A DNA stretch of 64,000 nucleotides, from NCBI GenBank assembly GCA_021812145.1, contig JAKAOM010000001.1:21898-85897 (forward strand). The letters are read 5' to 3'. Made by a program: the position numbers and the translations under genes. Shown here piece by piece: positions 1 to 64,000 of the stretch. Source of the stretch: Candidatus Micrarchaeota archaeon. GTDB taxonomy: Archaea; Micrarchaeota; Micrarchaeia; Norongarragalinales; UBA8480. Below the pieces are notes generated by a model. The model ran no database searches. It worked only from the letters and a program-made list of their open reading frames with translations, and was not told the DNA's origin. Positions within the stretch are counted from its first letter, which is position 1. The number at the start of each line of letters is the position of its first letter.

Positions 1-181
1 CCTTTTGCGTTGCCTGGTTTATTAGGTTTTCAACGTCGCTTTCGCTGTAATTTGCGCTATCCACTTTTTTCACCGTTTTAATGTTTCTGCTATTTCGTTT
101 TTTGTTATTTTCCCCTGTTAATCTTAAAAACCTGTTTGTTTTTAACTCTTTTCAGGAATTATTCTTCTGGGGTTTGTTTTA

Positions 182-700
182 ATGGATTTTGCTTACTGGC
201 TTGGATTTATTGTTTTTATTCTGCCCGCATATTTTGCCAATGCTTCGCCAGTTGTTTTTGGCGGAGGTAATGATGCAATTGATTTTGGTTTTGTTTTTGG
301 CGGGGAGAGGCTTTTCGGAAAGGGAAAAACTGTAAAGGGTTTTTTAAGCGGATTGCTGATTGGCTCTTTAGTTGGCTTGATAGTGGCTTTCTCTCCCTTT
401 TATCCTTTCACCGCTTCTGTTTTGATTAAATTTAAGATCGGTTTTCTTTTATCTTTAGGCGCTCTTATAGGGGATTTGTTCGGTAGTTTCGTTAAGAGGA
501 GATTTCATTTGAAGTCAGGTTCTCCAAGCTTTCTTTTGGACCAGCTTCCATTCGTTGTTTTCGCATTGTTTTTCGTTTACCCTTATTCTTTGTCCTTCAC
601 TGTTTTCGCATGGGCTTTTCTAATTATTTTATCCCTTCTTCTTCATGTTTTTTTCAACTGGCTTGCGAACAGAGTTGGCTTGAAAAGAGTTCCTTGGTGA
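182..700 (+). CDS. carS: CDP-archaeol synthase (CarS, DUF46 family)
   Basis: 172-aa polytopic membrane protein; motif ILPAYFANASPVVFGGG-DAIDFG---GGERLFGKGKTVKGF matches the conserved CarS N-terminal block (PxxxxNxxPVL-GGG-PIDFG...DGKT-RG). Confidence 0.65.
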   Translation: MDFAYWLGFIVFILPAYFANASPVVFGGGNDAIDFGFVFGGERLFGKGKTVKGFLSGLLIGSLVGLIVAFSPFYPFTASVLIKFKIGFLLSLGALIGDLFGSFVKRRFHLKSGSPSFLLDQLPFVVFALFFVYPYSLSFTVFAWAFLIILSLLLHVFFNWLANRVGLKRVPW

Positions 701-707
701 TTTTCAT

Positions 708-1160
708 TTGGAGTCAGGATACGCTGAGGATTTTGTAAAGTTTTTGGTTGTTTTTTTCGCTTTATTCGCTTTTATCCATTTACTTGACGTTTCGCTTCTA
801 ACTTCCTTCCTCGCCGGATTGGAGGGATTCCTTCTTTCATCCCTTGGATTCGCGACTGTTGTTTCTAACTCGCTTTTGACTGTTAATTCAATTTCCTTTC
901 TTGTAAGCGTTGACTGTTCCGGATTGGTTTTGATTGTTTTGCTTTTCTCTCTGTTTGTTTCAACCGGCGTTGGCAGCGTGAGGAATTTTGTTTTTTTCTC
1001 TGCTCTACTATTCCTTTTCAACATTGCCAGGCTTCTTTTGACCATTGAAGTGGGTGGTGTTTTCGGCTTTGGAGTTATGGAGGCAACGCATATCTTTTTG
1101 TGGTTTGTTGATTCAGGAGTGGTTTTTGCAATCTGGCTGTGCGTCGGAGGGTTTATTTGA
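708..1160 (+). CDS. small polytopic membrane protein, possibly exosortase/archaeosortase-like (CSG motif)
   Basis: 150 aa, 4-5 TM helices; contains VDCSGL (CxG-S motif resembling the exosortase/archaeosortase catalytic Cys block) and a later conserved Arg (IARLL). Preferred over the antisense KE-rich ORF 704..1045. Confidence 0.3.
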   Translation: MESGYAEDFVKFLVVFFALFAFIHLLDVSLLTSFLAGLEGFLLSSLGFATVVSNSLLTVNSISFLVSVDCSGLVLIVLLFSLFVSTGVGSVRNFVFFSALLFLFNIARLLLTIEVGGVFGFGVMEATHIFLWFVDSGVVFAIWLCVGGFI

Positions 1161-1256
1161 TCTTTTGGCTATTACCACAAACTAAATGCTTTAATTAGAA
1201 TTCTACCCAATTTTTAAATAGAAATAAGTGTTTTTTATGGGAATGTTTTAATTTCT

Positions 1257-1466
1257 TTGAGCGACGCTGACGAGTCATTGTTAAGGCGCATTGCAAGGGA
1301 AAAATTTCAGGGCAAAAAGGGATCTTTAAGCGGAGTGGTAAGCGAGGCTATAAAAAATTTAAATGAAAATAAGAACGTTTCAAAGGAAGCTTTCTTAATT
1401 TTGCTTGACAAGGGAATTAAAGGCGATTATAAGATGTACAAGAAAAGAAGTGAGTTGTATGACTAA
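1257..1466 (+). CDS. antitoxin (VapB-like) of VapBC pair
   Basis: 69-aa charged protein whose 3' end overlaps the start of the downstream PIN-domain gene by 8 nt (ATGACTAA). Confidence 0.5.
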   Translation: MSDADESLLRRIAREKFQGKKGSLSGVVSEAIKNLNENKNVSKEAFLILLDKGIKGDYKMYKKRSELYD

Positions 1467-1881
1467 AATTCTTGTTGACACGAATATTTTGATTTATTCT
1501 GTTTTAGAAAGTGATGAGAAAAAGCACAGGATTGCTAATGATATTGTCAAAGACCTTGTTCGGTCGGAAGAGTTTGTTTTAAGTTCTCAGAATCTGGCTG
1601 AGTTTTGCCGGGTTTTATTGGAAAAAAACAAGCCTCGTGTTGAAAGTTTCGAACTCAGGAATTTGGTGCTTGGTTTTTTGCGTTTTTCTTCTTTTATTTC
1701 TTATTCTGAAATGACCGTTTTGGAAGCATTGTCTAGTTGTGACGAGTACAAAGTTAATTTTTTTGATGCTTTGCTAATAGCTTCTATGAAGGAGAATGGA
1801 ATTGTTAATATAATGACAGAGAATGTTTCTGATTTTTCCAGGGTTCCTTGGCTGAAAGTTATAAACCCTTTTGAAAACTAA
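1459..1881 (+). CDS. vapC: PIN-domain toxin VapC
   Basis: MTKILVDTNILIYS... N-terminal PIN signature (D-T-N acidic quartet start); probable true start at MTKIL within ORF 1405..1881. Confidence 0.65.
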   Translation: MTKILVDTNILIYSVLESDEKKHRIANDIVKDLVRSEEFVLSSQNLAEFCRVLLEKNKPRVESFELRNLVLGFLRFSSFISYSEMTVLEALSSCDEYKVNFFDALLIASMKENGIVNIMTENVSDFSRVPWLKVINPFEN

Positions 1882-1921
1882 TTGGAAATGTTTTTATTAG
1901 CTTTCTTCTTACTTTTTAAGC

Positions 1922-3985
1922 ATGCCTCAGCCTAGCGTAAGGAAAGACTGGTTTTTCAGATTCACTGCCTTTTCGTACAAGAATTTCAAGTCTATGGCTA
2001 AGAACGCTGTTTTAACTCCTGAGCAGAAGGAGCTTTTTGAGTTCATGGATTACCGTTTCACTGCCGAGCAGTTCAGGGCGGGCGAGATTGGGGCGATGTT
2101 CGTTGGCTTGATTTTAATGTTTCTAGTGGCAATGGTTGCCATCATATTATTTCAGGGGGATTTAACTAACCCCCTTCTTTTGATTTCAATTCTTATTTCA
2201 GTTATGTTTCCTTTCGTGTTGTTTCTTTTTTATTCAGCCTATCCTGGAATGCAGGCTAAGAAAGAGCAGACTCTTGCAATCGGTTACGCTCCCAGTATTG
2301 TTAACTATCTTGTTATGAGCATGAGGTTGACTCCTAACCTTGAGAAGGCGGTTGAGTTTGCGGCAGAGCACGGTAAGGGAAAGATTGCCGAGGATTTGAA
2401 GAAGGTTATTTGGAACGTTCAAATTGGGGTTTACAATAGTGTGGAGGAGGGTTTGGACAAACTTGCCTATGACTGGGGAAAGTACAACGAGGATTTCAAG
2501 CAGGCTTTGATGCTTATTAGAGCCAGCGTTATTGAAACTGACACTGCTAAGAGAGAGGCGATGCTTGAGAAGGCGGTCAGCGATGTTTTGGAGGGAAGCA
2601 AGGAGAAGATGGACCTGTACGCCAGGGCTTTGCACCAGCCTACAGTCTACCTTTACTATTTTGGAGTGCTGCTTCCCTTGATGCTTGCGATTATAATTCC
2701 TATAGCTGCGTCTATGGGAGGAGGAGGTTTGATGTCTAACCCACTTGTTATTGCTTTGATCTACACTGTCTTCATTCCTGCTGGCTTGCTTATCTACGGT
2801 TCAAATATTATAGGAACAAGGCCTCCCACTTACATACCTCCGAACATTCCTAAAAACTTTCCAGGGCTTCCTAAAAAGGGCTATGTTAAAATTTCAAAGT
2901 TTAGCGTTCCCTACTTTATTTTGGCGGCAGTGGTTTTCGTGGGCGTGATTTTAGCTGGCTTCACTTTTGACTATCAAATCAGCGTTGCAAGCATAAACCC
3001 TAACATTCAAAATGTAACCGCCGCCATTGCTGCTACTCCCCATGTTCAGGTGTTTAACCTTCCCCCTCAGCAGTTTTTCCTAGGGGTTATTTCAATTCTT
3101 TCCATTTTGGTTGCCATTTCCCTTTCAACATCCATAATTCTTTTCGGTATGTTTTATAACCGGAAAAAGATTCAGGACCAGATTAGAAGCATGGAGTTCG
3201 AGTTCAAGGACGCTATGTATGTGATTGCTTCAAGGCTAGGGGAGAATAGGCCTATCGAGGAGGCGGTCAACAGCAGCATTCAATTTCTTCCCAAGAGTCT
3301 TATTGCGAAAAATGTTTTTCAGAAGATTCTCGACAACATTACCAGCATGGGTTTGACTTTGGATGAGGCTATTTTCAACCCGAATTTTGGGGCTTTGAAG
3401 AGTCTGCCTTCAGATGTTTTGCAGAGTGGTTTGAAGATCATGGTTGACTCTGTAAGTCTTGGGACTAACGTGGCTTCTAAGAGTTTGATTGGGCTTGCAG
3501 TTCAGTTGAGGAACAGCGAGAAGATTGACACTATGTTAAGGCAATTGCTGGAGGATGTGACGAGCATGCTTGGAACTGTAAGCACTTACATAGCTCCAGT
3601 GGTTATCGGAGTGGTGGCTTCTCTTCAGCAGGTGGTTTCTTCAAGTTTTGCCAACAGCTGCTCTTCTTCAACGTTGAATTCTTCAGCCACTCAAACCACA
3701 ACCACTTCTAATTTAGGGCCGCTTAGCTCAATGGGTTCAAGCAATTTTGGCAATTTTCTATGCCCTTCAGGAAAGGCTGCTCCTTCTCTAAGTCCTGCTT
3801 TTTTCATTTTGATTATGGGAGTTTATGTTATTGAAGCCGCGGTTATTCTAACTTACTTCAACTCCCAGATTGAAGATTCAAATAATCCTCTGCATTCCTG
3901 GATGAGCATTGCTAGAGCTCTTCCCATAGCCACGCTAATTTTTGCTGCTGTAGCCTACTTCTCAATAGCTGCGGTGGCTCACTGA
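1922..3985 (+). CDS. FlaJ/TadC-like type IV pilus/archaellum membrane platform protein (two T2SS-F domains)
   Basis: 687 aa; two cytoplasmic helical T2SSF-like domains (…AVEFAAEHGKGKIAEDLKKVIWNVQIGV…; …FEFKDAMYVIASRLGENRPIEEAVNSS…) each followed by TM bundles; Ser/Thr-rich C-terminal region. Confidence 0.6.
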   Translation: MPQPSVRKDWFFRFTAFSYKNFKSMAKNAVLTPEQKELFEFMDYRFTAEQFRAGEIGAMFVGLILMFLVAMVAIILFQGDLTNPLLLISILISVMFPFVLFLFYSAYPGMQAKKEQTLAIGYAPSIVNYLVMSMRLTPNLEKAVEFAAEHGKGKIAEDLKKVIWNVQIGVYNSVEEGLDKLAYDWGKYNEDFKQALMLIRASVIETDTAKREAMLEKAVSDVLEGSKEKMDLYARALHQPTVYLYYFGVLLPLMLAIIIPIAASMGGGGLMSNPLVIALIYTVFIPAGLLIYGSNIIGTRPPTYIPPNIPKNFPGLPKKGYVKISKFSVPYFILAAVVFVGVILAGFTFDYQISVASINPNIQNVTAAIAATPHVQVFNLPPQQFFLGVISILSILVAISLSTSIILFGMFYNRKKIQDQIRSMEFEFKDAMYVIASRLGENRPIEEAVNSSIQFLPKSLIAKNVFQKILDNITSMGLTLDEAIFNPNFGALKSLPSDVLQSGLKIMVDSVSLGTNVASKSLIGLAVQLRNSEKIDTMLRQLLEDVTSMLGTVSTYIAPVVIGVVASLQQVVSSSFANSCSSSTLNSSATQTTTTSNLGPLSSMGSSNFGNFLCPSGKAAPSLSPAFFILIMGVYVIEAAVILTYFNSQIEDSNNPLHSWMSIARALPIATLIFAAVAYFSIAAVAH

Positions 3986-4053
3986 ATTTTTGACTGTTTC
4001 TTCTGCATTTTTTTAAGAGAGGTATTTTTAATTTGTTTGTTTATTTTTTAATT

Positions 4054-4191
4054 ATGCGAGGTAGTTCCTTGATTTTTGAGGTTGTCAAAATAGTTATAGG
4101 TTTGATTGTGGCTATGGCTATTTTATATGTTTTAATGCAGGTTTTGGGGGTGGCTGGAGGTTATTTTAAGTTGTTTGGGTTGCCGGTTTGA
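4054..4191 (+). CDS. small membrane protein (45 aa), not in ORF track
   Basis: ATG…TGA, MRGSSLIFEVVKIVIGLIVAMAILYVLMQVLGVAGGYFKLFGLPV; single TM; between platform gene and first pilin. Confidence 0.25.
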   Translation: MRGSSLIFEVVKIVIGLIVAMAILYVLMQVLGVAGGYFKLFGLPV

Positions 4192-4267
4192 TTTTGTTAT
4201 TTTTTTAATTTTGGTTATAAGAAAGGTTTAAAAAATCTTTTGTCGTAAGGTTAAATTGGTGATTTTT

Positions 4268-4810
4268 ATGCAGAGGGGTCAGGCTTTTGAAACTATCATG
4301 ATGGTTATCGCGGTTATAGTTGCTCTTGCAATTCTTGGGTTTTTGACTGGAATTTTAGGCAATCTTAGCAGTATGTTCAACCCTTCTGACCCTGGCAAGA
4401 CCATGACTAGCGCGTTACAGGGAATTGCTGGAAGTTATAGTTCTGGAACCGCCCCTCAAGTTTTGAGTTTCAATGTTGCTGGCCAGAGTTTCGACACCGC
4501 TGGTTTGACTCAAAGCACGTCGCTTTCATCTTATAACGTTTACTTTGTTTGTTCTAGCACTGTTCCAAAAGGGGCTATTTCAATCAGTTCCTTAGGTAGT
4601 GGTTCAACCGCTTTGCAAAAAATGACGATAAATCAAAAAGTAAGTCTTGAAATGGTTGCTTGTGGTAACCCTTCACTTAATGGTAAAGGACCTTACTACG
4701 TAATTGCGTTGGGAGGCAATGGTGATACTGCAGGTACTTCTAACGCTTGTTATAATGCGTTTACTAACAACCCTACTTTTGGTACTGCGCCAACAAGTAA
4801 CTGTCAGTGA
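4268..4810 (+). CDS. prepilin-like protein with class III (type IV pilin-like) signal peptide
   Basis: MQRGQAFETIMMVIAVIVALAILGF: K/R-G-Q followed by acidic residue and hydrophobic helix; Ser/Thr/Gly-rich body with Cys pairs. Confidence 0.55.
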   Translation: MQRGQAFETIMMVIAVIVALAILGFLTGILGNLSSMFNPSDPGKTMTSALQGIAGSYSSGTAPQVLSFNVAGQSFDTAGLTQSTSLSSYNVYFVCSSTVPKGAISISSLGSGSTALQKMTINQKVSLEMVACGNPSLNGKGPYYVIALGGNGDTAGTSNACYNAFTNNPTFGTAPTSNCQ

Positions 4811-4816
4811 TATTTT

Positions 4817-5086
4817 GTGAAAGGAAGCGAGTGGACTCCAATATACCTGATGATTGTTTTAATCATAGCAGCGATTCTTTTGGTTGAAGTGGTGAAGCCT
4901 GTTATGAAGCAGGCCGCTTCAAGCGCTTCCTCCAACCTGCAGCAGTCAAGCAATCTTATTGGAGGGTTTTCGCTTTTTTCCGTTGATTTTAAAAAACTGA
5001 AGCGTTTTTTAAGCGGTAAGCTTTCTGTTTTTCATTTAAGGATTTTGTCTGTTTGGGCGAAAGCAATTAAACCTTTTTCAATTTAA
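4817..5086 (+). CDS. small membrane protein in pilin cluster (possible minor pilin)
   Basis: MKGSEWTPIYLMIVLIIAAILL N-terminal KG-S-E then hydrophobic helix. Confidence 0.3.
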   Translation: MKGSEWTPIYLMIVLIIAAILLVEVVKPVMKQAASSASSNLQQSSNLIGGFSLFSVDFKKLKRFLSGKLSVFHLRILSVWAKAIKPFSI

Positions 5087-5090
5087 ATGG

Positions 5091-5798
5091 TTGATTGGTG
5101 TTTTTGTTGCTTTGAGGAAATCTCAGGAGAGCGCTCCTATTGAGCTTGTAATCGCGGTTATTATCATGGTAATGAGCATCACGCTCGCGTTTACTGTTTG
5201 GAACAGCATTCAGACCAACCAATGTCTGAATCAGATTCAGAGCGAAATGATGACTGTTGAGAATGCGGTTGTTGACGTTTCTCTTGGATCGCCTCCCACC
5301 CAGAGGGTTTTGTCTTTGAGTTTTCCTGTCTGCGGGAGCTATAATATTCAGGCTATACGTTTTGCTTACTACGGTAGTCCTAGCTATTGTGGAGGGTGCC
5401 CTTCATCAAGTTCGGGTTGCTGGAAGATAGAGCCTTTAAGCTTTAATCCAAGCGCTTCCATGCCTTTCACTACTGTTAGCCAGGCTTCTGTTTGCATCAA
5501 CGTTCCCGCATCTATTGATTTTGTTTCTGAATCAAGTTCTTCTTGTAATTATAATTCTAATATTGATAGTAATTCAACTAATGGCTGCCCTTCATCTTCC
5601 ACCTTTTCTCAATTGAGCAGACTTACTTTCAGTAGTCCTTTGGGTTGCGAAGAACCTTCATCTGGAACTAACGGGTTGAATTTTTATTACGCCACCATTA
5701 GCAAGGGAGGTCAAAGTCAGTACAATTTGATTTTGTCGAAGGGTTACGCCACTGCCGGTGGCAGCGTTGAAATCAGCATGTGCCTTGAGGGAAAGTAG
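5091..5798 (+). CDS. prepilin-like protein, Cys-rich
   Basis: LRKSQESAPIELVIAVIIMVMSITLAF N-terminus (basic-S-Q…E then hydrophobic helix); 12+ Cys in secreted body. Confidence 0.5.
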   Translation: MIGVFVALRKSQESAPIELVIAVIIMVMSITLAFTVWNSIQTNQCLNQIQSEMMTVENAVVDVSLGSPPTQRVLSLSFPVCGSYNIQAIRFAYYGSPSYCGGCPSSSSGCWKIEPLSFNPSASMPFTTVSQASVCINVPASIDFVSESSSSCNYNSNIDSNSTNGCPSSSTFSQLSRLTFSSPLGCEEPSSGTNGLNFYYATISKGGQSQYNLILSKGYATAGGSVEISMCLEGK

Positions 5799-5850
5799 CT
5801 CTTGTTTTTTTCAAATAGTTTTTTTAATCATTGCGTTTAATTTTATTGGC

Positions 5851-6501
5851 GTGAGGAAATCTCAGATTGAATTGTGGATGCTTAGCAAGTTCGCCATTCT
5901 TTTTTTTATTCTAGCGCTTGCGATTTTTCTTTTCACTGTGAGCCAGAGCGAAAAGTCGGGTTTATGCTCTGTCGAGGCGGGTTCTCAAGCACAGATCATT
6001 TCAAATTCTATAAGCAACGTTTTGAATAATCCTATTGAGGACCAGCAGTTGGTGGTGAAACTTCCCTCAGCCATAACCCTTGGCAGTGGTCTGAGCGCTT
6101 ACCTAGTTAACATAACTTACACTAACCAGTCGGCGGGCCCTTCTCTGATTGCAGTTCAAGCCTTTTCAAATACCGGCAATTGTGTTTCTAACCCTCAGAC
6201 TGTTTCGTTTTCTTCTAACGTTAATGTTAATTTTATCGACGTTAATGGAGATAATTTACCTCTTTCGCCTGTTAAAAATACTAATATTAATCAAATGGTT
6301 TTGTCTGCAAACCCGTCTTTTGTTTCTCTTCCAAACCAGTTTTTCTTGCTTGTGATTAAATGCACTTCTAAGTCAAAACCTACCTTGCCGCCTTATCTTT
6401 TTGTAATTACTTGTGTTCAAACTAAGCTTTCTCTTTGCTCTGGGTATGGTATTTATAATACTAATAATCTTTTAATAAATAAGGCTTGCGGTTTTAGTTG
6501 A
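5851..6501 (+). CDS. prepilin-like protein (probable GTG or downstream ATG start)
   Basis: same nucleotide motif gaggaaatctcag (RKSQ) as the preceding pilin start, then IELWMLSKFAILFFILALAIFLF hydrophobic helix; ORF track start 5758 overlaps the upstream gene. Confidence 0.45.
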   Translation: MRKSQIELWMLSKFAILFFILALAIFLFTVSQSEKSGLCSVEAGSQAQIISNSISNVLNNPIEDQQLVVKLPSAITLGSGLSAYLVNITYTNQSAGPSLIAVQAFSNTGNCVSNPQTVSFSSNVNVNFIDVNGDNLPLSPVKNTNINQMVLSANPSFVSLPNQFFLLVIKCTSKSKPTLPPYLFVITCVQTKLSLCSGYGIYNTNNLLINKACGFS

Positions 6502-7187
6502 AAGAGGTTGATTTGTTTTTTTTGAAAGGTTTTATTGGCCCCTTGGGTGACGACATCCCTGGTGTTTTTCCTATTGTTTTGGGTATTGTTTTGTTTGTTT
6601 CAAGCCTGCTTTACGCTAACGGTCAAGTGCAGAACGCTAATAATCAGATGAATTTGAGGAGTGCGGGTTTGAGTTTGGCTTATGTTGTCAGTCAAAACCC
6701 TTACCTTACTGCCGGAAGTTTTAATTTGGATTGCGCGAACGCGTGGCAGCCTTTAGGCAAAAACTTAAATTTGAAGTTTATCATTGTTGTTAAATCCTAT
6801 TGTCAGTATGGATTGAATTTTTCGCTTAACCCTTTCATCTCCTGCCAAGACCCTACATTGTTGGCTTCAAATTCTCCTTCTTCCCCTGCTAACTATATAG
6901 GCGGTTCTTTAAATCATAATTATCTTAACTATTATACTTGCTGGTCAAATGATACTGCAACTTCAAGTATCCTGGATAACGTAACTAGCTATACTTATTC
7001 AAATCTAATTAACAGTTTGCCTTCGAACGCGGTTATTCTAAGTTTTCCAATAGCTGTTAACTGCCCTACCACTTCTTCCCTAACAACAAACTACGCCTCC
7101 TCCAATTCGAATAATATGTGCGATTATTCTTACGGGGGGTCAATGACTTACGGTGTTGGAACTTTGAATATAATGGTGTGGCAGTAG
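6498..7187 (+). CDS. pilus-cluster secreted/membrane protein
   Basis: N-terminal hydrophobic segment (FPIVLGIVLFVSSLL), Asn/Ser/Thr-rich body with Cys; 4-nt overlap with upstream gene. Confidence 0.35.
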   Translation: MKEVDLFFLKGFIGPLGDDIPGVFPIVLGIVLFVSSLLYANGQVQNANNQMNLRSAGLSLAYVVSQNPYLTAGSFNLDCANAWQPLGKNLNLKFIIVVKSYCQYGLNFSLNPFISCQDPTLLASNSPSSPANYIGGSLNHNYLNYYTCWSNDTATSSILDNVTSYTYSNLINSLPSNAVILSFPIAVNCPTTSSLTTNYASSNSNNMCDYSYGGSMTYGVGTLNIMVWQ

Positions 7188-7189
7188 AA

Positions 7190-7942
7190 ATGAAAGGACA
7201 GGCTGTTTTGTTTGACGCTATAATGTTTATGCTGTTATCCAGCGTTTCGGTTGCGATTATATTCTCTTTTCTTTCAACTTACGGCCAACAGGAGACCGCT
7301 GTTTTGCAGAGCGCGAATATCCTGAATTACATCCAGAGCATTGTAAAAGTTTCTTATTTTATTGACGCTTCCACCCTGTATAATGTTACTGGCCATTATG
7401 GAAGTTCTGGTGTTTCTTTAAATTGCAGTTATCTTCAGAATTTTTACGGTGTTAGCGTGGCTCAGCTTTTGAAGAAGGATTTGAGTGACGGGCAGTTTAA
7501 TAACATGTTTGGCAATTCCTCTCCTGCCCCGGGTAAGGAAGCGCTTAGGTGTTTGATGTTTCAGGTTATGCAGCCTTTTGTTTCCGCAGGGTATGATTAT
7601 CATATGGATATCATAAATTATTCGCTGGTTCAGTCTGGCTCGCTCAACAATATTTACCCCTCCCTAAACCCGAGTAATGGAAATACTATCGATTACCCCT
7701 TTTTTACTACTTTTAGCGTGGGTTACGCTCCTGATTTGACTCAGTTTGATTGTGGGCAGGCCACTGATTTTAATTGTTATAACGTTACCCAGACTTTAAA
7801 CTCAACCAGCATTATGACTGTAGGCACTCCTTTTTTTGTCACTTCATCTAATGGCAATACTAGTGAGTTTGTTATAAATCTTTGTGTTTGGAAGCAGCAG
7901 TATCGTTCAAGCAGTACTTGTGATTGGGTTCCAATGCATTGA
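7190..7942 (+). CDS. prepilin-like protein with class III signal peptide
   Basis: MKGQAVLFDAIMFMLLSSVSVAIIF: textbook KGQ-A…D + hydrophobic helix; start 2 nt after upstream stop. Confidence 0.55.
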   Translation: MKGQAVLFDAIMFMLLSSVSVAIIFSFLSTYGQQETAVLQSANILNYIQSIVKVSYFIDASTLYNVTGHYGSSGVSLNCSYLQNFYGVSVAQLLKKDLSDGQFNNMFGNSSPAPGKEALRCLMFQVMQPFVSAGYDYHMDIINYSLVQSGSLNNIYPSLNPSNGNTIDYPFFTTFSVGYAPDLTQFDCGQATDFNCYNVTQTLNSTSIMTVGTPFFVTSSNGNTSEFVINLCVWKQQYRSSSTCDWVPMH

Positions 7943-7946
7943 TTTT

Positions 7947-9521
7947 TTATTTTTTCTTTTTCACTGTTACTTCTTCCCCGCAGTGCGGGCAGGTGAATAT
8001 GAAGTGGTCTCCCTCTATCTTGATTTGAGGCGAGCAGTTTGTGCACATGGCCCCTCCGCAGTATGGGCAGAATACTATCCTGGTGTTTTTTGCGTGGCAG
8101 TTGGGGCAACCCATTCCGCTTTCGCTTTCTATTTTTACGAACTCGCTGCTTTTCTGCTCTTTTTGCGCTTCTGTTGGCGTTGTGCTTTCTGTTATTCCGC
8201 TTAATTGAGCGAAAAGCCCGGTTGGTTGCTGCTCTTGTTTTTTAGTTTCCAGTCCCCCCTCTCCTCCTAACACGTCATTTATGCTTAAAGTTTGTACTGG
8301 CTTTTCCTCTTTTACTTCTTTGTCCCTTCTTCTCTCTCGTTTTTCTTCTTTTTTCTCCTCTGGTTTTGGTTTTTCTTCTTTTTTCTCCTCTTTTTTGGCC
8401 GGTTCTGACGGAACGTTAGGTGTTATCTTTTGTACGTTTCCTTCTGTTTTAGTTTTTCTCAGTTCCTCGTAAACATCCTGAACAAGGGATTGAAATTCTT
8501 CTTTTCCAGCCATGTCGCTGCTCGCTATAACCTTAACCTTCTCTTTTTGTTCAGGAGTAAGCAGGTAGCGCCTGTGCTTTGGTATTTCCTTGCCTTGGGC
8601 TTCTTCCACCGTTTCTTTGACAACGTCTTTTATTATCCCCTCTATTTCAGTTTCTTCAATAGTTTTTGGTTTTTCTTGTTTTTTCTGGAATTTGAAACCG
8701 CCCTCTTGTTTTTGTTCTTGTGGTTTTTCAGTTTTTTGGAATTTGAATTCGCTTTCTGGTTTCTCCTCTTTTTTGGCCGGAATTTCTTTTTGTGTTGTTG
8801 TTTGCGGTTTTGGCTTTTCTATCCCCTTGACCTGTTTTGCTTCTTCTGTTTTTGCAGGGGCGGGTTGTGTTTTTTGTATCGCGGCTGGTTTTGGTTTTTC
8901 CGGTTGTTTTACCGGTTGAGATTGTTCCTGCTTTAACGGTACTTCTATGCTTTGTTTCAGCGGGACTTGGATGTTTTGAAAAGATTCTCCTAAAATCTCT
9001 CTTTTTACCCCTTCTATCCCTTCTTGTTGAATTTCATTTGTTTTAAGAGGTATGTTTATTTCTATATCCCTTCCAGTTATCTCTTCTTTAAGCTCTTGAA
9101 GGGTCGGAGTTTTCTGAATTTTTGTCGGCGTTACTGTTTTTTTCTTTTCTTCCTGTTTTTGCGGTTTTGGTTTTTCTTCTTTTATTGGAACTGCTATTGT
9201 CATGTATTTTGGCGTGTAGGAGTAGTAGTATTTGAAAACTATAAAGAAAAGAGTCGCGTATATTATTGTGAATATTTCAATGTAGGAGTCTATGTTTAGG
9301 AATCTGTCGACTCCGAAGAAGAAGATGTTTGTTATGTATGAAAGGAACACTATAATCAAGCCCAGCATTCCTGAAACAACGAGTTTTTTCTGCTGGTCGT
9401 ACGTTCTAACTTCGGAATAGGACACTCTGAGAACGAAGTAGCCTATTGTAATTGAGCCTACTAGAAAGAACAGGTAGTAAAATGCTATTCCTATATAGGC
9501 TGTAACGTCCATTTTTTTCAA
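7947..9521 (-). CDS. membrane protein with 4 N-terminal TM helices, long Lys/Glu/Pro-rich repeat linker and C-terminal zinc-ribbon
   Basis: 524 aa; N-terminal TMs; EKPKP/FKFQK tandem repeats; C-terminus CPNCHAKNTRIVFCPYCGG…CTNC…FTCPHCGEE (several CxxC pairs). Antisense F/L-rich ORFs rejected. Confidence 0.5.
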   Translation of the reverse strand: MKKMDVTAYIGIAFYYLFFLVGSITIGYFVLRVSYSEVRTYDQQKKLVVSGMLGLIIVFLSYITNIFFFGVDRFLNIDSYIEIFTIIYATLFFIVFKYYYSYTPKYMTIAVPIKEEKPKPQKQEEKKKTVTPTKIQKTPTLQELKEEITGRDIEINIPLKTNEIQQEGIEGVKREILGESFQNIQVPLKQSIEVPLKQEQSQPVKQPEKPKPAAIQKTQPAPAKTEEAKQVKGIEKPKPQTTTQKEIPAKKEEKPESEFKFQKTEKPQEQKQEGGFKFQKKQEKPKTIEETEIEGIIKDVVKETVEEAQGKEIPKHRRYLLTPEQKEKVKVIASSDMAGKEEFQSLVQDVYEELRKTKTEGNVQKITPNVPSEPAKKEEKKEEKPKPEEKKEEKRERRRDKEVKEEKPVQTLSINDVLGGEGGLETKKQEQQPTGLFAQLSGITESTTPTEAQKEQKSSEFVKIESESGMGCPNCHAKNTRIVFCPYCGGAMCTNCSPQIKIEGDHFIFTCPHCGEEVTVKKKK

Positions 9522-9595
9522 ATCTCTTTTGTTTGGTTTTGAGTTTATTGTTTGTTCAGGTAGGTTTTTAATTTTTCTCCTCCTTTAAGTTTTGT

Positions 9596-9826
9596 ATGGA
9601 TTTTCTTGTTCAGTTGTGGTTTACGTTCATTTTGTCTTTAGCCGTTAGCATTATTTTCTTTCCTTTTGTTTTTGTTTTCTCTTTTGTCTATGATATTGCC
9701 AGCAGGAACTCGAAAATTCCTAAAATCGTTTGGATGTTTTTGTGCGTTTTCGTGGCTGTTTTGATTGGAGTGGTTATTCTAAACGCTTATCTTAATTACA
9801 CTCTTCCCGCCGCGCTTACAGGTTGA
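9596..9826 (+). CDS. small 2-TM membrane protein
   Basis: 76-aa ORF, two hydrophobic helices, divergent from 7947..9521. Confidence 0.3.
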   Translation: MDFLVQLWFTFILSLAVSIIFFPFVFVFSFVYDIASRNSKIPKIVWMFLCVFVAVLIGVVILNAYLNYTLPAALTG

Positions 9827-9905
9827 TTTTTTTCCGCTTGTTTTTTTTTGCTTGTTTTACCTTCGGATAAGGTTTAAATATACTTACACTCCTATTCTTA
9901 TTTTG

Positions 9906-12900
9906 ATGAACTTGTTTAAGCTGCTTGTTTCGCTGGCGTTATTGTTTTCATTGGTTCAAGCTCAATGCCAGGTTAACGTGATGAATTCAAGCCAAGCTGA
10001 ACAGTTTTTAATGCTTCCAATGCTTATGCAGGCTAATCAAATCTCCTCTTCTTCAACTCCCGCGGCTTCTTCCCAGCAGGTTGTTAACGTTTTTTCTCAG
10101 AATTCAGGAGTTGTTAATTCAAGCACTGTAGCCGCTGTTTTGGGGATGACCCCGCAGCAGGTAGCCCAGCAGGCTGGCGTGCCAGTTGGTGCGGATATAA
10201 CTCTAACCCAAGCCGAGCAAATAGCCTCTACTGCTGGAAAAAGCAACTTGATTTCTCAGATTTTAGGTTTGGTTTCCAGCCAAACGCCTGTTTCACCTGC
10301 CGATGGTTTGAGCGTCACTCTGCCCAATGGTTTGAAAATGCCTTTGTCAGTTCTTAATAATTTGACTTCTATTAACTCTTCTAATTGCATGGTTAACGGA
10401 ATGTATATTAACGGTCAGGTGGAGTATCAGGGTTTGCTTACAAGCGGGGATGTTTATTACGGTTTGACTTCAAGCCCTTCAACTTCAACCGAGCAGCACC
10501 TTTCATCTTCCTCATTCACTGCAGGGGTTAATCTAGGCACTGGCGGCAGCAACATGGTTCTTCCCTACACTTATACGCGCTGGTTGATATCTTCAGGGTG
10601 GATTAATGGAGCGGATACTTTGATTAATTCTGTTGCCAGTATGGGAATGTATTCAACACTTGGGACTGCCACTCCTAAAGTAACTGCTTCAGATCTGGAG
10701 TCTTTGGCTAAGGCGAATAGCGTGCTTGAAACTACTGCAAAGTCTGCAGCGTCTGATTTGGCTTCAACATTAACTTCAATTGAAAACCCAGCTGATAAAC
10801 AAGCTTTGGATTCAATAATATATAAACTTTCAAGTGGTGCAACGCCTCTTTCTAGTGATGAACTTGCAACTCTTAATAAACTTGCAGCAAGTGATCCTGT
10901 TTTGCAGACTTCTTTATCAGATTATAATACTAAATTAAGCAGTGCGCAGCAGGTTGCCCAGCAGATGAGTGGTTCGATAAGCAAGCCCAGCACACAAGAT
11001 ATTGCCGATTACACTGCTTTAACTAAAGCCACTCTTGCAAAGGCAACATCAAGTTTTATTCTTGGCATGACTTGGCTTGGACCTGCCAGGTTCGCTTTTC
11101 AGATTAATAGCGCTTTGCTTTTTTCAAATCCTTCTAATAATGGCGATTTTTATGTTTTGCTTAAGGTTAACAGGAATACTTTAACCTCTTTGATGACGGT
11201 CAGCGATATTCTAGGTTTAGGCTATTTTGACGACACCTTATCTAAACTTTTTGGTATTGGCGTGCCCAACGCTGCCTTGACTGCTGGCGAAATGTATATC
11301 ATAAACCAGCCTTCCACCACTTCTCAAACTTCTGGATCCACCACTACTTTTAATAATAATGGTTTGGCGTGGCAGGTTCAGACTAACTGGCCTGGATCAT
11401 CCACTGTTACCAATTTTCAAAAGCTTAACCCGAGCAGTAATTTGACCACTATAGAGCTTACCACAAATTCTATCCCGCCAGGAGCGGTTATAAGCAGGCT
11501 GGATGTTTTGAAATATCAGGCTTTGGCGGTTTTGTTTGCAGTTCCATTTGTTTCTACATTGACTTTGCCTGGCGCTTTAAAGGCTGGTTTGGGCAGTACT
11601 TTCGCTGGTTTGTTGCCTGACGTGGTTATGAAAGTTATACCTTTTATTGGAATTAGCGATATTGTTTACGCTATTAACAATAATGTCTACAATAGCGTTG
11701 AACCGTGCAGTCAATCTACAATGACTGACTGGATTGTTGCTTATGGCTCTGCAACCGCTTTTTCCGACGTTTGGGCGGCAGTTCCTATTTTAAGCAGTTG
11801 GAGCAGTGTTTTTGGCAGCACTCTTAAGGGTTTTTCAACGGCTTTTACTGGATCTGGAATTTTTGGTTCCCTTGGAAGTAGCTATTTGACTTTCAGCAAG
11901 TTTCAAGGGCCTCAGTTAATGCAGATGATTGTTGGAGGTTTGGCTGCGAAGTATGCCAGCACTTGCATTGATTCCGAGTATTACGTTGCAGCGTTTCAAC
12001 CCACTCCAACTCCGAACTCGGCCGCTTTAGCTTCTGCCAACAGCGTTAACAATCTTGCCAATAATTCTGTTGTTAAGAACCTGGGTTTGGGGGGTTTGCT
12101 TCAAGGGGCGGGTCAGAATATTCAGAACGCGGCTCTAGCCAGCGAAAACACGCTGATAGTTTCCTTGACTAATCAGAATGGTTTGGTAATGCCTACGCAG
12201 CTTTACTACATCCACATGACTAACGCTGACATTCAGTGGTGGGGCAAGTTCAGCAATAAATGTTTCCATACATGCTTGTCTGATAGTGTCAGCAATATTA
12301 CTGCTTGTATCAACGGTCAGACGGGAGTGCAGGTTAAAACTCCTGCCGGGACTATCCAACTTGCAGGTTCTACAAGGGCCAAAGGGCAGCAGGAGATTGA
12401 TAAGTTTGGGTTGGATTTGATTCCCAACGCGTATATCACGACAGAGCTGACTTGCAGCGGTGTTTTCGCAACTGTTTCAAATCAGGATTTGATTTTAAGC
12501 GGCGGTTGCCCTGGAGGGGCTTGCATTCTTTCAAGCGTTAGTCAAATTGTTGGCTATCAGGTTGGGGATTTAGGCCCGGTTATGGGCAAGGTTGATACTA
12601 TTTTAACTGATAACGGAAGCATTTCATTTCCCAGCGGCTCCCCTGTCTTCAACAACGCTTCTAACGGAAGCTCAGTTTCTTTTACCACCCTTCAGATTAA
12701 CGGGAATGGAGAGGTTGTAGGAGATAACGCTAATTTAGGAACGCTTGAATCAATTAAGTTTGATAATGGAGCAATGTGGTACGATTCCAGCAACGGAGAG
12801 TTGATTATCTTCATTTACCAGCTTGCTTCAGCTTTGGCTTCTTCTTTCTCAGCCTTGAACGCTCAGGTCAGCAATTGCACTGTGGGGAATCAAACAACCC

Positions 12901-13601
12901 CCGCGATTGACTTGAGTGTTGGCGCCAATGCTGCAAACGCTCCTGCAGCTCAGCAGTTCAACACTGCCCTGAACCAGATTCAGCAGGGTTGCGGTGTGGA
13001 GCAGTGGCAAACAAATTCAACTATCTACACTCTTCACAACGTTAACGGAACTCCTACACTGACTGTAACTGACGCGCTTACAAAGACTAGCACAGACTAT
13101 CCTCTTTCAAGTCTGCAGCAGGATGGGAATAAGGTGGTTGCCACCACTGCTGATGGAAAGCAGTTTTCTTTCACTTTTGCTAACGGTCCTGCAGGACCTC
13201 AGGTTACTGTGAACACCCCTACTGGCGGCACCTCTTCTGATATTCTGACAAAGGCTACTGGTTTGGGCGGCATTCTTGCCTACGATCCTGCGACAGGCAC
13301 GTGGGAGGTTTTGAACGGGCAGGGCATTCCTATGTCTACTGGTTTCGCTGCTGGAAACACTATAACCGGAGGTGCGGGAGGCTCTGCGGTCAGCACTCCT
13401 TCCGGCGATTTACTTGGAGTAACTCCTGGCGGTTCAGCGTCCACCTTCAATGTTTTAGCAGCTCTTCCCAGCTTTGATGGGGTTTTGGTTTTTGTTTTCG
13501 CTGGAATCGCTTTCGCTTCAGGGGTTTTGATTTTCACTTTCTACTCTTCCAAACGCTCCACTTCTAAAAGTTCAGCTAAGAGGCGTCGAAGAAAGGTTTA
13601 A
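9906..13601 (+). CDS. giant secreted Ser/Thr-rich surface protein with C-terminal TM anchor and polybasic tail
   Basis: ~1230 aa from MNLFKLLVSLALLFSLVQAQC signal peptide; low-complexity S/T/N/G-rich body; C-terminus VLVFVFAGIAFASGVLIFTFYSSKRSTSKSSAKRRRRKV (TM + Arg-rich tail, sorting-signal-like). Confidence 0.6.
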   Translation: MNLFKLLVSLALLFSLVQAQCQVNVMNSSQAEQFLMLPMLMQANQISSSSTPAASSQQVVNVFSQNSGVVNSSTVAAVLGMTPQQVAQQAGVPVGADITLTQAEQIASTAGKSNLISQILGLVSSQTPVSPADGLSVTLPNGLKMPLSVLNNLTSINSSNCMVNGMYINGQVEYQGLLTSGDVYYGLTSSPSTSTEQHLSSSSFTAGVNLGTGGSNMVLPYTYTRWLISSGWINGADTLINSVASMGMYSTLGTATPKVTASDLESLAKANSVLETTAKSAASDLASTLTSIENPADKQALDSIIYKLSSGATPLSSDELATLNKLAASDPVLQTSLSDYNTKLSSAQQVAQQMSGSISKPSTQDIADYTALTKATLAKATSSFILGMTWLGPARFAFQINSALLFSNPSNNGDFYVLLKVNRNTLTSLMTVSDILGLGYFDDTLSKLFGIGVPNAALTAGEMYIINQPSTTSQTSGSTTTFNNNGLAWQVQTNWPGSSTVTNFQKLNPSSNLTTIELTTNSIPPGAVISRLDVLKYQALAVLFAVPFVSTLTLPGALKAGLGSTFAGLLPDVVMKVIPFIGISDIVYAINNNVYNSVEPCSQSTMTDWIVAYGSATAFSDVWAAVPILSSWSSVFGSTLKGFSTAFTGSGIFGSLGSSYLTFSKFQGPQLMQMIVGGLAAKYASTCIDSEYYVAAFQPTPTPNSAALASANSVNNLANNSVVKNLGLGGLLQGAGQNIQNAALASENTLIVSLTNQNGLVMPTQLYYIHMTNADIQWWGKFSNKCFHTCLSDSVSNITACINGQTGVQVKTPAGTIQLAGSTRAKGQQEIDKFGLDLIPNAYITTELTCSGVFATVSNQDLILSGGCPGGACILSSVSQIVGYQVGDLGPVMGKVDTILTDNGSISFPSGSPVFNNASNGSSVSFTTLQINGNGEVVGDNANLGTLESIKFDNGAMWYDSSNGELIIFIYQLASALASSFSALNAQVSNCTVGNQTTPAIDLSVGANAANAPAAQQFNTALNQIQQGCGVEQWQTNSTIYTLHNVNGTPTLTVTDALTKTSTDYPLSSLQQDGNKVVATTADGKQFSFTFANGPAGPQVTVNTPTGGTSSDILTKATGLGGILAYDPATGTWEVLNGQGIPMSTGFAAGNTITGGAGGSAVSTPSGDLLGVTPGGSASTFNVLAALPSFDGVLVFVFAGIAFASGVLIFTFYSSKRSTSKSSAKRRRRKV

Positions 13602-13629
13602 ATTCATTCATAATCTTAATTTTTAATTT

Positions 13630-14280
13630 ATGGACGGGTTTATGTCAAGGCTTCTTGTTTTCGGTTTTTTCGTGGTTATGGCCGGCGCTTTGGCTTCATC
13701 ACCTTCTGTTCAGCAGCAATGCCCTTCAAATCAATGGTTTTCGACTCTTTCTAACCCTCCTTCATGCCAGCCTTTAACTACAATCATTGTTTCTGATAAT
13801 CTTCCAGCTCCTGTAAACACTCAGCTTTCCACTCCTCCATCAAGCGAGGTTTCCAACGGCTATTCTTCAAATACGGCTATCGGCGGTTCTTCCACTCAGT
13901 ATGATAGTATAATACAGGACTGCGCTTCCCAGTTTAACGTGGACCCTAACCTTGTGAAGGCGGTTGTAAGGGTGGAGAGCGATTTCAACCCGAACGCGGT
14001 AAGCTCTGTTGGGGCTGAGGGTTTGATGCAGCTCATGCCTTCGACGTTTAACTCTCTTACTTCCGGCGATATTTTCGACCCTCGAACCAACGTGTGCGCT
14101 GGAACTGAATATTTGGCTCAGCAGCTTTCCACTTTCGGCGGCAACGTGGAGCTGGCTTTGGCAGCCTACAATGCTGGCCCTGGAGCGGTTATTAAATACA
14201 ACAATCAAATTCCAAATTACCCTGAAACGGTGAATTATGTAAGCAGCGTTGATTCCTACTACCACTCCTACAGCGCTTGA
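13630..14280 (+). CDS. secreted lytic transglycosylase (SLT domain, GH23-like)
   Basis: signal peptide, then LVKAVVRVESDFNPNAVSSVGAEGLMQLMPSTF…AYNAGPGAV: canonical SLT catalytic Glu-Ser block, GLMQ and AYNAG motifs. Confidence 0.7.
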   Translation: MDGFMSRLLVFGFFVVMAGALASSPSVQQQCPSNQWFSTLSNPPSCQPLTTIIVSDNLPAPVNTQLSTPPSSEVSNGYSSNTAIGGSSTQYDSIIQDCASQFNVDPNLVKAVVRVESDFNPNAVSSVGAEGLMQLMPSTFNSLTSGDIFDPRTNVCAGTEYLAQQLSTFGGNVELALAAYNAGPGAVIKYNNQIPNYPETVNYVSSVDSYYHSYSA

Positions 14281-14299
14281 ATTTCTTTTTTTTTTTAAG

Positions 14300-14373
14300 A
14301 GCCTCAGAAGGGAATTGAACCCTTGACCTCCTGTTTACAAGACAGGCGCTCTACCGACTGAGCTACTGAGGCT
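14300..14373 (-). tRNA. tRNA-Thr (anticodon TGT)
   Basis: reverse complement folds as cloverleaf: acceptor GCCTCAG/CTGAGGC, D-arm GCTC…GAGC, anticodon stem CCTGT/ACAGG with loop CTTGTAA, T-loop TTCAATT. Confidence 0.8.
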
Positions 14374-14561
14374 TTACCCTTGCTTGTTTTTTTGTTTTTA
14401 AAATGTTTTAAATCTTTGTCTTTTTTTGTTTCGCGTTTCTTTTTAAATAATTTTAATAGCTTGATTTTTGTAACTATTTTACAGTAATAAGGCAACGCTT
14501 TTATACTCGCCTTGTAATGTTTTTTAACAATTGGGTTGAATTTTAAAAAGGTGGTTTTAGA

Positions 14562-14774
14562 GTGTTAAGTGACTGCAATTATGACAAGGTTAAGCTTATT
14601 CATCATTTAAGCAAGATAGTTGGTTTTATCGACAGGCACGCTGTCGGCGACGCGGAGCGGGGAGGGCATCCTTTATGCGCTGAAGAGTACAAAGAGTTGA
14701 GGGAGGATTTGGAGAAGCATATTGGCAAGCTTAGCGCTGCTGTCAAGGGCTTGTCAAAAGAGGATAAATTTTAA
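14562..14774 (+). CDS. hypothetical small protein
   Basis: 70-aa ORF, no recognisable motif. Confidence 0.2.
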   Translation: MLSDCNYDKVKLIHHLSKIVGFIDRHAVGDAERGGHPLCAEEYKELREDLEKHIGKLSAAVKGLSKEDKF

Positions 14775-14838
14775 CCTTCTATTTTTTTCAAGCGCTTGTT
14801 GCGTTCTGTTGTTTGAAAAAGGGTTGATTCAGTATTCT

Positions 14839-15204
14839 CTAAAATAGTTTTAGTTCCTTGAATTTTTTGAAGTGTTTTGTGTTTAGAGTGTACAGCTTGG
14901 CGTTATTGTTTATTGTTATAGCTGCTATCATGCTGTCCATTCTGAGTGTCCCTTCTATTTCTGATTTTACTTCAAGTTTTGCCGATAGTTCTGCGTCTTG
15001 TTTTGTGTAGTTAAGAATAGGTATCTGGCTTATTTTCGCAGTTTGTTTGGCGTATTTTATTGCTCCGTAAATAAATTCATGCAAGTTTAGCGTTGTGGTG
15101 CAGAATTGCTCGTTGCTGGCTATGATTTTATTTAACGCTTGCTCTCCAATCTCAGAGTTTTTATCGAATATTTCTATGAGAACGTCCGTGTCTAAAACTA
15201 TCAT
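14839..15204 (-). CDS. vapC: PIN-domain toxin VapC
   Basis: MIVLDTDVLIEIF… PIN N-terminus; 4-nt overlap with upstream small gene. Confidence 0.6.
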   Translation of the reverse strand: MIVLDTDVLIEIFDKNSEIGEQALNKIIASNEQFCTTTLNLHEFIYGAIKYAKQTAKISQIPILNYTKQDAELSAKLEVKSEIEGTLRMDSMIAAITINNNAKLYTLNTKHFKKFKELKLF

Positions 15205-15410
15205 CTTTTCTCGCTTCTTTTTAGGTATATTTCTGAGAGCATTTTATCCTTGTTTTTGAATTCGACGCTGCCTCTTATTTCTTTTAATATGTCTGCTGGA
15301 TTTTTGGGTTTTATCAGTCTTTCAAAGAGGTTGCTGAAGCTTTCGTTTTTTCTTTTTACGTCCAGTAGGTCTAGGTAGACGTTTGTTTTTATTGTTATTG
15401 TTTTTGACAT
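15201..15410 (-). CDS. antitoxin (VapB-like)
   Basis: 69-aa gene overlapping the start of the PIN gene (ATGA overlap). Confidence 0.45.
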   Translation of the reverse strand: MSKTITIKTNVYLDLLDVKRKNESFSNLFERLIKPKNPADILKEIRGSVEFKNKDKMLSEIYLKRSEKR

Positions 15411-15592
15411 TTTTAAATGTATGTTTAAACATATATTTAAACATTATGTTTTGTTGGCAGTGTGATTTTATTCAATTTTATAATATTCTTGCCTAGACTT
15501 TTCATATTTTGTGTTTATTGTTGTTAAAATGCAGTGTTGTAAAACATCGTTACAGACACCTTTAAAAGCAAAGCTGATTTAAAATATGCTTT

Positions 15593-16162
15593 ATGTTCAC
15601 TATAGATTCTTTCAGGAAGTTAAAGCGCGGCCCTCAGGTTGTTTTGTTTAAGGATGCATCATTTGTCAGCTGTTTTTCTGGATTGCAAAGCGGCGACGTG
15701 GTGGTTGACGTTGGTAGCGGCAGCGGGTTTTTAGCCTCTTATCTTGGTTTTATCGTTTCTCCCGGAGGCAAGGTTTACACTTTTGAAAGGAGAGAGGAGT
15801 TTGCCAGGATTGCAAGGCAGAATTTTGAAAAGCTTGGTCTGCAGAACGTGGTTTCATTGATTGAGGGCGATGCGGTCAGGAGAAAATGGCCTGAATGTGA
15901 TTTGGTAACAATTGACGCTGGAGGAGGGGATGTTTTGCTAAAGAAGGCATTCAATGCTTTAAAGCCGGGCGGTGTCGCGGTTGGTTTTCTTCCCAACGTG
16001 GAGCAGTTGAAGGTTTTTCAGGAAAAGGGAGTTAAATTGGGTTTTAAGCCTTTCAAGAGCACTGAGGTGTTCGACAGGAACTGGCTTGTCAGGGAGCAGG
16101 GCTGCAGGCCTGAGAATACTGGTTTGATTCACAGTGTTTTCCTTTGTTTTTTAAGAAAATAG
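15593..16162 (+). CDS. trmI: tRNA (adenine57/58-N1)-methyltransferase TrmI-like
   Basis: SFVSCFSGLQSGDVVVDVGSGSGFLASYLGFIVSPGGKVYTFERREEFARIARQNFEKLGL aligns with the TrmI/Gcd14 core (DxGxGSG…G-V-ERRE-FA--A--N). Confidence 0.65.
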   Translation: MFTIDSFRKLKRGPQVVLFKDASFVSCFSGLQSGDVVVDVGSGSGFLASYLGFIVSPGGKVYTFERREEFARIARQNFEKLGLQNVVSLIEGDAVRRKWPECDLVTIDAGGGDVLLKKAFNALKPGGVAVGFLPNVEQLKVFQEKGVKLGFKPFKSTEVFDRNWLVREQGCRPENTGLIHSVFLCFLRK

Positions 16163-16166
16163 TTAA

Positions 16167-16239
16167 AGCCTCGAATGGGAATTGAACCCATGACCTCTTG
16201 CTTACCATGCAAGCGCTCTACCGGCTGAGCTATCGAGGC
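16167..16239 (-). tRNA. tRNA-Thr (anticodon GGT)
   Basis: revcomp GCCTCGATAGCTCAGCCGGTAGAGCGCTTGCATGGTAAGCAAGAGGTCATGGGTTCAATTCCCATTCGAGGC; anticodon loop ATGGTAA. Confidence 0.8.
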
Positions 16240-16388
16240 GTTTAATTTTTCAGCTTCGTTTAATTTTGTTTTTAGCTTAGTTTTTTTCTCTTAAAAAGCT
16301 TATTAAAGTTTTCTTGCGTAATTTAGGTTGAATAAACATTTTGTTTAATTCGATTTTTTAAATTTTTCAAGTAGGTGTTTTTGTTAAA

Positions 16389-16544
16389 ATGGGAAAATTT
16401 CCAATTGCCGATCATGCTTTGACTGAGATTTGGATTTGCCTTAAATGCAAGTCTAGGAACGCCAAGGGCGCAAATGTCTGCAGGAAGTGCGGCAGCAAGT
16501 ATTTAAGGCCTAAGAGAGCAAGAAAGAAAGAAACCAAAAAGTAA
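16389..16544 (+). CDS. rpl40e: 50S ribosomal protein L40e (missed by ORF track, 51 aa)
   Basis: MGKFPIADHALTEIWICLKCKSRNAKGANVCRKCGSKYLRPKRARKKETKK: C4 zinc-ribbon and RKCG…LRPK signature of L40e. Confidence 0.7.
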   Translation: MGKFPIADHALTEIWICLKCKSRNAKGANVCRKCGSKYLRPKRARKKETKK

Positions 16545-16656
16545 GAAGCCTTTTTTTTTGGCTTTTTCTTTTGTTTTTTTTCACAAAGCTTTCAAAGCAT
16601 TTAAAAATTATTGTTTTTTAATTACTTCTAGTTTTGACCTTGCTAGCCTTTTTTTT

Positions 16657-16758
16657 GCAGGGGTGGCTGAGCCTGGTCAAAAGCGCAGGTTGATTTCTGT
16701 GCGACACTTAAGATCCTGTCTCTTAGCGAGTTCGAGGGTTCAAATCCCTCCCCCTGCA
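16657..16758 (+). tRNA. tRNA-Leu (probable anticodon GAG) with ~18-nt intron at non-canonical site in anticodon loop
   Basis: type-II tRNA: acceptor GCAGGGG/CCCCTGC+A, Leu-type D-loop GAGCCTGGTCAAA, long variable arm CTCTTAGCGAGTTC, T-arm GAGGG-TTCAAAT-CCCTC. 25 nt lie between anticodon stem halves GCAGG…CCTGT, and splicing to loop TTGAGAT gives GAG. Confidence 0.7.
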
Positions 16759-16785
16759 TTAACATTAAATTACCCCCGGATTTTT

Positions 16786-18057
16786 TTATAATAAAAGCCA
16801 CTTATACAAAGGAATAAACTTGATTTTTTTGCCGTCATACTCTTCTGTTTTTTCATAATCCCAGGTTAATATAACAAGATCATTGCAGCGCAGGTTATCT
16901 GATGCCTTTAAAATCGCTTTGACCTCCCTTTTTTTTGTTTTTTCGTTTTCAACGCTGTAAGTTACCTGAATCAGTTGTTTGATTTTAATTCCTTCTTTTA
17001 TTACAAAATCAACTTCTGCGGTTGAGTCTTTCCAGTAAAAAACTTTAAACTTTGTAAAATCGTTGGATCTTCTCATTAATTCTATTGCCACACTGTTTTC
17101 CATTAACCTTCTCTGCTCAAGCATTGGTTCAAGTGCAAAAGCATCTATTATCCCATTGTCTATGACGTAAAGCTTTTTTGGCGATTTGATTTGCTCTTTT
17201 GCTTTGAATGAGAATCTGTCCAGCGCGAACACCAAAAACGCCTCTTGGATATACGCCACGTATTTTTCAGCTGTGTGAACGCTGGCTAATCCTGACGCTT
17301 TCGCTACGCTGTTGTAAGAGAATTCGCTTGCAAACGCGCTTATCAAGTACCTTATGATATTGTATATTGCGTTTGAATACCTTATCCTGTGCCGTCTTAC
17401 AATGTCTTTGATGATTATGCTGTCCACGAGTGTTGTGATGTAATTGTTTCGATCTATGCTTTCATTTACAGTTATTTCAGGGTACCCTCCTTTTTTTATG
17501 TACTCGCTGGTTAAATTCAAAATCTCGCCCTGCACGCTTTTCAGCTGCGTTTTGTTTGTGTCAAATAGATAGTTTTTTGCTTTCATGAATTCGCTTAATG
17601 AAAATGTGAAGACGCTTATCTGCAGGTGCCTTCCCGTTAGGTGAGTCGCCAGTTCTGTGCTCAGTAGATTTGAGTTCGAGCCTGTTACAATAAGATTGTA
17701 TCCTTCTCTTTGAAGCCTGTTCACGAAAAGCTCCCACCTGCTGAGGTTTTGCACCTCGTCAAGCAGCAGAAGTTCAAATTTTCCATATACTTCCTTCAGG
17801 TTTTTGATATATTCTTCATAATCGCTTGTTTTTAACAGTTTTTCATCATCGAAGTTTACGTATGCGAATCTTTTATCATTGATGCTTTGAAGCGAGAAGT
17901 AAGATTTGCCGGCTCTTCTCGGCCCGATTATTACCTTTACCAAGTTGTTTTCAAGCGATTTTCCTAAAGATATTTCTCTTTTCACTGTTTTGCTTGACAG
18001 TATTTTCACTGCCTCGTCTTTTTCCTTGACTAAGACTTCCCTTATACCTTCACTCAT
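16786..18057 (-). CDS. AAA+ ATPase, DUF4143-type (AAA_14 + DUF4143 architecture)
   Basis: 423 aa; Walker A GPRRAGKS, Walker B LLLLDEVQ, C-terminal domain typical of archaeal/bacterial DUF4143 ATPases. Confidence 0.6.
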   Translation of the reverse strand: MSEGIREVLVKEKDEAVKILSSKTVKREISLGKSLENNLVKVIIGPRRAGKSYFSLQSINDKRFAYVNFDDEKLLKTSDYEEYIKNLKEVYGKFELLLLDEVQNLSRWELFVNRLQREGYNLIVTGSNSNLLSTELATHLTGRHLQISVFTFSLSEFMKAKNYLFDTNKTQLKSVQGEILNLTSEYIKKGGYPEITVNESIDRNNYITTLVDSIIIKDIVRRHRIRYSNAIYNIIRYLISAFASEFSYNSVAKASGLASVHTAEKYVAYIQEAFLVFALDRFSFKAKEQIKSPKKLYVIDNGIIDAFALEPMLEQRRLMENSVAIELMRRSNDFTKFKVFYWKDSTAEVDFVIKEGIKIKQLIQVTYSVENEKTKKREVKAILKASDNLRCNDLVILTWDYEKTEEYDGKKIKFIPLYKWLLL

Positions 18058-18157
18058 GCATTATTATTGCAACGCGAAGATTTTAATATTTTTGCATTAT
18101 AATGCACAAAAATCAAATATTTTGTGCACTGCAAAAAAACTAAATATTTTTGTAAAG

Positions 18158-18259
18158 GCAGGGGTGGCTGAGACTGGTCAAAAGCGCAGGTTGATTTCTG
18201 TGCGACACTTAAGATCCTGTCTCTTAGCGAGTTCGAGGGTTCAAATCCCTCCCCCTGCA
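18158..18259 (+). tRNA. tRNA-Leu second copy (intron-containing), 1 mismatch to 16657..16758
   Basis: 102/102 alignment with a single D-loop difference (GAGCCTGG vs GAGACTGG). Confidence 0.65.
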
Positions 18260-18338
18260 TTTACGCCTTTTTTTGTGAATGAAAATCGTTAAAAATGCCT
18301 TTGATTTTAATAATTGCTTAAATTCAAGTTTTTAGTGA

Positions 18339-19481
18339 TTGCCTGGAATGAAGTTTTCTTTTGGTTTTAGACATTTTTTGCAGTTGGCTTCGTTTGGACT
18401 GCAGAAGTTTTACGATTTAAAGAATAAGTTGGGTTTTAATCATTCTGTTTTCAAAAGAGTAGTTGTTTTTTCAAATATAGAAATTGGAAATTTTATTGTA
18501 AACCTTCCTGTCTTGGAGTCGGTCTGCGCTAAATCTCAAGAAACTCTGATTATTGCGCCATCTTATATGCGCGAGTTTTCTCCTGACAAAGCTTCTGTTA
18601 TAACAATCCCAAACGGCTTAGGCGATAAATTAAGGCTTTTGTTTAAAATTATTTTTTTCAACCCCGATCACCTGATTCTCTTTGAAGCTAATTCTTTAGG
18701 GGTGGCTTCTTCAATTCCCTTGATTTTTTCAAGCGATAGAATTGATTTTGATTCGATTTTTCTTAAGGAAATGTGGTTTAATGGAAAAATTAAGCCAGTT
18801 CATCTCACTGAATACAATTTGAATGCGATTATCCAATTTGGTTTTAATTCAGTTAATCCTGTTCCAGAGGTTAAAGTTGGAAGGGAAGATTTTCTGAAGG
18901 CTGAAAAAATCCTCGCTTCTTTTGGTGTGAAGGGACGTTTTTTTGTTTTGTTTCCAGGTTCTTCTGACGAGAAGACGCGCTGGAGAGTTGAGAATTTTGC
19001 AAAGACCGGCGATTCTTTGGCGCGCAAGTTTAGCTGGACTCCGGTTATAGTTCAAGGTCCTGATGATGCCGCTTCAGCCTCGTTGGTTGCGGGTCTTATG
19101 AAATTCAAGCCAGTTATACTTCCACTGATTCCTTTAAACATTTTGGCCGGCGTTTTCAAAAAGGCTGGTTTTTACATAGGTATGGACACAGGCCCTGCTC
19201 ATTTGGCTGCGGCTGTTGGCTGTCCAACAGTTTCTGTCTTTACCAGAGGCTGCCCTTACTGGTATTATCCTTACACTTGGAAGGGCGCTGCAGTTTACGT
19301 AAAAGCGTATGTAAGCGAGAACAGCCGCAGGGTAAACAGCGAAGCGCTCAGAGGAGCTCCAGCGTCTTTTGACGTTATCACCCCTTCCTGTGTTGTCAAG
19401 GCGGTGGCGAGGGCGGTTTCAGGCAGAAAGAAAGCGGGAAGAGTTCCCTTCAATGGCTTTGAGTGCAATTCAAAACAGTGA
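18339..19481 (+). CDS. GT9-family glycosyltransferase (heptosyltransferase-like)
   Basis: N-terminal KRVVVFSNIEIGNFIVNLPVLES and C-terminal GMDTGPAHLAAAVGCPTVSVFT (GT9 D-S/T-G-xxH-LAAA-G-P-xV-LFG block); paralog of 40570..41703. Confidence 0.6.
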   Translation: MPGMKFSFGFRHFLQLASFGLQKFYDLKNKLGFNHSVFKRVVVFSNIEIGNFIVNLPVLESVCAKSQETLIIAPSYMREFSPDKASVITIPNGLGDKLRLLFKIIFFNPDHLILFEANSLGVASSIPLIFSSDRIDFDSIFLKEMWFNGKIKPVHLTEYNLNAIIQFGFNSVNPVPEVKVGREDFLKAEKILASFGVKGRFFVLFPGSSDEKTRWRVENFAKTGDSLARKFSWTPVIVQGPDDAASASLVAGLMKFKPVILPLIPLNILAGVFKKAGFYIGMDTGPAHLAAAVGCPTVSVFTRGCPYWYYPYTWKGAAVYVKAYVSENSRRVNSEALRGAPASFDVITPSCVVKAVARAVSGRKKAGRVPFNGFECNSKQ

Positions 19482-19529
19482 CTGCTTGAATATTCAGCTT
19501 ATTTTTTTGCAGAAGGTTTAAATAGTTTA

Positions 19530-19545
19530 ATGAATATATATTCAT
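19530..19545. promoter_or_regulatory. 16-nt perfect palindrome ATGAATATATATTCAT upstream of DUF5320 gene
   Basis: perfect inverted repeat ~40 nt upstream of start codon, next to TATA-like tttaaata. Confidence 0.35.
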
Positions 19546-19585
19546 AATTATTTTAGGGTTTTGAATTAAGGGGTGAATTAAAAAA

Positions 19586-19822
19586 ATGCCATGCAAAGAT
19601 GGAACAGGTCCTCTTGGACAAGGGCCTATGACGGGCAGAGGTTTCGGGCGTTGCGGGCGAGGCATGCGCAGGAGCGCGGGCTACTGCAGGGGCTTTGGTT
19701 ATGGAGCTGCTTCGCTCACTCAAGAAGAAAGAGAAAAACTTCTTGAAGCGGAGCTTGAAGACTTGGAAGCCGAAAAAAAGGCTGTCGAGTCACAGCTTGA
19801 AAGATTGAAAGCGAAAAACTAA
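19586..19822 (+). CDS. DUF5320-family small protein (Gly/Arg-rich N-term, coiled-coil C-term)
   Basis: MPCKDGTGPLGQGPMTGRGFGRCGRG… then EEREKLLEAELEDLEAEKKAVESQLERLK. Confidence 0.55.
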   Translation: MPCKDGTGPLGQGPMTGRGFGRCGRGMRRSAGYCRGFGYGAASLTQEEREKLLEAELEDLEAEKKAVESQLERLKAKN

Positions 19823-19860
19823 AAGTGAAGCTTTCAGGAAAAACGCTGAGAGGTAAATCA

Positions 19861-19903
19861 AGGCTTTAAAAATAAGCCTTGAACCTCACTTTTTTTTATT
19901 TTT
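19861..19903 (+). terminator. hairpin AGGCTT-n8-AAGCCT followed by T-tract
   Basis: inverted repeat aggctttaaaaataagcct then cacttttttttattttt downstream of DUF5320 stop. Confidence 0.35.
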
Positions 19904-19905
19904 AA

Positions 19906-19921
19906 TTCAATAATTATTGAA
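19906..19921. promoter_or_regulatory. 16-nt perfect palindrome TTCAATAATTATTGAA upstream of DUF134 gene
   Basis: perfect inverted repeat ~45 nt upstream of the MPRPR start. Confidence 0.35.
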
Positions 19922-19968
19922 TATTTTTGATAAAAAACGTTTTAAACATTAAAAGACAAGATTCACCT

Positions 19969-20313
19969 ATGCCTAGGCCGAGATTGTGCAGGAGGGTCGC
20001 CTTCCAACCGGAGGTTAACTATTTCAAACCGGCAGGGGTTAGAATAGGCTATCTTGAAGAGTCCACTCTAACTGTTGAAGAGTTTGAGGCGGTAAGACTC
20101 AAAGACTTGGATGGTTTTGAACAGAATGATTGCGCTAAGAAGATGCGCGTTTCACAACCTACTTTTCACAGGGTTTTGCTTTCAGCAAGAAGAAAGATTG
20201 CTGACGCCTTAGTTAACGGCAAGGGCCTGCGCATAGAAGGCGGAAATTTCAAGATTTACGGCAAAGGTTTTTCAAGAAGGGGTAGTGGTTTTGGAAGGAA
20301 TGGCTTATGCTAA
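19969..20313 (+). CDS. DUF134 (UPF0251) predicted DNA-binding protein
   Basis: MPRPRLCRRVAFQPEVNYFKPAGV…LTVEEFEAVRLKDLDGFEQNDCAKKMRVSQPTFHRVLLSARRKIADALVNGKGLRIEGG matches the conserved DUF134 core. Confidence 0.65.
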   Translation: MPRPRLCRRVAFQPEVNYFKPAGVRIGYLEESTLTVEEFEAVRLKDLDGFEQNDCAKKMRVSQPTFHRVLLSARRKIADALVNGKGLRIEGGNFKIYGKGFSRRGSGFGRNGLC

Positions 20314-20380
20314 CCTGCCTTTCTTTTGGCTAAGCTTGCTTCTGGCTTTTACCTTTAAGATTTTTGAAGTGGTTTGAATT

Positions 20381-20929
20381 TTGAAGAAGACTCGCAGTGG
20401 TTTTAAAAAGATTTGGGATTTGAAAATCTCCAGTTTGGTTAACGCGAGCTTTGACAAGTTTGAGAGCGAGTTGAAAGAGCATGGAAAGTTGATGAAGTGG
20501 ACTTTGAAGCATGTTTTGCTTCCCGTAGCCGTTCTGTATTTGATTGTGGGCTTGATTATACAGAAGAGGGTGGTTGACTCGCTTTTCATTGGCTTTCTGC
20601 TTTTTATTTACAGCGGTTTCGTCCCTGACTTGGACTCGCTCATGGTTGTAAAAAAAGATTTGAAGAGAGAGGGTTGGGTGGAAAAAATTGCTCTTTTGTT
20701 TTTAGGCCCTTTGCTGGTTTATTATTTGATTTCCGGCGAGTCAAAGCCGATCTACGTTAAAAAAGCAAAGGAGTTTCACAGCGTTGCTTATCTAGCCGCG
20801 TACTGCACTTTTCTTTTGGCTGTAGGCTTGATTTTTTACGGGAATGCGCTTGAAACTTTGTCCCTTCCCTTATTCGGAGGTTTGGGCTACGCCACGCATC
20901 TTTTCATGGACGGGTATTTGAAGTTTTAG
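20381..20929 (+). CDS. DUF457-like membrane-bound metal-dependent hydrolase family protein
   Basis: VPDLD, HSVAYLA, GYATHLFMDG motifs on polytopic membrane protein. Confidence 0.4.
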   Translation: MKKTRSGFKKIWDLKISSLVNASFDKFESELKEHGKLMKWTLKHVLLPVAVLYLIVGLIIQKRVVDSLFIGFLLFIYSGFVPDLDSLMVVKKDLKREGWVEKIALLFLGPLLVYYLISGESKPIYVKKAKEFHSVAYLAAYCTFLLAVGLIFYGNALETLSLPLFGGLGYATHLFMDGYLKF

Positions 20930-20966
20930 CATTTTAGTACGCAAGGTTTTTTAAGGATTCATTGAG

Positions 20967-21488
20967 TTGTTTTTCTATATGGTTGATTTGATTTCTCATG
21001 CGTTGTGGGCTTTCGCTTTTTTCCACAATTTGTCCAACGCGTGGCTTTACGTTCTTTTCACTCTTCTTCCCGATTTGCTGTGGGGCGTTCCATCCTTTGC
21101 CTTTCTTATTTCAACAGGAAGATTAGGAGAGTTGAGAAAAGCCAGATGGAGGAGAAGTCAAAATAAGGATGGCGTTAAAGACTTTAGGTCTGATTTGGGC
21201 GGCAAGTTGTATCATTTATCGCATTCTTGGATTGCTATGGGTTTTGTTGGAGCGTTGCTTTTCATTTTCATCCCTTCCATAGCTCTTCCCTTTATAGGCG
21301 GGGTTTTTCTTCACTTGGCTTTTGACCTTTTTCTTCACAAGGACAGTGTTTTCGGTCAAATGCCTTTATACCCCCTGTCGTCTTTTCGGGTGGAAGGCTT
21401 CATTCACTGGAGCGACAGGCGTTTAATTATCCTGAATTACGCTCTTTTGACTCTAGCGTATTTCATAATCATCGCAGGTCGCCTTTGA
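20967..21488 (+). CDS. DUF457-like membrane-bound metal-dependent hydrolase family protein
   Basis: SHALWAF, LLPDLLWG, YHLSHSW, LHLAFDLFLHKD, PLYPLS (YdjM-type motif set). Confidence 0.45.
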   Translation: MFFYMVDLISHALWAFAFFHNLSNAWLYVLFTLLPDLLWGVPSFAFLISTGRLGELRKARWRRSQNKDGVKDFRSDLGGKLYHLSHSWIAMGFVGALLFIFIPSIALPFIGGVFLHLAFDLFLHKDSVFGQMPLYPLSSFRVEGFIHWSDRRLIILNYALLTLAYFIIIAGRL

Positions 21489-21543
21489 TATTTTTCAAAA
21501 ACAAAAATGAATTTTGGGCTAGTCAAAAACTTTAAAAATCAAC

Positions 21544-22278
21544 ATGTTGAACGTATTAATTGTGGCAAGCAAAACTTTTATACTTGGCATCTTAGCAGTT
21601 CTGGTAATTATCGCGGTCGTATATTTTTATTCTCAAAATTCAAGTCAATCCGTTCAGCCGGTAACACCTGTAAAAAGCGCTTCAACCACTGAAGTTTTAT
21701 TGAATAATACAAACTCCAACTTAACAATTTATGATAATCAGACTATTTTATTGAATTATGCTGTAACCCCTCCAGAATTAAATACTATCCTGTATGTAGA
21801 CGGAACGGTTGAAGGAGGTAATTTCAACACTACGAATCTGCAAGATGGGTTTTATAACATAACCGCTATAACATACAGTTCGGATAATTACACCGGCTCG
21901 AGTGATACTCAATATTTAACTATACTACCTGCAAACGCTATAAACACTCAAAACCATTATCTAAACTTGAGCGTTGGTGAAGCAGGACAAGTTGAGCTAC
22001 CTGTTAATCCTTCCACTGGAACTTCCTGGTGGGTTCAATCAGCGCCTTCTAATATCGAAGTAAATTCTTCAAGTTCTGTAAACACAAGCATTACCTGCCC
22101 TTCTGGAATTGCTGGTTGCAGTAATCAATTAACTGTTTACTCTTTTATGTCAAACGAGTCTGGAAATTATACTGTTGAATTGCGCTTAGGCCATGCTTGG
22201 GCGCATGAAGAGTATTATGAAGTTGACTTGGTTTATTTGACTGTGCAAAACTCGTCAATAGCAAACCAATCTGGCTAA
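21544..22278 (+). CDS. membrane-anchored chagasin-family (I42) cysteine-peptidase inhibitor-like protein
   Basis: N-terminal TM anchor; LSVGEAGQVELPVNPSTGTSWW…GNYTVELRL matches the I42 fold signature NPTTG-x-W and the strand around it. Confidence 0.5.
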   Translation: MLNVLIVASKTFILGILAVLVIIAVVYFYSQNSSQSVQPVTPVKSASTTEVLLNNTNSNLTIYDNQTILLNYAVTPPELNTILYVDGTVEGGNFNTTNLQDGFYNITAITYSSDNYTGSSDTQYLTILPANAINTQNHYLNLSVGEAGQVELPVNPSTGTSWWVQSAPSNIEVNSSSSVNTSITCPSGIAGCSNQLTVYSFMSNESGNYTVELRLGHAWAHEEYYEVDLVYLTVQNSSIANQSG

Positions 22279-22311
22279 ACTTCAATTAAAATCAGGGAAG
22301 AATAATCAAAT

Positions 22312-25300
22312 CTAGCTCAAGCCCTTGCTGGTGGTTGCTTCTCTCAAAAGGTTTTGAGTAACCCACTCCTGCCATTCTTGAAGAAGGGTTTTGTAGTCTA
22401 TCCCTCCATGCTCTTCTCTTTGCTTTTCCTGCATTAGTAGGTATTTTGAGTGCGCTCTTATGCTGTAGTTTGCCTCCAAGATTTGAGGCACGTTATTTTT
22501 TCTTTTCAAATCAACCAGAAACTGCTTTGTAGCCGCTCTCGCGCTTATTTCGTTCCATATGTCTTCGTAGCTTAACCCTCTGTTTCTCATCACCTTGGCA
22601 ATCCACTCGCTTTGCTTTATTTTTTCTTGGTATAGTTCAAGCCCGTCTATGTTAGCGTTGAAGTTCTCCCAGTTTAGGAACCCGTCTTCCTTCAACGGGT
22701 CAACGTTCCATTCTTTTTTAACTTCTGTTATTTCAATTATCCTTCTCTGCCTTTTCAAGGACCCTTTGAATCTTATAGGCGCTCCCACGATTGCGAAGTC
22801 CGTTGCTTTGAACGAGGTTGTAGGCACTCCCAAATCATTAACCACCCTATCCCATATAGAGTACGCGCTTTCCCCGTGGATGGTTCCCATGACCACGTTT
22901 CCCACAGCTCCGACTCTCATGGCTTCATACAATGCTCTTGCTTCTGTGTTGTGAAGCAGGATCCCTCCAAAACCACCTATGAAATTCTGGCATGGGCTTA
23001 CTGATAGGTCGTAAACCGGTTCGGGTTTTTTAAGATTGATTTCTTTGATTGAAACGATCTCGTCCAGGTAAAAATCCCCGTTTGCGAATGTTTTCATTTC
23101 TTCCGAGCACTCGCACTCTGGATCTGAAATTACTTTTTTAAGATAATTCTTGCTGCACCTTCCAAACCTGAATAAGTGTCTGTATCTGCGAGGATATTTT
23201 TTCAGGTGTTCTTTAAGGCTTTCTTTTTCAAAGTATACTGTGTTGGTTTTGTTGTGCGCCCATGCCTTTATCAGAGGGGTTGGTTTTTTTTGGACAAACC
23301 CTATCTCGTTAAGGAACGTTTTAACTGCTTCGCGCTCCTTGAACTCAACAATCCACAACTCGTTTGATTTTTCATTTTGATGTTTTCTTGAATAAACGCG
23401 CGCAACGATTCCGAAAACCAACAAAAGATAGGAAACATCCTCTGCCAGCTTTTTGGATGTCGAATAATATCTCACACTGTTTCCCGAGTTTTTAGAAGCG
23501 GTGAATGAGCCATCGCCACTGTAGAGTGCACGCAGGAAATTAGCTATCTTTTTCTTTGAAAGACCGTAAATCATTGAAGGGATTCTTTTTTCAGTGCAGG
23601 TTCTACCACCTCCTAACTTTTCAATAAGCCTTGCAAGCGGCGAGCTTGAAAGCCTGAGTTGAATCGACCTGCCAGCTCCATGCACCTCTCTTTCGGATGG
23701 CTGTATTCCAAAAAGGGATTGTGAGACGAATTTCATGTCGCTTAGTAACACTTCATTTGAATTAGTCAGAACCACGTTTCCTCCTTTTCCTTTTTTCAAA
23801 TCATAGTATCCTTCGGAAACGTAATAACCTAAAAAGCGGCAGAACTCTTCATTCACTTGAATAACTGCAGGAATGCTCGTGCTAGTTCCTGTTTTTACTT
23901 TCAGCTTTTTCTCATCAAAAGCTGTTTCTGTTTTCTCCATAAGTTTTTTGAACGATTCTATTGGAATGTTTACCTGCTGGCTTGAAGAGGTCCTGAAATA
24001 ATTGTATATATCTCCTGAAGTTACCTCTGCGATTAGCGTTGCTTCCCTCCACCCTATTTTTGATATAGCGGTTCTCACAGGGCTTTCGAAGTTTTCAACC
24101 CTTAACTCAGGAAGTATTTTCATTAAGTGAATTTCAGTTAAATCGTTGAAACCGCACGGGATTCTTGAAGGTATTACTATCTGGTCTCCTTCGCAAAGCT
24201 TTTCACATTCGATCGCAGCGATTTTAAAATCTCTTGTAGCAGTGAACAGACTGTGGTCAGGAGTTACGGTTACTTTTCTTCCTGTTTTTGTGGTTATTTC
24301 AATCATTCTCTTCCTTTCAGGGTGCTTCACAAAACCAGAGAGCGGCTTGAGCGTTGTTTTAAGGTCAAACTCAATGGCAGGAACTTGAATACTACTCGTA
24401 TTTTTTCCTTCAATATCTTTGATTTGAATTCTTTTTGTAACACCATTCTCTATTATAAAAACCTCTTCATTACCCCTGATAGAGCTTCTAACTTCTCCAA
24501 CCACCAAAACAGAATCTCCTAATCTTAAAGCAGTTCTGAGCGCGTCTTCAGCTGAAACTTCAGCCTCGCTTTGAGCTCCTAAAGGCGGCCTTGTTTTAAG
24601 TCTTTCAATGTTGAAGGCAAGATTTTTCAATTGAGGGACAGGAAGCTCCTGAGTGTCTTCTTGCACAATAATCCTTAAATTTTGAGGGATTTCCTGCATT
24701 AAAGCTTGAAGAAGGGATGTTTTTCCAGCACCTCTGCTTCCCACTATAAGCATGGAAGCTTGAGCGTCCACAAAGAATGAGAGTATTCCCGCTGTTATTG
24801 GGTTGAACATTTTAAAATCAAGAAATTGCGGAAGCGTCCAAGGAGTTTCCTTGTGCAGCCTTAACGCGAAGGCGGTTCCATCTAACGCCAACGGCTTTCC
24901 TATCACCGCCACTCTTGTCTGCAGGTCCGGCAGGTCGAAGTCAAGAATGGGGTGGGCTTCGTCGAACGGCCTTCCGCTTAAAGCTCTGAATCTTGACACC
25001 AACGCTTTAGCCTCCTCCTCGCTGAATATGACGTTTGTTTGGCACTGCCCGTATTTTGAGTGGACCAGATAGACTGGCTTTATTCCCAACGGAGAGTCAA
25101 TATAAACGTCTGTAAGCTGCCTGTCGTTAAGTATTATTTCCAGAATTCCGTAACCTATAGTATATCTTGCGACTATTGTTGCCAATTCTTCTTTTTCCTC
25201 CATTGAAAGACTTATCTTGTTTCTGACCGCTATATCCGATATCGTATTAATGTATATTTTGGAAAAGTATTTTCTCGCCTGATCCATGTCCATAAAACCA

Positions 25301-26100
25301 ACATCTGAAGGCCTGCGCTCCGACACTATCTCTTTCGTTTTTTCAAGCAGGAAGTATTTTTCAGGCGACAAAGTGTATTCCGGCGGGTTTATGTAGTATA
25401 AGTATTCTATTTTTTCCGGGTGCTTGTATACGTAAACTTTGGATTTTTCAACTTCGTACTCGTCAACCAATTCCAATGTTTCAGTTCCTGTGAATAGTAT
25501 CCTGCTTCCTATAAAACTCGGCTTTATCCCGCTTTCGAATATTCCCCTGTAAACTAACCTTCCTTCAGGTATGCTTCCCAATTGCGAGATGTAATCCTTC
25601 ATCTTTTTAACAAGGGTTAGCGTGTCAAGATTGTTTTTTATGAACACAACCGTTGCCAGGAATACTTTCTCATCTTCAGGGTTCATGCTTGTTTGGGCTG
25701 CTTGGGTTTGGTCTTTTAACAGCTGCAGGGTTTTGAAGTACGCTGCGGCAGGGTCGGTGTGAAGTAAATTCATTATTTCAAGTATTTTGTCATGCCTTTC
25801 GCTTATAATCCTCGCTTCCTTGGTTGTTCCAAGCCTTGACGGGGCCCAAACGTTCTCGTTTTCGAATTTAGTTATGACGTCCGCCACTCCCTTGAGCATT
25901 TTAGTCTGCTCTTCGTTGTATATTCTTTCATAATATTCGACTAAAACAACCTCGTCCACCTCGTTGCTCTGCAGGTTTTCAAGCACGTCCCTCATGCATA
26001 CCGCGTGCTCAGCTATGTCCGGCGTGATGTTTGCCCCCTTATAATCAATAACAAGCAGCCTCTTGTCCCCTTCTTTTCTTACTATTGCTTCCCTTGCCAT
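22312..26100 (-). CDS. type II/IV secretion-system ATPase (GspE/VirB11/FlaI superfamily) interrupted by an intein
   Basis: Walker A GSRGAGKTS, Asp-box/Walker B DSVLVVGEVRS then resumes TEARALYEAMRVGAVGNVVMGTIHGESA (His-box); 1262 aa total, ~750 aa extein. Confidence 0.7.
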   Translation of the reverse strand: MAREAIVRKEGDKRLLVIDYKGANITPDIAEHAVCMRDVLENLQSNEVDEVVLVEYYERIYNEEQTKMLKGVADVITKFENENVWAPSRLGTTKEARIISERHDKILEIMNLLHTDPAAAYFKTLQLLKDQTQAAQTSMNPEDEKVFLATVVFIKNNLDTLTLVKKMKDYISQLGSIPEGRLVYRGIFESGIKPSFIGSRILFTGTETLELVDEYEVEKSKVYVYKHPEKIEYLYYINPPEYTLSPEKYFLLEKTKEIVSERRPSDVGFMDMDQARKYFSKIYINTISDIAVRNKISLSMEEKEELATIVARYTIGYGILEIILNDRQLTDVYIDSPLGIKPVYLVHSKYGQCQTNVIFSEEEAKALVSRFRALSGRPFDEAHPILDFDLPDLQTRVAVIGKPLALDGTAFALRLHKETPWTLPQFLDFKMFNPITAGILSFFVDAQASMLIVGSRGAGKTSLLQALMQEIPQNLRIIVQEDTQELPVPQLKNLAFNIERLKTRPPLGAQSEAEVSAEDALRTALRLGDSVLVVGEVRSSIRGNEEVFIIENGVTKRIQIKDIEGKNTSSIQVPAIEFDLKTTLKPLSGFVKHPERKRMIEITTKTGRKVTVTPDHSLFTATRDFKIAAIECEKLCEGDQIVIPSRIPCGFNDLTEIHLMKILPELRVENFESPVRTAISKIGWREATLIAEVTSGDIYNYFRTSSSQQVNIPIESFKKLMEKTETAFDEKKLKVKTGTSTSIPAVIQVNEEFCRFLGYYVSEGYYDLKKGKGGNVVLTNSNEVLLSDMKFVSQSLFGIQPSEREVHGAGRSIQLRLSSSPLARLIEKLGGGRTCTEKRIPSMIYGLSKKKIANFLRALYSGDGSFTASKNSGNSVRYYSTSKKLAEDVSYLLLVFGIVARVYSRKHQNEKSNELWIVEFKEREAVKTFLNEIGFVQKKPTPLIKAWAHNKTNTVYFEKESLKEHLKKYPRRYRHLFRFGRCSKNYLKKVISDPECECSEEMKTFANGDFYLDEIVSIKEINLKKPEPVYDLSVSPCQNFIGGFGGILLHNTEARALYEAMRVGAVGNVVMGTIHGESAYSIWDRVVNDLGVPTTSFKATDFAIVGAPIRFKGSLKRQRRIIEITEVKKEWNVDPLKEDGFLNWENFNANIDGLELYQEKIKQSEWIAKVMRNRGLSYEDIWNEISARAATKQFLVDLKRKNNVPQILEANYSIRAHSKYLLMQEKQREEHGGIDYKTLLQEWQEWVTQNLLREATTSKGLS
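22948..24483 (-). other. intein (~512 aa) with LAGLIDADG homing-endonuclease domain inside the secretion ATPase
   Basis: block B TPDHSLFT, LAGLIDADG-like motifs FLGYYVSEGY and LRALYSGDGS, terminal GGILLHN followed by +1 Thr; inserted directly after GEVRS of the Walker-B/Asp box. Confidence 0.65.
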
Positions 26101-26371
26101 TTTACTCCAATTGTTTTTTTCTGAAGAGTTTTTTAACTCTTTCGCCGGGCGCGTGATTGTTTAGAAAATCAAGTTCGTTTGATAAATCTGTCTTGTTTTA
26201 ACGAATGAAATTTTATTAATTTAGTGATAATAAAAATCTTGCAATGGAGATATTATACTTTAAGCGTTTTATCAGCAAATTTGAAAAGATTAAAAAGTTA
26301 ATGTGTTTAAACAAGATTACAAATAATAATTTAAGAAGTAAGATATAATTCAAATAAAGGATGGTTATGAT

Positions 26372-26989
26372 ATGAGTTTAAAGAGTTTTATAAAGTTTGC
26401 TATAATACAGCCTAAAACAGCTTTTCAAAACATAGTTATGACTGTGATTGGAGTTTATGGTAGGTATAGCGAGTTGAGTGTTTTTAAAGAAACTTTTTTG
26501 GAAGGAGAATATGCCTGGCTTTATAACCAAATCAATCAGCAGTCTGTAGTTGTTGATATAGGTAGTAATGTTGGCGACACGGCTTTCTTTTTCTTGACGA
26601 ATAATAAAGTGAAAAAACTTATCGGTTTTGAAGTGGATGGTAAAGCGTTCGGAAGGTGCAAGCAGATTTTCACTCGTTTGAATCAAGATCGCGCTTTGTT
26701 TTTAAACAAGAAGGCGGATTTAAGTGTTATGAATAAGATTTTAAAAGATCAAAACTTCCCAATTGCGATTAAGTGCGATATTGAGGGTGGCGAGTACGAT
26801 ATTTTCAGGGAGGGTTTGGATTTGAAGAAGGTTTACGCTATAGAGATGGAGTATCATTACGACGTTCAAAAAATTAAGAGTTTTTTGGAAAGTGAAGGCT
26901 TCACGGTAGAGTTTTCAAGAAAGAATAATAATCCAATTGGTTGGAATATAGGCTTGCTTAAAGCAAAAAGGCCTTTGTTGCATAAATAA
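26372..26989 (+). CDS. FkbM-family SAM-dependent methyltransferase
   Basis: VVDIGSNVGDTAFFF… Methyltransf_21-type motif. Confidence 0.45.
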   Translation: MSLKSFIKFAIIQPKTAFQNIVMTVIGVYGRYSELSVFKETFLEGEYAWLYNQINQQSVVVDIGSNVGDTAFFFLTNNKVKKLIGFEVDGKAFGRCKQIFTRLNQDRALFLNKKADLSVMNKILKDQNFPIAIKCDIEGGEYDIFREGLDLKKVYAIEMEYHYDVQKIKSFLESEGFTVEFSRKNNNPIGWNIGLLKAKRPLLHK

Positions 26990-27097
26990 CCCCCCCTAAT
27001 GCTCTGTTTTTATGCTATTGTTTTAAATTCTTTTTCAGCGTTATTTTTTATTGTTTTAAACGCTTTAAAAGCGTTTTTGGAAAAGGTTTTTTTTGTA

Positions 27098-27808
27098 ATG
27101 GTTTTTCTTTCTGTGGTTATTCCCGCTTTCAACAAGGAAGATTCTATTTCTAAAACTCTTGCTGAAGTTAAGCGTTCTTGCGATTCTTTTAAGGTTTCTT
27201 ATGAAGTTGTTATAGTTGATGATCACTCAACAGATAATACTTATCCTGAGATTGTTAAGACAGTTAAAAATTGGCTTAATTTCAGGGTTTTTAAAAAGGT
27301 TAAGAATGGTGGAAAGGGAGGTGCTTTGAAGGAGGGTTTTTTTAAAGCTAAGGGGGATTTGGTTGCTTTTATCGATGCTGACTTGGATTTACCTCCAAAG
27401 CAGTTGAAAGTTTTCATCGATTTGATGAATGTCTACAATGCCGACGCTATTATTGGAAGCAAGAGGAACAGTCTTTCAAAGGTTGAGTATTCAAGCGTTA
27501 GGAATTTCCTTTCCTGGGGTTACTACAAGCTGGTCAGGGGTTTGTTCAACCTGCGTGTTTCCGACACTCAAGTGGGAATGAAGCTTTTCAAAAGGAAGAA
27601 AATAGAAAAAATAATAAGCAAGGTAAACAGCAGCGGTTTTGCCTTCGATCTTGAGCTTTTGGCCAGAATGAGAAAGGAAAACATGAATATTGGCGAGTCA
27701 CCCATCATTATGAAACATTCTAATTTTGGAAGCAGCGTTAGCGTTTTTGCTATTGCTAAAATGCTGAAGGAGACTTTACTAGTTTACTTCACTGTTTTGA
27801 GAGGTTGA
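27098..27808 (+). CDS. GT2 glycosyltransferase (Dpm1-like)
   Basis: MVFLSVVIPAFNKEDSI…VVIVDDHSTDNT…FIDADLD: GT2 DxD architecture. Confidence 0.6.
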   Translation: MVFLSVVIPAFNKEDSISKTLAEVKRSCDSFKVSYEVVIVDDHSTDNTYPEIVKTVKNWLNFRVFKKVKNGGKGGALKEGFFKAKGDLVAFIDADLDLPPKQLKVFIDLMNVYNADAIIGSKRNSLSKVEYSSVRNFLSWGYYKLVRGLFNLRVSDTQVGMKLFKRKKIEKIISKVNSSGFAFDLELLARMRKENMNIGESPIIMKHSNFGSSVSVFAIAKMLKETLLVYFTVLRG

Positions 27809-27809
27809 T

Positions 27810-28760
27810 TTGATTTTTTTGAAGTTCTCCATTATAATTCCAGTTAAGCGGTTCAATCCAATGCTTGAACAATGTTTGAACGATTGTTTGAAGCAGAAGA
27901 ACGCAGAAGTTATAGTAATTCCTGACGTTGCTTTTAAGTTTGAAGGAGTTAGAGTTTTAACTTTGAAGGGAAGCCCTTCTGACAAGAGGGATTTCGCTGC
28001 TAAAAAAGCTAAAGGTGAGTTCCTTGCTTTCATTGATGATGATGCTTTTCCTGATAATGATTGGCTTAAGAACAGTTTGAAGTATTTCAAAGAAGGAGTG
28101 GTTGCGGTAGCTGGCCCCGCAGTAACACCTGAAGGGGAGGAGTTGAAGAGGAATGCTAGTGGTTTGATTTTTTCATCTTTTATAGGAGGTGGGGGTTTGG
28201 GCTATAGATATGTTAAGGGTTTTTCAAAGGAGGTTGATGATTATCCTAGTGTTAATTTTATAGTTAAGAAGAGCGATTTTGAAGAGGTTGGGGGTTTTGA
28301 CACGAAGTACTGGCCTGGTGAGGATACTATTTTGTGTTTGAAGCTGAAAAAGTTGGGTAGAAAAATTATTTATACCGGCGATGTGGTTGTTTTTCATCAC
28401 AGGAGGCGCTTGTTTGGTGAGCATTTGAAGCAGGTTTTTTCCTACGCTTTGCACAGGGGTTTTTTTGCTAAAAAATATCCTGAAAACTCGCTTAAGGCAA
28501 AGTATTTCATCCCTTCTGTTTTTGTTTTAAGCGTTGTTGCAGGCTTGATTCTTTCTTTATTCTACAGTTGGGCTTTCCTTGCTCTTGCTTTAGTTCTTTT
28601 TGTTTACTTTTTGGTTGTTTTGCTTGAAAGTTTGAAAACCGCTTTTAAAGAAGGAAGTGTTGAATTGTTTTTCTTGTTTTTCGCAGGCGTTATTTTAACC
28701 CATTTTTTTTACGGGGTTGGTTTTATTAAGGGTTTGCTGTCTAAAGATTTAACTCGTTGA
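27810..28760 (+). CDS. GT2 glycosyltransferase with C-terminal TM helices
   Basis: FSIIIPVKRFN…FIDDDAFPDNDWL, C-terminal hydrophobic segments. Confidence 0.55.
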   Translation: MIFLKFSIIIPVKRFNPMLEQCLNDCLKQKNAEVIVIPDVAFKFEGVRVLTLKGSPSDKRDFAAKKAKGEFLAFIDDDAFPDNDWLKNSLKYFKEGVVAVAGPAVTPEGEELKRNASGLIFSSFIGGGGLGYRYVKGFSKEVDDYPSVNFIVKKSDFEEVGGFDTKYWPGEDTILCLKLKKLGRKIIYTGDVVVFHHRRRLFGEHLKQVFSYALHRGFFAKKYPENSLKAKYFIPSVFVLSVVAGLILSLFYSWAFLALALVLFVYFLVVLLESLKTAFKEGSVELFFLFFAGVILTHFFYGVGFIKGLLSKDLTR

Positions 28761-28789
28761 ATGTTTTAAATTGCAGTGTGATTTGAATT

Positions 28790-30256
28790 TTGAAAAGTTT
28801 GAAAGTTTGCATTACCTACCCCCCTATTGATGAAAGTAAGGGTGTGCCGTTGTTGTCTCAGAACCGTCAGTTTCAGTACTTTAATTCTCCTACTTTTATC
28901 TATCCTATGATTCCTGCTTCAGCCGCTACTCTTTTAAAAAAGAATGGTTTTGAAGTGGTTTGGCTTGACGGCATCGCTGAGCGTTTGAAGCCTGAAGCGT
29001 ATTTGAAAATTCTTGAGAAGGAGAAGCCTGACTTGGTTTTTATTGAAACCAAAACTCCTGTGGTGAAAAAGCATTGGTTGTGGATTGAAAAGATTAAGAA
29101 TGCGGTTCCTAAAGTCAAGGTGGTTTTGGCAGGCGATCATGTTACTGCTTTGCCTGAAGAGTCTTTCAGCAATTCAAGCGTTGATTTTATTCTAGCCGGG
29201 GGGGATTTTGATTTTCTTTTGCTTAATTTAGCGAGTTTTTTGACTGGAAAAACAAAAAAATTGGAAGGTGGGATTTGGTTTAGAAAAGGCAAGGTTTTGA
29301 AAAGCAGTGGAATACCGGTTCAGAATCACGATTTGAATTCAATTCCTTTTATCGACCGTGTTTTGACTAAGTGGAGGCTTTACGCTTATGATAATGGTAA
29401 TTTCAAGAAAACTCCTGGAACTTACACAATGGTTGCAAGGGATTGTTGGTGGAGGAAGAACGGTGGCTGCACTTTTTGCAGTTGGACTACTCTCTACAAG
29501 AGTTTTAAATCCAGGACTCCTGAAAGTCTTTTTGAGGAAGTTAAATATCTAGTTGATACTTTTCATTTCAAGGAGATTTTTGACGATTCAGGAAGTTTCC
29601 CTGCTGGGGTGTGGATTGAAAAATTCTGCAATCTTATGATAGAAAGCGGCTACAATAAAAAAGTAACTTTAGGCTGTAATATGCGAGTTAATGCTTTGAA
29701 TCAAAAACAATACAATTTGATGAAGAAAGCTGGGTTTAGGTTCCTGCTTTACGGGGTCGAAAGCGCTAGCCAGAAAACGCTTGACAGAATAAACAAAGGC
29801 ACAAAAGTTGAAGATACGGCTAAAGCTTGCATGATGGCTAAAAAAGCTGGTTTGGAACCTCATTTGACAGTTATGTTTGGATATCCATGGGAGACTAAAA
29901 CAGACATGTATAATACTGTAAAAGAAGTAAGGGAGATTTTCAGGGAGGGTTGGGCGGACACTCTTCAAGCCACTATAGTCATTCCTTACCCCGGAACAAG
30001 GCTTTTTGACGAGTGCAAAAAGAACAAGTGGCTCAAGACAACAAACTGGGATGAATATGATATGAGAGCGCCTGTAATGAAAAGCAAGGCAGGAGATGAA
30101 GAAATAAAAAAATCCGTTCAGGATTGCTATAAAGTTTTCATGACTCCAAGATATGTTTTAAGAAAGATTGTTGGAATTAGGAGCAAGGAGGATTTGAAGT
30201 TTATCAAGAAAGGGGTTAAATCAGTTTTAGGTCATTTGAAAGACTTTTCAGGTTGA
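28790..30256 (+). CDS. B12-binding-domain radical SAM enzyme
   Basis: N-terminal cobalamin-binding Rossmann-like domain, Cys cluster CWWRKNGGCTFC, radical-SAM core YGVESASQKTLDRINKG. Confidence 0.55.
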   Translation: MKSLKVCITYPPIDESKGVPLLSQNRQFQYFNSPTFIYPMIPASAATLLKKNGFEVVWLDGIAERLKPEAYLKILEKEKPDLVFIETKTPVVKKHWLWIEKIKNAVPKVKVVLAGDHVTALPEESFSNSSVDFILAGGDFDFLLLNLASFLTGKTKKLEGGIWFRKGKVLKSSGIPVQNHDLNSIPFIDRVLTKWRLYAYDNGNFKKTPGTYTMVARDCWWRKNGGCTFCSWTTLYKSFKSRTPESLFEEVKYLVDTFHFKEIFDDSGSFPAGVWIEKFCNLMIESGYNKKVTLGCNMRVNALNQKQYNLMKKAGFRFLLYGVESASQKTLDRINKGTKVEDTAKACMMAKKAGLEPHLTVMFGYPWETKTDMYNTVKEVREIFREGWADTLQATIVIPYPGTRLFDECKKNKWLKTTNWDEYDMRAPVMKSKAGDEEIKKSVQDCYKVFMTPRYVLRKIVGIRSKEDLKFIKKGVKSVLGHLKDFSG

Positions 30257-30272
30257 TTTGAGGTAGTTTTAT

Positions 30273-31103
30273 ATGAAAAAAGCTTTGATTACTGGAATAA
30301 ACAAATCAATTGATAAAATTTATTCAAAAAAATGGCTGGATAATGCATTGAAAGAGGATGAATTTATAAATAAACCCTATTTAGAATTTACAAACTATAA
30401 TTCATATTCTGAATTAAATAAATTAGTCAAAATTGTTGAATTAGTTGAGCTCATGCAAATCAAGAAAGGGGTGAAACCAATTAAAATTAATATTCTTGAA
30501 ATAGGTTGTGGAACTGGAAATATTTGTATCCCTTTAGCGTCCAAGGGGTATAATGTTATTGGCATAGACCTGAACAAAAACGCAATTACTAAAGCAAATC
30601 AAATAAAGAAATCTAAAAAGTTAAATAATGTAAATTTTTTCGTTAAAAATACTTCTGAATATTTTTGTAGCGATTCTATTAAAAAATTTGATATTATTAT
30701 TGCAAGTGATATTTTAGAGCATTTACAAAATCCAATTAATATTTGTACATCCATCTTTGATAATTTAGAAGGTGGTGGTTTTTTCATTGTGACAATTCCA
30801 AATGGATTAGGCTTATCTGAATTATTAATAAATAATTTTTCAAAAAACGTAAGAAAGATTTTAGGCGAAGTTGTTGATGACGGTTATAATCATATTCAGA
30901 GATTTACTATAAATAAAATAAACCTATTACTAACTAAGAGTGGTTTTAAACAAATTAAGTTTATTTGTAATATTGATTTTATTACCTTTTTTCCGTTTAT
31001 AAATAGATCTATTCTTGCAAGGATTGATTTTAAGATTAGTAAATTAATACCTACTTTTTTAGCTAATAGGTGGATTTTTTTAGCAATAAAAACTGATGAT
31101 TAA
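30273..31103 (+). CDS. class I SAM-dependent methyltransferase
   Basis: ILEIGCGTGNICIPLASKGYNVIGIDLN motif I/II. Confidence 0.55.
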   Translation: MKKALITGINKSIDKIYSKKWLDNALKEDEFINKPYLEFTNYNSYSELNKLVKIVELVELMQIKKGVKPIKINILEIGCGTGNICIPLASKGYNVIGIDLNKNAITKANQIKKSKKLNNVNFFVKNTSEYFCSDSIKKFDIIIASDILEHLQNPINICTSIFDNLEGGGFFIVTIPNGLGLSELLINNFSKNVRKILGEVVDDGYNHIQRFTINKINLLLTKSGFKQIKFICNIDFITFFPFINRSILARIDFKISKLIPTFLANRWIFLAIKTDD

Positions 31104-31106
31104 AAA

Positions 31107-32306
31107 GTGGCAATATCTAAAAAATTGACTGTTGGTTTCGTTTCTACTTTCACCCCTGAAAGTAATTATTCTCAATTTTTATCAGAGTCTATCTATAAAT
31201 CAAAACAAAATGACCTTAAACTTATAGCCTACGCACCTTTACATGAAAATGTTTCAAATCTTAGGGTTGGTTTAAAAAAGAAAATTTGGAATTATTTTTG
31301 GTATCCACTTCAAATAGCATTTCATTCCTTTAGAGATAATATTGATATAATACACTTCCAGTATGAGTTTAATATGTATGGTTCTATGATTTTTTCTTCT
31401 TTTTTTCCACTTGCGTTACTACTTCAAAAATTAATCAGAAAAAAAGTAGTAACAACAGTTCATGTTGTAGTGTCTCAAAATGAAATTGATGAAGATTTTA
31501 AATCTACATTCAACGCAAGTTTGTTACCTAGTGCGCTAATAAAGACGTGGTTTTACATTAATTATTTTTTTATAGGGTATATATCGGATACAATTATAGT
31601 ACATTCAGAATGTTTTAAGGAAACACTTGAAAGAGAGTATAAAATTGATAAAAACAAAATAATAGTTTTGAATCACGGAATTCCATCTTATAATAATAAA
31701 GATAAAAAGTTAAATTTGTTTAAAAAACTTATACATAATTACAAAAATAAAAAGGTAATATTATCTTTTGGATACATTACAAAAAGAAAGGGCCTGGATT
31801 ATTTAATAAAAGCCTTTGAAAAAATAAACAAAAAATACAATGAGGTTATTTTAATAATTGCAGGTAATGTATTAATACATGAAAAGAAATATATTGAAAC
31901 ACTTAAAAAAAAAATTGTTGATATTCCAAATATCTTAATAATAGATAGATTTCTAACACTTGATGAAATAAAGGCACTATATTCTAATAGTTACATTTCT
32001 GTTTTTCCATATACTTATTCAATCTCTGCAAGTGGAACAACCGCGTTATCATTTGCTTTTTCAGTTCCATTAATTGTTACAAATTTGGGAAGTTTTAAAG
32101 AGGATATTGAAGAGACTGATTGCGGCATACTAGTCAACAAAAAAAACGCCCATGATTTAGAAAAAGCAATTGAGAAATTATTGACAAACAAAAAAGTTTA
32201 TAAAAAAATAAAATATAAAATGAATATTGTCAAAAAAGAAAGATCTTGGAGCAATATCGCAATTCAAACAATAAATTTATATAAGAATAATTTGGATATT
32301 AATTAG
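31107..32306 (+). CDS. GT4-family (GT-B) glycosyltransferase
   Basis: GYITKRKGLDYLIKAF…ILIIAGN…FPYTYSISASGTTALSFAFSVPLIVTNLGSFKE. Confidence 0.6.
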   Translation: MAISKKLTVGFVSTFTPESNYSQFLSESIYKSKQNDLKLIAYAPLHENVSNLRVGLKKKIWNYFWYPLQIAFHSFRDNIDIIHFQYEFNMYGSMIFSSFFPLALLLQKLIRKKVVTTVHVVVSQNEIDEDFKSTFNASLLPSALIKTWFYINYFFIGYISDTIIVHSECFKETLEREYKIDKNKIIVLNHGIPSYNNKDKKLNLFKKLIHNYKNKKVILSFGYITKRKGLDYLIKAFEKINKKYNEVILIIAGNVLIHEKKYIETLKKKIVDIPNILIIDRFLTLDEIKALYSNSYISVFPYTYSISASGTTALSFAFSVPLIVTNLGSFKEDIEETDCGILVNKKNAHDLEKAIEKLLTNKKVYKKIKYKMNIVKKERSWSNIAIQTINLYKNNLDIN

Positions 32307-32346
32307 GCAATAATACCTATTTTACTTAATTTAAAGATGTTTAAAA

Positions 32347-33057
32347 ATGAATTTAAATAAAATATTTATGAATATATATTTGAGAATTAGAAATTTAGAC
32401 AACAATATGTTTAGAGATTTAATTTTTAAAATTTATTCAGATTTGATATATTTACACCACTTTATACTCAATTCTAAATACTTTTATATTGATGGGAAAA
32501 AATATACTTATTTCTCATCACCGTACTATCAAACATTGGCAACGGAAAGATGTATTGAAATACCGTTTGTACTCTCTTTTATAAATAATAATTCAAAAAC
32601 AAATACTCTAGAAATTGGTAACGTCCTATCTAACCATATCTCATTTAAACATGACGTATTAGACAAATATGAAATTGCTAAGGGAGTTATTAATGAGGAT
32701 GTAGCATATTATAATTTCAAAAAAAAGTATGATTTGATATTATCAATTTCTACTTTGGAGCATGTGGGTTTTGATGAACCTGAACATGATGCTGAAAAGG
32801 TTATAATTGCAATCAAAAATTTAATTAATTCATTGGATAAAAAAGGGATTTTAATAATTAGTGTTCCTCTAGGCTATAATCCGGTTATAGATAAACTTAT
32901 ATTAAGAAATACTTTTAAATTTAAAAAATATTTTATGATTAAAACTTCATTTATGAATACTTGGAAACAAGCAAATATTAGCGAAGCTATGAATAAAAAA
33001 TACGGCAGTAAATATCCATTTGCTAATTCTATTGCTTTTTTATTGTACTATAAATAA
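32347..33057 (+). CDS. methyltransferase-like protein
   Basis: LEIGNVLSNH…DLILSISTLEHVGFDE… resembles Methyltransf_11/23 fold but lacks a clear GxGxG. Confidence 0.3.
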   Translation: MNLNKIFMNIYLRIRNLDNNMFRDLIFKIYSDLIYLHHFILNSKYFYIDGKKYTYFSSPYYQTLATERCIEIPFVLSFINNNSKTNTLEIGNVLSNHISFKHDVLDKYEIAKGVINEDVAYYNFKKKYDLILSISTLEHVGFDEPEHDAEKVIIAIKNLINSLDKKGILIISVPLGYNPVIDKLILRNTFKFKKYFMIKTSFMNTWKQANISEAMNKKYGSKYPFANSIAFLLYYK

Positions 33058-35380
33058 GTATATACAAAATACAAAAAATAAATGTTAGTCCAGATATAAT
33101 ATTTCCAATATAAAATAACGATTGTGGAACAAAATAAAGAGTAATTGTAAAACTATTTTTATTAATCATATTTGGATTAATATACCATCCGTTTGCATAT
33201 CCATTTGCAATAAAATGATTATCACTGAGCGGTGAATAAAATAAATATTTAATATCCGTTAAGTCAAAATTTGCAGTTGAACTTACCTCTTTAATTTTTC
33301 CATTATTATACTCTTGCTCAGTTCCAGATTCAATCATGTTATTTTCGATATAAGCGTTCCATTGTGGGTTATATGCTTGGTTTAAAATTAAGAAAAATGG
33401 ATGAGTTGCATTTTCAATTGAGACAATATACTTGGTTGGATTCACTTCTTGAAAAATTATTTTTGGAATGAAACTTTCATTTGTAGAATTTATCATAGGA
33501 ATTTTATCTAAAACCGTTTGATTTTGTAATATAAACACTTGATAATTATCTTCATTATTTTTTAAAGAATTAAAATAATTACTTATATTATAAGTTATAC
33601 TTAATTTATTAGATACATAAATCCTAGGCACAAATGCTTTATTTTCCCATAAGGATATGTTTTCAAATTTTTTTATCAATTGTATATTAGATGCATTATT
33701 TAAGTAATCCTCAACTTTCGTATAATTCCATTCATTTGAATTTGGACTAAATATTGGCATTACGTCCTTTCTAAGTAGAATATATTTAACATTATAAAAT
33801 GCTAGAATATTAGCGATTATATTACTGTCATTTCCTGAATATACTATTTTTTCAATTGTTGAGACTTCAGTATTCGATATTGATTCAAATGAAATTGCAT
33901 TAATTCCTGCGCTTAGAGTTGGATCTCCTCCTTGATCTTCATTTTGATATTGTGTTTTTAAATAAAGTGGAGAGCTGGTCATAGGAAGAGGTAATACTCT
34001 AAATTGTGAACTATCGTTAAGTATATATTTAATTATGTTACTATAACCTGGTGAAATATTGAAAGAGTCAAGTAAAAAAACATTATCTTTAATTTGTGTT
34101 TGCGTACTAAGATTACCTGTCAACCATGGCGAAACCCAGATTAACAAACCAATCATTAGTACTATTTCTACAAGAATTATTTTAGATTTTCTTTTAGTCT
34201 CTATAATTTTTGAAATTATAAAAAAAGTTCCAAGTCCAATTATAATAGATATTGTAAAAGCAAGTAATACTAAAATGTGTTGTGGGCTTCTAAATAAAAC
34301 CATTAATGGAATATTTTCATAAATCCAAATCCTTAGATTGCCAATTAGAGTTATAGAAGTTGACATGAATAATGAAATAAGGAATAAAAAAATCCAAAAT
34401 AAACTTTTGGTTTTTTTGTTGGTATATAAAAAAAATATTGAAATTATTATTATACTGTATGCGCTAATAAACCATATTAATTGAAAATTTGGATTAATAA
34501 GATATTTAAAAAAATCTGTAAAGTAACCTAAACCAGCAAAAGCGTCTTGAATTGAAGGAATATTATTTGTTATTGTTGAAATTAATAGCGTATTATCTAA
34601 TGAAATACTTTGTTGTAGTGTTTGTGGTATAAGTATAATCCAGTACATATTTAAAAGAAAAAATATAATTATACTTTTTACAATATTTTTGTAAATCGTT
34701 TTTATTTTTTTTGTGAATAAAACATAAAGAACAAATACTAATGTTATTAAAAATAAATTCTGAAGTGAAGAACTTATTATCGTCATAGTAATTGCAAATA
34801 AGAGAACGTCAATAAAGTTAGGTTTGTCTGAACATACTTTTATTAGAAAATAAAAAGCCAGTGGAAAAAATGCATACGTAATAAACTGCGTAGTTGCACC
34901 TCCTATTATTTCATTGAAAAGGAAGGGAGATAATGAATAAAAAACAGCACCAAAAAATTGAGCAAAGAGTTTATAAGAATTGTTTTTAACTTCAAAGTCT
35001 TCACTAATAATTTTTCCAATTAGATAAAACATGGTAATGCCTGACAATAGTATTGTAATAAATACTAACAGTTTTGATATGATTTCTCCATTAAATCCTA
35101 AATAACCCGTACTAGTATATACCATTATAAGTGGAATAAAACTCGCTCCCAGTGGATTAAAATAACCAAGACCAGAATCAACCCATAAATAAGGTGTTTG
35201 AATAAATATTGCCCGTATTTCTTCATTTAGCGGTGGAATTGACCAATCCCAATGATGCCCTAATGTTCCATTATTTAAAACTATACCTCGCAGTACAAAA
35301 AAAGATATAAAAATAAAAAATACAATTGGAAAAATTAATTTTAAAAATTGTTTAAATTTTTTTATATTAGCTATTTCCAA
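33029..35380 (-). CDS. large polytopic membrane protein (possible GT-C-like glycosyltransferase) with C-terminal soluble domain
   Basis: 783 aa, >12 predicted TM helices in first 430 aa, Asn-rich extracytoplasmic C-terminal domain, final TM. Confidence 0.3.
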   Translation of the reverse strand: MEIANIKKFKQFLKLIFPIVFFIFISFFVLRGIVLNNGTLGHHWDWSIPPLNEEIRAIFIQTPYLWVDSGLGYFNPLGASFIPLIMVYTSTGYLGFNGEIISKLLVFITILLSGITMFYLIGKIISEDFEVKNNSYKLFAQFFGAVFYSLSPFLFNEIIGGATTQFITYAFFPLAFYFLIKVCSDKPNFIDVLLFAITMTIISSSLQNLFLITLVFVLYVLFTKKIKTIYKNIVKSIIIFFLLNMYWIILIPQTLQQSISLDNTLLISTITNNIPSIQDAFAGLGYFTDFFKYLINPNFQLIWFISAYSIIIISIFFLYTNKKTKSLFWIFLFLISLFMSTSITLIGNLRIWIYENIPLMVLFRSPQHILVLLAFTISIIIGLGTFFIISKIIETKRKSKIILVEIVLMIGLLIWVSPWLTGNLSTQTQIKDNVFLLDSFNISPGYSNIIKYILNDSSQFRVLPLPMTSSPLYLKTQYQNEDQGGDPTLSAGINAISFESISNTEVSTIEKIVYSGNDSNIIANILAFYNVKYILLRKDVMPIFSPNSNEWNYTKVEDYLNNASNIQLIKKFENISLWENKAFVPRIYVSNKLSITYNISNYFNSLKNNEDNYQVFILQNQTVLDKIPMINSTNESFIPKIIFQEVNPTKYIVSIENATHPFFLILNQAYNPQWNAYIENNMIESGTEQEYNNGKIKEVSSTANFDLTDIKYLFYSPLSDNHFIANGYANGWYINPNMINKNSFTITLYFVPQSLFYIGNIISGLTFIFCILYILIYSTIKKQ

Positions 35381-35396
35381 TCAATTTTCACCTATT

Positions 35397-36098
35397 TTAA
35401 TTATCCTTATTTGTTTTTAATTTACAAAGAAAGATAATCCCTCTTGAAAATAATGATGGCATTGAATAAGTCAGTTCATCCCACACCCTTTTTGGAATCA
35501 ATGATAATCCTTTTTCAATTTTATCACTAACTCCAAGATGGATCCAATACCTTCTACTTATTATTTTAAAATGTTTTTCTATAAACTCATTATCTTGTTT
35601 TATTGTTGGAAAGTGAAGGTGATAATCCGCAGCAAAACCTGTTGCGTCTACGCTATTTCCAAACACCATTTTTATCCTATGATATATGGTGCTCTCATTA
35701 GGTAAAGATATAAGAACCACTCCCTTTTTGTTTAATAATTTTTTTGTTTGCAATATCAACTTTTCAGGATCTTTTAAATGTTCTAAAATTTCAGCTAAAA
35801 TTATAATATCAAATTTTTCATTAAGCTTAATTTTTTCATTTTCTAAATTTACCTTAAAAACTTTAAAAGCACCTCTTTTCTTTGCAATTTTAAGCGCCTT
35901 TTTATCAAAATCCACTCCATAATACTTAATGTTTTTATGACCAAAAATTTTTATTGTATCTCCCATATAGCAACCAATATCTAAAACTTTTACATCTTTT
36001 TTTATAAATGGGTTTAAAAGAGACTTGAAAATTTTAAATCTCTCTTTTGCGTATTTATCATTCAATATATTTTTATATACCATTTTATTGTAATTCAT
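35397..36098 (-). CDS. class I SAM-dependent methyltransferase
   Basis: VKVLDIGCYMGDTIKIF…IIILAEILEHL. Confidence 0.5.
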   Translation of the reverse strand: MNYNKMVYKNILNDKYAKERFKIFKSLLNPFIKKDVKVLDIGCYMGDTIKIFGHKNIKYYGVDFDKKALKIAKKRGAFKVFKVNLENEKIKLNEKFDIIILAEILEHLKDPEKLILQTKKLLNKKGVVLISLPNESTIYHRIKMVFGNSVDATGFAADYHLHFPTIKQDNEFIEKHFKIISRRYWIHLGVSDKIEKGLSLIPKRVWDELTYSMPSLFSRGIIFLCKLKTNKDN

Positions 36099-36102
36099 TA
36101 TT

Positions 36103-37131
36103 TTATCTCTTTATTTGATTTTTAAATAAATTTTCTGTTAATCCAACAATTGTGCCTCTTATCCCTTTCAGATAGCTTATTTGTTTTGTACTTATAAATT
36201 TATATACTAAAAATAAATTTAAAAATATAAGGTATGAAAAAAATCTTATTGATTTATCAATTGTATTCAGTTTAATGTTAATAAAATAAAAATTAATAAA
36301 ATTTAATGTTCTTTCATATGAATTTGACCTATTTGCAAACACTCCGTTTTGATCTACAAGGTGTTTAACTACTGCTTTTGGATTAAAAATTATCTTATAT
36401 CCTTCCCTTATTATTTTAAACGAAACGTCTGCTTCTGAGTAGTCACCAATCCCTAGATATTTTCTGTCAAAATAACCTATCTTTATTAAAATATGTCTTC
36501 TTATAGCCATGTTGCAGGCTTCATGATGATCTACGTTAATTGACTTTTTAAATTTACAATTTTCTTTATAGTTAGATCCGACAGAAAAAGCTCCGCTCCT
36601 AAAAAATTTTCCAATGCTTTTTTCTTTACCCTCAAGAAAATAATTAAAATATATTTTGCCTAAAATATGCCAAAAAATATTTCCATTTTGCAGTTTTTTT
36701 TGAAAATAAAACAAATCTCTTTTATTTTTTAAATTTTCGGGTATTATTGTTGGACCCGTTACTCCCCCTATCTTTTTCGATTCATTAAATGTTTTTACAA
36801 TTTCATTAATCCATTCTTTGTCTGCGACTATATCATCATCCGTTCTTACTATAATTTCTCCTTTTGAAACTAATATTCCTTCGTTTATTGCATTTACTAA
36901 TCCTTTTTCCTTCTGTTTTATTATTTTAATTTTTAATTCTTTATGATTCTTTATTACTTTTTTTGTGTTATTTGTATCTCCTCCTTCTACTATAACGATT
37001 TCAAAATTTTTAAACGTTTCTTTATTCAATGATATAAGGCATCTTTCTAAACTTTGTTCTCTATTCATAGTGGGTATTATTATTGAAACTTTAGGTATAT
37101 TTTTATTCATCTTTAACCCAACCTCTAGCAT
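36103..37131 (-). CDS. GT2 glycosyltransferase
   Basis: PKVSIIIPTMNREQSLERCL…VIVEGGDTNN…DDD. Confidence 0.55.
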   Translation of the reverse strand: MLEVGLKMNKNIPKVSIIIPTMNREQSLERCLISLNKETFKNFEIVIVEGGDTNNTKKVIKNHKELKIKIIKQKEKGLVNAINEGILVSKGEIIVRTDDDIVADKEWINEIVKTFNESKKIGGVTGPTIIPENLKNKRDLFYFQKKLQNGNIFWHILGKIYFNYFLEGKEKSIGKFFRSGAFSVGSNYKENCKFKKSINVDHHEACNMAIRRHILIKIGYFDRKYLGIGDYSEADVSFKIIREGYKIIFNPKAVVKHLVDQNGVFANRSNSYERTLNFINFYFINIKLNTIDKSIRFFSYLIFLNLFLVYKFISTKQISYLKGIRGTIVGLTENLFKNQIKR

Positions 37132-38161
37132 TGCCTATTTTTTTTGTTCCTTTAAGTTTGTTTAAAAAATACGATATTTCTCTTTTTTTAATTATCTTTG
37201 GTAAAATTTCACTATCGCTTACTACTCTATTTTTTTGTATTCTTCTTCTTTTTTCTAGTATCCTTTTTAAATTAGTTAGATTCCAAACCAATCCTAAAAT
37301 TATCCATTTTGAACTTTTGAATTTTCTTTTTGAAAAAAGAAAAGTTGCAATTCCAAACCATAAAAAAATATGAATTGTTAAAATTTTAATTAGGTTTTTA
37401 AATTCTAAATTTTTAATCAAAGTTTGTACATAATTTTTTGCACCATGAAATTTAACAAAATAATTTATGTCATTTTTTAGAATAATTGAGCTAGTTCCAA
37501 ATCTATGATAAATTATTGAGTTTGGTATCAGCATAACTTTAGATCCTTTAAGCCAAATTCTCCAACATAGGTCGCTCTCTTCAACATATATAAAATAATC
37601 ATCATCAAACCCGTTTATTTCATCTAACGCGTCTTTTCTTGCGATCATACCTGCAGATTTTGCAGCAAAAATCTCCTTAATTTCATCATATTGCCCATTA
37701 TCATTTTCCTTTCCAGCTTCAACAATATTAACTAAAAATCCATTTTGACCTATATATTCTCCTACAGAATCTATTTTGTTTGTTTTACTTATAATAAGTT
37801 TTAACTGTCCAGCTCCTACATTAGGATTATTTTCAAGAAATTTTACCGCGTTTTTTAACCACATTGAAGTTACAGTTGTGTCATTATCTAAAAAAACTAC
37901 GTACTTTCCTTTTGCTTCTTTGATTCCTTCATTTCTTGCGGATGAGGGGCCAATATTTTTGTCATTTTGAATAATTTTTAATTTTAATTTTTTAATTGAT
38001 TTTTTAATATACTCAACGCTTCCGTCAGTTGAACCATTATCTATAACAATAACCTCAAAATTAGTGTATTTTGTAGTATATAATGATTCTAAGCATTCTT
38101 TTAAATAAATTTTACCATTATAATTTACTATTACAACAGAAACAAGTGGTTCTTTATTCAT
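37103..38161 (-). CDS. GT2 glycosyltransferase
   Basis: PLVSVVIVNYNGKIYLKECLESL…VIVIDNGSTDGS…FLDNDT. Confidence 0.6.
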   Translation of the reverse strand: MNKEPLVSVVIVNYNGKIYLKECLESLYTTKYTNFEVIVIDNGSTDGSVEYIKKSIKKLKLKIIQNDKNIGPSSARNEGIKEAKGKYVVFLDNDTTVTSMWLKNAVKFLENNPNVGAGQLKLIISKTNKIDSVGEYIGQNGFLVNIVEAGKENDNGQYDEIKEIFAAKSAGMIARKDALDEINGFDDDYFIYVEESDLCWRIWLKGSKVMLIPNSIIYHRFGTSSIILKNDINYFVKFHGAKNYVQTLIKNLEFKNLIKILTIHIFLWFGIATFLFSKRKFKSSKWIILGLVWNLTNLKRILEKRRRIQKNRVVSDSEILPKIIKKREISYFLNKLKGTKKIGNARGWVKDE

Positions 38162-38318
38162 TTATATCTCTCACATACTTTTTTTAATAAAGTTGTTTTT
38201 TAAAAGTTTATCCTGTTTTTATCTGATGATATTGCTTTATATTTTTGTAATGAAAAGCTTTTTAAAACTCTTTTTAGGATATGTTTTGTTAAAATGGTTG
38301 AGCTTTCAATTTCAAGCT

Positions 38319-39695
38319 TTAAGCTTTTTGCTGGAAGGCATTGGAAGTGGTTTTTGGTTTAGTTTTGTATTGTAGTATTTGTTGTATTGCCATGCCTGCT
38401 AGAGCGCTTACTGAGATGAATACTAGAACTGCTGAGCGTATGTAGGTTCTGAGTGTGGGGCTTATTTGGTATAGGTAGTAGGTGATGTTGTTGAATTGGA
38501 CTCCAAGGACTTTTGGTTGGGGGCCTATTGACATTATTACCCCTAGGATTGCGAGGAGGATGAAAAAGATGATTGCTTGGTTGTTGAGGTTGGTTTTTTG
38601 TTTTTGGGTTTTTTTGTAAATCCAATAAATTATAAGAAGGGTTGCGAGGATTAGGCTGGTGTAGCTTATGTATATTTCTTGTTCCACTTCGCTTGCAGTT
38701 CCGTTAATGTAGCTTCCTAGGTTGTTGATTATTGTGTTTTTAAATAATGGGTTTTGATAGTATGGAATTAAATAGTAAGCTAGGCTTGTGGTGCTTCCTG
38801 TTTGTACGTTGGCGTAGCTTCTGGTTATTGGTGGTCCTTGTGTTAGGTAATTTGTGATTAAGGGGTAGTTGAATATTGTGAATAGTATTAGGAAGGTGGT
38901 TATTGCTATTAGCGTTTTTTTGATTTTTTCTTTGTTTATTTGGAGATCTTTTTTGAGTACTTGGTAAATTATTTTTGCTATTATATATGTTACGGTTGCT
39001 GCGAGCATGAAGGCTGCGTAGTAGTAGTCTGTGAAGAAGTTGAGAGCTAATAAGGCTCCGCAGAGGATGGCGTTGGCGGTGTTTGGTTTTTCGTCTAGTT
39101 TGAATAGAAATAGAATATAGAGGGGCATCCATTGCATTTGTGCTAGAGTAGTGTCTAGTTGGATTCTTATGAAATGATATGGTGCGAACGCATATATTAT
39201 TCCTGAGATAAAACTTGATGTGTTATTTTTTGTGAAGTGTTTGGTTAATATAAACATTGTTATTGCAGATAGAGGTATACTGGAGAGCATTATGAGATTG
39301 TATACTAAAATTTGGTTGCCTAATATACTGAAAAGAAATGACATAGCTGGAATGTATGGAGACCATAATACTGTTGAAATTCCTCCTTGTGATAGGGCTA
39401 TCATTGTGTTGTTTATAATATTTAAGCCGTGGGTTATAGCGTAGTTGTCCCACCACATGAGGTATAATCCGCCTATTGGGTCGCTGTATTGATAGAAGTA
39501 TTTCCCATAGACTTCTGTAGTTAGGTTTAATATTAATGGCCAAGTTGTTATTATTGCTATTAGGCAGTAAGTGATTAATGCACTTATTTCAGTTTGATAT
39601 TGTAATGTTTTTTCTGTTATTTTTTTTATTATTGTTTGTCTAGTCTGTTGTGTTTTTTTTTGGATATTTATACCTACTTTGTTTTTTTTTTCCAT
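38319..39695 (-). CDS. polytopic membrane protein (possible glycan polymerase/GT-C-like)
   Basis: 458 aa, ~10 TM helices; start overlaps divergent ORF at 39636. Confidence 0.3.
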   Translation of the reverse strand: MEKKNKVGINIQKKTQQTRQTIIKKITEKTLQYQTEISALITYCLIAIITTWPLILNLTTEVYGKYFYQYSDPIGGLYLMWWDNYAITHGLNIINNTMIALSQGGISTVLWSPYIPAMSFLFSILGNQILVYNLIMLSSIPLSAITMFILTKHFTKNNTSSFISGIIYAFAPYHFIRIQLDTTLAQMQWMPLYILFLFKLDEKPNTANAILCGALLALNFFTDYYYAAFMLAATVTYIIAKIIYQVLKKDLQINKEKIKKTLIAITTFLILFTIFNYPLITNYLTQGPPITRSYANVQTGSTTSLAYYLIPYYQNPLFKNTIINNLGSYINGTASEVEQEIYISYTSLILATLLIIYWIYKKTQKQKTNLNNQAIIFFILLAILGVIMSIGPQPKVLGVQFNNITYYLYQISPTLRTYIRSAVLVFISVSALAGMAIQQILQYKTKPKTTSNAFQQKA

Positions 39696-39722
39696 TTTGT
39701 TGGTTTATTTTTGTTTTTGGTA

Positions 39723-40565
39723 ATGGTTTTAAATGCTTTCTTTGTTTATTTACCTAGCATGGATTGGTTTTCCCGATGGTTTGAACGTTTTCCTGCTTCT
39801 AATTTTGTTTTGTTTTGTGGTTTGTTGCTGATTTTTTCCCTTCCTTTTTTGATTGTTTCTGGTTTGAATGCGGAGAGGGTGGCGGTTTTTGCTTATTTGT
39901 TCTTGTTTTTGGGCGTTTTGATGCGTTTGGTGGAGTTGAAGGCGGGTTGGTTTAATCGTTTTTTTACTGGTATTTGGATTTTTTTAGTTGGCTTTTTTAG
40001 TTTTTTCTCAGGAGTTTGGAGTGTGTTTAAGTCTGAGTTGGACGCGTGGTGGAAGTGGGGTTTTGTTTTCGTATTGCTATTCATGCTGTTGGTCGAGTAT
40101 GCTGTTCCTTTGGGTTTTGTTTCCAGCGTTGGAAGTGTGCCTGATGTTTATCAGTGGCTTGCAAATCAAACAGGACTTTTTACAGTTGCGGAGTATCCGA
40201 TGATTCCTGAGGTTTATTTCTATCCTTTTAATGTTAGCGATCCTTATTATGTTTTTTATAGTCAGTTCACTGGTAAGCGCTTGTTTAACGGCGCTACGGG
40301 GGGTGTGGGTAAGTTTGTGGAGCAGGACGTTCAGAATCTTTCCAGTCCTGAAACCCCTTCAATTTTGGCTTGGTACAACGTTTCTTATGTTATTGTTCAC
40401 TATCCTGTGAATTCTTACGCAGTTTATTCTGGATTGCACTTGGTGAAGGTTTTTCCTGACGCTAGCGTTTACAGTGTTACAGCTTCCCCTTCGCTGGTTT
40501 GGGGTAGCGAGTTGGCACAATTGAAGGAGAGTTTAAGTGCTAATCAGAGCAATATTGTTTCTTGA
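39723..40565 (+). CDS. membrane protein with C-terminal soluble domain (start uncertain: 39636/39723/39759)
   Basis: N-terminal TM helices; ORF-track start would overlap the divergent gene by 60 nt. Confidence 0.3.
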   Translation: MVLNAFFVYLPSMDWFSRWFERFPASNFVLFCGLLLIFSLPFLIVSGLNAERVAVFAYLFLFLGVLMRLVELKAGWFNRFFTGIWIFLVGFFSFFSGVWSVFKSELDAWWKWGFVFVLLFMLLVEYAVPLGFVSSVGSVPDVYQWLANQTGLFTVAEYPMIPEVYFYPFNVSDPYYVFYSQFTGKRLFNGATGGVGKFVEQDVQNLSSPETPSILAWYNVSYVIVHYPVNSYAVYSGLHLVKVFPDASVYSVTASPSLVWGSELAQLKESLSANQSNIVS

Positions 40566-40569
40566 AAGA

Positions 40570-41703
40570 CTAGCATTCTATTCCGTTGAAGGGTATTTTT
40601 TGTTGTTTGTTGTCTTTTTTTTTAGCTAGTACCTTTAGTATTGCCTTCATAACGCATTCTGGTGTTATTTGGTCGAAGTCTTCTATGCTTTGTAGTTTTT
40701 CTATATCTTTTCTTTGAGTGGTGATGGTTAAGTTGGCGTATTTTTTTATGTATATTGCCGCTCCTCTTTCCGTGTAGGGGTAGAAGTTGTATATTTTTCC
40801 GCTTGTGAATATTGATACTGCTGGGCAGCCTGTTGCGGCAGCTATGTGGGTTATTCCTGTATCCATCCCTACGTATATTTTTGCTAGGCTTGCGATAGCT
40901 GCTAGAGTTTCCAGGTTTGTTTTTGGCAGTATGATCGGCTTGTTTTCAGTTTGTTGTGTTATTTCCTGTATTGTTTTTTCGTTTTCTGGGCTTGTAGGTA
41001 TTATTATCTCCAGTTTGGTTTTTTCGTGAATTTGGTCAATTAGGCTTGCGAAGTTTTCCACTGGCCATGTCTTTCTGGTTTTAGATGTTGGGAACAGTAT
41101 TGCAAAGTTTTTTTTCACGCCTGCCTTTTTGAGTATTTGCTTTGCGTTTTTTATGTCTGTTTTGCTGCTTTTTATTTTTGGCTTTGTTATTGGCGCTTTT
41201 ATTCCTTCTTTTTGTAGTGTTTGGCTTGCGTATTCATTGAAGTGGGTTGGCTTCCAGTTCTTTTTTATTAATTTGTCTTCTCTCAGACTTGAGCTTAAGT
41301 CCACCCGTTTTTGACAGGTGGGCAGCAATAGCAGTGAGAGGATTATTGAAGGGTAGTCTGGCTCGTAGAAGTTTACTATTAGTTGGGGTTTGAATTTTAT
41401 TATTTTTAGGACTGTTTCGATTTTTTCTATGTTTGTTTTTGGCAGGGGCATTGTTTCCATTTTTTTTGGGGCTAGGGGGATTAAATCTTTGGGTGCTATC
41501 AGAAGTATTCTTGATTTTGGGTAGTTCTTCTTTATTGACTCCATGGCAGGCATTGTTACTATAAAGTCGCCTATGGCCGGGTCTGAAATTATTGCTATTT
41601 TTTTTGGAGTTTGTGGTTTTATTATTTTAGCGCGGGCGTCGTATATCTTTTGAGTTGCGTATGACAGTATAAGCGCTCCAGCGTGTTCTATGTTGAATGC
41701 CAT
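40570..41703 (-). CDS. GT9-family glycosyltransferase (heptosyltransferase-like), paralog of 18339..19481
   Basis: KKIAIISDPAIGDFIVTMPAMESI N-term; GMDTGITHIAAATGCPAVSIFT; C-terminal …IPFNGIEC as in the paralog. Confidence 0.6.
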   Translation of the reverse strand: MAFNIEHAGALILSYATQKIYDARAKIIKPQTPKKIAIISDPAIGDFIVTMPAMESIKKNYPKSRILLIAPKDLIPLAPKKMETMPLPKTNIEKIETVLKIIKFKPQLIVNFYEPDYPSIILSLLLLPTCQKRVDLSSSLREDKLIKKNWKPTHFNEYASQTLQKEGIKAPITKPKIKSSKTDIKNAKQILKKAGVKKNFAILFPTSKTRKTWPVENFASLIDQIHEKTKLEIIIPTSPENEKTIQEITQQTENKPIILPKTNLETLAAIASLAKIYVGMDTGITHIAAATGCPAVSIFTSGKIYNFYPYTERGAAIYIKKYANLTITTQRKDIEKLQSIEDFDQITPECVMKAILKVLAKKKDNKQQKIPFNGIEC

Positions 41704-41717
41704 TGTTTTTTTTTATT

Positions 41718-42797
41718 TTAGTTTTGATTTTTAATTGTTTTTGTGGTTTTGATCGTTGCCGCTATCCCTAGTACTAGCGTAATTATTAATAGAGGGGCTA
41801 ATGTGAACGCAGTTATTATATTCAGTGTTTGTAGTAGGAGCAGTAGTGTGGTTAGGGTTGCAAATATTTTTAGTGCGTTATCGGTTATTTTGATTTTTTT
41901 TATGTCTTGCTTGAATGATTTAACCGTGTTTTTGAATTTTTGGCTTATTTTTGTGAATTCGAGCAGTATAATGACTGCGGTTATTATTGTTATTAAAATT
42001 GCTATCCATTCTGCAAAGATTTGTTGAAATGTTTGAAAGGGGGTTTTTTGTTGGGTTGCCGGCAGGGCTAAGCCTGAAATTGTTAAAACTCCTCTTGAAA
42101 CTATTTTTTTGTTAGTTAAATCGTACGTTGTTATTACCACTTGGTTGTTTTGAGTGAGAGAGGGTTGATTGTTTGTTTGCAGGGTGAGGGTGGTTTGAGC
42201 GTGTTGCAGGTATTTTAGGGTTTTGTTGATTGTTTGGGTTTGGAACGCGTTTGAGTTTTGAACGTTTGTTGCGGTTATTGTGTAATTGTCTGTTTGTTGG
42301 TAGGGGTTGTAGAAGTCTACGTACACTTCAAGAGTGTTTTGGTTGTTTATTATTACCGGCGTGTAGTTGGTGTCGAGGTAGTTGCCTGGCGTTGGGTTTT
42401 GAAATAGGTAATAGTTCAGTATTGTGTTGTTTTGGGTTTGGTTTCCATTTTTTGTTATTGTCAGGTAGTACGCTTCGCTGTTTAATGGGTTTTTTGGCGT
42501 TAAAGTGGTGTTTATTCGGTAGTGCTGGAATGGCTGGAGGGTTATGCTTTGGGTGTAGTTGAAGTTTTTTGAGGGGTTTTGGTTGTCTCCGGTTATTTGG
42601 ATGGTGAAAGTGGCGTTTTGAGTGTAGGGGTTGTAGAAGTCTAGGTAGTAGCTGGCTGTGTTATTCATAGGGTTTGGAATGATTATAGGTGAGTATTGAG
42701 TGTTTACGTAGTTTTGGCTTGCGTAGAAGTTTATTAGGTTGAAAGCGTTTGTTGTTGCTATTATTAATAGTATTATTGAAATAGCGGTGTTTTTCAT
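41718..42797 (-). CDS. secreted Asn/Thr/Gln-rich surface protein with C-terminal TM
   Basis: signal peptide MKNTAISIILLIIATTNA; >20 N-x-T/S sequons; two C-terminal hydrophobic helices. Confidence 0.45.
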   Translation of the reverse strand: MKNTAISIILLIIATTNAFNLINFYASQNYVNTQYSPIIIPNPMNNTASYYLDFYNPYTQNATFTIQITGDNQNPSKNFNYTQSITLQPFQHYRINTTLTPKNPLNSEAYYLTITKNGNQTQNNTILNYYLFQNPTPGNYLDTNYTPVIINNQNTLEVYVDFYNPYQQTDNYTITATNVQNSNAFQTQTINKTLKYLQHAQTTLTLQTNNQPSLTQNNQVVITTYDLTNKKIVSRGVLTISGLALPATQQKTPFQTFQQIFAEWIAILITIITAVIILLEFTKISQKFKNTVKSFKQDIKKIKITDNALKIFATLTTLLLLLQTLNIITAFTLAPLLIITLVLGIAATIKTTKTIKNQN

Positions 42798-42808
42798 TTT
42801 TTAACCCT

Positions 42809-43180
42809 TTATAGTATGACTCCAAGTATTTTTAGCAATATGAGAAGGCCTACTCCCAGCAAGCCTAGGACTGCGGTTATGATTATGTTGATTAAATCTA
42901 ATGGGATAGTGAAGCCTAGAAAGTTAAGTATTAGAAGTGCTGCAATGCCTAGAATAGTGTTTACTATGTATTTTTTGAGTTTGATTATGATTAATATTGC
43001 TATTATTATAAGGATAAGGGCTACCAGGATAGCGGTTAGGTTGGCTGCAGCTAGCTGGGTTATTGTTTGATTTGCGGTTTGCGCTAGCGTGGTGTTTTGC
43101 AGGGTGGCTGTCAGGTTTGTTATGTTAGCGTTCATCTGTTGCTTGTTTTTGTGTGTTTTGGGTTTTTTAATTCTTTTCAT
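42809..43180 (-). CDS. small membrane protein with sequon-rich N-terminal segment
   Basis: NITNLTATLQNTTLAQTANQTITQLAAANLTA then TM helices. Confidence 0.3.
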   Translation of the reverse strand: MKRIKKPKTHKNKQQMNANITNLTATLQNTTLAQTANQTITQLAAANLTAILVALILIIIAILIIIKLKKYIVNTILGIAALLILNFLGFTIPLDLINIIITAVLGLLGVGLLILLKILGVIL

Positions 43181-43484
43181 TTTTTATTTGCCAAAGCTTT
43201 TTTTTCGTTGTTTGTCGTTTTCTTTGTTTTGTGTGTTTTTGGGGTTTGAGGGTAAGGTTTTTTATTTGGTTTGCCTTAAATATTACAAGAGGGTTGTTTC
43301 GTTGTTTGTCGTTGTCGGGTTTGTTTTTAGTCGTATAAGGAAAGGTTTAAATATGTTTGAGTTTGTAATGATTACCAAATTTTTACCTTTCCAGGTTGGG
43401 TTTTCATTTCCCAGCGGGTTTGGTGAAGGTTTTGTTGTTTTGATATAAAACAAGGCTCGTCCTTGTTTAGAGGTGTGTGAGAAA

Positions 43485-45968
43485 ATGAAAAGTTTGAATG
43501 TAAAGAAAATCGCGGTTGCCGCTGTCGGCGCTGCGATGATTGGAGCGGCTTTCGCTGGAGCTGTTTCAGTTCCTTCGAGTTTGTCCAGCTATCAGTTTTT
43601 CAGCAACGGTTCACCTCAGGTGAAGATCGTGGTTGGAAGTGCTGCGGCTGCTAGCGACGCTGTCGCTGCTGCTAACATTGCGGCTATGGTTGGAAACCTT
43701 GCCTACACCAGCACTCCTGTTACAATTAACGGAGAGAGCGGTTTGGCTTGTAGTGGAAGCGCTGGTACTGCTTCATGCAGTGGCGGTTCTGCAACAGTTC
43801 AGGTTACCACTCCTGGTATAAACCCTGCGAGTGCCTACCAGATGACTACTTTGATTAACAGCGCTTTGAACGCCAACTACACTGGCGGTTTGACAAGTCA
43901 GAGTAGGAGCAGTTCAACTAGTTTCACTACTGGATTGAACAACATGATCAGCTCTAGTTATTCTGATTCTTTGAACGCGAAGATAACTCCTTCCAACACC
44001 CCTGTGTTGCAGACTACTAGTTTGAACATTGGAGGAAACTCTATCTCAGAAGAAGAGGACATGTATGCTGCGTCAACTAACCAGTTCTCCAGTATAACTA
44101 ACTCTATTCAGTCTAACAGTATGGGAGCTTACTACGTTGCTTCATTCACTCCTTCTCTTCCAATCTGTACTGACAATGCATACAATGCAAACACTTCAAG
44201 CAGCAGTTATTGTGACGCTAGCGGGAATTTGAACTTAATCGGTGACTCTAGGAACGTTATTCAGTTCTTGGGACAGCCTTGGGTTGTTGAATCTCCTTCT
44301 AACTCTACTGCGCCTGTTTTAAGCTCTGACGGAAAAGGAGTTACCCAGCTTGTTTTGGGTCAGGAGAGTGCTTACTCACCTACCTTGGATATCGGCCAGG
44401 TCGTTACTGCTTCAAACGGTGTTAAAGTTACTTTGAATTCCATTACAGGAGCTTCTGGAGGAAGTGGAGGATTCTACGCTTCTTTCAACGTTACTGCAAC
44501 TGATGGAACTACCCAGATAATTACTTTGAACGAGCAGGCTTCTCAGACTGTTGACGGATTGACTGTCCATGTTGGCAAGATCTTCCCTGGTTTGACTAGC
44601 GGAGTTCAGTATGCTGAAGTTTCGATTTACAGCAACCAGATTACCTTGCAGAACGCGGGTCAGACTATCAGCGGAACCTTGAATTATGGAAACTGGCAGT
44701 CTACTTTCCAGGGTGCTATGAATTCCAACACTCAGGGAATTTCCAAGATAATCGTCTACAATTACAACACTATGAATAGCGTTGTTCCTGGCAGCTCTTA
44801 CAGTTTGATTACAAACTCACCTTTGTACAATTTGAATTACATTGGCGTGACTAACGTGTCTTACTCCCAGTTGACTTTCTCAATAGTTCCTTCAATGAGC
44901 TTGAGATTGAACACTACTGGATGCAGTGAGACTGCGACTTTTAACGCAATTCAGATTACAGCGCCTTCGAACACTTTGTACGACTCTGCGACTGGAGACT
45001 CTTTCAGCACTGGTTATTTGGACTACGCGAACGTTGGATCAACTATTGACAACTCTACTTGCGGAAGCGCTTACAACGCGACTGTTGGTGATATCTACTA
45101 CCAGAATCCTTCGAACACTGCGTTCAACATCAACAACACAGCTTCAGGAATTCAGTTCAGGTACAGCTCTTCTTTGAGCAACTTCCCGACTTTCTCTTAC
45201 AGTGCGCCTTACGTTGGGATTAACGAGACCACTAGCAGAACTGACGGAAGCAGTTTTACTGGACAGATTCAGGCTTACTTGAATGTTAGCCAGAACCAGT
45301 TCACTGATGGAATTGGATCTACGACTTCTGACTCTGTTTTCTACACCGACCCTTCAGGAGGACCGGTTAACTACTCAAACACTGCTGAAAAGCAGGGTTT
45401 CATAACCAACAGAGGAAGCGTTATTTCTGGAATTTCAAGCAACGCTGTCACCATCAACTACGCGAACACTCTTGCTGGAGTGGTTTACACTTTGACTCCT
45501 AGCGGAGTTAACGCTTCAAGCGCTAACACTGCTAACTACACTTTGACTCCTGGCCAAAGCCAGAATTTAGGTGATGGTTACAGTATCACTCTTGCTAGTG
45601 TTGGAAGTGCAAGCTCCACTACAACTGGAGGAAACGCTTCAATTTCAGGCCTTAGTGGTTTGAGTGCTTCACCTGCCAATGCAGAGACTGTTGTTCCTTT
45701 GAACACTGCGTCAACGCCTTTGGTTGAGTTCGACAGTCAAGCTTCGACCACCCAGCCTTTGATTGTGGTTGGAGGGCCTGCGGTTAACACTGTTGCGGCT
45801 AGTTTGGCTAGTCAGGGAAGCGTGAGTTTGAACGCTCCTGGCGATGCTGTCGTGCAGGAAATCGGCAATGACATTCTTGTTGCTGGATACACTGCTGCCG
45901 ACACCCAGAGTGCTGCGAACGCGTTGATTGCGTGGATGGCTCAGAACGCTGCGAGCATTGCTCACTGA
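43485..45968 (+). CDS. large secreted Ser/Thr/Asn-rich surface glycoprotein (S-layer-like candidate)
   Basis: signal peptide MKSLNVKKIAVAAVGAAMIGAAFAGA; ~830 aa low-complexity β-rich composition with dozens of N-x-S/T sequons. Confidence 0.45.
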   Translation: MKSLNVKKIAVAAVGAAMIGAAFAGAVSVPSSLSSYQFFSNGSPQVKIVVGSAAAASDAVAAANIAAMVGNLAYTSTPVTINGESGLACSGSAGTASCSGGSATVQVTTPGINPASAYQMTTLINSALNANYTGGLTSQSRSSSTSFTTGLNNMISSSYSDSLNAKITPSNTPVLQTTSLNIGGNSISEEEDMYAASTNQFSSITNSIQSNSMGAYYVASFTPSLPICTDNAYNANTSSSSYCDASGNLNLIGDSRNVIQFLGQPWVVESPSNSTAPVLSSDGKGVTQLVLGQESAYSPTLDIGQVVTASNGVKVTLNSITGASGGSGGFYASFNVTATDGTTQIITLNEQASQTVDGLTVHVGKIFPGLTSGVQYAEVSIYSNQITLQNAGQTISGTLNYGNWQSTFQGAMNSNTQGISKIIVYNYNTMNSVVPGSSYSLITNSPLYNLNYIGVTNVSYSQLTFSIVPSMSLRLNTTGCSETATFNAIQITAPSNTLYDSATGDSFSTGYLDYANVGSTIDNSTCGSAYNATVGDIYYQNPSNTAFNINNTASGIQFRYSSSLSNFPTFSYSAPYVGINETTSRTDGSSFTGQIQAYLNVSQNQFTDGIGSTTSDSVFYTDPSGGPVNYSNTAEKQGFITNRGSVISGISSNAVTINYANTLAGVVYTLTPSGVNASSANTANYTLTPGQSQNLGDGYSITLASVGSASSTTTGGNASISGLSGLSASPANAETVVPLNTASTPLVEFDSQASTTQPLIVVGGPAVNTVAASLASQGSVSLNAPGDAVVQEIGNDILVAGYTAADTQSAANALIAWMAQNAASIAH

Positions 45969-46054
45969 GTTTTCTGAAAAGTTTTTTTTTAAACTAGGGA
46001 GGGGGTTTTTTTTCTCCCCTCCTTTTTTTCTATTTTTTTTCTTTCTATTAGAAA

Positions 46055-47263
46055 TTGATGTTTAGTATGGTGGATTGGAAGGGTTTTGTTTGGAAGTTTA
46101 TTGCTTTTATTCTAATTGTTGCTTTCGTCGTTCAGTTTTTTCCATTGTCGAATAATTCAAACAGCGGGAGCGTGGTTAATTCTACTGTTGGCAATTTTTC
46201 AGGTTCTGTTTCTCTTAACGCCAGCATTAGTTTTTTTGACGGGAATAACTACGTTTTTTGCAATTCTTCTGATCAAGCAGGAGTTTCCAGCGCTTTGAGT
46301 GGTTTTTTCGGCAATAGAAGTTTGTTTGAGGGCAGCGTTCCTCAGGTTGGTTTGGAGTTTCTTGTGCAAGCCTCCAACTATTCTACTGTGGTGAATAGGG
46401 TGCGTTTCGCTTTGAGCGGTTTATGCAATCCTGTTGTTTTTAGGGAGGCTGGCGTGCAGGTTTCTGACTCCAGCGTTTCTGTTAATTCTTCAAGTGGATT
46501 GTTCTCCCTGAATGGGTACCTGTTTGGGCAGTTTGCTGTTCAGAACGGGGTTGTTGGCAGTGTTAATAATTTGACCATTTTTGGGGTTCCTGCTTTGATT
46601 GCGGATAGTTCTGCTTTGCCCGAGGGTAATGTTTCTTTAAGTGGAGTTGTTGGTTTTGCCAATAATTCTATTCAGAGTGTGAGGCTGGTTCAGTTTGATT
46701 ACACTCCTTCTTTTGGCTTTGTCAGCGGGGTTTTGAATGGTTCTGTAGTTAATTTTACTGGTTTTAAGGCTGTTTTGCAGGTTCCTTGGAGTGTTAGAAG
46801 CGCTAATTTCTCTGTTTTTAACTCTTCACCGTCTGTTGTCTTGAATGATTCGGTGGTTGTTCCTGGAAACGTGTCTAGCGTTTTTGCTTTGAATCGCTCT
46901 TTTGACGGTAATTTCACTGTTTTGACTTTCCCTTCCAATTTCACCAACAAGAGTTTGCTGAATTTTTCAAACGCTGTTTTTTCAAACTCTACTTTTACTT
47001 TTGTTTTTAACTCTTCTGACTCTTTTGGCAATGTTTCTTCTTATTTGAAGGGTTTGGGTTTTGGCTTTAACCTATACCGCGAGGCTTTATTTTCTTTCAA
47101 TGAAAGTGATTTTCTTGATCGCTTTGGCTTTTACAATTCCTCTCTTTTGAGCGGTTTGGCTGGCGACGTGGCGGTTGGTGATAATTTGTCTCTTAACGTT
47201 TCAGGGGTTGCTGAGGATGGAGTTCTTGTGGGGGTTAGTGCAGTCCAGGCTAATCTTTCCTGA
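46055..47263 (+). CDS. secreted Asn/Ser/Val-rich surface protein
   Basis: N-terminal TM/signal anchor, ~40 N-x-S/T sequons (NFS, NAS, NSS…). Confidence 0.4.
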   Translation: MMFSMVDWKGFVWKFIAFILIVAFVVQFFPLSNNSNSGSVVNSTVGNFSGSVSLNASISFFDGNNYVFCNSSDQAGVSSALSGFFGNRSLFEGSVPQVGLEFLVQASNYSTVVNRVRFALSGLCNPVVFREAGVQVSDSSVSVNSSSGLFSLNGYLFGQFAVQNGVVGSVNNLTIFGVPALIADSSALPEGNVSLSGVVGFANNSIQSVRLVQFDYTPSFGFVSGVLNGSVVNFTGFKAVLQVPWSVRSANFSVFNSSPSVVLNDSVVVPGNVSSVFALNRSFDGNFTVLTFPSNFTNKSLLNFSNAVFSNSTFTFVFNSSDSFGNVSSYLKGLGFGFNLYREALFSFNESDFLDRFGFYNSSLLSGLAGDVAVGDNLSLNVSGVAEDGVLVGVSAVQANLS

Positions 47264-47267
47264 CTTT

Positions 47268-47960
47268 TTATTCCACTCTTGTTTTTATTAGCATTTTTAG
47301 CGCTTTTACTCCGTCTTTCCAGTTTATTTTTTTTCCTTCGCTGAAGCTTCTTGGATTGAAAGTTATTGGGATTTCAGTTATTTTTAGTCCTTTCTTAAGT
47401 ATTTTTCCGGTTATTTCAGGTTCGAATTCGAAGCCTTTTGCTTTTAAGTTCATTTTTTTAACCGCGTTTTTTCTGAATATTTTATATCCTGTTTCCATGT
47501 CGGATATTTTACTTAGGTAGATTGCGCTTGTGAGCGCGTTTAGGATTAGGTTGCCTATGGTGTGCACTATTATTTTCGTAGGGATGTTTTTGTTGAATCT
47601 TACTCCGTATACTACCTGAATTTTTTTGTCGTTGAATGGTTTAAGCAGTTTTTCGTAGTTTTCTGGGTCGTACTCTAAGTCGGCGTCCTGTATTAGTATT
47701 ATGTTTCCTGTTGATTTTTTTATTCCGTTTATAACCGCGGCTCCCTTTCCTTTGTTTTTTTTATGAAATATTTTTTTAACCCCTTTTATTTTTTGTATTA
47801 TGCTTTTGCTTTTGTCCGTGCTGCCGTCGTCTATTATTATTATTTCTTTTTTGAGTTTGAGCGTGTTTGATTTTTTTACCTTTTCAACCACTTTTTTTAT
47901 TTTTTTTTCTTCGTTGTAGACTGGTATTATTATGGATATTTTCATTTTTATGAGTTTCAC
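47268..47960 (-). CDS. GT2 dolichyl-phosphate sugar synthase-like glycosyltransferase
   Basis: MKISIIIPVYNEEKKI…IIIDDGSTDKS…QDADLEYDPE (Dpm1/AglD-like). Confidence 0.6.
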   Translation of the reverse strand: MKLIKMKISIIIPVYNEEKKIKKVVEKVKKSNTLKLKKEIIIIDDGSTDKSKSIIQKIKGVKKIFHKKNKGKGAAVINGIKKSTGNIILIQDADLEYDPENYEKLLKPFNDKKIQVVYGVRFNKNIPTKIIVHTIGNLILNALTSAIYLSKISDMETGYKIFRKNAVKKMNLKAKGFEFEPEITGKILKKGLKITEIPITFNPRSFSEGKKINWKDGVKALKMLIKTRVE

Positions 47961-47989
47961 TTTTTTTGGTATTATGTTTGTTTTAAATT

Positions 47990-49588
47990 TTGGAGTTAAT
48001 GTTTTTAAACTATTGCGTCTTATTCTATTTTTTAATGTCTGTTGCAGCTTGGTTTGAAAGGGTTGTTAATAATTTGAGCTTTAGGGACAAGCTTGCTTTA
48101 GTTTTGGCTTTTTGCGTTTTTTTGTTTTTGGTTTATTTTAACCAGAATACCGGCGTGTGGTGGGATGGAGCTTCTTTCATTCAGGTGGCTCAGAAGTTCT
48201 TGGGTCAGTCGTTTTGCGTTCCAGCGGATAACAGACTTCCGGGTTTTCCCCTTCTTATGCTTCCTGTGATAGCGTTTTTTTCTGTTAATTTTACTTTGCT
48301 TCATTTGGAGGTTTTTGTTTTTGCTTTTCTAAGTCTTATCGCCACCTATCTTTTAGGCCGTCAGCTTTATGATGACCGTTTGGGTTTGGCTGCTGAGTTT
48401 CTTGTTGGTTTTTCGTGGTTGTTTTTCTTTTATTCCGAGCGTATTTTGGCGCATGTTCCGGGATTGTTTTTCAGCACTTTAGGATTGTATTTGCTGTTGA
48501 GCGGTTGGGATAAGAGTTTGAAGAGGGTTTTTCTTGGCGGTTTGATGCTTGGTGTTTATCTTACTATAAGAATTGACTCCCTGTTTTTGCTTTTGCCGGT
48601 TGCTTTGTTCTTTCTTATTGAGAAGAGGGAGCGTTTGTTTGTTGAATTGCAGTCTTATTACTCTGTTGCCGGGTTTTTGGTTCCGGTTATTCTTTTCATG
48701 ATTTGGCAATTCGCTGTCTTTGGATCTCCGATTGCTATGTTATCCAATAATCTTTTGATTAATGGCAATTCTAACGTTGGTCTGCTGGCTGGTTTGACGC
48801 ATAGTTTCAGTTGGGATTATTTTACTTTTTCAATGCTTTCGCATTCTTTTGGTTTGTTTGTTTTGGTTTTTCTTGTTTTGGGCTTGGTTTATCTCTTTTA
48901 CAAGCATGATAGAAGCGCTAGGTTCCTTCTTTTGATTTTTGTTTTGTTTTTATTTCTTCTTTCTTTAAGCCCTCAGAAGGAGGATAGATTTTTGATTCCC
49001 CTACTTCCCATAGTAATGGTTATAACCGCTGTTTTTGCTTTGAAGGTAGCAGAATTTTTGAAGAGCCTTTTGAGTTTGGGTTTTGACGTGAATTTTGTGT
49101 TCGTGCCTATTGTCTTTGTTTTGGCGGTTCAATCCATGTTTTATGGTTTTCCTATTTTTCAGTCGAAGGTTACCACTTATACCGTTCCAGTTCAGATGAG
49201 CTCTGTTATAGGCTCTAATCTTAATAACGCTACGATAGTTGCTCCGTTTGCGGATAGCGCTCCCGACCCCCAGCTTTGCCTGTTCGCTTCTGATGAGAAT
49301 TATGTCAATTATCCTTCAACTCTTGCGGGTTTGGAGGCTATGCCGCTTAACACGTATGTCTACTATTCATTTCCTTACGATGGTAATGTTAATTATCTGT
49401 CTATTCAGCAGTTTTTTGTGCAGAATAATCTAGGGCAGACTGTTCTTGATAATGCTGCGTGCAGGGATTTTCTTAACTCGACCGGTCTTCAGGTTGTAAG
49501 CGTTTTGGTGGAAAATCAGACTAGTGCGGTTAGCATTCTTTACCGAAAGGTTGAGCCTGGAAGCGTTACAAGTTTCGGCGTTTGCTGA
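47990..49588 (+). CDS. polytopic membrane protein, putative GT-C glycosyltransferase (ArnT/PMT-like) partnered with the upstream Dpm1-like GT2
   Basis: 532 aa, ~11 TMs in N-terminal 2/3, extracytoplasmic C-terminal domain; divergent from DPM-synthase-like gene. Confidence 0.35.
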   Translation: MELMFLNYCVLFYFLMSVAAWFERVVNNLSFRDKLALVLAFCVFLFLVYFNQNTGVWWDGASFIQVAQKFLGQSFCVPADNRLPGFPLLMLPVIAFFSVNFTLLHLEVFVFAFLSLIATYLLGRQLYDDRLGLAAEFLVGFSWLFFFYSERILAHVPGLFFSTLGLYLLLSGWDKSLKRVFLGGLMLGVYLTIRIDSLFLLLPVALFFLIEKRERLFVELQSYYSVAGFLVPVILFMIWQFAVFGSPIAMLSNNLLINGNSNVGLLAGLTHSFSWDYFTFSMLSHSFGLFVLVFLVLGLVYLFYKHDRSARFLLLIFVLFLFLLSLSPQKEDRFLIPLLPIVMVITAVFALKVAEFLKSLLSLGFDVNFVFVPIVFVLAVQSMFYGFPIFQSKVTTYTVPVQMSSVIGSNLNNATIVAPFADSAPDPQLCLFASDENYVNYPSTLAGLEAMPLNTYVYYSFPYDGNVNYLSIQQFFVQNNLGQTVLDNAACRDFLNSTGLQVVSVLVENQTSAVSILYRKVEPGSVTSFGVC

Positions 49589-49686
49589 ACCTATGAATTC
49601 TGTGCGTTGTGGTTGTTGGGGTTATGTTTTTTTAAGCTTAATTGTTTTAATTAACACACATATCTTACGTTTGGTGTTTTTAAGAA

Positions 49687-50241
49687 ATGCGTTTTTTGGA
49701 GGTTGAGCTCGGTTTTAAGAAGCGGGAAGCTAGCGATTTTAGCAAGAGCGTCGTTTGCGTGGTTACTGGAGAGGGGGCTCTTCCACGGGCTTTGGATGAA
49801 ACTCTTGAGAAAACAAAGGTCGGAGGCAACGGTGTTTTGAGTTTGACTCCTGAAAATAGTTTTGGTTTTAGGAGCTCTGAATTGATAAAAGTTGTTAATT
49901 TGAATTTTTTCAGGAGGGAGGGTTTGAATCCTGTTCCTGGAATGGTCTTGCTTTTTGACGGAGTGCCTGGAAGGATTAAAAGCGTTAGCGGTGGAAGGGC
50001 AGTTGTGGATTTGAATCCAGAGCTTGCCGGCGAGTTTTTGGATTGTTCTTTCAATGTTTTGAAGGAGTTCAAGAGTGATGAAGAAATTGTAACCGGCTTT
50101 GGGGGTAAGTTGGGTTCTGTTTCTTTTAGGGACGGTTCGGTTGTTGTAAAGCTTAATTCAGATGTTAGTGAAGGGGAGAAGGAGAAATTCAAAATTTTAG
50201 TTGGAAAGCGCTCTTCTTTTAAGGGTGTTGTCTTCGAGTAG
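49687..50241 (+). CDS. FKBP-type peptidyl-prolyl cis-trans isomerase (SlyD-like, with IF insert)
   Basis: VVTGEGALPRALDETLEKTKVGGNGVLSLTPENSFG… and AVVDLNPELAGEFLDCSFNVLKEFKSDEE align with SlyD …VDFNHPLAGKTL-F-VEV-EVREATEEE. Confidence 0.55.
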   Translation: MRFLEVELGFKKREASDFSKSVVCVVTGEGALPRALDETLEKTKVGGNGVLSLTPENSFGFRSSELIKVVNLNFFRREGLNPVPGMVLLFDGVPGRIKSVSGGRAVVDLNPELAGEFLDCSFNVLKEFKSDEEIVTGFGGKLGSVSFRDGSVVVKLNSDVSEGEKEKFKILVGKRSSFKGVVFE

Positions 50242-50262
50242 ATTTCGTTAGAGTGTTTTTGC

Positions 50263-50451
50263 ATGTTTGTTTTTGTGAAGAGTGGCGAGAGGAGGAAGCG
50301 GGTGGTGGTGAAGGCTGGAGCGTTGGCGGGCAGCGTGGTCAAGTTGAGTGAGGTTGGCGTGCTGAAGGTGAATGGGAAGGTAGCTCACCCTAAAAAAGTG
50401 TTGAAGGAAGGGGACGTGGTGGAGTTCGTTCGCGTTGTTTACGGCGGATAG
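50263..50451 (+). CDS. ThiS/MoaD-family ubiquitin-like small archaeal modifier protein (SAMP), C-terminal GG
   Basis: 62 aa ending …VLKEGDVVEFVRVVYGG (β-grasp sulfur-carrier signature). Confidence 0.55.
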   Translation: MFVFVKSGERRKRVVVKAGALAGSVVKLSEVGVLKVNGKVAHPKKVLKEGDVVEFVRVVYGG

Positions 50452-50494
50452 TTTTTCTTTTAATTTTTGTTTTTCAACGATAGGCGTTTTTTTT

Positions 50495-51415
50495 ATGGTC
50501 GAGTGCAGTTTGTGCGGCAGGGAAGCGGTTGTAGAGTTGAATTACAACGGTTTTTCTCTGTGCGAGGGTTGTTTTGTAAGGCAGTTTGAACGCAGGGTTA
50601 GGAAGGCTTTGAGACTGGCTGGTTTTTTCAAGCGAGGTGCGCGTGTGTTGGTTGGGGTTAGTGGAGGCAAGGATAGCGCTGCTTTGTTGAGTGTGTTGGC
50701 TAAGTTTAACTCGCGCGTTGGAGCGGTTTTGCTACCTGTTCTTGTTGACGAGGGTATTGACGGTTATAGAAATAAGGCGAGGGTGACTGCTGAGAAACTT
50801 TGCGCTTCTCTTGATTTGGAACTTAATGTTTATAGTTTTAGGGATTTGTTTGGTTTTGGTTTGGACGAAGTGGAGGGTTTGGATTCTGCCAGGGATGCCT
50901 GCGCTTTTTGCGGAGTTTGGAGAAGGTGGGTTTTGAATAAGGCTGCTGTTGACTTGCATGCTGACGCGGTGGTGGTTGGGCATAACGCTGACGATGTTGG
51001 CCAGAGTTTTCTTATGAATTTGCTGAGGAATAGCTCAAGCGTTTTGAGTAGGAGTGGGTTGGAGAGTGGGGGGGTTAAGGGTTTGTTTGTCCCGCGTTTC
51101 AAGCCTTTGGCTTTTAATTTGGAAAGGGAGAGTGCGATTTATTGTTTTTTGAGAGATATTCCCTTCTATCTTGGAGGCTGCCCTTACTATGCTGGTTTCA
51201 GGGTTGGAATTAAGGACTTTCTGAACGAGGTTGAGGGGGTTTATCCTGGCAGCAAGTTTGCTTTGAGCAAGGCTTCTTTTGAGGTTCAGAAGGCTCTTCC
51301 GTCGGATAAACGCCGCGTTTTTAAGTGTTCAAAGTGTGGGTTTAGTTCTTCCAGCGATGTTTGCATGGCCTGTTCGCTGCGCGATGAAGTGGGTGTTTTG
51401 TTTAAGAAGGGCTAG
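50495..51415 (+). CDS. PP-loop tRNA thiolation ATPase (NcsA/TtuA family) with N- and C-terminal zinc fingers
   Basis: CSLCG…CEGC, PP-loop VGVSGGKDSAAL, C-terminal CSKCG…CMAC. Confidence 0.65.
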   Translation: MVECSLCGREAVVELNYNGFSLCEGCFVRQFERRVRKALRLAGFFKRGARVLVGVSGGKDSAALLSVLAKFNSRVGAVLLPVLVDEGIDGYRNKARVTAEKLCASLDLELNVYSFRDLFGFGLDEVEGLDSARDACAFCGVWRRWVLNKAAVDLHADAVVVGHNADDVGQSFLMNLLRNSSSVLSRSGLESGGVKGLFVPRFKPLAFNLERESAIYCFLRDIPFYLGGCPYYAGFRVGIKDFLNEVEGVYPGSKFALSKASFEVQKALPSDKRRVFKCSKCGFSSSSDVCMACSLRDEVGVLFKKG

Positions 51416-51599
51416 AGTTTTTCTTGATTCTTTTTTCTATAGCTCCCGCAAGCTTGTTTACCTGCACGTTGTTTTTAAGATTGTATTTTTCTTTTATTTT
51501 TCTTTTTACTTCATTGAAGTTTTCACTTGAATTTTTGAAGTCTTGCTCATATATTTTTTCAGCAGTCTTGTGTATTTCAAAGCTTTTTGTTCTTCCCAT
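51402..51599 (-). CDS. rps17e: 30S ribosomal protein S17e
   Basis: MGRTKSFEIHKTAEKIYEQ…NKLAGAIEKRIKK resembles S17e (MG-IRT--VKR-A-E--E…NKIAGY). Confidence 0.55.
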   Translation of the reverse strand: MGRTKSFEIHKTAEKIYEQDFKNSSENFNEVKRKIKEKYNLKNNVQVNKLAGAIEKRIKKNSSPS

Positions 51600-51655
51600 T
51601 TTTTCCAACCAACCTCTTTTTTTTGAATTTTATTTTTCTCCGCGTTGCGCGTGAT

Positions 51656-51746
51656 TAGCCCCGAGCGGATTCGAACCGCTGTCAACAGGTCCAAAGCCTG
51701 CTATCCTTAGCTTTTTTTTTAAATTTAGCCGCTAGACGACGGGGCT
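51656..51746 (-). tRNA. tRNA-Gln (anticodon TTG) with ~18-nt A/T-rich intron in the D-loop
   Basis: revcomp AGCCCCG-TC-GTCT-AGCGGCTAA[ATTTAAAAAAAAAGCTAA]GGAT-A-GCAGG-CTTTGGA-CCTGT-TGAC-AGCGG-TTCGAAT-CCGCT-CGGGGCT-A; perfect acceptor/T-arm/anticodon arm; D-loop only normal length if 18 nt are removed. Confidence 0.6.
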
Positions 51747-51794
51747 TTTTTTGAACCTCTTTGTTTTTTTGGTTGCTTTTAGTTTTTTAATTTT

Positions 51795-52418
51795 TTGCCG
51801 CGTGTTTTTTACGGTCTTCCTGTTGGTTTTTTATACTTGTTTGTTTTTTATTTGTGTTATATGGTCGGAGTCAAGCTTTTCAGGTTTACCCTGTTCTTGT
51901 TGGATAATATATTTGCCTTTTCAGCGGTTATACTGCTTATTTCTTTAGGGGTTAGCGTTTATCTTTTTTTGATGCGTTTTTTTCCAAGTGTCAGGCCAGT
52001 TTGGTTTGAGTGGGTTAGCGTGGCGCTTTTGGGTTTATTGCCTTTGATTGTTTTTTTTGGATTGATTGTTTTTATGCTTTTGATTTTCGATGTTTTGGTG
52101 TCTGTTTTTCCAGAACAAAGTTTGACTGTGCCTTTCACTGTCGAGGTTGTAAAAGCTAGAATCACCAGGGTTTTTGCTGAAAAGGAAGTGCCGTGGTTTT
52201 TGTTCAGCGCTGTTTTTGGTTTTGAGGGTTTTTTAATGGTTTTTTTCAGGAAGATTTTCAGGTTGCGACCGCCTATTTCTTATTTTTCCAGAAAGCCTTT
52301 CGTGTTGATTAGGCTTTATGATAGGGGTGCTTCAACCAGCGTTTCTATTGTTTCAGATTCAAATATTAGAGCAAGGACTTTGGCTAAGTATGTTGAGACT
52401 TCTATTAAGTACCTGTGA
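51795..52418 (+). CDS. polytopic membrane protein, unknown function
   Basis: 207 aa, 4-5 TM helices. Confidence 0.3.
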   Translation: MPRVFYGLPVGFLYLFVFYLCYMVGVKLFRFTLFLLDNIFAFSAVILLISLGVSVYLFLMRFFPSVRPVWFEWVSVALLGLLPLIVFFGLIVFMLLIFDVLVSVFPEQSLTVPFTVEVVKARITRVFAEKEVPWFLFSAVFGFEGFLMVFFRKIFRLRPPISYFSRKPFVLIRLYDRGASTSVSIVSDSNIRARTLAKYVETSIKYL

Positions 52419-52558
52419 TTCTTTAATTCGTTTTATAAGTAATAGGGTTATAAACCGTTTTTTTTGTTGTGTTTCAAAGTCAGTGGAAAGGTTTAAATTA
52501 CATTTTCGCTTTTTAATTTGAAGGGAGAGCCTTTCCAGTTTTAAGGGTTGATTGCACT

Positions 52559-55500
52559 TTGTTTGTTGAGGAATTGGTTTTGAAAAATTTTAAGTCTTTT
52601 AAAAGCGTCACGTTGAGGTTTGACCGGGGTTTTAATCTGGTTTTGGGGCCTAATGGGAGTGGGAAGAGCAATGTGATGGATGCTTTGCGTTTCGTTTTCG
52701 GAGAGAAAAGCTTGAGAAGTATGAGAGCTAGGAACGTTTCGCAACTTATTTTCAACGGAGCTGGTTTGGCTGAGATTGAAGTTAAGTTGAGGGGAGGGGA
52801 GGGGGAGCTGCATATTCTGAAGCGTTTTATCAGGAAGGATGGGAAGACAAAGTACAAGCTTGACGGGAAGGTGGTTAAGCGTTATGACGTGGTTGAGTTT
52901 TTGACTATTAACCGGTTGTATATGAGTAACTTTATCATTCAAGGGGAAATTGAAAGGATTGTTCAGATGAGCACTAGAGAGAGAAGGGGATTAGTTGATG
53001 ATGTTTCTAATGTTGGCGAGTATGAGCTGAAGAAGCAGGAGGCGATGAGAGAGCTTGGAGTAGTTCAGAGCAATCTTGGAGAAGCTAGCGTTTCTCTGGG
53101 TGAGAGAAAGGGTTATTTGGAGGAGTTGAAAAGGGATAAGGAGGCTGCTGAGAAGTTTTTGCGTTTGAAGAGGGAGCGCGACGAGTTGGAAGCGAGCCTT
53201 GTTTACATTGATGTAAGCGTTTTGGAGAAGGAGTTGGAGGGTTTGGTTTCCAATCTTGTAGAAGCTAAAAGAAGCGTTGAATCTTTGGATGGCGAGATAT
53301 CTGTTTTGAAGGGCAGGGTTGAAGAGAAGACTGCTGAGTTGGCTGATTTGAATGCAAAGATTCTTGCAGGCAGCGAGGGTGAGAAGGCCTCTTTGGAAAG
53401 GGAGTCTGCTCAGCTTGAAGCCAAAGTGGGAGAGTTGAAGAACAGGATTGTTGAATTTAACGGAAAGATTGAAACTGGTTTGAAGGAAGAGCGTGAGTTG
53501 AAGGGTTTGGTTTTGCGTTCGTCTGACGAGCTGGATGGTTTGAAGAGACAGTTGAAGGAGAAGACTGCTGAGTTTGAAAGGCAGGAGAAGCTAGTTTCTG
53601 ATTTGACCGTAAAAGTAGAGGAGAAGGAGAAGAGTTCAACCAGTTTCGGAAAGGATTATTTTAAGAACAAGGCTTTTATTCAGAAAACCGAGGAGGAGAT
53701 TGCAGGTTTGAATGTAGAACTGCAGAAATTGCAGGGTTTGAATGCAGAGTTGGAGGGTTTTAGGAAGGCTAAACTTTCAGAGCTTGACTTGTTCAAGAAG
53801 GGAGGGGCGGATTCTGAAGGAGGTTTGGAGGATATAGCTGATAGAAAGGTTTCGCTTGGAAAACGTCTGGATGGTTTGAATTCGGAACTGAAAAGTTTTG
53901 GCGAAAAGATCGCGAAGTCAGAGGAGAAGAAAGCTTTTTTGGAGGGTGAAATTCTGAAGGCCAGGGAGAAGGTTGGTGTTTTAGCTTCTCAGCAGTCGGG
54001 GGTTTCTGCTGTGAGCGAGGGTTTGAAGGGTTTTAAGGGGGTTTATGGAGTGGTGGGAGAGTTGTGTGGTTATGAGGGTTTGAGCGTTCCTGTTGAAGTC
54101 TCTTTGGGGGGGCGTTTTAATTTTTTTGTTGTAGACAGTGTAGATGTTGCTGTTAAAGCAGTTAGTTTTTTGAAGACGAACAAGTTGGGAAGGGCTTCTT
54201 TTATTCCTTTGGATAAAGTTAAGTCTGACGTTAGGAGTGCCGGCGCTGAAAAAGTTTGCGACGCGCTTGGCAATGATTGCGAGGGTTTTCTAGTTGACTT
54301 GGTGCGCTTTGATAAGAAGTTTGACAAGGTCTTCAGGTTTGTTTTCGGGGACACGCTTTTGGTTAAGAGTGTGGACGCGTGCAAGTCTTTTATTGGGAGG
54401 GCGAGAATGGTGACTCGTGAAGGCGAGCTTTTTGAAACATCTGGTCTGGTAAGTGGAGGGGTTTGGAAGAGTAGTGGTTTGGCCTTAAGAAGGGAGGGTT
54501 TGGAGTTGGAAGCGAGGTTGAAGCGTTTGGAGGGGGAGAGGAAGGATTTGCTTGCAGAGTTGAGCGATTTAACCCTTTCTGTGGACAAACTTCGCGGGGA
54601 GAAAGGCAGGGTTGAAGTGGATTTGCAGGTGGTTGTTTTTGAGGAGAAGAGCGCTTTGGAGAGAAAGGGAAAGTTTGAGTTGGCTGAAAAGGAGAAGAAG
54701 GAGAAGCTTAGAATTTTAAATGATGAGTTGAAGATTTTTGAGAAGCGTTTGGAGGAGAATTCGGTGGATAGGAAGCGTGTTATTTCAAAAATTTCTGAGT
54801 TGAATGTTGAGCTTGTTGATGCCAGAAGCAGGGTTGACGTGGATAGGGAGAAGGATTTGAATCTAGAGTTGAAGTCGCTTGAGAAGAGTTTGGGTGAGTT
54901 GAAGGATTCAAGGAATAAATTGAGTGTGGAGGTGCAGGTTTTGAAGGGCAGGGTCGGCCTTTCAGAGAAGGAGTTGAATTCGCTTAACGACAGGGAGGGT
55001 AAGTTTAAGGACGAAGAGACTGGTTTTGGGAAGAGTGTTAAAACTTTTGAGGCTGAGTTGAAGGGTTTTGAAGCAAGGTTGGTGGTTGTAAAAAAGAGTT
55101 TGGGTGAGCTTTCATCAACTACAAGCGTTTTGGAAAAGAAGCGCGGCGAGGTGGGAGCTGAGATTAGCGTTCTTTCAAATAAGAAGGGTTCTCTTGAGTT
55201 TAAGAGAGGTGAATTGCTTTCAAAGATTGGAGTTTTTGAAACCAAGAAGGCGGTTTGCGAGGCTAATCTTGTTAACAAGAAGGAATTGTTTTCTGCCTTT
55301 GAGGGTTTGAATTTGACTTTTAGCGTTACTGTTGAGGACAAGCCGCGTTTGCTTGCCCGTTTGAAGGAGGTTCAGTCTGATCTTCCAGACGAGACCAAAG
55401 TTAATTTGAAGGCTATTGAGGAGTTTGGCTTGAAGGTTGGAGAGGTTGAGGAGTTGAGCGGCAGGGTTAAAGTGCTGGAGGGCGAGCGTGCTTCGATTCT

Positions 55501-55984
55501 TGGATTGATTGAAGAAACGGAGGAGAGGAAGATTTCGACTTTCATGAACGTTTTTAATTTTATCAACTCGAATTTTCAGAAGTTGTTCTCGCAGATTTTT
55601 GAAGGGGAGGGCAAGCTTGTTCTGGATGACGAGAAGAATCCTTTCAATGGTGGTTTGTCTATAAAGGTTAGTTTGAAGAGCAAGGGGGTTAGTTTTCTTG
55701 ATTTGATGAGCGGAGGTGAGAAGAGTCTGATAGCGCTTATTTTCCTTTTCTCAATTCAGTCCTACAACCCTTCGAGCGTTTATGTTTTGGATGAGGCTGA
55801 CGCGGCTTTGGATCACGAGAATGCCCAGCGTTTGTCTGTTTTGGTTAAAAAGTTAAGCGCTGACTCTCAGTTTTTCATTATTTCGCACAATCAAAGCGTT
55901 TTCAGGGAGGCGGATTGCTTGATAGGGGTTTCGATGGTCGGCGGCGAGAGCAGGTTGGTGGAGGTAAGCGTTAGCGAGTCTTAA
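52559..55984 (+). CDS. smc: chromosome segregation protein SMC
   Basis: N-terminal Walker A GPNGSGKSN, long coiled coils, hinge, C-terminal LSGGEKSL…VLDEADAALD. Confidence 0.9.
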   Translation: MFVEELVLKNFKSFKSVTLRFDRGFNLVLGPNGSGKSNVMDALRFVFGEKSLRSMRARNVSQLIFNGAGLAEIEVKLRGGEGELHILKRFIRKDGKTKYKLDGKVVKRYDVVEFLTINRLYMSNFIIQGEIERIVQMSTRERRGLVDDVSNVGEYELKKQEAMRELGVVQSNLGEASVSLGERKGYLEELKRDKEAAEKFLRLKRERDELEASLVYIDVSVLEKELEGLVSNLVEAKRSVESLDGEISVLKGRVEEKTAELADLNAKILAGSEGEKASLERESAQLEAKVGELKNRIVEFNGKIETGLKEERELKGLVLRSSDELDGLKRQLKEKTAEFERQEKLVSDLTVKVEEKEKSSTSFGKDYFKNKAFIQKTEEEIAGLNVELQKLQGLNAELEGFRKAKLSELDLFKKGGADSEGGLEDIADRKVSLGKRLDGLNSELKSFGEKIAKSEEKKAFLEGEILKAREKVGVLASQQSGVSAVSEGLKGFKGVYGVVGELCGYEGLSVPVEVSLGGRFNFFVVDSVDVAVKAVSFLKTNKLGRASFIPLDKVKSDVRSAGAEKVCDALGNDCEGFLVDLVRFDKKFDKVFRFVFGDTLLVKSVDACKSFIGRARMVTREGELFETSGLVSGGVWKSSGLALRREGLELEARLKRLEGERKDLLAELSDLTLSVDKLRGEKGRVEVDLQVVVFEEKSALERKGKFELAEKEKKEKLRILNDELKIFEKRLEENSVDRKRVISKISELNVELVDARSRVDVDREKDLNLELKSLEKSLGELKDSRNKLSVEVQVLKGRVGLSEKELNSLNDREGKFKDEETGFGKSVKTFEAELKGFEARLVVVKKSLGELSSTTSVLEKKRGEVGAEISVLSNKKGSLEFKRGELLSKIGVFETKKAVCEANLVNKKELFSAFEGLNLTFSVTVEDKPRLLARLKEVQSDLPDETKVNLKAIEEFGLKVGEVEELSGRVKVLEGERASILGLIEETEERKISTFMNVFNFINSNFQKLFSQIFEGEGKLVLDDEKNPFNGGLSIKVSLKSKGVSFLDLMSGGEKSLIALIFLFSIQSYNPSSVYVLDEADAALDHENAQRLSVLVKKLSADSQFFIISHNQSVFREADCLIGVSMVGGESRLVEVSVSES

Positions 55985-56129
55985 CCTGTTTTTATATATT
56001 AGAAATCAGGCATAGGACCATTAAGTCTTGAATTTGTTCAGGCGAAAGGTATTTATTTTTTGCGAGTTTAAATTCTCTGCATTGTAGAAACTTTTTCTGT
56101 AAGTTTTGTAAATTAATTGTGATTTTAAA

Positions 56130-56780
56130 ATGGCTTTAAGACCGGCTAGAACTATTACCACTCCAAAGGGTCAGGTTTGGGCGCGTATTTCGCAGAAGGT
56201 TCCTAGGAAGTCTTATGTCAAGGGGGCTCCAAGGCCTAAAATTAGGCAGTATGACATGGGGGTTGACAAGCGTTTTGATGTAGAAGTAACTCTTGTTTGT
56301 CTTGAGGATACTAATATCAGGGACAATGCTGTTGAAGCGGCTAGGCAAACTGCGGTTAAGTTTTTGGAGAAGAACTTGCTTGGAGGTTTCTTCTTCAAGA
56401 TTTTGAAGTACCCTCATTTGGTCATTAGAGAGCACGCCAGTCTTGGGGTTGCGGGCGCCGACAGAATTTCCAAGGGCATGAAGCTTGCTTTCGGTAAGCC
56501 TAAGGGAAGGATGGTTTTTGTTAAGAAGGGGGAGGCTTTGCTTAGGGTTAATTGTTACAATTCCGGCGTTAAGTTTGCCATGAAGGGTTTGACTAAAGCC
56601 AGGTTGAAACTTTCCGGCTTGTGGATTATTAAAACTAGGGATATTACTGCTGATAGGGTTAATCTTTCAAAGAGCGTTGAAGGAGTGCAGATGAAGAAGA
56701 TAGAGGAGAAGAAGGAGGAGAAGCCTGTTGAGAAGGCAGCCGAGGTTAAGACTGAAACCCCTGCCGCTGAAGGTAGTTAA
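56130..56780 (+). CDS. rpl10e: 50S ribosomal protein L10e (uL16) with KE-rich C-terminal tail
   Basis: MALRPARTITTPKGQVW…KGAPRPKIRQYDMG. Confidence 0.8.
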   Translation: MALRPARTITTPKGQVWARISQKVPRKSYVKGAPRPKIRQYDMGVDKRFDVEVTLVCLEDTNIRDNAVEAARQTAVKFLEKNLLGGFFFKILKYPHLVIREHASLGVAGADRISKGMKLAFGKPKGRMVFVKKGEALLRVNCYNSGVKFAMKGLTKARLKLSGLWIIKTRDITADRVNLSKSVEGVQMKKIEEKKEEKPVEKAAEVKTETPAAEGS

Positions 56781-56841
56781 ATTTTATCTTTTTTTACAAT
56801 CTTGTGTATTTTTAATTCTTTTTCTTTTTAATTAATGGTTT

Positions 56842-57948
56842 ATGGATGTTTACATTTACGCCCCTTGGATTTATCAGCGGGGCGGGGCCGAGCGGGTTGT
56901 GATTGATCTTGCCAAGAGTTTGAATGCTAAAAAGATTTTCACAAGCCATTTTGAACCTGAAAACACCTTTGATGATTTTAAGAGTTTGAATGTAGTTCAG
57001 GTAGGGTACATTCCTGTTGTTAAGAATTTTGTAAGTTTAACTGTAGTTTCGCTGAAGTTGATTTTTCAAAAACTTCCTATTGAGAAAGACTCTGTTTTGG
57101 TTGTTTCAACCGGTGGTTTTGGAGAGTTTATAACTTTCAGGAATAGGGTTTCAAGGGTTGCTTGTTTTTGCCACACTCCCTTGAGGGCGATTCATGATGA
57201 GGTTTTTCAAAAGGATTATTTTAGAAGAAGAGGATTATTCTTCAGGTTTTTATTTGAATTTTTCAGGATTCCTTATGTTTTTTTCGAAAGGTTGGCTTTC
57301 TCTAATTTTGACGTTGTGATTGCTAACAGTTTGAACACTAGAAGCAGGCTTGCCAGCGCGGGGTTAGGTGACAGCGTGGTGGTTTACCCTGGTGTTGAAA
57401 GCGTAAATGCTAAGCCTGTTTTTAAGAATTTTTTTCTTGCCGCAGGCCGGTTTATATCCTATAAAAATTTTGAGTTGGCTATCCGTTCCTTCATAATTTT
57501 TAAAGAGCGGGGTGGAAATAAGAATTTTAAGCTTGTGCTTGCCGGTGGTTTAAGCGACATCAATAATAATTATTTTTCGCTTCTTAAGCGTTTGGCGAGG
57601 GGGAGGGGCGACATTATCTTTGTGGTTAACCCTTCAGAATCACGTTTGAAGAAGCTTTATTCAGAGTGCTTCGCTTTTTTGTTTCCTGCCTTGAATGAGG
57701 ATTTTGGGATTGTTCCGGTTGAGGCTATGAGTTTTGGAAAACAGGTTATTGCATTGAACGAAGGAGGAGTAAAGGAAACAGTTGTTAACGGAGTTACTGG
57801 CAGGCTTTGCGCTGGCGATGAAAGTTTTGCTGACGCGATGATTAATTTGAGAAATTCAACAAAGACTTTCAACGAGTGTGTTAAAAGGGCGGGGGCTTTC
57901 TCAAAGACTTCTTTTAGTGAAAAAATTAGAAAGGCGGTTTTAACCTAA
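56842..57948 (+). CDS. GT4-family glycosyltransferase
   Basis: FLFPALNEDFGIVPVEAMSFGKQVIALNEGGVKETV. Confidence 0.6.
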   Translation: MDVYIYAPWIYQRGGAERVVIDLAKSLNAKKIFTSHFEPENTFDDFKSLNVVQVGYIPVVKNFVSLTVVSLKLIFQKLPIEKDSVLVVSTGGFGEFITFRNRVSRVACFCHTPLRAIHDEVFQKDYFRRRGLFFRFLFEFFRIPYVFFERLAFSNFDVVIANSLNTRSRLASAGLGDSVVVYPGVESVNAKPVFKNFFLAAGRFISYKNFELAIRSFIIFKERGGNKNFKLVLAGGLSDINNNYFSLLKRLARGRGDIIFVVNPSESRLKKLYSECFAFLFPALNEDFGIVPVEAMSFGKQVIALNEGGVKETVVNGVTGRLCAGDESFADAMINLRNSTKTFNECVKRAGAFSKTSFSEKIRKAVLT

Positions 57949-58033
57949 ATTTTAAAGCGTTTTACCCTGTTTTTTTGTCAATCGCGTTTTTTGAACGAAA
58001 CTATTTTAAACTTCCTTTGCATAGCTTTTTTGC

Positions 58034-60340
58034 ATGAAAAACGTTTATTGGTTTAGCGAGATTTCTAAAACAGATATTGGAATTGCAGGAGGCAAGGGTG
58101 CTAATTTGGGAGAGATGTTTCAGGCTGGTTTGCCTGTTCCTGATGGCTTTATTGTGGGGAGCGAGTCTTATTTTGATTTTATCCGGAGTACGGGCGTTGA
58201 CAAGATAATCAAGAGTTCTGAGGAGGGTTTGAATGTGGAGGATGAGTTGGCTTTGAATAAGGTCAGCGATTATATTAAGAGCGTTATTGTTGGAACTGCT
58301 GTTTCGAATGATTTGAGGGTTGATATTGTTAAAGCTTACAACAAGCTTTGCGGGGTGGATTTGATACCTTCTTCTTCTCAGGAGGTTTTGGTTGCAGTGA
58401 GAAGCAGTGCTACTGCAGAAGATCTTCCCGAAGCCAGTTTTGCAGGACAGCAGGCTACTTTTGTTAACGTTAAGGGCGCTGACGCTCTTGTGGAAGCGGT
58501 TAGGAAGTGCTGGGCTAGCTTGTTTGAGGCTAGAGCAATTTATTACAGGAAATTGAATAATTTTGACGATTTGAGGGTTGGTATTGCGGTTGTTGTTCAG
58601 AGAATGGTGGAGAGTGAGAAGAGCGGGGTTATGTTCAGCGTTAATCCTGTGTCAGGAGAAAACGTTATTATGATTGAGGCTGGTTTTGGTTTGGGGGAGG
58701 CAGTGGTTAGCGGTGCCATTAATCCGGATAGGTATATAGTGGATAAGAATTCTTTCAAGGTTTTGAATGTTAACATTGCAAGGCAGGAGGTTATGCTTGT
58801 TAAGGGAAAGGTTAAAGACGAGTGGCTGGAGGTGCCAGAGGAGTTGCAGGAGAAGCAGAAGCTTTCTACTTCTGAAATTGCCGAGCTTGCGGGTTTGGGG
58901 GTTAAGATAGAGCAGCATTATGGTTTTCCGCAGGATATGGAGTGGGCGGTTGAAGGAGGAAAAGTTTTCATTGTTCAGAGTCGTGCTATTACAACTCTTA
59001 AAAAGATAGGTGTTGATGTTTCGAAAAGCAGTGCTTCGGCAGGTGGTGAAAGTGTGGCTGAGAATGTTTTGATTCAGGGTTTTGGCGCTTCTCCTGGAGT
59101 TGGTTCCGGAGTTGCTAGGGTTATTCTTGATGTTAAGGAGTTGTACAAATTGAAGAATGGAGAGGTTTTGGTTACCAAGATGACCACTCCTGATTTTGTT
59201 CCTGCGATGAAGAGGGCCAGCGCTATAGTTACTGACGAGGGAGGAATTACCTGCCATGCTGCCATTGTTTCAAGAGAGCTGGGAGTTCCGTGCATTGTTG
59301 GAACTGAGAAGGCCACCAAGATTTTGAAGGATGGGGAGATGATTACTGTTGATGCCGGCAGTGGAGTGGTTTTGGAGGGTGAAGTTAAGAGGGAGGGTCC
59401 GGTTAAGGAGGCTGTTGCCGTGGGAGGGGGCAGGGTTTCTACTGGAACCAAGATTTACGTTAATCTTGCAGAGCCTGAGAGCGCTGAGAAGATTGCTGCC
59501 ATGAATGTTGACGGGGTTGGCTTGTTGAGGGCTGAGTTTATGATCGCTGGTTTCGGCAAGCACCCTAAAATGTTGTTAAAAGAAGGAAGGGGGCAAGAGT
59601 TTGTTGACATGCTTGTTAAGGGTTTGAGGAAGTTCTGCGCTGCTTTCAGCCCCAGGCCTATTATCTACCGAGCTACTGATTTTAAGACGAATGAGTACCG
59701 CAATCTTGAAGGCGGCGCCGAGTTTGAGCCTCAGGAGGATAATCCTATGATTGGTTTTAGAGGTTGTTTTCGTTATGTTAAGGATCCCGAGGTTTTTAAC
59801 TTGGAGTTGGAGGCGGTTAGAAAAGTGAGGGAGCAGGGTTTCAAGAATTTGTGGCTGATGATTCCTGTTGTTAGAACCGTTCATGAGTTCAAGTTGGTTA
59901 AAGGTTTGGTGGAGAAGGGAGGTTTGTTTCAATCGCATGATTTTAAGTTAGGTATTATGTGCGAGGTTCCGTCAACCGTGATTTTAGCTGAGGAGTTCTG
60001 CAAGGCTGGAGCTGATTTTTTCAGTATTGGCTCCAATGATTTGACCCAGCTTACTTTGGGTGTTGATAGGGATAATCCTATTGTGGCTGAGGATTTTGAC
60101 GAGCGGGATGAAAGCGTTTTGCGTTCTATAGAGCACGTTATTAAGACTTGCCACCGTTTCAACGTTAAGGTTGGTATTTGCGGTCAGGCGCCTTCTGAGT
60201 ACCGAGAGTTTGCTGAGAAGCTTGTTGGTTTCGGAATTGACAGCATTTCTGTTAATCCTGATGTTATCGACGTTACCAGAAACGTGGTTGCCAGCGCTGA
60301 GTTGAGAGTTTTGCTTGACAAGGCGGTTGGCAAGGATTGA
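58034..60340 (+). CDS. ppsA: phosphoenolpyruvate synthase
   Basis: IGIAGGKGANLGEM…; phospho-His domain ITCHAAIVSRELGVPCIVG; C-terminal PEP-utilising TIM barrel. Confidence 0.9.
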   Translation: MKNVYWFSEISKTDIGIAGGKGANLGEMFQAGLPVPDGFIVGSESYFDFIRSTGVDKIIKSSEEGLNVEDELALNKVSDYIKSVIVGTAVSNDLRVDIVKAYNKLCGVDLIPSSSQEVLVAVRSSATAEDLPEASFAGQQATFVNVKGADALVEAVRKCWASLFEARAIYYRKLNNFDDLRVGIAVVVQRMVESEKSGVMFSVNPVSGENVIMIEAGFGLGEAVVSGAINPDRYIVDKNSFKVLNVNIARQEVMLVKGKVKDEWLEVPEELQEKQKLSTSEIAELAGLGVKIEQHYGFPQDMEWAVEGGKVFIVQSRAITTLKKIGVDVSKSSASAGGESVAENVLIQGFGASPGVGSGVARVILDVKELYKLKNGEVLVTKMTTPDFVPAMKRASAIVTDEGGITCHAAIVSRELGVPCIVGTEKATKILKDGEMITVDAGSGVVLEGEVKREGPVKEAVAVGGGRVSTGTKIYVNLAEPESAEKIAAMNVDGVGLLRAEFMIAGFGKHPKMLLKEGRGQEFVDMLVKGLRKFCAAFSPRPIIYRATDFKTNEYRNLEGGAEFEPQEDNPMIGFRGCFRYVKDPEVFNLELEAVRKVREQGFKNLWLMIPVVRTVHEFKLVKGLVEKGGLFQSHDFKLGIMCEVPSTVILAEEFCKAGADFFSIGSNDLTQLTLGVDRDNPIVAEDFDERDESVLRSIEHVIKTCHRFNVKVGICGQAPSEYREFAEKLVGFGIDSISVNPDVIDVTRNVVASAELRVLLDKAVGKD

Positions 60341-60372
60341 TTTTTTTTACGTTTTGTTTTTCTAGTCTAGTT

Positions 60373-61698
60373 TTATCTGTATTTCAGTAGGGCGTTTTCT
60401 TTAAGGCCCTGTATTGCGTTTGTTGTTGTTACCGTTCTTGAGAGGCTTGGCGAGTGTTTTTGTGGTTTTTTAGCCAGTATTAGCGTTACCTCGTCGTTGT
60501 TTTTGAGGGTGGTTTCTTTTCCAGCGTTTTTGTTGTTTATTATCCCGCCTTGTACGTAATGTCCTAGGTGGATGCTTTGGTTTTTTTGTTTTGGCGTGTT
60601 GTATGCCGCGTCTAGAATTGTTGAGTTTTTTGGCAGGTTGAGCTCGTGGATTTTTCCTTCGGCGTTTACTTTTATGTTTATCAGGTCGTACTTGTTTGAC
60701 TCGTCTATTAACTGCATTGCCTCTTTTTCCTTGTTTTGGTCATACAGCACTATTGCCTTTTTTGCCACTTCTATTTTTGGGTCTAGCTGGCGGTTTAGCC
60801 CGCTTTTGTAGAACGCGTGTTTTATGTTTTCGTTTTCTTGTATTTCTTCATGCATTTTTTTTGTTCTAATCTGCACTTCGAATGGCGTTCCGTCTTTCTT
60901 TTTCATTGTCAAGTGCAGTGATTGATATCCGTTTGGTTTTTGGTTTTTTATGTAGTCCTTTTCTTCAATCGTTTCACCGATTTGTTTCACTATTTTTTTT
61001 GCTTTTTCTATTTCTTCGTTTTTTTCAACTATTATTCTCATTCCTATATAGTCCTTTACTTCTCTTTTTTTGTAGAATATGCTTGCCGGGCTTTTTACCC
61101 TTGACTCTATTTGAAAGTTAATTCCATCGCTTGTTAGTTTTTCGTTGATTTCGTTTCTTATTACGTGCATTTTTTCCTCAAAGTTTTGTTTTTGTATGAA
61201 TTTTTTTATTTTATCGTATTGTTTTGGTTCTTTTATTTGGAATGCCTTGTTTATCATTTCGTTTGCCATTTGATGCATTCCTAGAAGCTCTGCTATTGGC
61301 GCGTATATTTTCAGCGTTCTTTCTGCTGCATTGTTTTTTTGTTGGGTGTTTGTTTTTGGGTTTGTTATTCTTTCCCTTTGGTCGATCAATCGTAGTAGGA
61401 ATATTTTAGGATTTAGTGTAACGTCTTCTAGGTTTGATTTAAACTCGTTGTTTTCTTGTTTTATGAAATGTTGCTGGAAGTGGTGGACGAGTTCTCTAGC
61501 TTCCTGGTCTACTTTGTAGTTTGATTGCTGTGGAATTTCATAGAATTTAACTCCGTGAAATAGTGCGGCGGTTATCAGAGCCGCGTCGGCTTTTTTTTCA
61601 TATAGCGTTTTGGCAGTGTTTATATAATGAGTGTAGTCGTCTCCGTATGCTTGCTTGGCTTGGTTTATTTGTTTTTTGTATTCTTCTTCAAATGTCAC
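60373..61698 (-). CDS. RelA/SpoT-homolog (RSH): degenerate HD, (p)ppGpp-synthetase domain, TGS domain
   Basis: synthetase block DYIGMRIIV…KPNGYQSLHLTM…EVQIRTKKMHE; HD motif degraded to AALFHGVKF; C-terminal TGS-like …HLGHYVQGGIINNK…. Confidence 0.6.
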   Translation of the reverse strand: MTFEEEYKKQINQAKQAYGDDYTHYINTAKTLYEKKADAALITAALFHGVKFYEIPQQSNYKVDQEARELVHHFQQHFIKQENNEFKSNLEDVTLNPKIFLLRLIDQRERITNPKTNTQQKNNAAERTLKIYAPIAELLGMHQMANEMINKAFQIKEPKQYDKIKKFIQKQNFEEKMHVIRNEINEKLTSDGINFQIESRVKSPASIFYKKREVKDYIGMRIIVEKNEEIEKAKKIVKQIGETIEEKDYIKNQKPNGYQSLHLTMKKKDGTPFEVQIRTKKMHEEIQENENIKHAFYKSGLNRQLDPKIEVAKKAIVLYDQNKEKEAMQLIDESNKYDLINIKVNAEGKIHELNLPKNSTILDAAYNTPKQKNQSIHLGHYVQGGIINNKNAGKETTLKNNDEVTLILAKKPQKHSPSLSRTVTTTNAIQGLKENALLKYR

Positions 61699-61724
61699 TA
61701 GGTTTTTTTGGTTTTAAAAGCTTT

Positions 61725-62570
61725 TTATTTTTTCCCCTGCGTTTTTGCTTTCCCGTTTGAGCCGCAGACCTTTATTCTGTCTATACAGGTTTTTTTCATG
61801 GCTTCCCTTGCTTTTGTCAGGTGAGTCCTTGGGTTTATGTCCGGATTTTCGTTTAGCGATTTTTTAAGCGCAAGTGTGAATGATTTTCTTAGTTGCGTGT
61901 CCATGTTTATCTTCCTTATTCCTAGCTTAACTGCCTTTTTGATTTGTTCGTCTGAAACTCCCGAGCTTCCATGCAGCACAAGCGGGGCCGGAATTTCCTC
62001 ATTTATCTCTTTAAGCAGTTGGAAGTTAAGCTTGAGTTTTTTTTCACTCCACCCATGGCTGTTTCCTATGCTTACTGCGAGTGCGTCGGGTTTGGTGAGT
62101 TTGTAGAAGCGCAGCGCGTCTTCCGGACTGGTGTATTTTGCCTCTTTTTCTTCAACGTAGTCTTCTTTTCCTGCCAGCGCGCCTATTTCAAGTTCTATTG
62201 GAAGGCCTGGCGCTGCTTTTTTTGCTTGCAGCGATATTTTCACGTTTTCTTCAAATGGTTTGGATGATCCATCGAGCATTATGGAAGAGAATCCGTTTTT
62301 AAAGCATTTTTTTACCGTTTCAAGGTTTTTACCATGGTCTAGGTGCAGACCTACTGGTATTTTGGTTTTGCTTATTGCTTTTAGCGCGTAGGCTGCGAAT
62401 TCTTCCAATCCAGCGTATTCAAGAGCGCTTTCTGAAGCTTGGATTATTAATGGTGATTGTGTTTCTTCGCCTGCCTGTATTATTGCTTGTATTGTTTCTG
62501 AGTTGTAGGCGTTGAACGCTGGCACTGCGTAGTCGTTTTTAAGTAGTGTTCTAAGGTTTGCCAGCGTCAT
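61725..62570 (-). CDS. fba: class II fructose/ketose-bisphosphate aldolase
   Basis: PVGLHLDHGK…MLDGS…VLHGSSGVSDEQIKKAVKLGIRKINMDTQL. Confidence 0.8.
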   Translation of the reverse strand: MTLANLRTLLKNDYAVPAFNAYNSETIQAIIQAGEETQSPLIIQASESALEYAGLEEFAAYALKAISKTKIPVGLHLDHGKNLETVKKCFKNGFSSIMLDGSSKPFEENVKISLQAKKAAPGLPIELEIGALAGKEDYVEEKEAKYTSPEDALRFYKLTKPDALAVSIGNSHGWSEKKLKLNFQLLKEINEEIPAPLVLHGSSGVSDEQIKKAVKLGIRKINMDTQLRKSFTLALKKSLNENPDINPRTHLTKAREAMKKTCIDRIKVCGSNGKAKTQGKK

Positions 62571-62590
62571 TTCAACTTACTATCCTATTT

Positions 62591-63664
62591 TTAGAGAAAG
62601 TCAATTTCTCCTACGTCGAAGTCGTTTCTTTTTTGTTTGTCCTGCTTTACCTGTTTTCCAAGCATGTACGGACTTTTGATTCCTGTGAAGATTGCTATTG
62701 CTTCCAGTTTTCCTTCGAATGCCGGGTCTACTCTAGCGCCCCATATTACGCTTGCGTTAGGGTCTACTCTTTCTGTAAGCATTTCTCCCACTTGGTTGCA
62801 TTCTCCAAGAGTCATGTCGCTTCCTCCGGTTATGTGTATAAGCACTCCGGTTGCTCCGGTGTAGTCTACGTCTAGTAGGGCGTGGTTGAGTGTGTTTTCC
62901 ACTACTTCCTTTACTCTGTTTGTTCCTTTTGACTCGCCTACTGCTATCATTGAAACTCCCCCGTTGCTCATAACCGCTTTGACGTCTGCGAAGTCAAGGT
63001 TTATGAGGCTTGGTGTGGTGATTGTTTCTGTTATTCCTCTCACCGCTCTTGCTATGACCTCGTCTGCCACATTGAACGCCTGGTCTATTGGCAGGTTTGG
63101 AACTAACTGCACTAGCCTGTTGTTGTCTATTACGATTATCGTGTCCGACTGGTTTTTGAGGTTTTCTAGTGCCGCGTCTGCTTTTTCCAATCTAGCTCTT
63201 TCAAGTGCGAACGGGTAGGTTACTATTGATATTACGATAGCTCCTTGCTTTTTAGCTATTTCAGCTATTACTGGCGCGCTTCCGCTTCCAGTTCCTCCTC
63301 CCATTCCTGCTGTAAGGAATATCAAGTCGGCGTTTGACAGTATTTTTTCCAGCGCGTCTCTTGAAACGTCTGCTGCTTTCATTCCGATTTCAGGGTAGCC
63401 TCCTGCTCCGAGTCCTCTGGTAATGCTAGCTCCTATTAGAACTTTTTTAACGCTTTCAGATATTGTTGTTAAGTGCAGTCTGTCGGTGTTTATAGCAACC
63501 ATGTCTGCTCCTTTAATTCCCATTCTAGCTAGTCTGTTGACTGAGTTGCACCCTCCACCTCCTGTTCCTATAACCATTATTTTAGGGGTTTCAAAAAAAT
63601 CCTCCCTTTCTTTTTTGTTGGGAGTGCTTCTGCTTCTAAGGGCTTCTCCTACTATATCCTCCAT
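62591..63664 (-). CDS. ftsZ: cell division protein FtsZ
   Basis: GTGGGGCNSVNRL, tubulin signature LTAGMGGGTGSGSAP. Confidence 0.9.
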   Translation of the reverse strand: MEDIVGEALRSRSTPNKKEREDFFETPKIMVIGTGGGGCNSVNRLARMGIKGADMVAINTDRLHLTTISESVKKVLIGASITRGLGAGGYPEIGMKAADVSRDALEKILSNADLIFLTAGMGGGTGSGSAPVIAEIAKKQGAIVISIVTYPFALERARLEKADAALENLKNQSDTIIVIDNNRLVQLVPNLPIDQAFNVADEVIARAVRGITETITTPSLINLDFADVKAVMSNGGVSMIAVGESKGTNRVKEVVENTLNHALLDVDYTGATGVLIHITGGSDMTLGECNQVGEMLTERVDPNASVIWGARVDPAFEGKLEAIAIFTGIKSPYMLGKQVKQDKQKRNDFDVGEIDFL

Positions 63665-64000
63665 TTTTTCATTTCACCTTGAAAATTTAACTATTTTGCT
63701 TATTCCTTTGCTTGTTTTGTTTTTAATTCTTTCGCTTTGCCTGTTTTTTAGTTGGTTTTGTTTGAATCCATTTTGAATGTTTGTTTTTGAATTTCTTTGA
63801 TTGTTATTGCAGTAGAATTTTAATTTCAATGTTGTTTTTTTATGCTTCGAATGTTCTTTTAAAAGTTTTTTTTTTAAAAGACATGCGTTGTCAAATGCCT
63901 TTTATGCTTCTTGAATAAATCCTCTGATAGAAAAGGTTAAAATTAAGTGAATTCATTTTTAATGCTTGGTTTTCAGGATAGTCGGGGGGTTAAGGGTCCC

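Follow-up and report, generated by a model that had tools for sequence, protein, structure and literature searches.

The 91-nt locus at positions 51656..51746, on the minus strand of the window (the entire 64-kb stretch of DNA analysed here), is, as read from its sequence, a tRNA-Gln gene of a DPANN-type (Micrarchaeota-like) archaeon in which the D-loop is interrupted by an 18-nt intron with an archaeal splicing signal. Very probably, this is a functional tRNA-Gln(UUG) gene with a relaxed BHB intron at position 21/22, which is predicted to be cut by EndA, with the exons joined by an RtcB-type ligase. The splicing motif, the clean product, the conservation and covariation of the junction and the membership of the intron in a family are all directly observed.

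The initial annotation placed here a tRNA-Gln(TTG) with an A1-U72 start and canonical arms, without stating the strand; the gene is found precisely at this location, on the minus strand, and is delimited by the sequence itself, by the call on the spliced product and by a match to a covariance model (R1, see below), with no encoded CCA. The precursor reads AGCCCCG-TC-GTCT-AGCGGCTAAATTTAAAAAAAAAGCTAA (27 nt)-GGAT-A-GCAGG-CTTTGGA-CCTGT-TGAC-AGCGG-TTCGAAT-CCGCT-CGGGGCT-A on this strand. The regular parts of the locus are the acceptor stem with A1-U72, the anticodon arm (UUG at 51692..51694, minus strand, identified from the sequence and from the ARAGORN call on the spliced form), the 4-nt variable loop, the T-arm and A73. 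Between GTCT and GGAT, there are 27 nt, with GCTAA present twice around ATTTAAAAAAAAA, exactly as previously described. Removal of 18 nt converts the precursor into a 73-nt molecule that ARAGORN recognizes as tRNA-Gln(ttg), with a 9-nt D-loop, AGCGGCUAA, and A21 restored. All the archaeal tRNA-Gln traits are present in the spliced form, namely A1-U72, the UUG anticodon, A73, a short D-loop and a 4-nt variable loop; A1-U72 and the short D-loop are identity features for GatDE (PMC2330236).

Given that GCUAA is repeated, six pairs of cuts yield the identical product, and the BHB register picks A21|G22 among them. The 5' exon (tRNA positions 1-21; 51725..51746, minus strand; cut after precursor nucleotide 22 in the BHB scan) then consists of the acceptor 5' strand, U8 C9, the D-stem 5' strand GUCU and the D-loop AGCGGCUAA. 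The intron AUUUAAAAAAAAAGCUAA, at position 21/22 (51707..51724, minus strand), is placed by product restoration together with the BHB register and consists of 67% A and 89% A+U. The 3' exon (positions 22-73; 51656..51706, minus strand), defined by the spliced product, the BHB scan and comparison with orthologues, includes the D-stem 3' strand GGAU, the anticodon arm, the 4-nt variable loop, the T-arm, the acceptor 3' strand and the A73 discriminator. The 91-nt precursor yields no ARAGORN call, with the intron option either on or off, and the Rfam tRNA model scores the locus at 27.9 bits, against the gathering score of 29, with the 5' half mis-aligned.

When the whole precursor is scanned for the BHB geometry (a 4-bp helix flanked by one 3-nt bulge on each strand, with cleavage 3' of the second base of the bulge), the tRNA-restoring cut comes out first, with 4/4 pairs in the central helix and 3 bp in the inner helix. 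A search for such a motif around positions 20-23 had been named beforehand as a check, and this is where the motif is located, with the cut at 21/22. In the central helix, the exon strand GGCU (G18 G19 C20 U20a; precursor nucleotides 17-20; 51727..51730, minus strand) pairs across the exon-intron boundary with the strand AGCU near the intron 3' end (precursor nucleotides 35-38; 51709..51712, minus strand), with 4/4 pairs formed, one of these being G-U. The 5' splice site is in a clean AAA bulge (A21 A|A, cleaved between the second and third A; 51724..51726, minus strand) between the central helix and the inner helix h', a 3-bp UUU/AAA stem that closes a 5-nt AAAAA loop (51713..51723, minus strand). 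The 3' splice site, AA|G22 (51706..51708, minus strand), is opposite the unpaired A14-G15-C16, so that it forms part of an internal loop and is not a clean bulge; fold evaluation indicates that it is a 3-nt site only if U13-G22 opens. Thus, the earlier remark that there is little obvious helix for a BHB turned out to be wrong. An outer helix h of at least 2 bp, as in the strict hBHBh' motif, is not found in the precursor, where only C16-G42 (1 bp) pairs at this place, in competition with the D-stem. Because the outer helix is essentially absent and the 3' site lies in an internal loop, the predicted structure is relaxed (HBh'-like) rather than strict hBHBh', and fits the published relaxed HBh'/hBH category (PMC6379350).

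Folding energies are -28.6 kcal/mol for the cloverleaf with the D-stem and the central helix and -27.4 kcal/mol when the inner helix is included, compared to -24.4 kcal/mol for an open 27-nt loop and -30.1 kcal/mol for the MFE fold, which employs a competing register, UAGC/GCUA. From these energies, it follows that the central helix carries the stability, and that the inner helix, with its three A-U pairs that cost +1.2 kcal/mol to add, is thermodynamically marginal. The BHB structure as a whole is beyond chance: only 0.44% of the same-composition shuffles of the insert reach a 4/4 central helix at the product-restoring cut, and 0 of 50,000 combine it with a 3-bp inner helix, the corresponding values for random inserts of 40% GC being 3.4% and 0.17%.

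The gene has syntenic counterparts in three other species-level genomes (loci L018, L045 and L120), where, as in the window, a TtuA-like gene flanks it on one side, SMC is located upstream, and the downstream gene is a small one, probably for S17e. The exons in L018, L045, L014, L063 and L120 are 100% identical to those in the window, whereas the flanking DNA of L018, L045 and L120 is 65-75% identical. The introns in the window, L018, L045 and L120 (18, 16, 18 and 24 nt, respectively) differ in their interiors but retain the bulges along with GGCU...(A/G)GCU. A compensatory change distinguishes the inner helix of L045 (UCU/AGA) from that of the window (UUU/AAA). The CUG isoacceptor is intron-bearing as well in the genomes of two of the syntenic relatives (L014 and L063). 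A metagenome scan for these exons that allowed a gap of 0 to 30 nt detects no intron-less allele; the one contig of this clade recovered by the scan is intron-bearing. Upstream of the gene, an A/T box, AAAAAATTAAAAAAC (51782..51796, minus strand), is found 36-50 nt from the mature 5' end; this box, AAAAAWATTAAAAAAC, is the sole conserved flanking block in the five closest tRNA-Gln loci, of both isoacceptors, in diverged surroundings, and is likely to be an archaeal BRE/TATA promoter.

The gene that adjoins tRNA-Gln(UUG) in the window (50435-51415, plus strand) encodes a TtuA/Ncs6-type tRNA 2-thiolation enzyme (PP-loop, TtuA LIM and zinc ribbon), and the small downstream ORF (51402-51599, minus strand) encodes a 65-aa probable S17e that matches the family weakly (PF00833, E=0.056). 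The arrangement of the TtuA, S17e-like and tRNA-Gln(UUG) genes is conserved in L018, L045 and L120. The window lacks the T-run that follows the tRNA in the relatives, so that, there, one transcript may cover both the tRNA and the S17e-like ORF.

In a scan that covered a single genome for each prokaryotic species, at least 119 loci match as tRNA-Gln-like genes with additional nucleotides between G19 and C32; with 7 bacterial false positives and L073, which gave no re-match, left out, there are at least 111 archaeal loci. All of these yield a valid tRNA-Gln once the BHB-bounded insert is excised, the procedure that picks the cut in homologues having required valid D-arm and anticodon-arm geometry of the product. 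The initial description of D-loop introns as rare and reported mainly from Thermoproteales and a few DPANN and other lineages understates their abundance in tRNA-Gln, where the species-level D-arm intron loci come mostly from many DPANN phyla and Thermoproteales. In at least 54 loci, as in the window, the intron is located exactly at 21/22, with a 4/4 central helix, which amounts to about half of the loci listed; the labels of these 21/22 loci include Woese-, Pace-, Nano-, Aenigmat-, Micr-, Parv- and Nanohaloarchaeota as well as about a dozen Pyrobaculum/Thermoproteus genomes. The remaining listed loci fall into the neighbouring D-arm classes 19/20, 20/21, 22/23 and 25/26. With D-arm introns in archaeal phyla that are far apart, this arm of tRNA-Gln looks like a hot-spot for introns.

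Within the 21/22 class, the helix combinations among the matches listed are GGCC/GGCY (23), GGUC/GACY (20) and GGCU/AGCU (5); in the listed members, the third pair of the central helix is C-G in 30 and U-A in 21, and the fourth is C-G in 47 and U-A in 5. Of the 53 listed members, 40 have AAA as the 5' bulge, and all 53 have an outer helix of 0-1 bp. In the junction alignment, 95.7% of the cells are paired, against 77.6% after shuffling (0/500), with 110 both-side changes against 30 in the shuffles, and slid registers show only 31-55% pairing. The central helix is 99.5% paired, with compensatory changes, in 49 homologues, a value that is somewhat favoured by the choice of the cut through maximisation of central-helix pairs; the inner helix, in which all three pairs covary across the 21/22 class listed, and the covariance model test are free of this circularity. 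The model in question, R1, which combines the cloverleaf with the BHB, was derived from 39 members of other lineages, with the window and its closest relatives left out. It matches the window at 51746..51656 with 97 bits (E=1.9e-24) over its full length (positions 1-104 of 104); all 28 modelled pairs form, none of them non-canonical, and the next match in the window scores 18 bits. Thus, the A/T-rich D-loop intron of approximately 18 nt that was originally proposed is backed by the clean product, the BHB register, the covariation in relatives and this family match. The window intron is among the shortest, and is the most A+U-rich, in the 21/22 class listed.

The other D-arm classes are represented by introns at 19/20 (L011, L015, L030, L034, L051, L052, L061, L067, L083, L093 and L109), 22/23 (L008, L033, L060, L086 and L097) and 25/26 (L024, L035, L049, L079, L089, L094 and L101), with carriers that include Hadarchaeales, Micr-, Aenigmat-, Woese- and Iainarchaeota. 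Each class has a conserved junction of its own, e.g., GYGG UC|...CCRY AA|A; GCCA AG|...UGGU AA|G; AAGG AU|...CCUU NA|A. Five loci, L058 (JAHYJW010000004.1), L108 (DAOTCN010000002.1), L030, L071 and L117, come from contigs labelled as bacterial (Patescibacteria/Paceibacterota) or as "uncultured Methanosarcinales". Their tRNA-Gln is nevertheless archaeal, with A1-U72, and its 21/22 BHB intron is DPANN-type and nearly identical to the copies in Pace- and Woesearchaeota; the respective contigs are probably mis-binned or mislabelled DPANN.

In the proposed mechanism, transcription would start from the upstream A/T box, and the precursor would fold such that G18 G19 C20 U20a of the D-loop are held with the intron AGCU in the 4-bp central helix, with the 5' site in the AAA bulge between this helix and the UUU/AAA hairpin and the 3' site, AA|G, between the helix and the D-stem. 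EndA, presumably a broad-specificity enzyme encoded outside the window, would cut A21|A and A|G22, and an RtcB-type ligase would join the exons into the canonical 73-nt tRNA with the 9-nt D-loop. In archaea, cleavage by EndA produces 2',3'-cyclic phosphate and 5'-OH ends that are subsequently ligated by RtcB. By analogy with this established pathway, the gene is presumably transcribed, and its intron is almost certainly spliced out by EndA and an RNA ligase.

The weak intron hairpin and the missing outer BHB helix would also fit a mature tRNA that retains the 18 nt in an expanded, 27-nt D-loop. However, between identical exons, the inserts range from 16 to 24 nt and differ in sequence, with only the BHB-forming bases kept, and the BHB helices show compensatory covariation; moreover, the helix would sequester G18 and G19, which the folded tRNA needs for the D/T-loop contact. 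In GatDE, the archaeal enzyme that makes Gln-tRNA-Gln, positions 19/20 are read and extra D-loop bases are an antideterminant (PMC2330236), so that, assuming that this organism uses GatDE, the unspliced tRNA-Gln should be unusable. Retention of the insert hence appears unlikely. The failure of standard tools to detect the gene, and the fact that the data span 64 kb of the genome, are compatible with a decaying or silent pseudogene, with a separate intact tRNA-Gln(UUG) elsewhere doing the work, but the complete conservation of the exons at a syntenic site amid diverged flanks, the conserved A/T box, the presence of introns in both isoacceptors in two relatives and the lack of an intron-less allele in the metagenome scan, even with gap 0 allowed (with one contig of the clade there), all speak against decay. 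Furthermore, a permissive Rfam scan detects no second tRNA-Gln in the 64-kb window, even below the threshold, and no other hidden tRNAs. A pseudogene is, accordingly, very unlikely.

The perfect 5-nt direct repeat, GCTAA, around the 13-nt A/T-rich core ATTTAAAAAAAAA is what would be expected of a scar left by insertion of a mobile element, with GCTAA being the 5-bp target-site duplication. Against such an origin, the homologues with GGTCAA...GACCAT and GGTCAA...GACTAT pair fully without a direct repeat, and the repeat is seen only where the helix is near-palindromic (GGCC, GGCU/AGCU), which implies that it is the pairing that is conserved and not the duplication. The repeat itself is explained by the near-palindromic helix (GGCU/AGCU) and by both bulges beginning with AA, which makes the junctions alike. 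Given that homologues keep complementarity rather than repetition, the target-site duplication was ruled out as the reading of GCTAA, and an insertion scar is extremely unlikely. All three alternatives are disfavoured by the combination of drift under constraint in the orthologues with covariation, and the preferred reading is the functional gene with a spliced 21/22 intron.

Non-canonical BHB introns, including those in the D-loop, belong to textbook archaeal biology, so that the mechanism is not new; the window intron is of a known kind, which relatives commonly carry. tRNA-Glu is the sister family of tRNA-Gln. Among the non-canonical intron sites on the standard list are the D-arm positions 20/21, 22/23 and 25/26 (PMC4090602). 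In Aeropyrum pernix, the pre-tRNA-Thr(UGU) contains a BHB intron inside the D-loop, as in the window; it undergoes splicing in vivo, EndA by itself suffices in vitro, and the mature tRNA is functional. Cleavage of this intron is slower than that of a 37/38 intron and requires EndA with a specificity loop (PMC3241643). That case differs in the tRNA and the phylum (Crenarchaeota) and in that the BHB is described as canonical and is experimentally verified, whereas the window intron is predicted, relaxed (without an outer helix) and much more A/U-rich. The pre-tRNA-Glu(UUC) of Methanopyrus kandleri has a relaxed HBh' intron at 20b/21, with the mature form seen by RNA-seq (PMC5829648), i.e., an intron of the same relaxed type in essentially the same place, at the 3' end of the D-loop next to the D-stem 3' strand; unlike the window gene, this tRNA-Glu additionally has a canonical 37/38 intron, and the organism is euryarchaeal, with an (alpha-beta)2 EndA that lacks the specificity loop. 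The 21/22 introns in tRNA-Gln of Thermoproteales (Pyrobaculum, Thermoproteus) and other DPANN share with the window the G18 G19 N20 N20a exon half, the AA| 5' bulge and the absence of an outer helix; those listed are mostly longer (median 27 nt), with inner helices of 2-12 bp, and are G+C-richer in Thermoproteales.

A DPANN comparison is provided by Micrarchaeum (ARMAN-2), where 56% of the tRNA genes are disrupted and an epsilon2 EndA of broad specificity cleaves relaxed motifs (PMC3239211). The two genomes are alike in being Micrarchaeota-type DPANN with many disrupted tRNA genes (56% there, 3/5 in the window); the ARMAN-2 introns tested in these accounts are located at 37/38 and 59/60, not in the D-loop, and the main texts make no mention of a D-loop intron in tRNA-Gln (PMC3239211, PMC3488258, PMC12397907). 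The training sets of the published BHB models came from Cren-, Eury- and Thaumarchaeota (PMC8450103). The breadth of the G18/G19-anchored 21/22 tRNA-Gln intron was not found stated in the part of the relevant literature that was searched, and its spread across DPANN and Thermoproteales may be under-described.

The gene content of the window is archaeal, with genes for CDP-archaeol synthase, L10e, an S-layer protein, FtsZ and TtuA-type and TrmI-type tRNA enzymes, and the window matches NCBI assembly GCA_027320585.1 (contig DAHVKZ010000004.1). Among its five tRNA genes, the two for tRNA-Thr are uninterrupted, and two for tRNA-Leu(UAA) are interrupted along with tRNA-Gln (3/5). Both tRNA-Leu(UAA) genes (16657-16758 and 18158-18259, plus strand; one mismatch between the copies) are 102 nt long with a 16-nt intron, for which the best reading is a non-canonical BHB at 30/31, CGCA GG|uugauuucug UGCG AC|A, with a 3-bp outer helix and an 86-nt product; in the Rfam alignment of these genes, a 25-nt insert falls within the anticodon loop. 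The fact that both carry such introns implies that the organism must splice them, and the requirement for non-canonical BHB splicing in 3 of the 5 tRNA genes in the window argues for a broad-specificity endonuclease. No EndA (tRNA_int_endo) or RtcB Pfam domain is detected in the 40 window ORFs tested; therefore, these enzymes are encoded elsewhere in the genome.

For the 102-nt genes, the intron mode of ARAGORN calls Leu(AAG), which was dropped in favour of Leu(UAA) with the 30/31 intron. The precursor at 16657-16758 (plus strand) contains a second possible BHB at the canonical 37/38 site, UUGA UU|...UUAA GA|U, with the anticodon stem as the outer helix; excision there would give a class-II Leu body the Ile anticodon GAU, which was judged implausible (U37) and taken as an odd coincidence. 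The two copies are parts of a 107-bp repeat (98% identical; 16657-18264) that brackets a single minus-strand ORF (16786-18057; AAA_14 + DUF4143 ATPase), an arrangement suggestive of duplication of a tRNA gene around an inserted ORF, which may be the footprint of an integration event.

The main value of these observations is in annotation: ARAGORN and Rfam miss the tRNA-Gln gene, and ARAGORN mis-reads the two tRNA-Leu genes. Because standard finders miss or mis-read such genes, DPANN tRNA complements and completeness estimates will be too low when obtained without BHB-aware tools. In addition, more than 100 naturally occurring variants of D-arm introns in a single tRNA, with clear covariation, provide a ready panel of substrates for broad-specificity splicing endonucleases. 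G18-G19 of the D-loop is universally conserved. It is conceivable, if rather doubtful, that the 21/22 tRNA-Gln introns of most DPANN phyla and Thermoproteales comprise a single ancient (or repeatedly transferred) family that is anchored on G18-G19 and persists as a maturation checkpoint. Under such a scenario, the unspliced intron would lock G18/G19/N20, which are engaged in the D/T-loop contact and read by GatDE, in the BHB helix and, if this is true, only the spliced tRNA-Gln could be folded, charged and amidated. The 18-nt, 89% A+U intron would, if true, also be close to a minimal substrate, with the EndA of this lineage needing little beyond a 4-bp helix and one clean bulge.

Several other features of the window merit mention. 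A RelA/SpoT-type protein (HD + RelA_SpoT + TGS; 60373-61698, minus strand) is encoded next to a class-II FBP aldolase and FtsZ, in a DPANN-like genome. Directly beside a tRNA-Thr gene, there is a gene for an SLT-domain lytic transglycosylase (13630-14280, plus strand; E=3e-32) in this archaeon, which may bear on life as an episymbiont of bacteria or other hosts. Finally, a low-GC island at approximately 28000-40000 (25-32%, compared to about 40% elsewhere), with densely packed genes for GT2/GT4 glycosyltransferases and SAM methyltransferases, looks, from its composition and gene content, like a horizontally variable surface-glycan cluster.

Follow-up and report, generated by a model that had tools for sequence, protein, structure and literature searches.

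Gene layout and domain architecture

Our study examined a 64-kb window (the whole stretch of DNA that was analysed) in which an ORF encodes a RelA/SpoT homologue (RSH) with intact synthetase residues and a degenerate hydrolase. The gene, rsh, is co-directional with ftsZ and fba and convergent with ppsA, and the locus is laid out as follows.

58034 to 60340, forward strand: ppsA (PEP synthase; NF005057, 952 bits), convergent with rsh over a 32-nt T-rich spacer
60373 to 61698, reverse strand: rsh, 441-aa short RelA/SpoT homologue with pseudo-HD, SYNTH, TGS and a short helical tail (ORF, Pfam, NCBIfam)
60373 to 60468, reverse strand: C-terminal tail of RSH, residues 411-441 and stop (alignments, AlphaFold2 helices, end of the TIGR00691 match at 431/687)
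60469 to 60687, reverse strand: divergent TGS (beta-grasp) domain, residues 338-410 (PF02824 at 21.2 bits, strand/helix pattern, alignments)
60688 to 60798, reverse strand: helical linker between SYNTH and TGS, residues 301-337 (AlphaFold2 secondary structure, pLDDT)
60799 to 61128, reverse strand: SYNTH (nucleotide pyrophosphokinase) domain, residues 191-300 (PF04607, RelSeq residue map, invariant columns)
61129 to 61698, reverse strand: pseudo-hydrolase (HD-like) domain, residues 1-190, all-helical (HD_4 at 24.7 bits, residue map, AlphaFold2)
61552 to 61557, reverse strand: codons of H48-G49, the degenerate 'HD' motif (H-G; AALFHGVKF aligned to RelSeq H77-D78)
61725 to 62570, reverse strand: fba, class II fructose-bisphosphate aldolase (PF01116, 301.6 bits), directly upstream of rsh and co-directional with it, 26-nt gap
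62591 to 63664, reverse strand: ftsZ (TIGR00065, 397 bits), first gene of the co-directional ftsZ-fba-rsh, 20-nt gap to fba

The rsh ORF starts with GTG, 26 nt past the fba stop codon, a start that is supported by the N-termini of orthologues. A protein identical to the RSH of the window (P0001) is encoded on a 336-kb contig and in GCA_027320585.1. The translation contains DYIGMRIIVEK, KPNGYQSLHLTMKK, FEVQIRTKKMHEE and ITAALFHGVKFYE, which are all the strings quoted in a first-pass annotation of this DNA. The motifs FEVQIRT and KDYI are universal among RSHs.

Pfam identified RelA_SpoT (PF04607) over residues 200-299 at 72.1 bits (cut-off 27, E 5.6e-20), with HD_4 (24.7 bits) and TGS (PF02824, 21.2 bits) falling just under their cut-offs of 27.2 and 22.2. 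The NCBIfam model TIGR00691 (spoT_relA) scored 155.8 bits vs a cut-off of 499.2 and matched over model positions 16-431 of 687; positions 432-687 were unmatched, and profile searches with PF19296, PF13291 and ACT found no match in the protein. RSH terminates at residue 441 and is without the helical, zinc-finger (RIS/CC) and ACT/RRM domains of long RSHs. It is not a full long RSH, as the protein ends after TGS and one or two helices, with no ribosome-docking domains. The tail carries the motif QKHSPxLxRxVxTxxAxxGLKEN, which is homologous to the start of the helical domain in long RSHs.

An AlphaFold2 model of RSH (pLDDT 87.2, pTM 0.79) placed tail helices at residues 417-421 and 426-440 and a low-confidence or disordered segment at 290-305. 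The top structural matches were B. subtilis Rel, SpoT and RelA, over the whole length of the protein (Foldseek E 1e-19 to 1e-17). An HD-like domain is present N-terminal to SYNTH, as the all-helical domain aligns structurally to the N-terminal domains of Rel, SpoT and RelA. A TGS-like beta-grasp is predicted after SYNTH and is aligned in the full-length structural matches, with its signature motifs lost.

Catalytic and sensing residues

Residues were mapped in RelSeq numbering, with the register verified against PDB 1vj7. The SYNTH domain keeps R200, K202, K210, D216, R221, K254, N256, Y258, Q259, H262, E274, Q276 and R278, the counterparts of RelSeq R241, K243, K251, D264, R269, K304, N306, Y308, Q309, H312, E323, Q325 and R327, respectively. 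Among the orthologues that form a clade with this protein, the only departures from the set are R241D (P0005) and the conservative R269K (P0005, P0126). The first-pass annotation had claimed an intact synthetase, and the RelA_SpoT score and the residue map both bear this out; the acidic catalytic residues, the absence of which would have spoken against the claim, are present as D216 and E274.

The pseudo-HD domain keeps H24, H48, D106 and N113. RelSeq H77-D78 and E81-D82 correspond to H48-G49 and F52-Y53, so that the hydrolase set (Mn-binding H53, H77, D78 and D144, and catalytic E81-D82) is incomplete, with D78, E81 and D82 replaced. The degradation of the HD motif to H-G in AALFHGVKF, as first proposed, is thus confirmed, and is accompanied by the loss of the E81-D82 pair. 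This pair is lost in all clade members, and Gly occupies the D78 position in all clade sequences examined (including P0126) and in the sister protein P0214. On this residue pattern, the HD domain is predicted to be unable to hydrolyse alarmone.

The inactive HD and intact synthetase residues by which RelA [hS] is recognized are both present. The EXDD/RXKD position reads E245-E246-K247-D248, with K-D kept clade-wide and the first two positions varying; the query thus has the K-D found in the bifunctional RXKD type and lacks the EXDD of RelA. An earlier designation as 'RelA-like' is consequently apt for the dead HD only and does not extend to this motif. In the TGS domain, the CCA-sensing His (B. 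subtilis H420, E. coli RelA H432) is Pro369, followed by a clade-specific insertion of 6-11 aa, and the FTPKGD strand motif is lost. The TGS domain had also been described as clear, which holds mainly for the predicted fold and not for the sequence, where the score is below cut-off, His is replaced by Pro and the insertion intervenes.

These features bear on whether RSH could be a true RelA-type stringent factor, in which TGS would detect deacylated tRNA, either free or on the archaeal ribosome, and amino-acid starvation would set off synthesis. The archaeal ribosome is unlike the bacterial docking site of RelA, the ribosome-binding helical, zinc-finger and ACT/RRM domains are absent, the CCA-sensing His is Pro beside the insertion, FTPKGD is lost and the RelA EXDD is E-E-K-D here. 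We consider this reading quite unlikely, despite an architecture derived from long RSHs, a retained TGS-like beta-grasp, an HD domain that is dead as in RelA, and an effect of ppGpp on archaeal EF-1alpha in vitro (Martucci 2012, cited in PMC12542715).

Archaeal host and conserved neighbourhood

The rsh gene had been placed in a neighbourhood of archaeal core genes, with ppsA on one side and fba and ftsZ on the other, and both the coordinates and the archaeal markers agree with this. The window encodes a CDP-archaeol synthase (CarS), an S-layer protein with S_layer_C and a GCD14-type tRNA methyltransferase, two of its tRNAs carry a 16-nt insertion in the anticodon loop (intron-bearing), and aRF1 and TruD lie just outside it. 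Identity of aRF1 was 82-91 % inside the lineage and ≤61 % to Micrarchaeota/Norongarragalinales. The host belongs to the archaea, in a deep lineage of Micrarchaeota. One named orthologue carries the host label 'Marsarchaeota', which was rejected because every aRF1 relative from beyond the lineage is assigned to Micrarchaeota or Norongarragalinales.

The order ftsZ-fba-rsh(-ppsA) recurs in independent assemblies from ENA, NCBI (three MAGs), Logan and JGI, the contigs of which also bear the archaeal markers aRF1, TruD, L10e and SMC. In all clade loci fba is the partner of rsh, the convergent ppsA is likewise found in L002, L093 and L094, and ftsZ-fba-rsh persists even where RSH identity is 36 %; between genomes of the clade, ftsZ identity is 95-99 %. 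Contaminating bacterial DNA, a chimeric assembly or a transfer in the very recent past would be compatible with the bacterial nature of the nearest non-archaeal relatives of rsh and with its GC content, which is slightly under that of its immediate neighbours (36.8 % vs 43-45.5 %). However, independent assemblies of four different sources share the ftsZ-fba-rsh-ppsA context on contigs with archaeal markers, the closest bacterial protein is only ~30 % identical to the query, and members of the clade have diverged at this position to as little as 36 % identity. The flanks are archaeal, not bacterial, and syntenic across several independent assemblies, which effectively refutes a reading that we regard as having next to no chance of being correct; rsh is not contamination.

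This fba is, like rsh, confined to the lineage, with identities of 83-89 % and then 53 %, and lower named matches are mostly to Firmicutes (Tissierellia/Clostridia) and one to Woesearchaeota. A joint transfer of fba and rsh was weighed and discarded, as the named fba relatives beyond the lineage are mostly Firmicutes and not CPR, and the CPR rsh loci have no adjacent fba. Judging from the 20- and 26-nt gaps only, ftsZ, fba and rsh are probably co-transcribed. A sigma-70 promoter/terminator scan returned fewer sites than shuffled sequences, with a bacterial model that is inapplicable to an archaeon.

Distribution and origin of the clade

Searched exhaustively, 1.84 billion cluster representatives yielded the clade in only three 50 %-identity clusters, after which the bit score dropped from 555 to 157. 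In total ~14 sequences were recovered from the three clusters, with the ORF intact in each. A profile search of genome contigs with the clade alignment gave no clade member among the matches listed, which were mostly bacterial RSHs and included a full-length RSH of Nanobdellota (L050), unrelated to the clade.

In a neighbour-joining (NJ) tree the clade was monophyletic in 100/100 bootstraps, and its sister in 85/100 was P0214, another archaeal H-G form, from groundwater. Short forms made up 73 % of the tree neighbourhood of the clade vs 22 % of the background, and the best group-HMM score of the clade was to short pseudo-HD forms. The members of this group that were checked are bacterial in four cases out of four: P0127, P0134 and P0180 by gene context, and the P0170 cluster by its label, 'Candidatus Parcubacteria'. 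The host domain of representatives outside the clade was mostly assigned from gene context; the P0129 locus (L088) had no Pfam-annotated neighbours, and the context of P0142 (L090) was uninformative on its host. As the phylogeny was NJ only, with very long branches, the sister and donor relationships could reflect long-branch attraction or the convergent degeneration of HD domains.

Horizontal acquisition had been suggested for this gene, and a bacterial origin is indeed the best supported, whereas recent transfer is contradicted by the fixed position and the archaeal sister. Retention of the ftsZ-fba-rsh position across synonymous-saturated lineages, together with the sister protein, suggests that the acquisition was old, and the data fit an old bacterial acquisition followed by vertical inheritance. 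A short pseudo-HD RSH of the CPR/Patescibacteria kind is the probable ancestor, and was probably acquired early in the Micrarchaeota lineage or earlier in DPANN, with fast divergence thereafter.

Evolutionary rate and selection

Orthologue pairs were of two kinds, those with 99.6 % identity (two nonsynonymous differences, no synonymous ones) and those with saturated synonymous sites (pS 0.75-0.87), and pN vs pS and a comparison with neighbouring genes were therefore used instead of classical dN/dS. For rsh, pN was 0.20 vs a saturated pS of 0.87; pN was far below pS in all three RSH domains, and that of the pseudo-HD domain (0.18) indicates constraint equal to that on SYNTH. In the same genome pairs dN was 0.23-0.56 for rsh, 0.06-0.10 for fba and ppsA, and 0.01-0.035 for ftsZ, which places the nonsynonymous rate of rsh at 4-6 times that of fba and ppsA. 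Using the dS of the neighbours (0.8-1.8) as a yardstick gave a rough omega of 0.25-0.6 for rsh. The gene evolves fast yet under purifying selection, and its raised nonsynonymous rate could reflect relaxed constraint or a shifted function.

On another reading, RSH would be what is left of an old transfer, catalytically silent or in decay, kept only as a scaffold or by chance and without a part in signalling. The 4-6-fold dN, the rough omega, the HD_4 and TGS scores below the Pfam cut-offs, the R241 to D change in one member (P0005) and the lower GC of rsh would all be consistent with decay. However, the ORF is intact in all ~14 recovered members across a divergence that saturates synonymous sites, the SYNTH residues are unchanged at 36 % identity save R241D (P0005) and R269K (P0005, P0126), pN is far below pS in the three domains and the genome position is fixed. 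We hold a remnant to be very unlikely.

Proposed function and significance

Our preferred reading, to which we give somewhat better than an even chance, is that the short RSH would be a vertically inherited archaeal enzyme with a dead HD domain that probably makes (p)ppGpp, is not activated on the ribosome and descends from an ancestor of CPR type. Its SYNTH domain would most likely move the beta-gamma pyrophosphate of ATP onto the 3'-OH of GDP or GTP to form (p)ppGpp, and the dead HD domain may survive as a structural or allosteric scaffold. Ribosomal activation in the manner of RelA is unlikely, given the loss of the CCA-sensing His of TGS and the absence of the ribosome-docking C-terminal domains, and RSH is probably not activated in this way. 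Control would more likely be exerted through expression, by the probable co-transcription with ftsZ and fba, or alternatively it may be intramolecular or ligand-based, through the remodelled TGS and pseudo-HD domains.

Besides the raised nonsynonymous rate of rsh and the limits of the NJ tree, other points count against this reading. (p)ppGpp has never been detected in any archaeon, and reviews from 2023-2026 consider the system absent or unimportant there (PMC10249747, PMC12934967). A bacterial synthetase without a hydrolase is usually toxic (PMC3153485), and no (p)ppGpp hydrolase candidate (SAH/HD, Nudix, Ppx/GppA) was found in the 64-kb window and a 10-kb extension, which together are a fraction of the genome.

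An active enzyme with another product or acceptor was also considered, which would form (pp)pApp from ATP/ADP or act on a 3'-OH such as the tRNA CCA end (toxSAS/CapRel-like), with fast evolution marking a new role instead of classical (p)ppGpp signalling. Long RSHs can reportedly make pppApp, and the faster evolution of rsh than of its neighbours, the absence of a hydrolase partner within the window and flank, the loss of the tRNA-sensing His from a remodelled TGS and a weak PADLOC match to the candidate defence protein PDC-S33 (47 bits) are all compatible with such a role. However, the guanine-stacking Y258 and the entire GDP/GTP-binding set of RelSeq are kept, the PDC-S33 match is confined to SYNTH and lies below the 72 bits of Pfam and 156 bits of TIGR00691, and CapRel is a poor match in structure (rank 47, TM 0.26). 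No antitoxin-like gene adjoins rsh, and the locus is a housekeeping cluster (ftsZ, fba, ppsA) and not a defence island. On balance, we judge a different product unlikely. A defence or toxin (toxSAS/CapRel) assignment was set aside, PADLOC having given a SYNTH-domain match only.

Returning to (p)ppGpp synthesis, a wider proposal is that an archaeal-adapted family, found in Micrarchaeota and at least one groundwater archaeon, makes (p)ppGpp or a related alarmone, is uncoupled from the ribosome and is wired into ftsZ-fba-rsh. We put this forward tentatively, as more doubtful than probable. If true, the wiring would tie the alarmone level to cell division and central carbon flux, and functional (p)ppGpp-type signalling would for the first time have been demonstrated in Archaea.

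In bacteria and plastids (p)ppGpp is a master stress signal. By its sequence, the clade RSH genuinely belongs to a well-known enzyme family and is conserved, and it is a candidate archaeal (p)ppGpp synthetase that can be put to the test. The gene is easy to clone and lends itself to asking whether alarmone is made in some archaea, and how these would manage in the absence of the ribosome sensing and hydrolase machinery of bacteria. It also documents the long-term retention in DPANN of a signalling gene from bacteria, probably from CPR, both groups being ultra-small episymbionts. The significance is limited by earlier reports of RelA/SpoT (in other DPANN phyla and, at annotation level, in Nitrososphaera), by the family being well known and by activity being only inferred. 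A 2021 paper reported that 19-69 % of the genomes in four other DPANN phyla carry RelA/SpoT; Micrarchaeota are not on its list, and it describes no H-G short form (PMC8407392). The earlier view of RSHs as sporadic in archaea understates this literature.

Comparison with known systems

Small alarmone synthetases (SASs; RelQ/RelP, and the 'divRel' of Methanosarcina acetivorans, Atkinson 2011) resemble the query in being synthetases with no hydrolase on the same chain, and the archaeal divRel was attributed to HGT (Atkinson 2011). However, they are single-domain proteins of ~200 aa, whereas the 441-aa query keeps pseudo-HD and TGS domains and groups with sequences derived from long RSHs; SAS matches to it are weak (E 1e-5 to 1e-3, TM ~0.25). 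The RSHs of other DPANN (Li et al. 2021, PMC8407392), such as that of Nanobdellota (L050), are like the query bacterial-type RSHs in DPANN with a predicted bacterial origin. The L050 protein lies outside the query clade and differs in its 686-aa ORF, an HD_4 score of 143 bits, the presence of both H-D and E-D, a canonical TGS and a long C-terminal extension beyond TGS with no Pfam domain.

The best sequence and structure matches to the query are bifunctional Rel proteins (RelSeq 1vj7, B. subtilis 6yxa and M. tuberculosis 5xnx). All of their synthetase residues are the same in the query, which keeps the K-D of RXKD, but D78, E81 and D82 are replaced, R44/K45 are changed and the regulatory C-terminal half is missing. 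E. coli RelA (5iqr, 5kpv) also has a pseudo-hydrolase and an active-looking synthetase followed by TGS, and it matches the whole query in structure and, in sequence, at E 4e-20. At 744 aa, however, RelA also has the helical, zinc-finger and ACT/RRM domains by which it docks on the 70S ribosome and which the query is without, and it has EXDD and a CCA-reading TGS His, where the query has E-E-K-D and has lost the His.

The short RSHs of CPR/Patescibacteria (P0127, P0134, the P0170 cluster and P0180) differ from the query in the bacterial hosts of these four checked forms, in gene neighbourhoods unrelated to ftsZ-fba-rsh and in an identity to it, across short pseudo-HD RSHs, of ~26-30 %. Beyond the archaeal clade, short forms have a canonical TGS motif, with the CCA-sensing His and FTPKGD strand that the query is without, and many have a RelA-like E-R-D-D where the query clade has x-x-K-D. 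The short form P0142, which is not among the four host-checked members, scores 397 bits on TIGR00691 compared to ~150 for the query, and reads H-H-G-R-Y where the query reads H-H-G-F-Y. The CPR forms nevertheless share the HD-SYNTH-TGS layout of the query at 450-506 aa, with a degenerate HD, and short pseudo-HD RSHs have the same intact synthetase set and the same short helical tail.

Domain architecture and gene neighbourhood

Our analysis confirmed the observation made in the first-pass annotation, namely a RelA/SpoT homologue (RSH) with an intact synthetase and a degenerate HD domain, located among ppsA, fba and ftsZ as described. The accompanying interpretation, a horizontally acquired alarmone capacity, was supported in part. 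The genes concerned are as follows:

58034-60340, + strand: ppsA, convergent with rsh across a 32-nt T-rich spacer
60373-61698, - strand: rsh, from the ORF listing (441 aa, GTG start)
61725-62570, - strand: class II fba, 26-nt gap to rsh
62591-63664, - strand: ftsZ, 20-nt gap to fba

The translated rsh ORF contains all of the synthetase strings quoted previously (DYIGMRIIVEK, KPNGYQSLHLTMKK, FEVQIRTKKMHEE and ITAALFHGVKFYE). Pfam RelA_SpoT scored 72.1 bits against a cut-off of 27 (query residues 200-299), while HD_4 (24.7 bits, cut-off 27.2, residues 13-141) and TGS (21.2 bits, cut-off 22.2, residues 348-407) fell just below theirs. The NCBIfam model TIGR00691 (spoT_relA) gave 155.8 bits, far under its cut-off of 499, and matched at model positions 16-431 of 687 only; together with the domain hits, this indicates that the query covers the N-terminal two-thirds of a long RSH. 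The GC content of rsh (36.8 %) is under that of its immediate neighbours (43-45.5 %) and near the window mean of 38.6 %.

An AlphaFold2 model built from a 68-sequence alignment was confident (pLDDT 87.2, pTM 0.79) and predicted a helical domain at the N terminus, then SYNTH with an alpha/beta fold, a helical linker, a beta-grasp domain (339-408) and finally one or two helices. A Foldseek search of the PDB returned whole-query matches to B. subtilis Rel (6yxa), full-length SpoT (7qpr) and ribosome-bound RelA (5iqr, 5kpv), followed by crystal structures of Rel N-terminal domains, with SAS and CapRel only far lower.

Catalytic and regulatory residues

The RelSeq sequence was checked in register against PDB 1vj7 (0 indels) and aligned with representative RSHs and with the clade formed by the query and its orthologues (clusters P0001, identical to the query, P0005 and P0126). 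Every RelSeq synthetase residue examined was kept in the query, including the acidic D216 and E274: R241/K243/K251 align with query R200/K202/K210, Mg-binding D264 with D216, R269 with R221, K304/N306/Y308/Q309/H312 with K254/N256/Y258/Q259/H262, catalytic E323 with E274, and Q325/R327 with Q276/R278. The only departures across the clade were R241D (P0005) and the conservative R269K (P0005 and P0126). The charge motif, EXDD in RelA and RXKD in bifunctional Rel, reads E-E-K-D in the query; K-D is kept across the clade and the first two positions vary.

The reported degeneracy of the HD domain was borne out. H53, H77, D144 and N148 are kept (query H24, H48, D106 and N113), and every member of the clade has Gly in place of the Mn ligand D78. 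At the catalytic E81-D82 positions the four closest sequences carry F-Y, and P0126 and P0005 carry S-Y or S-D; the query has K-Q for R44-K45. Hydrolase activity is therefore very unlikely.

Long RSHs and the short non-archaeal forms of the TGS alignment keep the motif x-(I/V)-H-(S/D)-(D/E)-(I/L)-G, the His of which is placed at B. subtilis Rel H420 by alignment numbering. In E. coli RelA the corresponding residue is H432, which recognizes the 3'-CCA end of deacylated tRNA. In the Micrarchaeota clade the His position is Pro ('N-x-P-K'), followed by an insertion of 6-11 residues, and the upstream 'FTPKGD' strand motif is lost; P0214, the sister archaeal protein, has Gln at the same position. These differences point to a remodelled TGS domain in the clade. 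Compared to long RSHs, the query is also without helical, zinc-finger and ACT/RRM domains, and this absence, along with the loss of the TGS His, makes RelA-style ribosomal activation by deacylated tRNA unlikely.

Host and integrity of the locus

The host of the window is an archaeon. Among the products encoded in the window are CDP-archaeol synthase, an S-layer protein with S_layer_C (PF05124), a GCD14-type tRNA methyltransferase, L10e and SMC, and the same contig carries aRF1, TruD and ArgRS just past the window. Two near-identical class II tRNAs have a 16-nt anticodon-loop insertion (archaeal-type intron), and both were missed by ARAGORN in bacterial mode:

16657-16758: tRNA, 102 nt
16786-18057, strand opposite to the tRNAs: AAA_14/DUF4143 ATPase gene
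18158-18259: tRNA, 102 nt

The arrangement of the pair around the ATPase gene could reflect a tRNA-targeted insertion or a duplication.

A contaminant contig with bacterial flanks, raised at first pass as one finding that would overturn the reading, is ruled out by the archaeal flanks and by synteny across assemblies. A 336-kb ENA contig and the NCBI assembly GCA_027320585.1 encode the identical RSH protein, and orthologues at 65, 44 and 36 % identity keep the ftsZ-fba-rsh order (Logan SRR10244963 and SRR12217122/3; NCBI GCA_023474775.1 and GCA_964388435.1; JGI 3300047584), usually with ppsA convergent downstream and with L10e, SMC, aRF1 and TruD close by.

The sole named rsh orthologue (MCL5011741.1, 'hypothetical protein') was deposited as 'Candidatus Marsarchaeota archaeon'. 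The MAG GCA_023474775.1 (JAMCXP010000048.1) carries this label too, and its aRF1 is 91 % identical to that of the window organism. The aRF1 search returned three relatives in a small lineage (91, 87 and 82 % identity) and then matches at ≤61 %, all named ones of which are Micrarchaeota, Micrarchaeia or Norongarragalinales. On these identities the Marsarchaeota label is probably wrong, and they suggest a lineage that branches deeply within Micrarchaeota (DPANN).

Distribution and origin of the RSH

A word-indexed search found one identical cluster, three at 62-65 % and one at 34 %, before a jump to approximately 30 % identity, a tail led by short proteins of 476-493 aa labelled Patescibacteria. 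A HMMER profile search run exhaustively over 1.84 billion cluster representatives assigned only P0001, P0005 and P0126 to the clade (approximately 14 sequences in total), after which the score dropped from 555 to 157 bits. In an NJ tree of 270 RSHs (Kimura distances, 401 columns) the clade was monophyletic in 100/100 bootstraps, with P0214 (505 aa, also H-G) as its sister in 85/100. On its groundwater metagenome contig, P0214 adjoins a gene of the geranylgeranyl reductase family and an archaeal-type AlaRS fragment (TIGR03683, 197 bits versus 107 for bacterial alaS), which mark it as archaeal as well.

Short forms make up 73 % of the tree neighbourhood of the clade versus 22 % of the dataset, and many of the nearest have degenerate HD motifs. 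Three of these short pseudo-HD RSHs are bacterial by context: P0127 (RadA/Sms, ClpB, S1), P0134 (PolA, DAGK_prokar) and P0180 (bL33, Fmt, MacB/FtsX); the cluster of a fourth, P0170, is labelled Candidatus Parcubacteria. Independently of the tree, the short pseudo-HD HMM was the best-scoring group for all seven archaeal proteins (for the query, 213 bits versus 187 for long RSHs and 169 for short intact-HD forms). The horizontal acquisition proposed at first pass is retained as a probable bacterial, CPR-like origin: an old acquisition of an already short, hydrolase-dead RSH followed by vertical descent appears most economical, on an NJ tree with long branches in which degenerate HD domains could converge. 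A recent acquisition was rejected, as orthologues down to 36 % identity share the position; synonymous sites between the orthologue-bearing genomes are at or near saturation, and rsh has therefore long been in place.

A further archaeal RSH was found in a Nanobdellota archaeon:

5737-7797 of JBNJGI010000004.1: RSH, full-length ORF of 686 aa

Its domains comprise an intact HD_4 (143 bits), SYNTH and a canonical TGS; Pfam matched nothing in the long C-terminal extension, and archaellin genes, GatE and TrmB flank the ORF. This separate protein, apparently of bifunctional type and unrelated to the window's clade, indicates that DPANN archaea acquired RSHs more than once.

The neighbouring class II fba showed 83-89 % identity within the lineage (the same six clusters) and then ≤53 %, where the named matches were mostly Firmicutes (Tissierellia/Clostridia), with one Woesearchaeota. 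In line with this restriction, a 2025 study states that Micrarchaeota gained class II fbaA late through HGT (PMC12892359). The gene is a putative second, independent bacterial acquisition in the operon-like ftsZ-fba-rsh cluster; co-transfer with rsh is argued against by the different apparent donors.

Evolutionary rate

Between the same genome pairs, amino-acid identity was 95-99 % for FtsZ, 85-89 % for FBA, 86-88 % for PpsA and 36-65 % for RSH, and dN was 0.01-0.035 (ftsZ), 0.06-0.10 (fba), 0.08-0.10 (ppsA) and 0.23-0.56 (rsh). The rsh gene evolves much faster than the housekeeping genes that accompany it. Its pN was approximately 0.17-0.25 in all three domains, the pseudo-HD domain being as constrained as SYNTH, with pS saturated at approximately 0.8-0.96. 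Rough omega values, with the neighbours' unsaturated dS of 0.8-1.8 as yardstick, were 0.25-0.6 for rsh and 0.01-0.07 for the neighbours. The low pN relative to pS and the rough omega point to retention under purifying selection, with nearly all catalytic residues unchanged.

Other features of the window and related loci

1405-1881 and 14839-15204: PIN-domain ORFs
13630-14280, + strand: bacterial-type SLT lytic transglycosylase domain (111 bits)
22312-26100, - strand: T2SSE-type secretion/pilus ATPase (1262 aa), split by an intein with a LAGLIDADG homing endonuclease
30000-38200: 8-kb island of approximately 25 % GC (window 38.6 %)
33029-35380: orphan ORF (783 aa) inside the island

The island is dense in GT2 and GT4 glycosyltransferases and SAM methyltransferases, and resembles a surface-glycan cluster gained by lateral transfer; a larger glycosylation and S-layer region surrounds it. 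The SLT protein, in an archaeal genome, might target bacterial or pseudomurein cell walls. No Pfam match (E ≤1e-5) was found for ORFs 1922-3985, 7947-9521 and 9852-13601 (687, 524 and 1249 aa). In one orthologous locus (L094, 6657-7300), rsh and ppsA are separated by inserted genes for a PIN-domain toxin and a 76-aa partner. Just past the window's high end (locus L003, 5978-7440) are two adjacent genes with only the Lon_C proteolytic domain (201 and 280 aa), a pair kept upstream of ftsZ in three clade loci.

Proposed function and comparison with known systems

The RSH would most likely act as an ATP:GDP/GTP 3'-pyrophosphotransferase that cannot break down the nucleotide it makes. Co-transcription with ftsZ and fba is suggested by intergenic distances that are short both here (20 and 26 nt) and in orthologous loci (14-68 nt). 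Because unbalanced synthetase is toxic in bacteria (PMC3153485), the host would need a hydrolase encoded elsewhere, an enzyme of low or tightly regulated activity, or one that makes another product. The window and its 10-kb extension, a fraction of the genome, contained no SAH/HD, Nudix or Ppx/GppA gene. Translational GTPases are possible archaeal targets, ppGpp being cited as altering Saccharolobus EF-1alpha in vitro (Martucci 2012, as cited in PMC12542715). A role in defence or as a toxin was not supported, as the PADLOC match was weak and confined to the SYNTH domain and the gene lies in a housekeeping neighbourhood.

Atkinson et al. (2011) found long RSHs to be absent from archaea, with only sporadic SAS and SAH proteins. 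According to Li et al. (2021; PMC8407392), RelA/SpoT occurs in 69 % of Diapherotrites, 42 % of Woesearchaeota, 21 % of Pacearchaeota and 19 % of Nanoarchaeota genomes, and the DPANN proteins are predicted to derive from bacteria; Micrarchaeota are absent from their phylum list, and ppGpp, SpoT and alarmones go unmentioned in a Micrarchaeota-focused paper. Nitrososphaera viennensis has been noted to carry a putative SpoT/RelA. (p)ppGpp has been detected in no archaeon, and published accounts treat the system as absent (PMC10249747, PMC12934967). The significance of our finding is bounded by a known family, published archaeal homologues and an as yet putative activity, and the query is best regarded as a testable candidate for archaeal alarmone synthesis. 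Its short, HD-degenerate architecture exists also in CPR bacteria, where it is uncharacterized. Within this well-known superfamily, the query represents a new, small and divergent subfamily in a phylum where none had been noted, unusual in its H-G pseudo-hydrolase, the loss of the tRNA-sensing His, its fixed ftsZ-fba-rsh position and its fast evolution.
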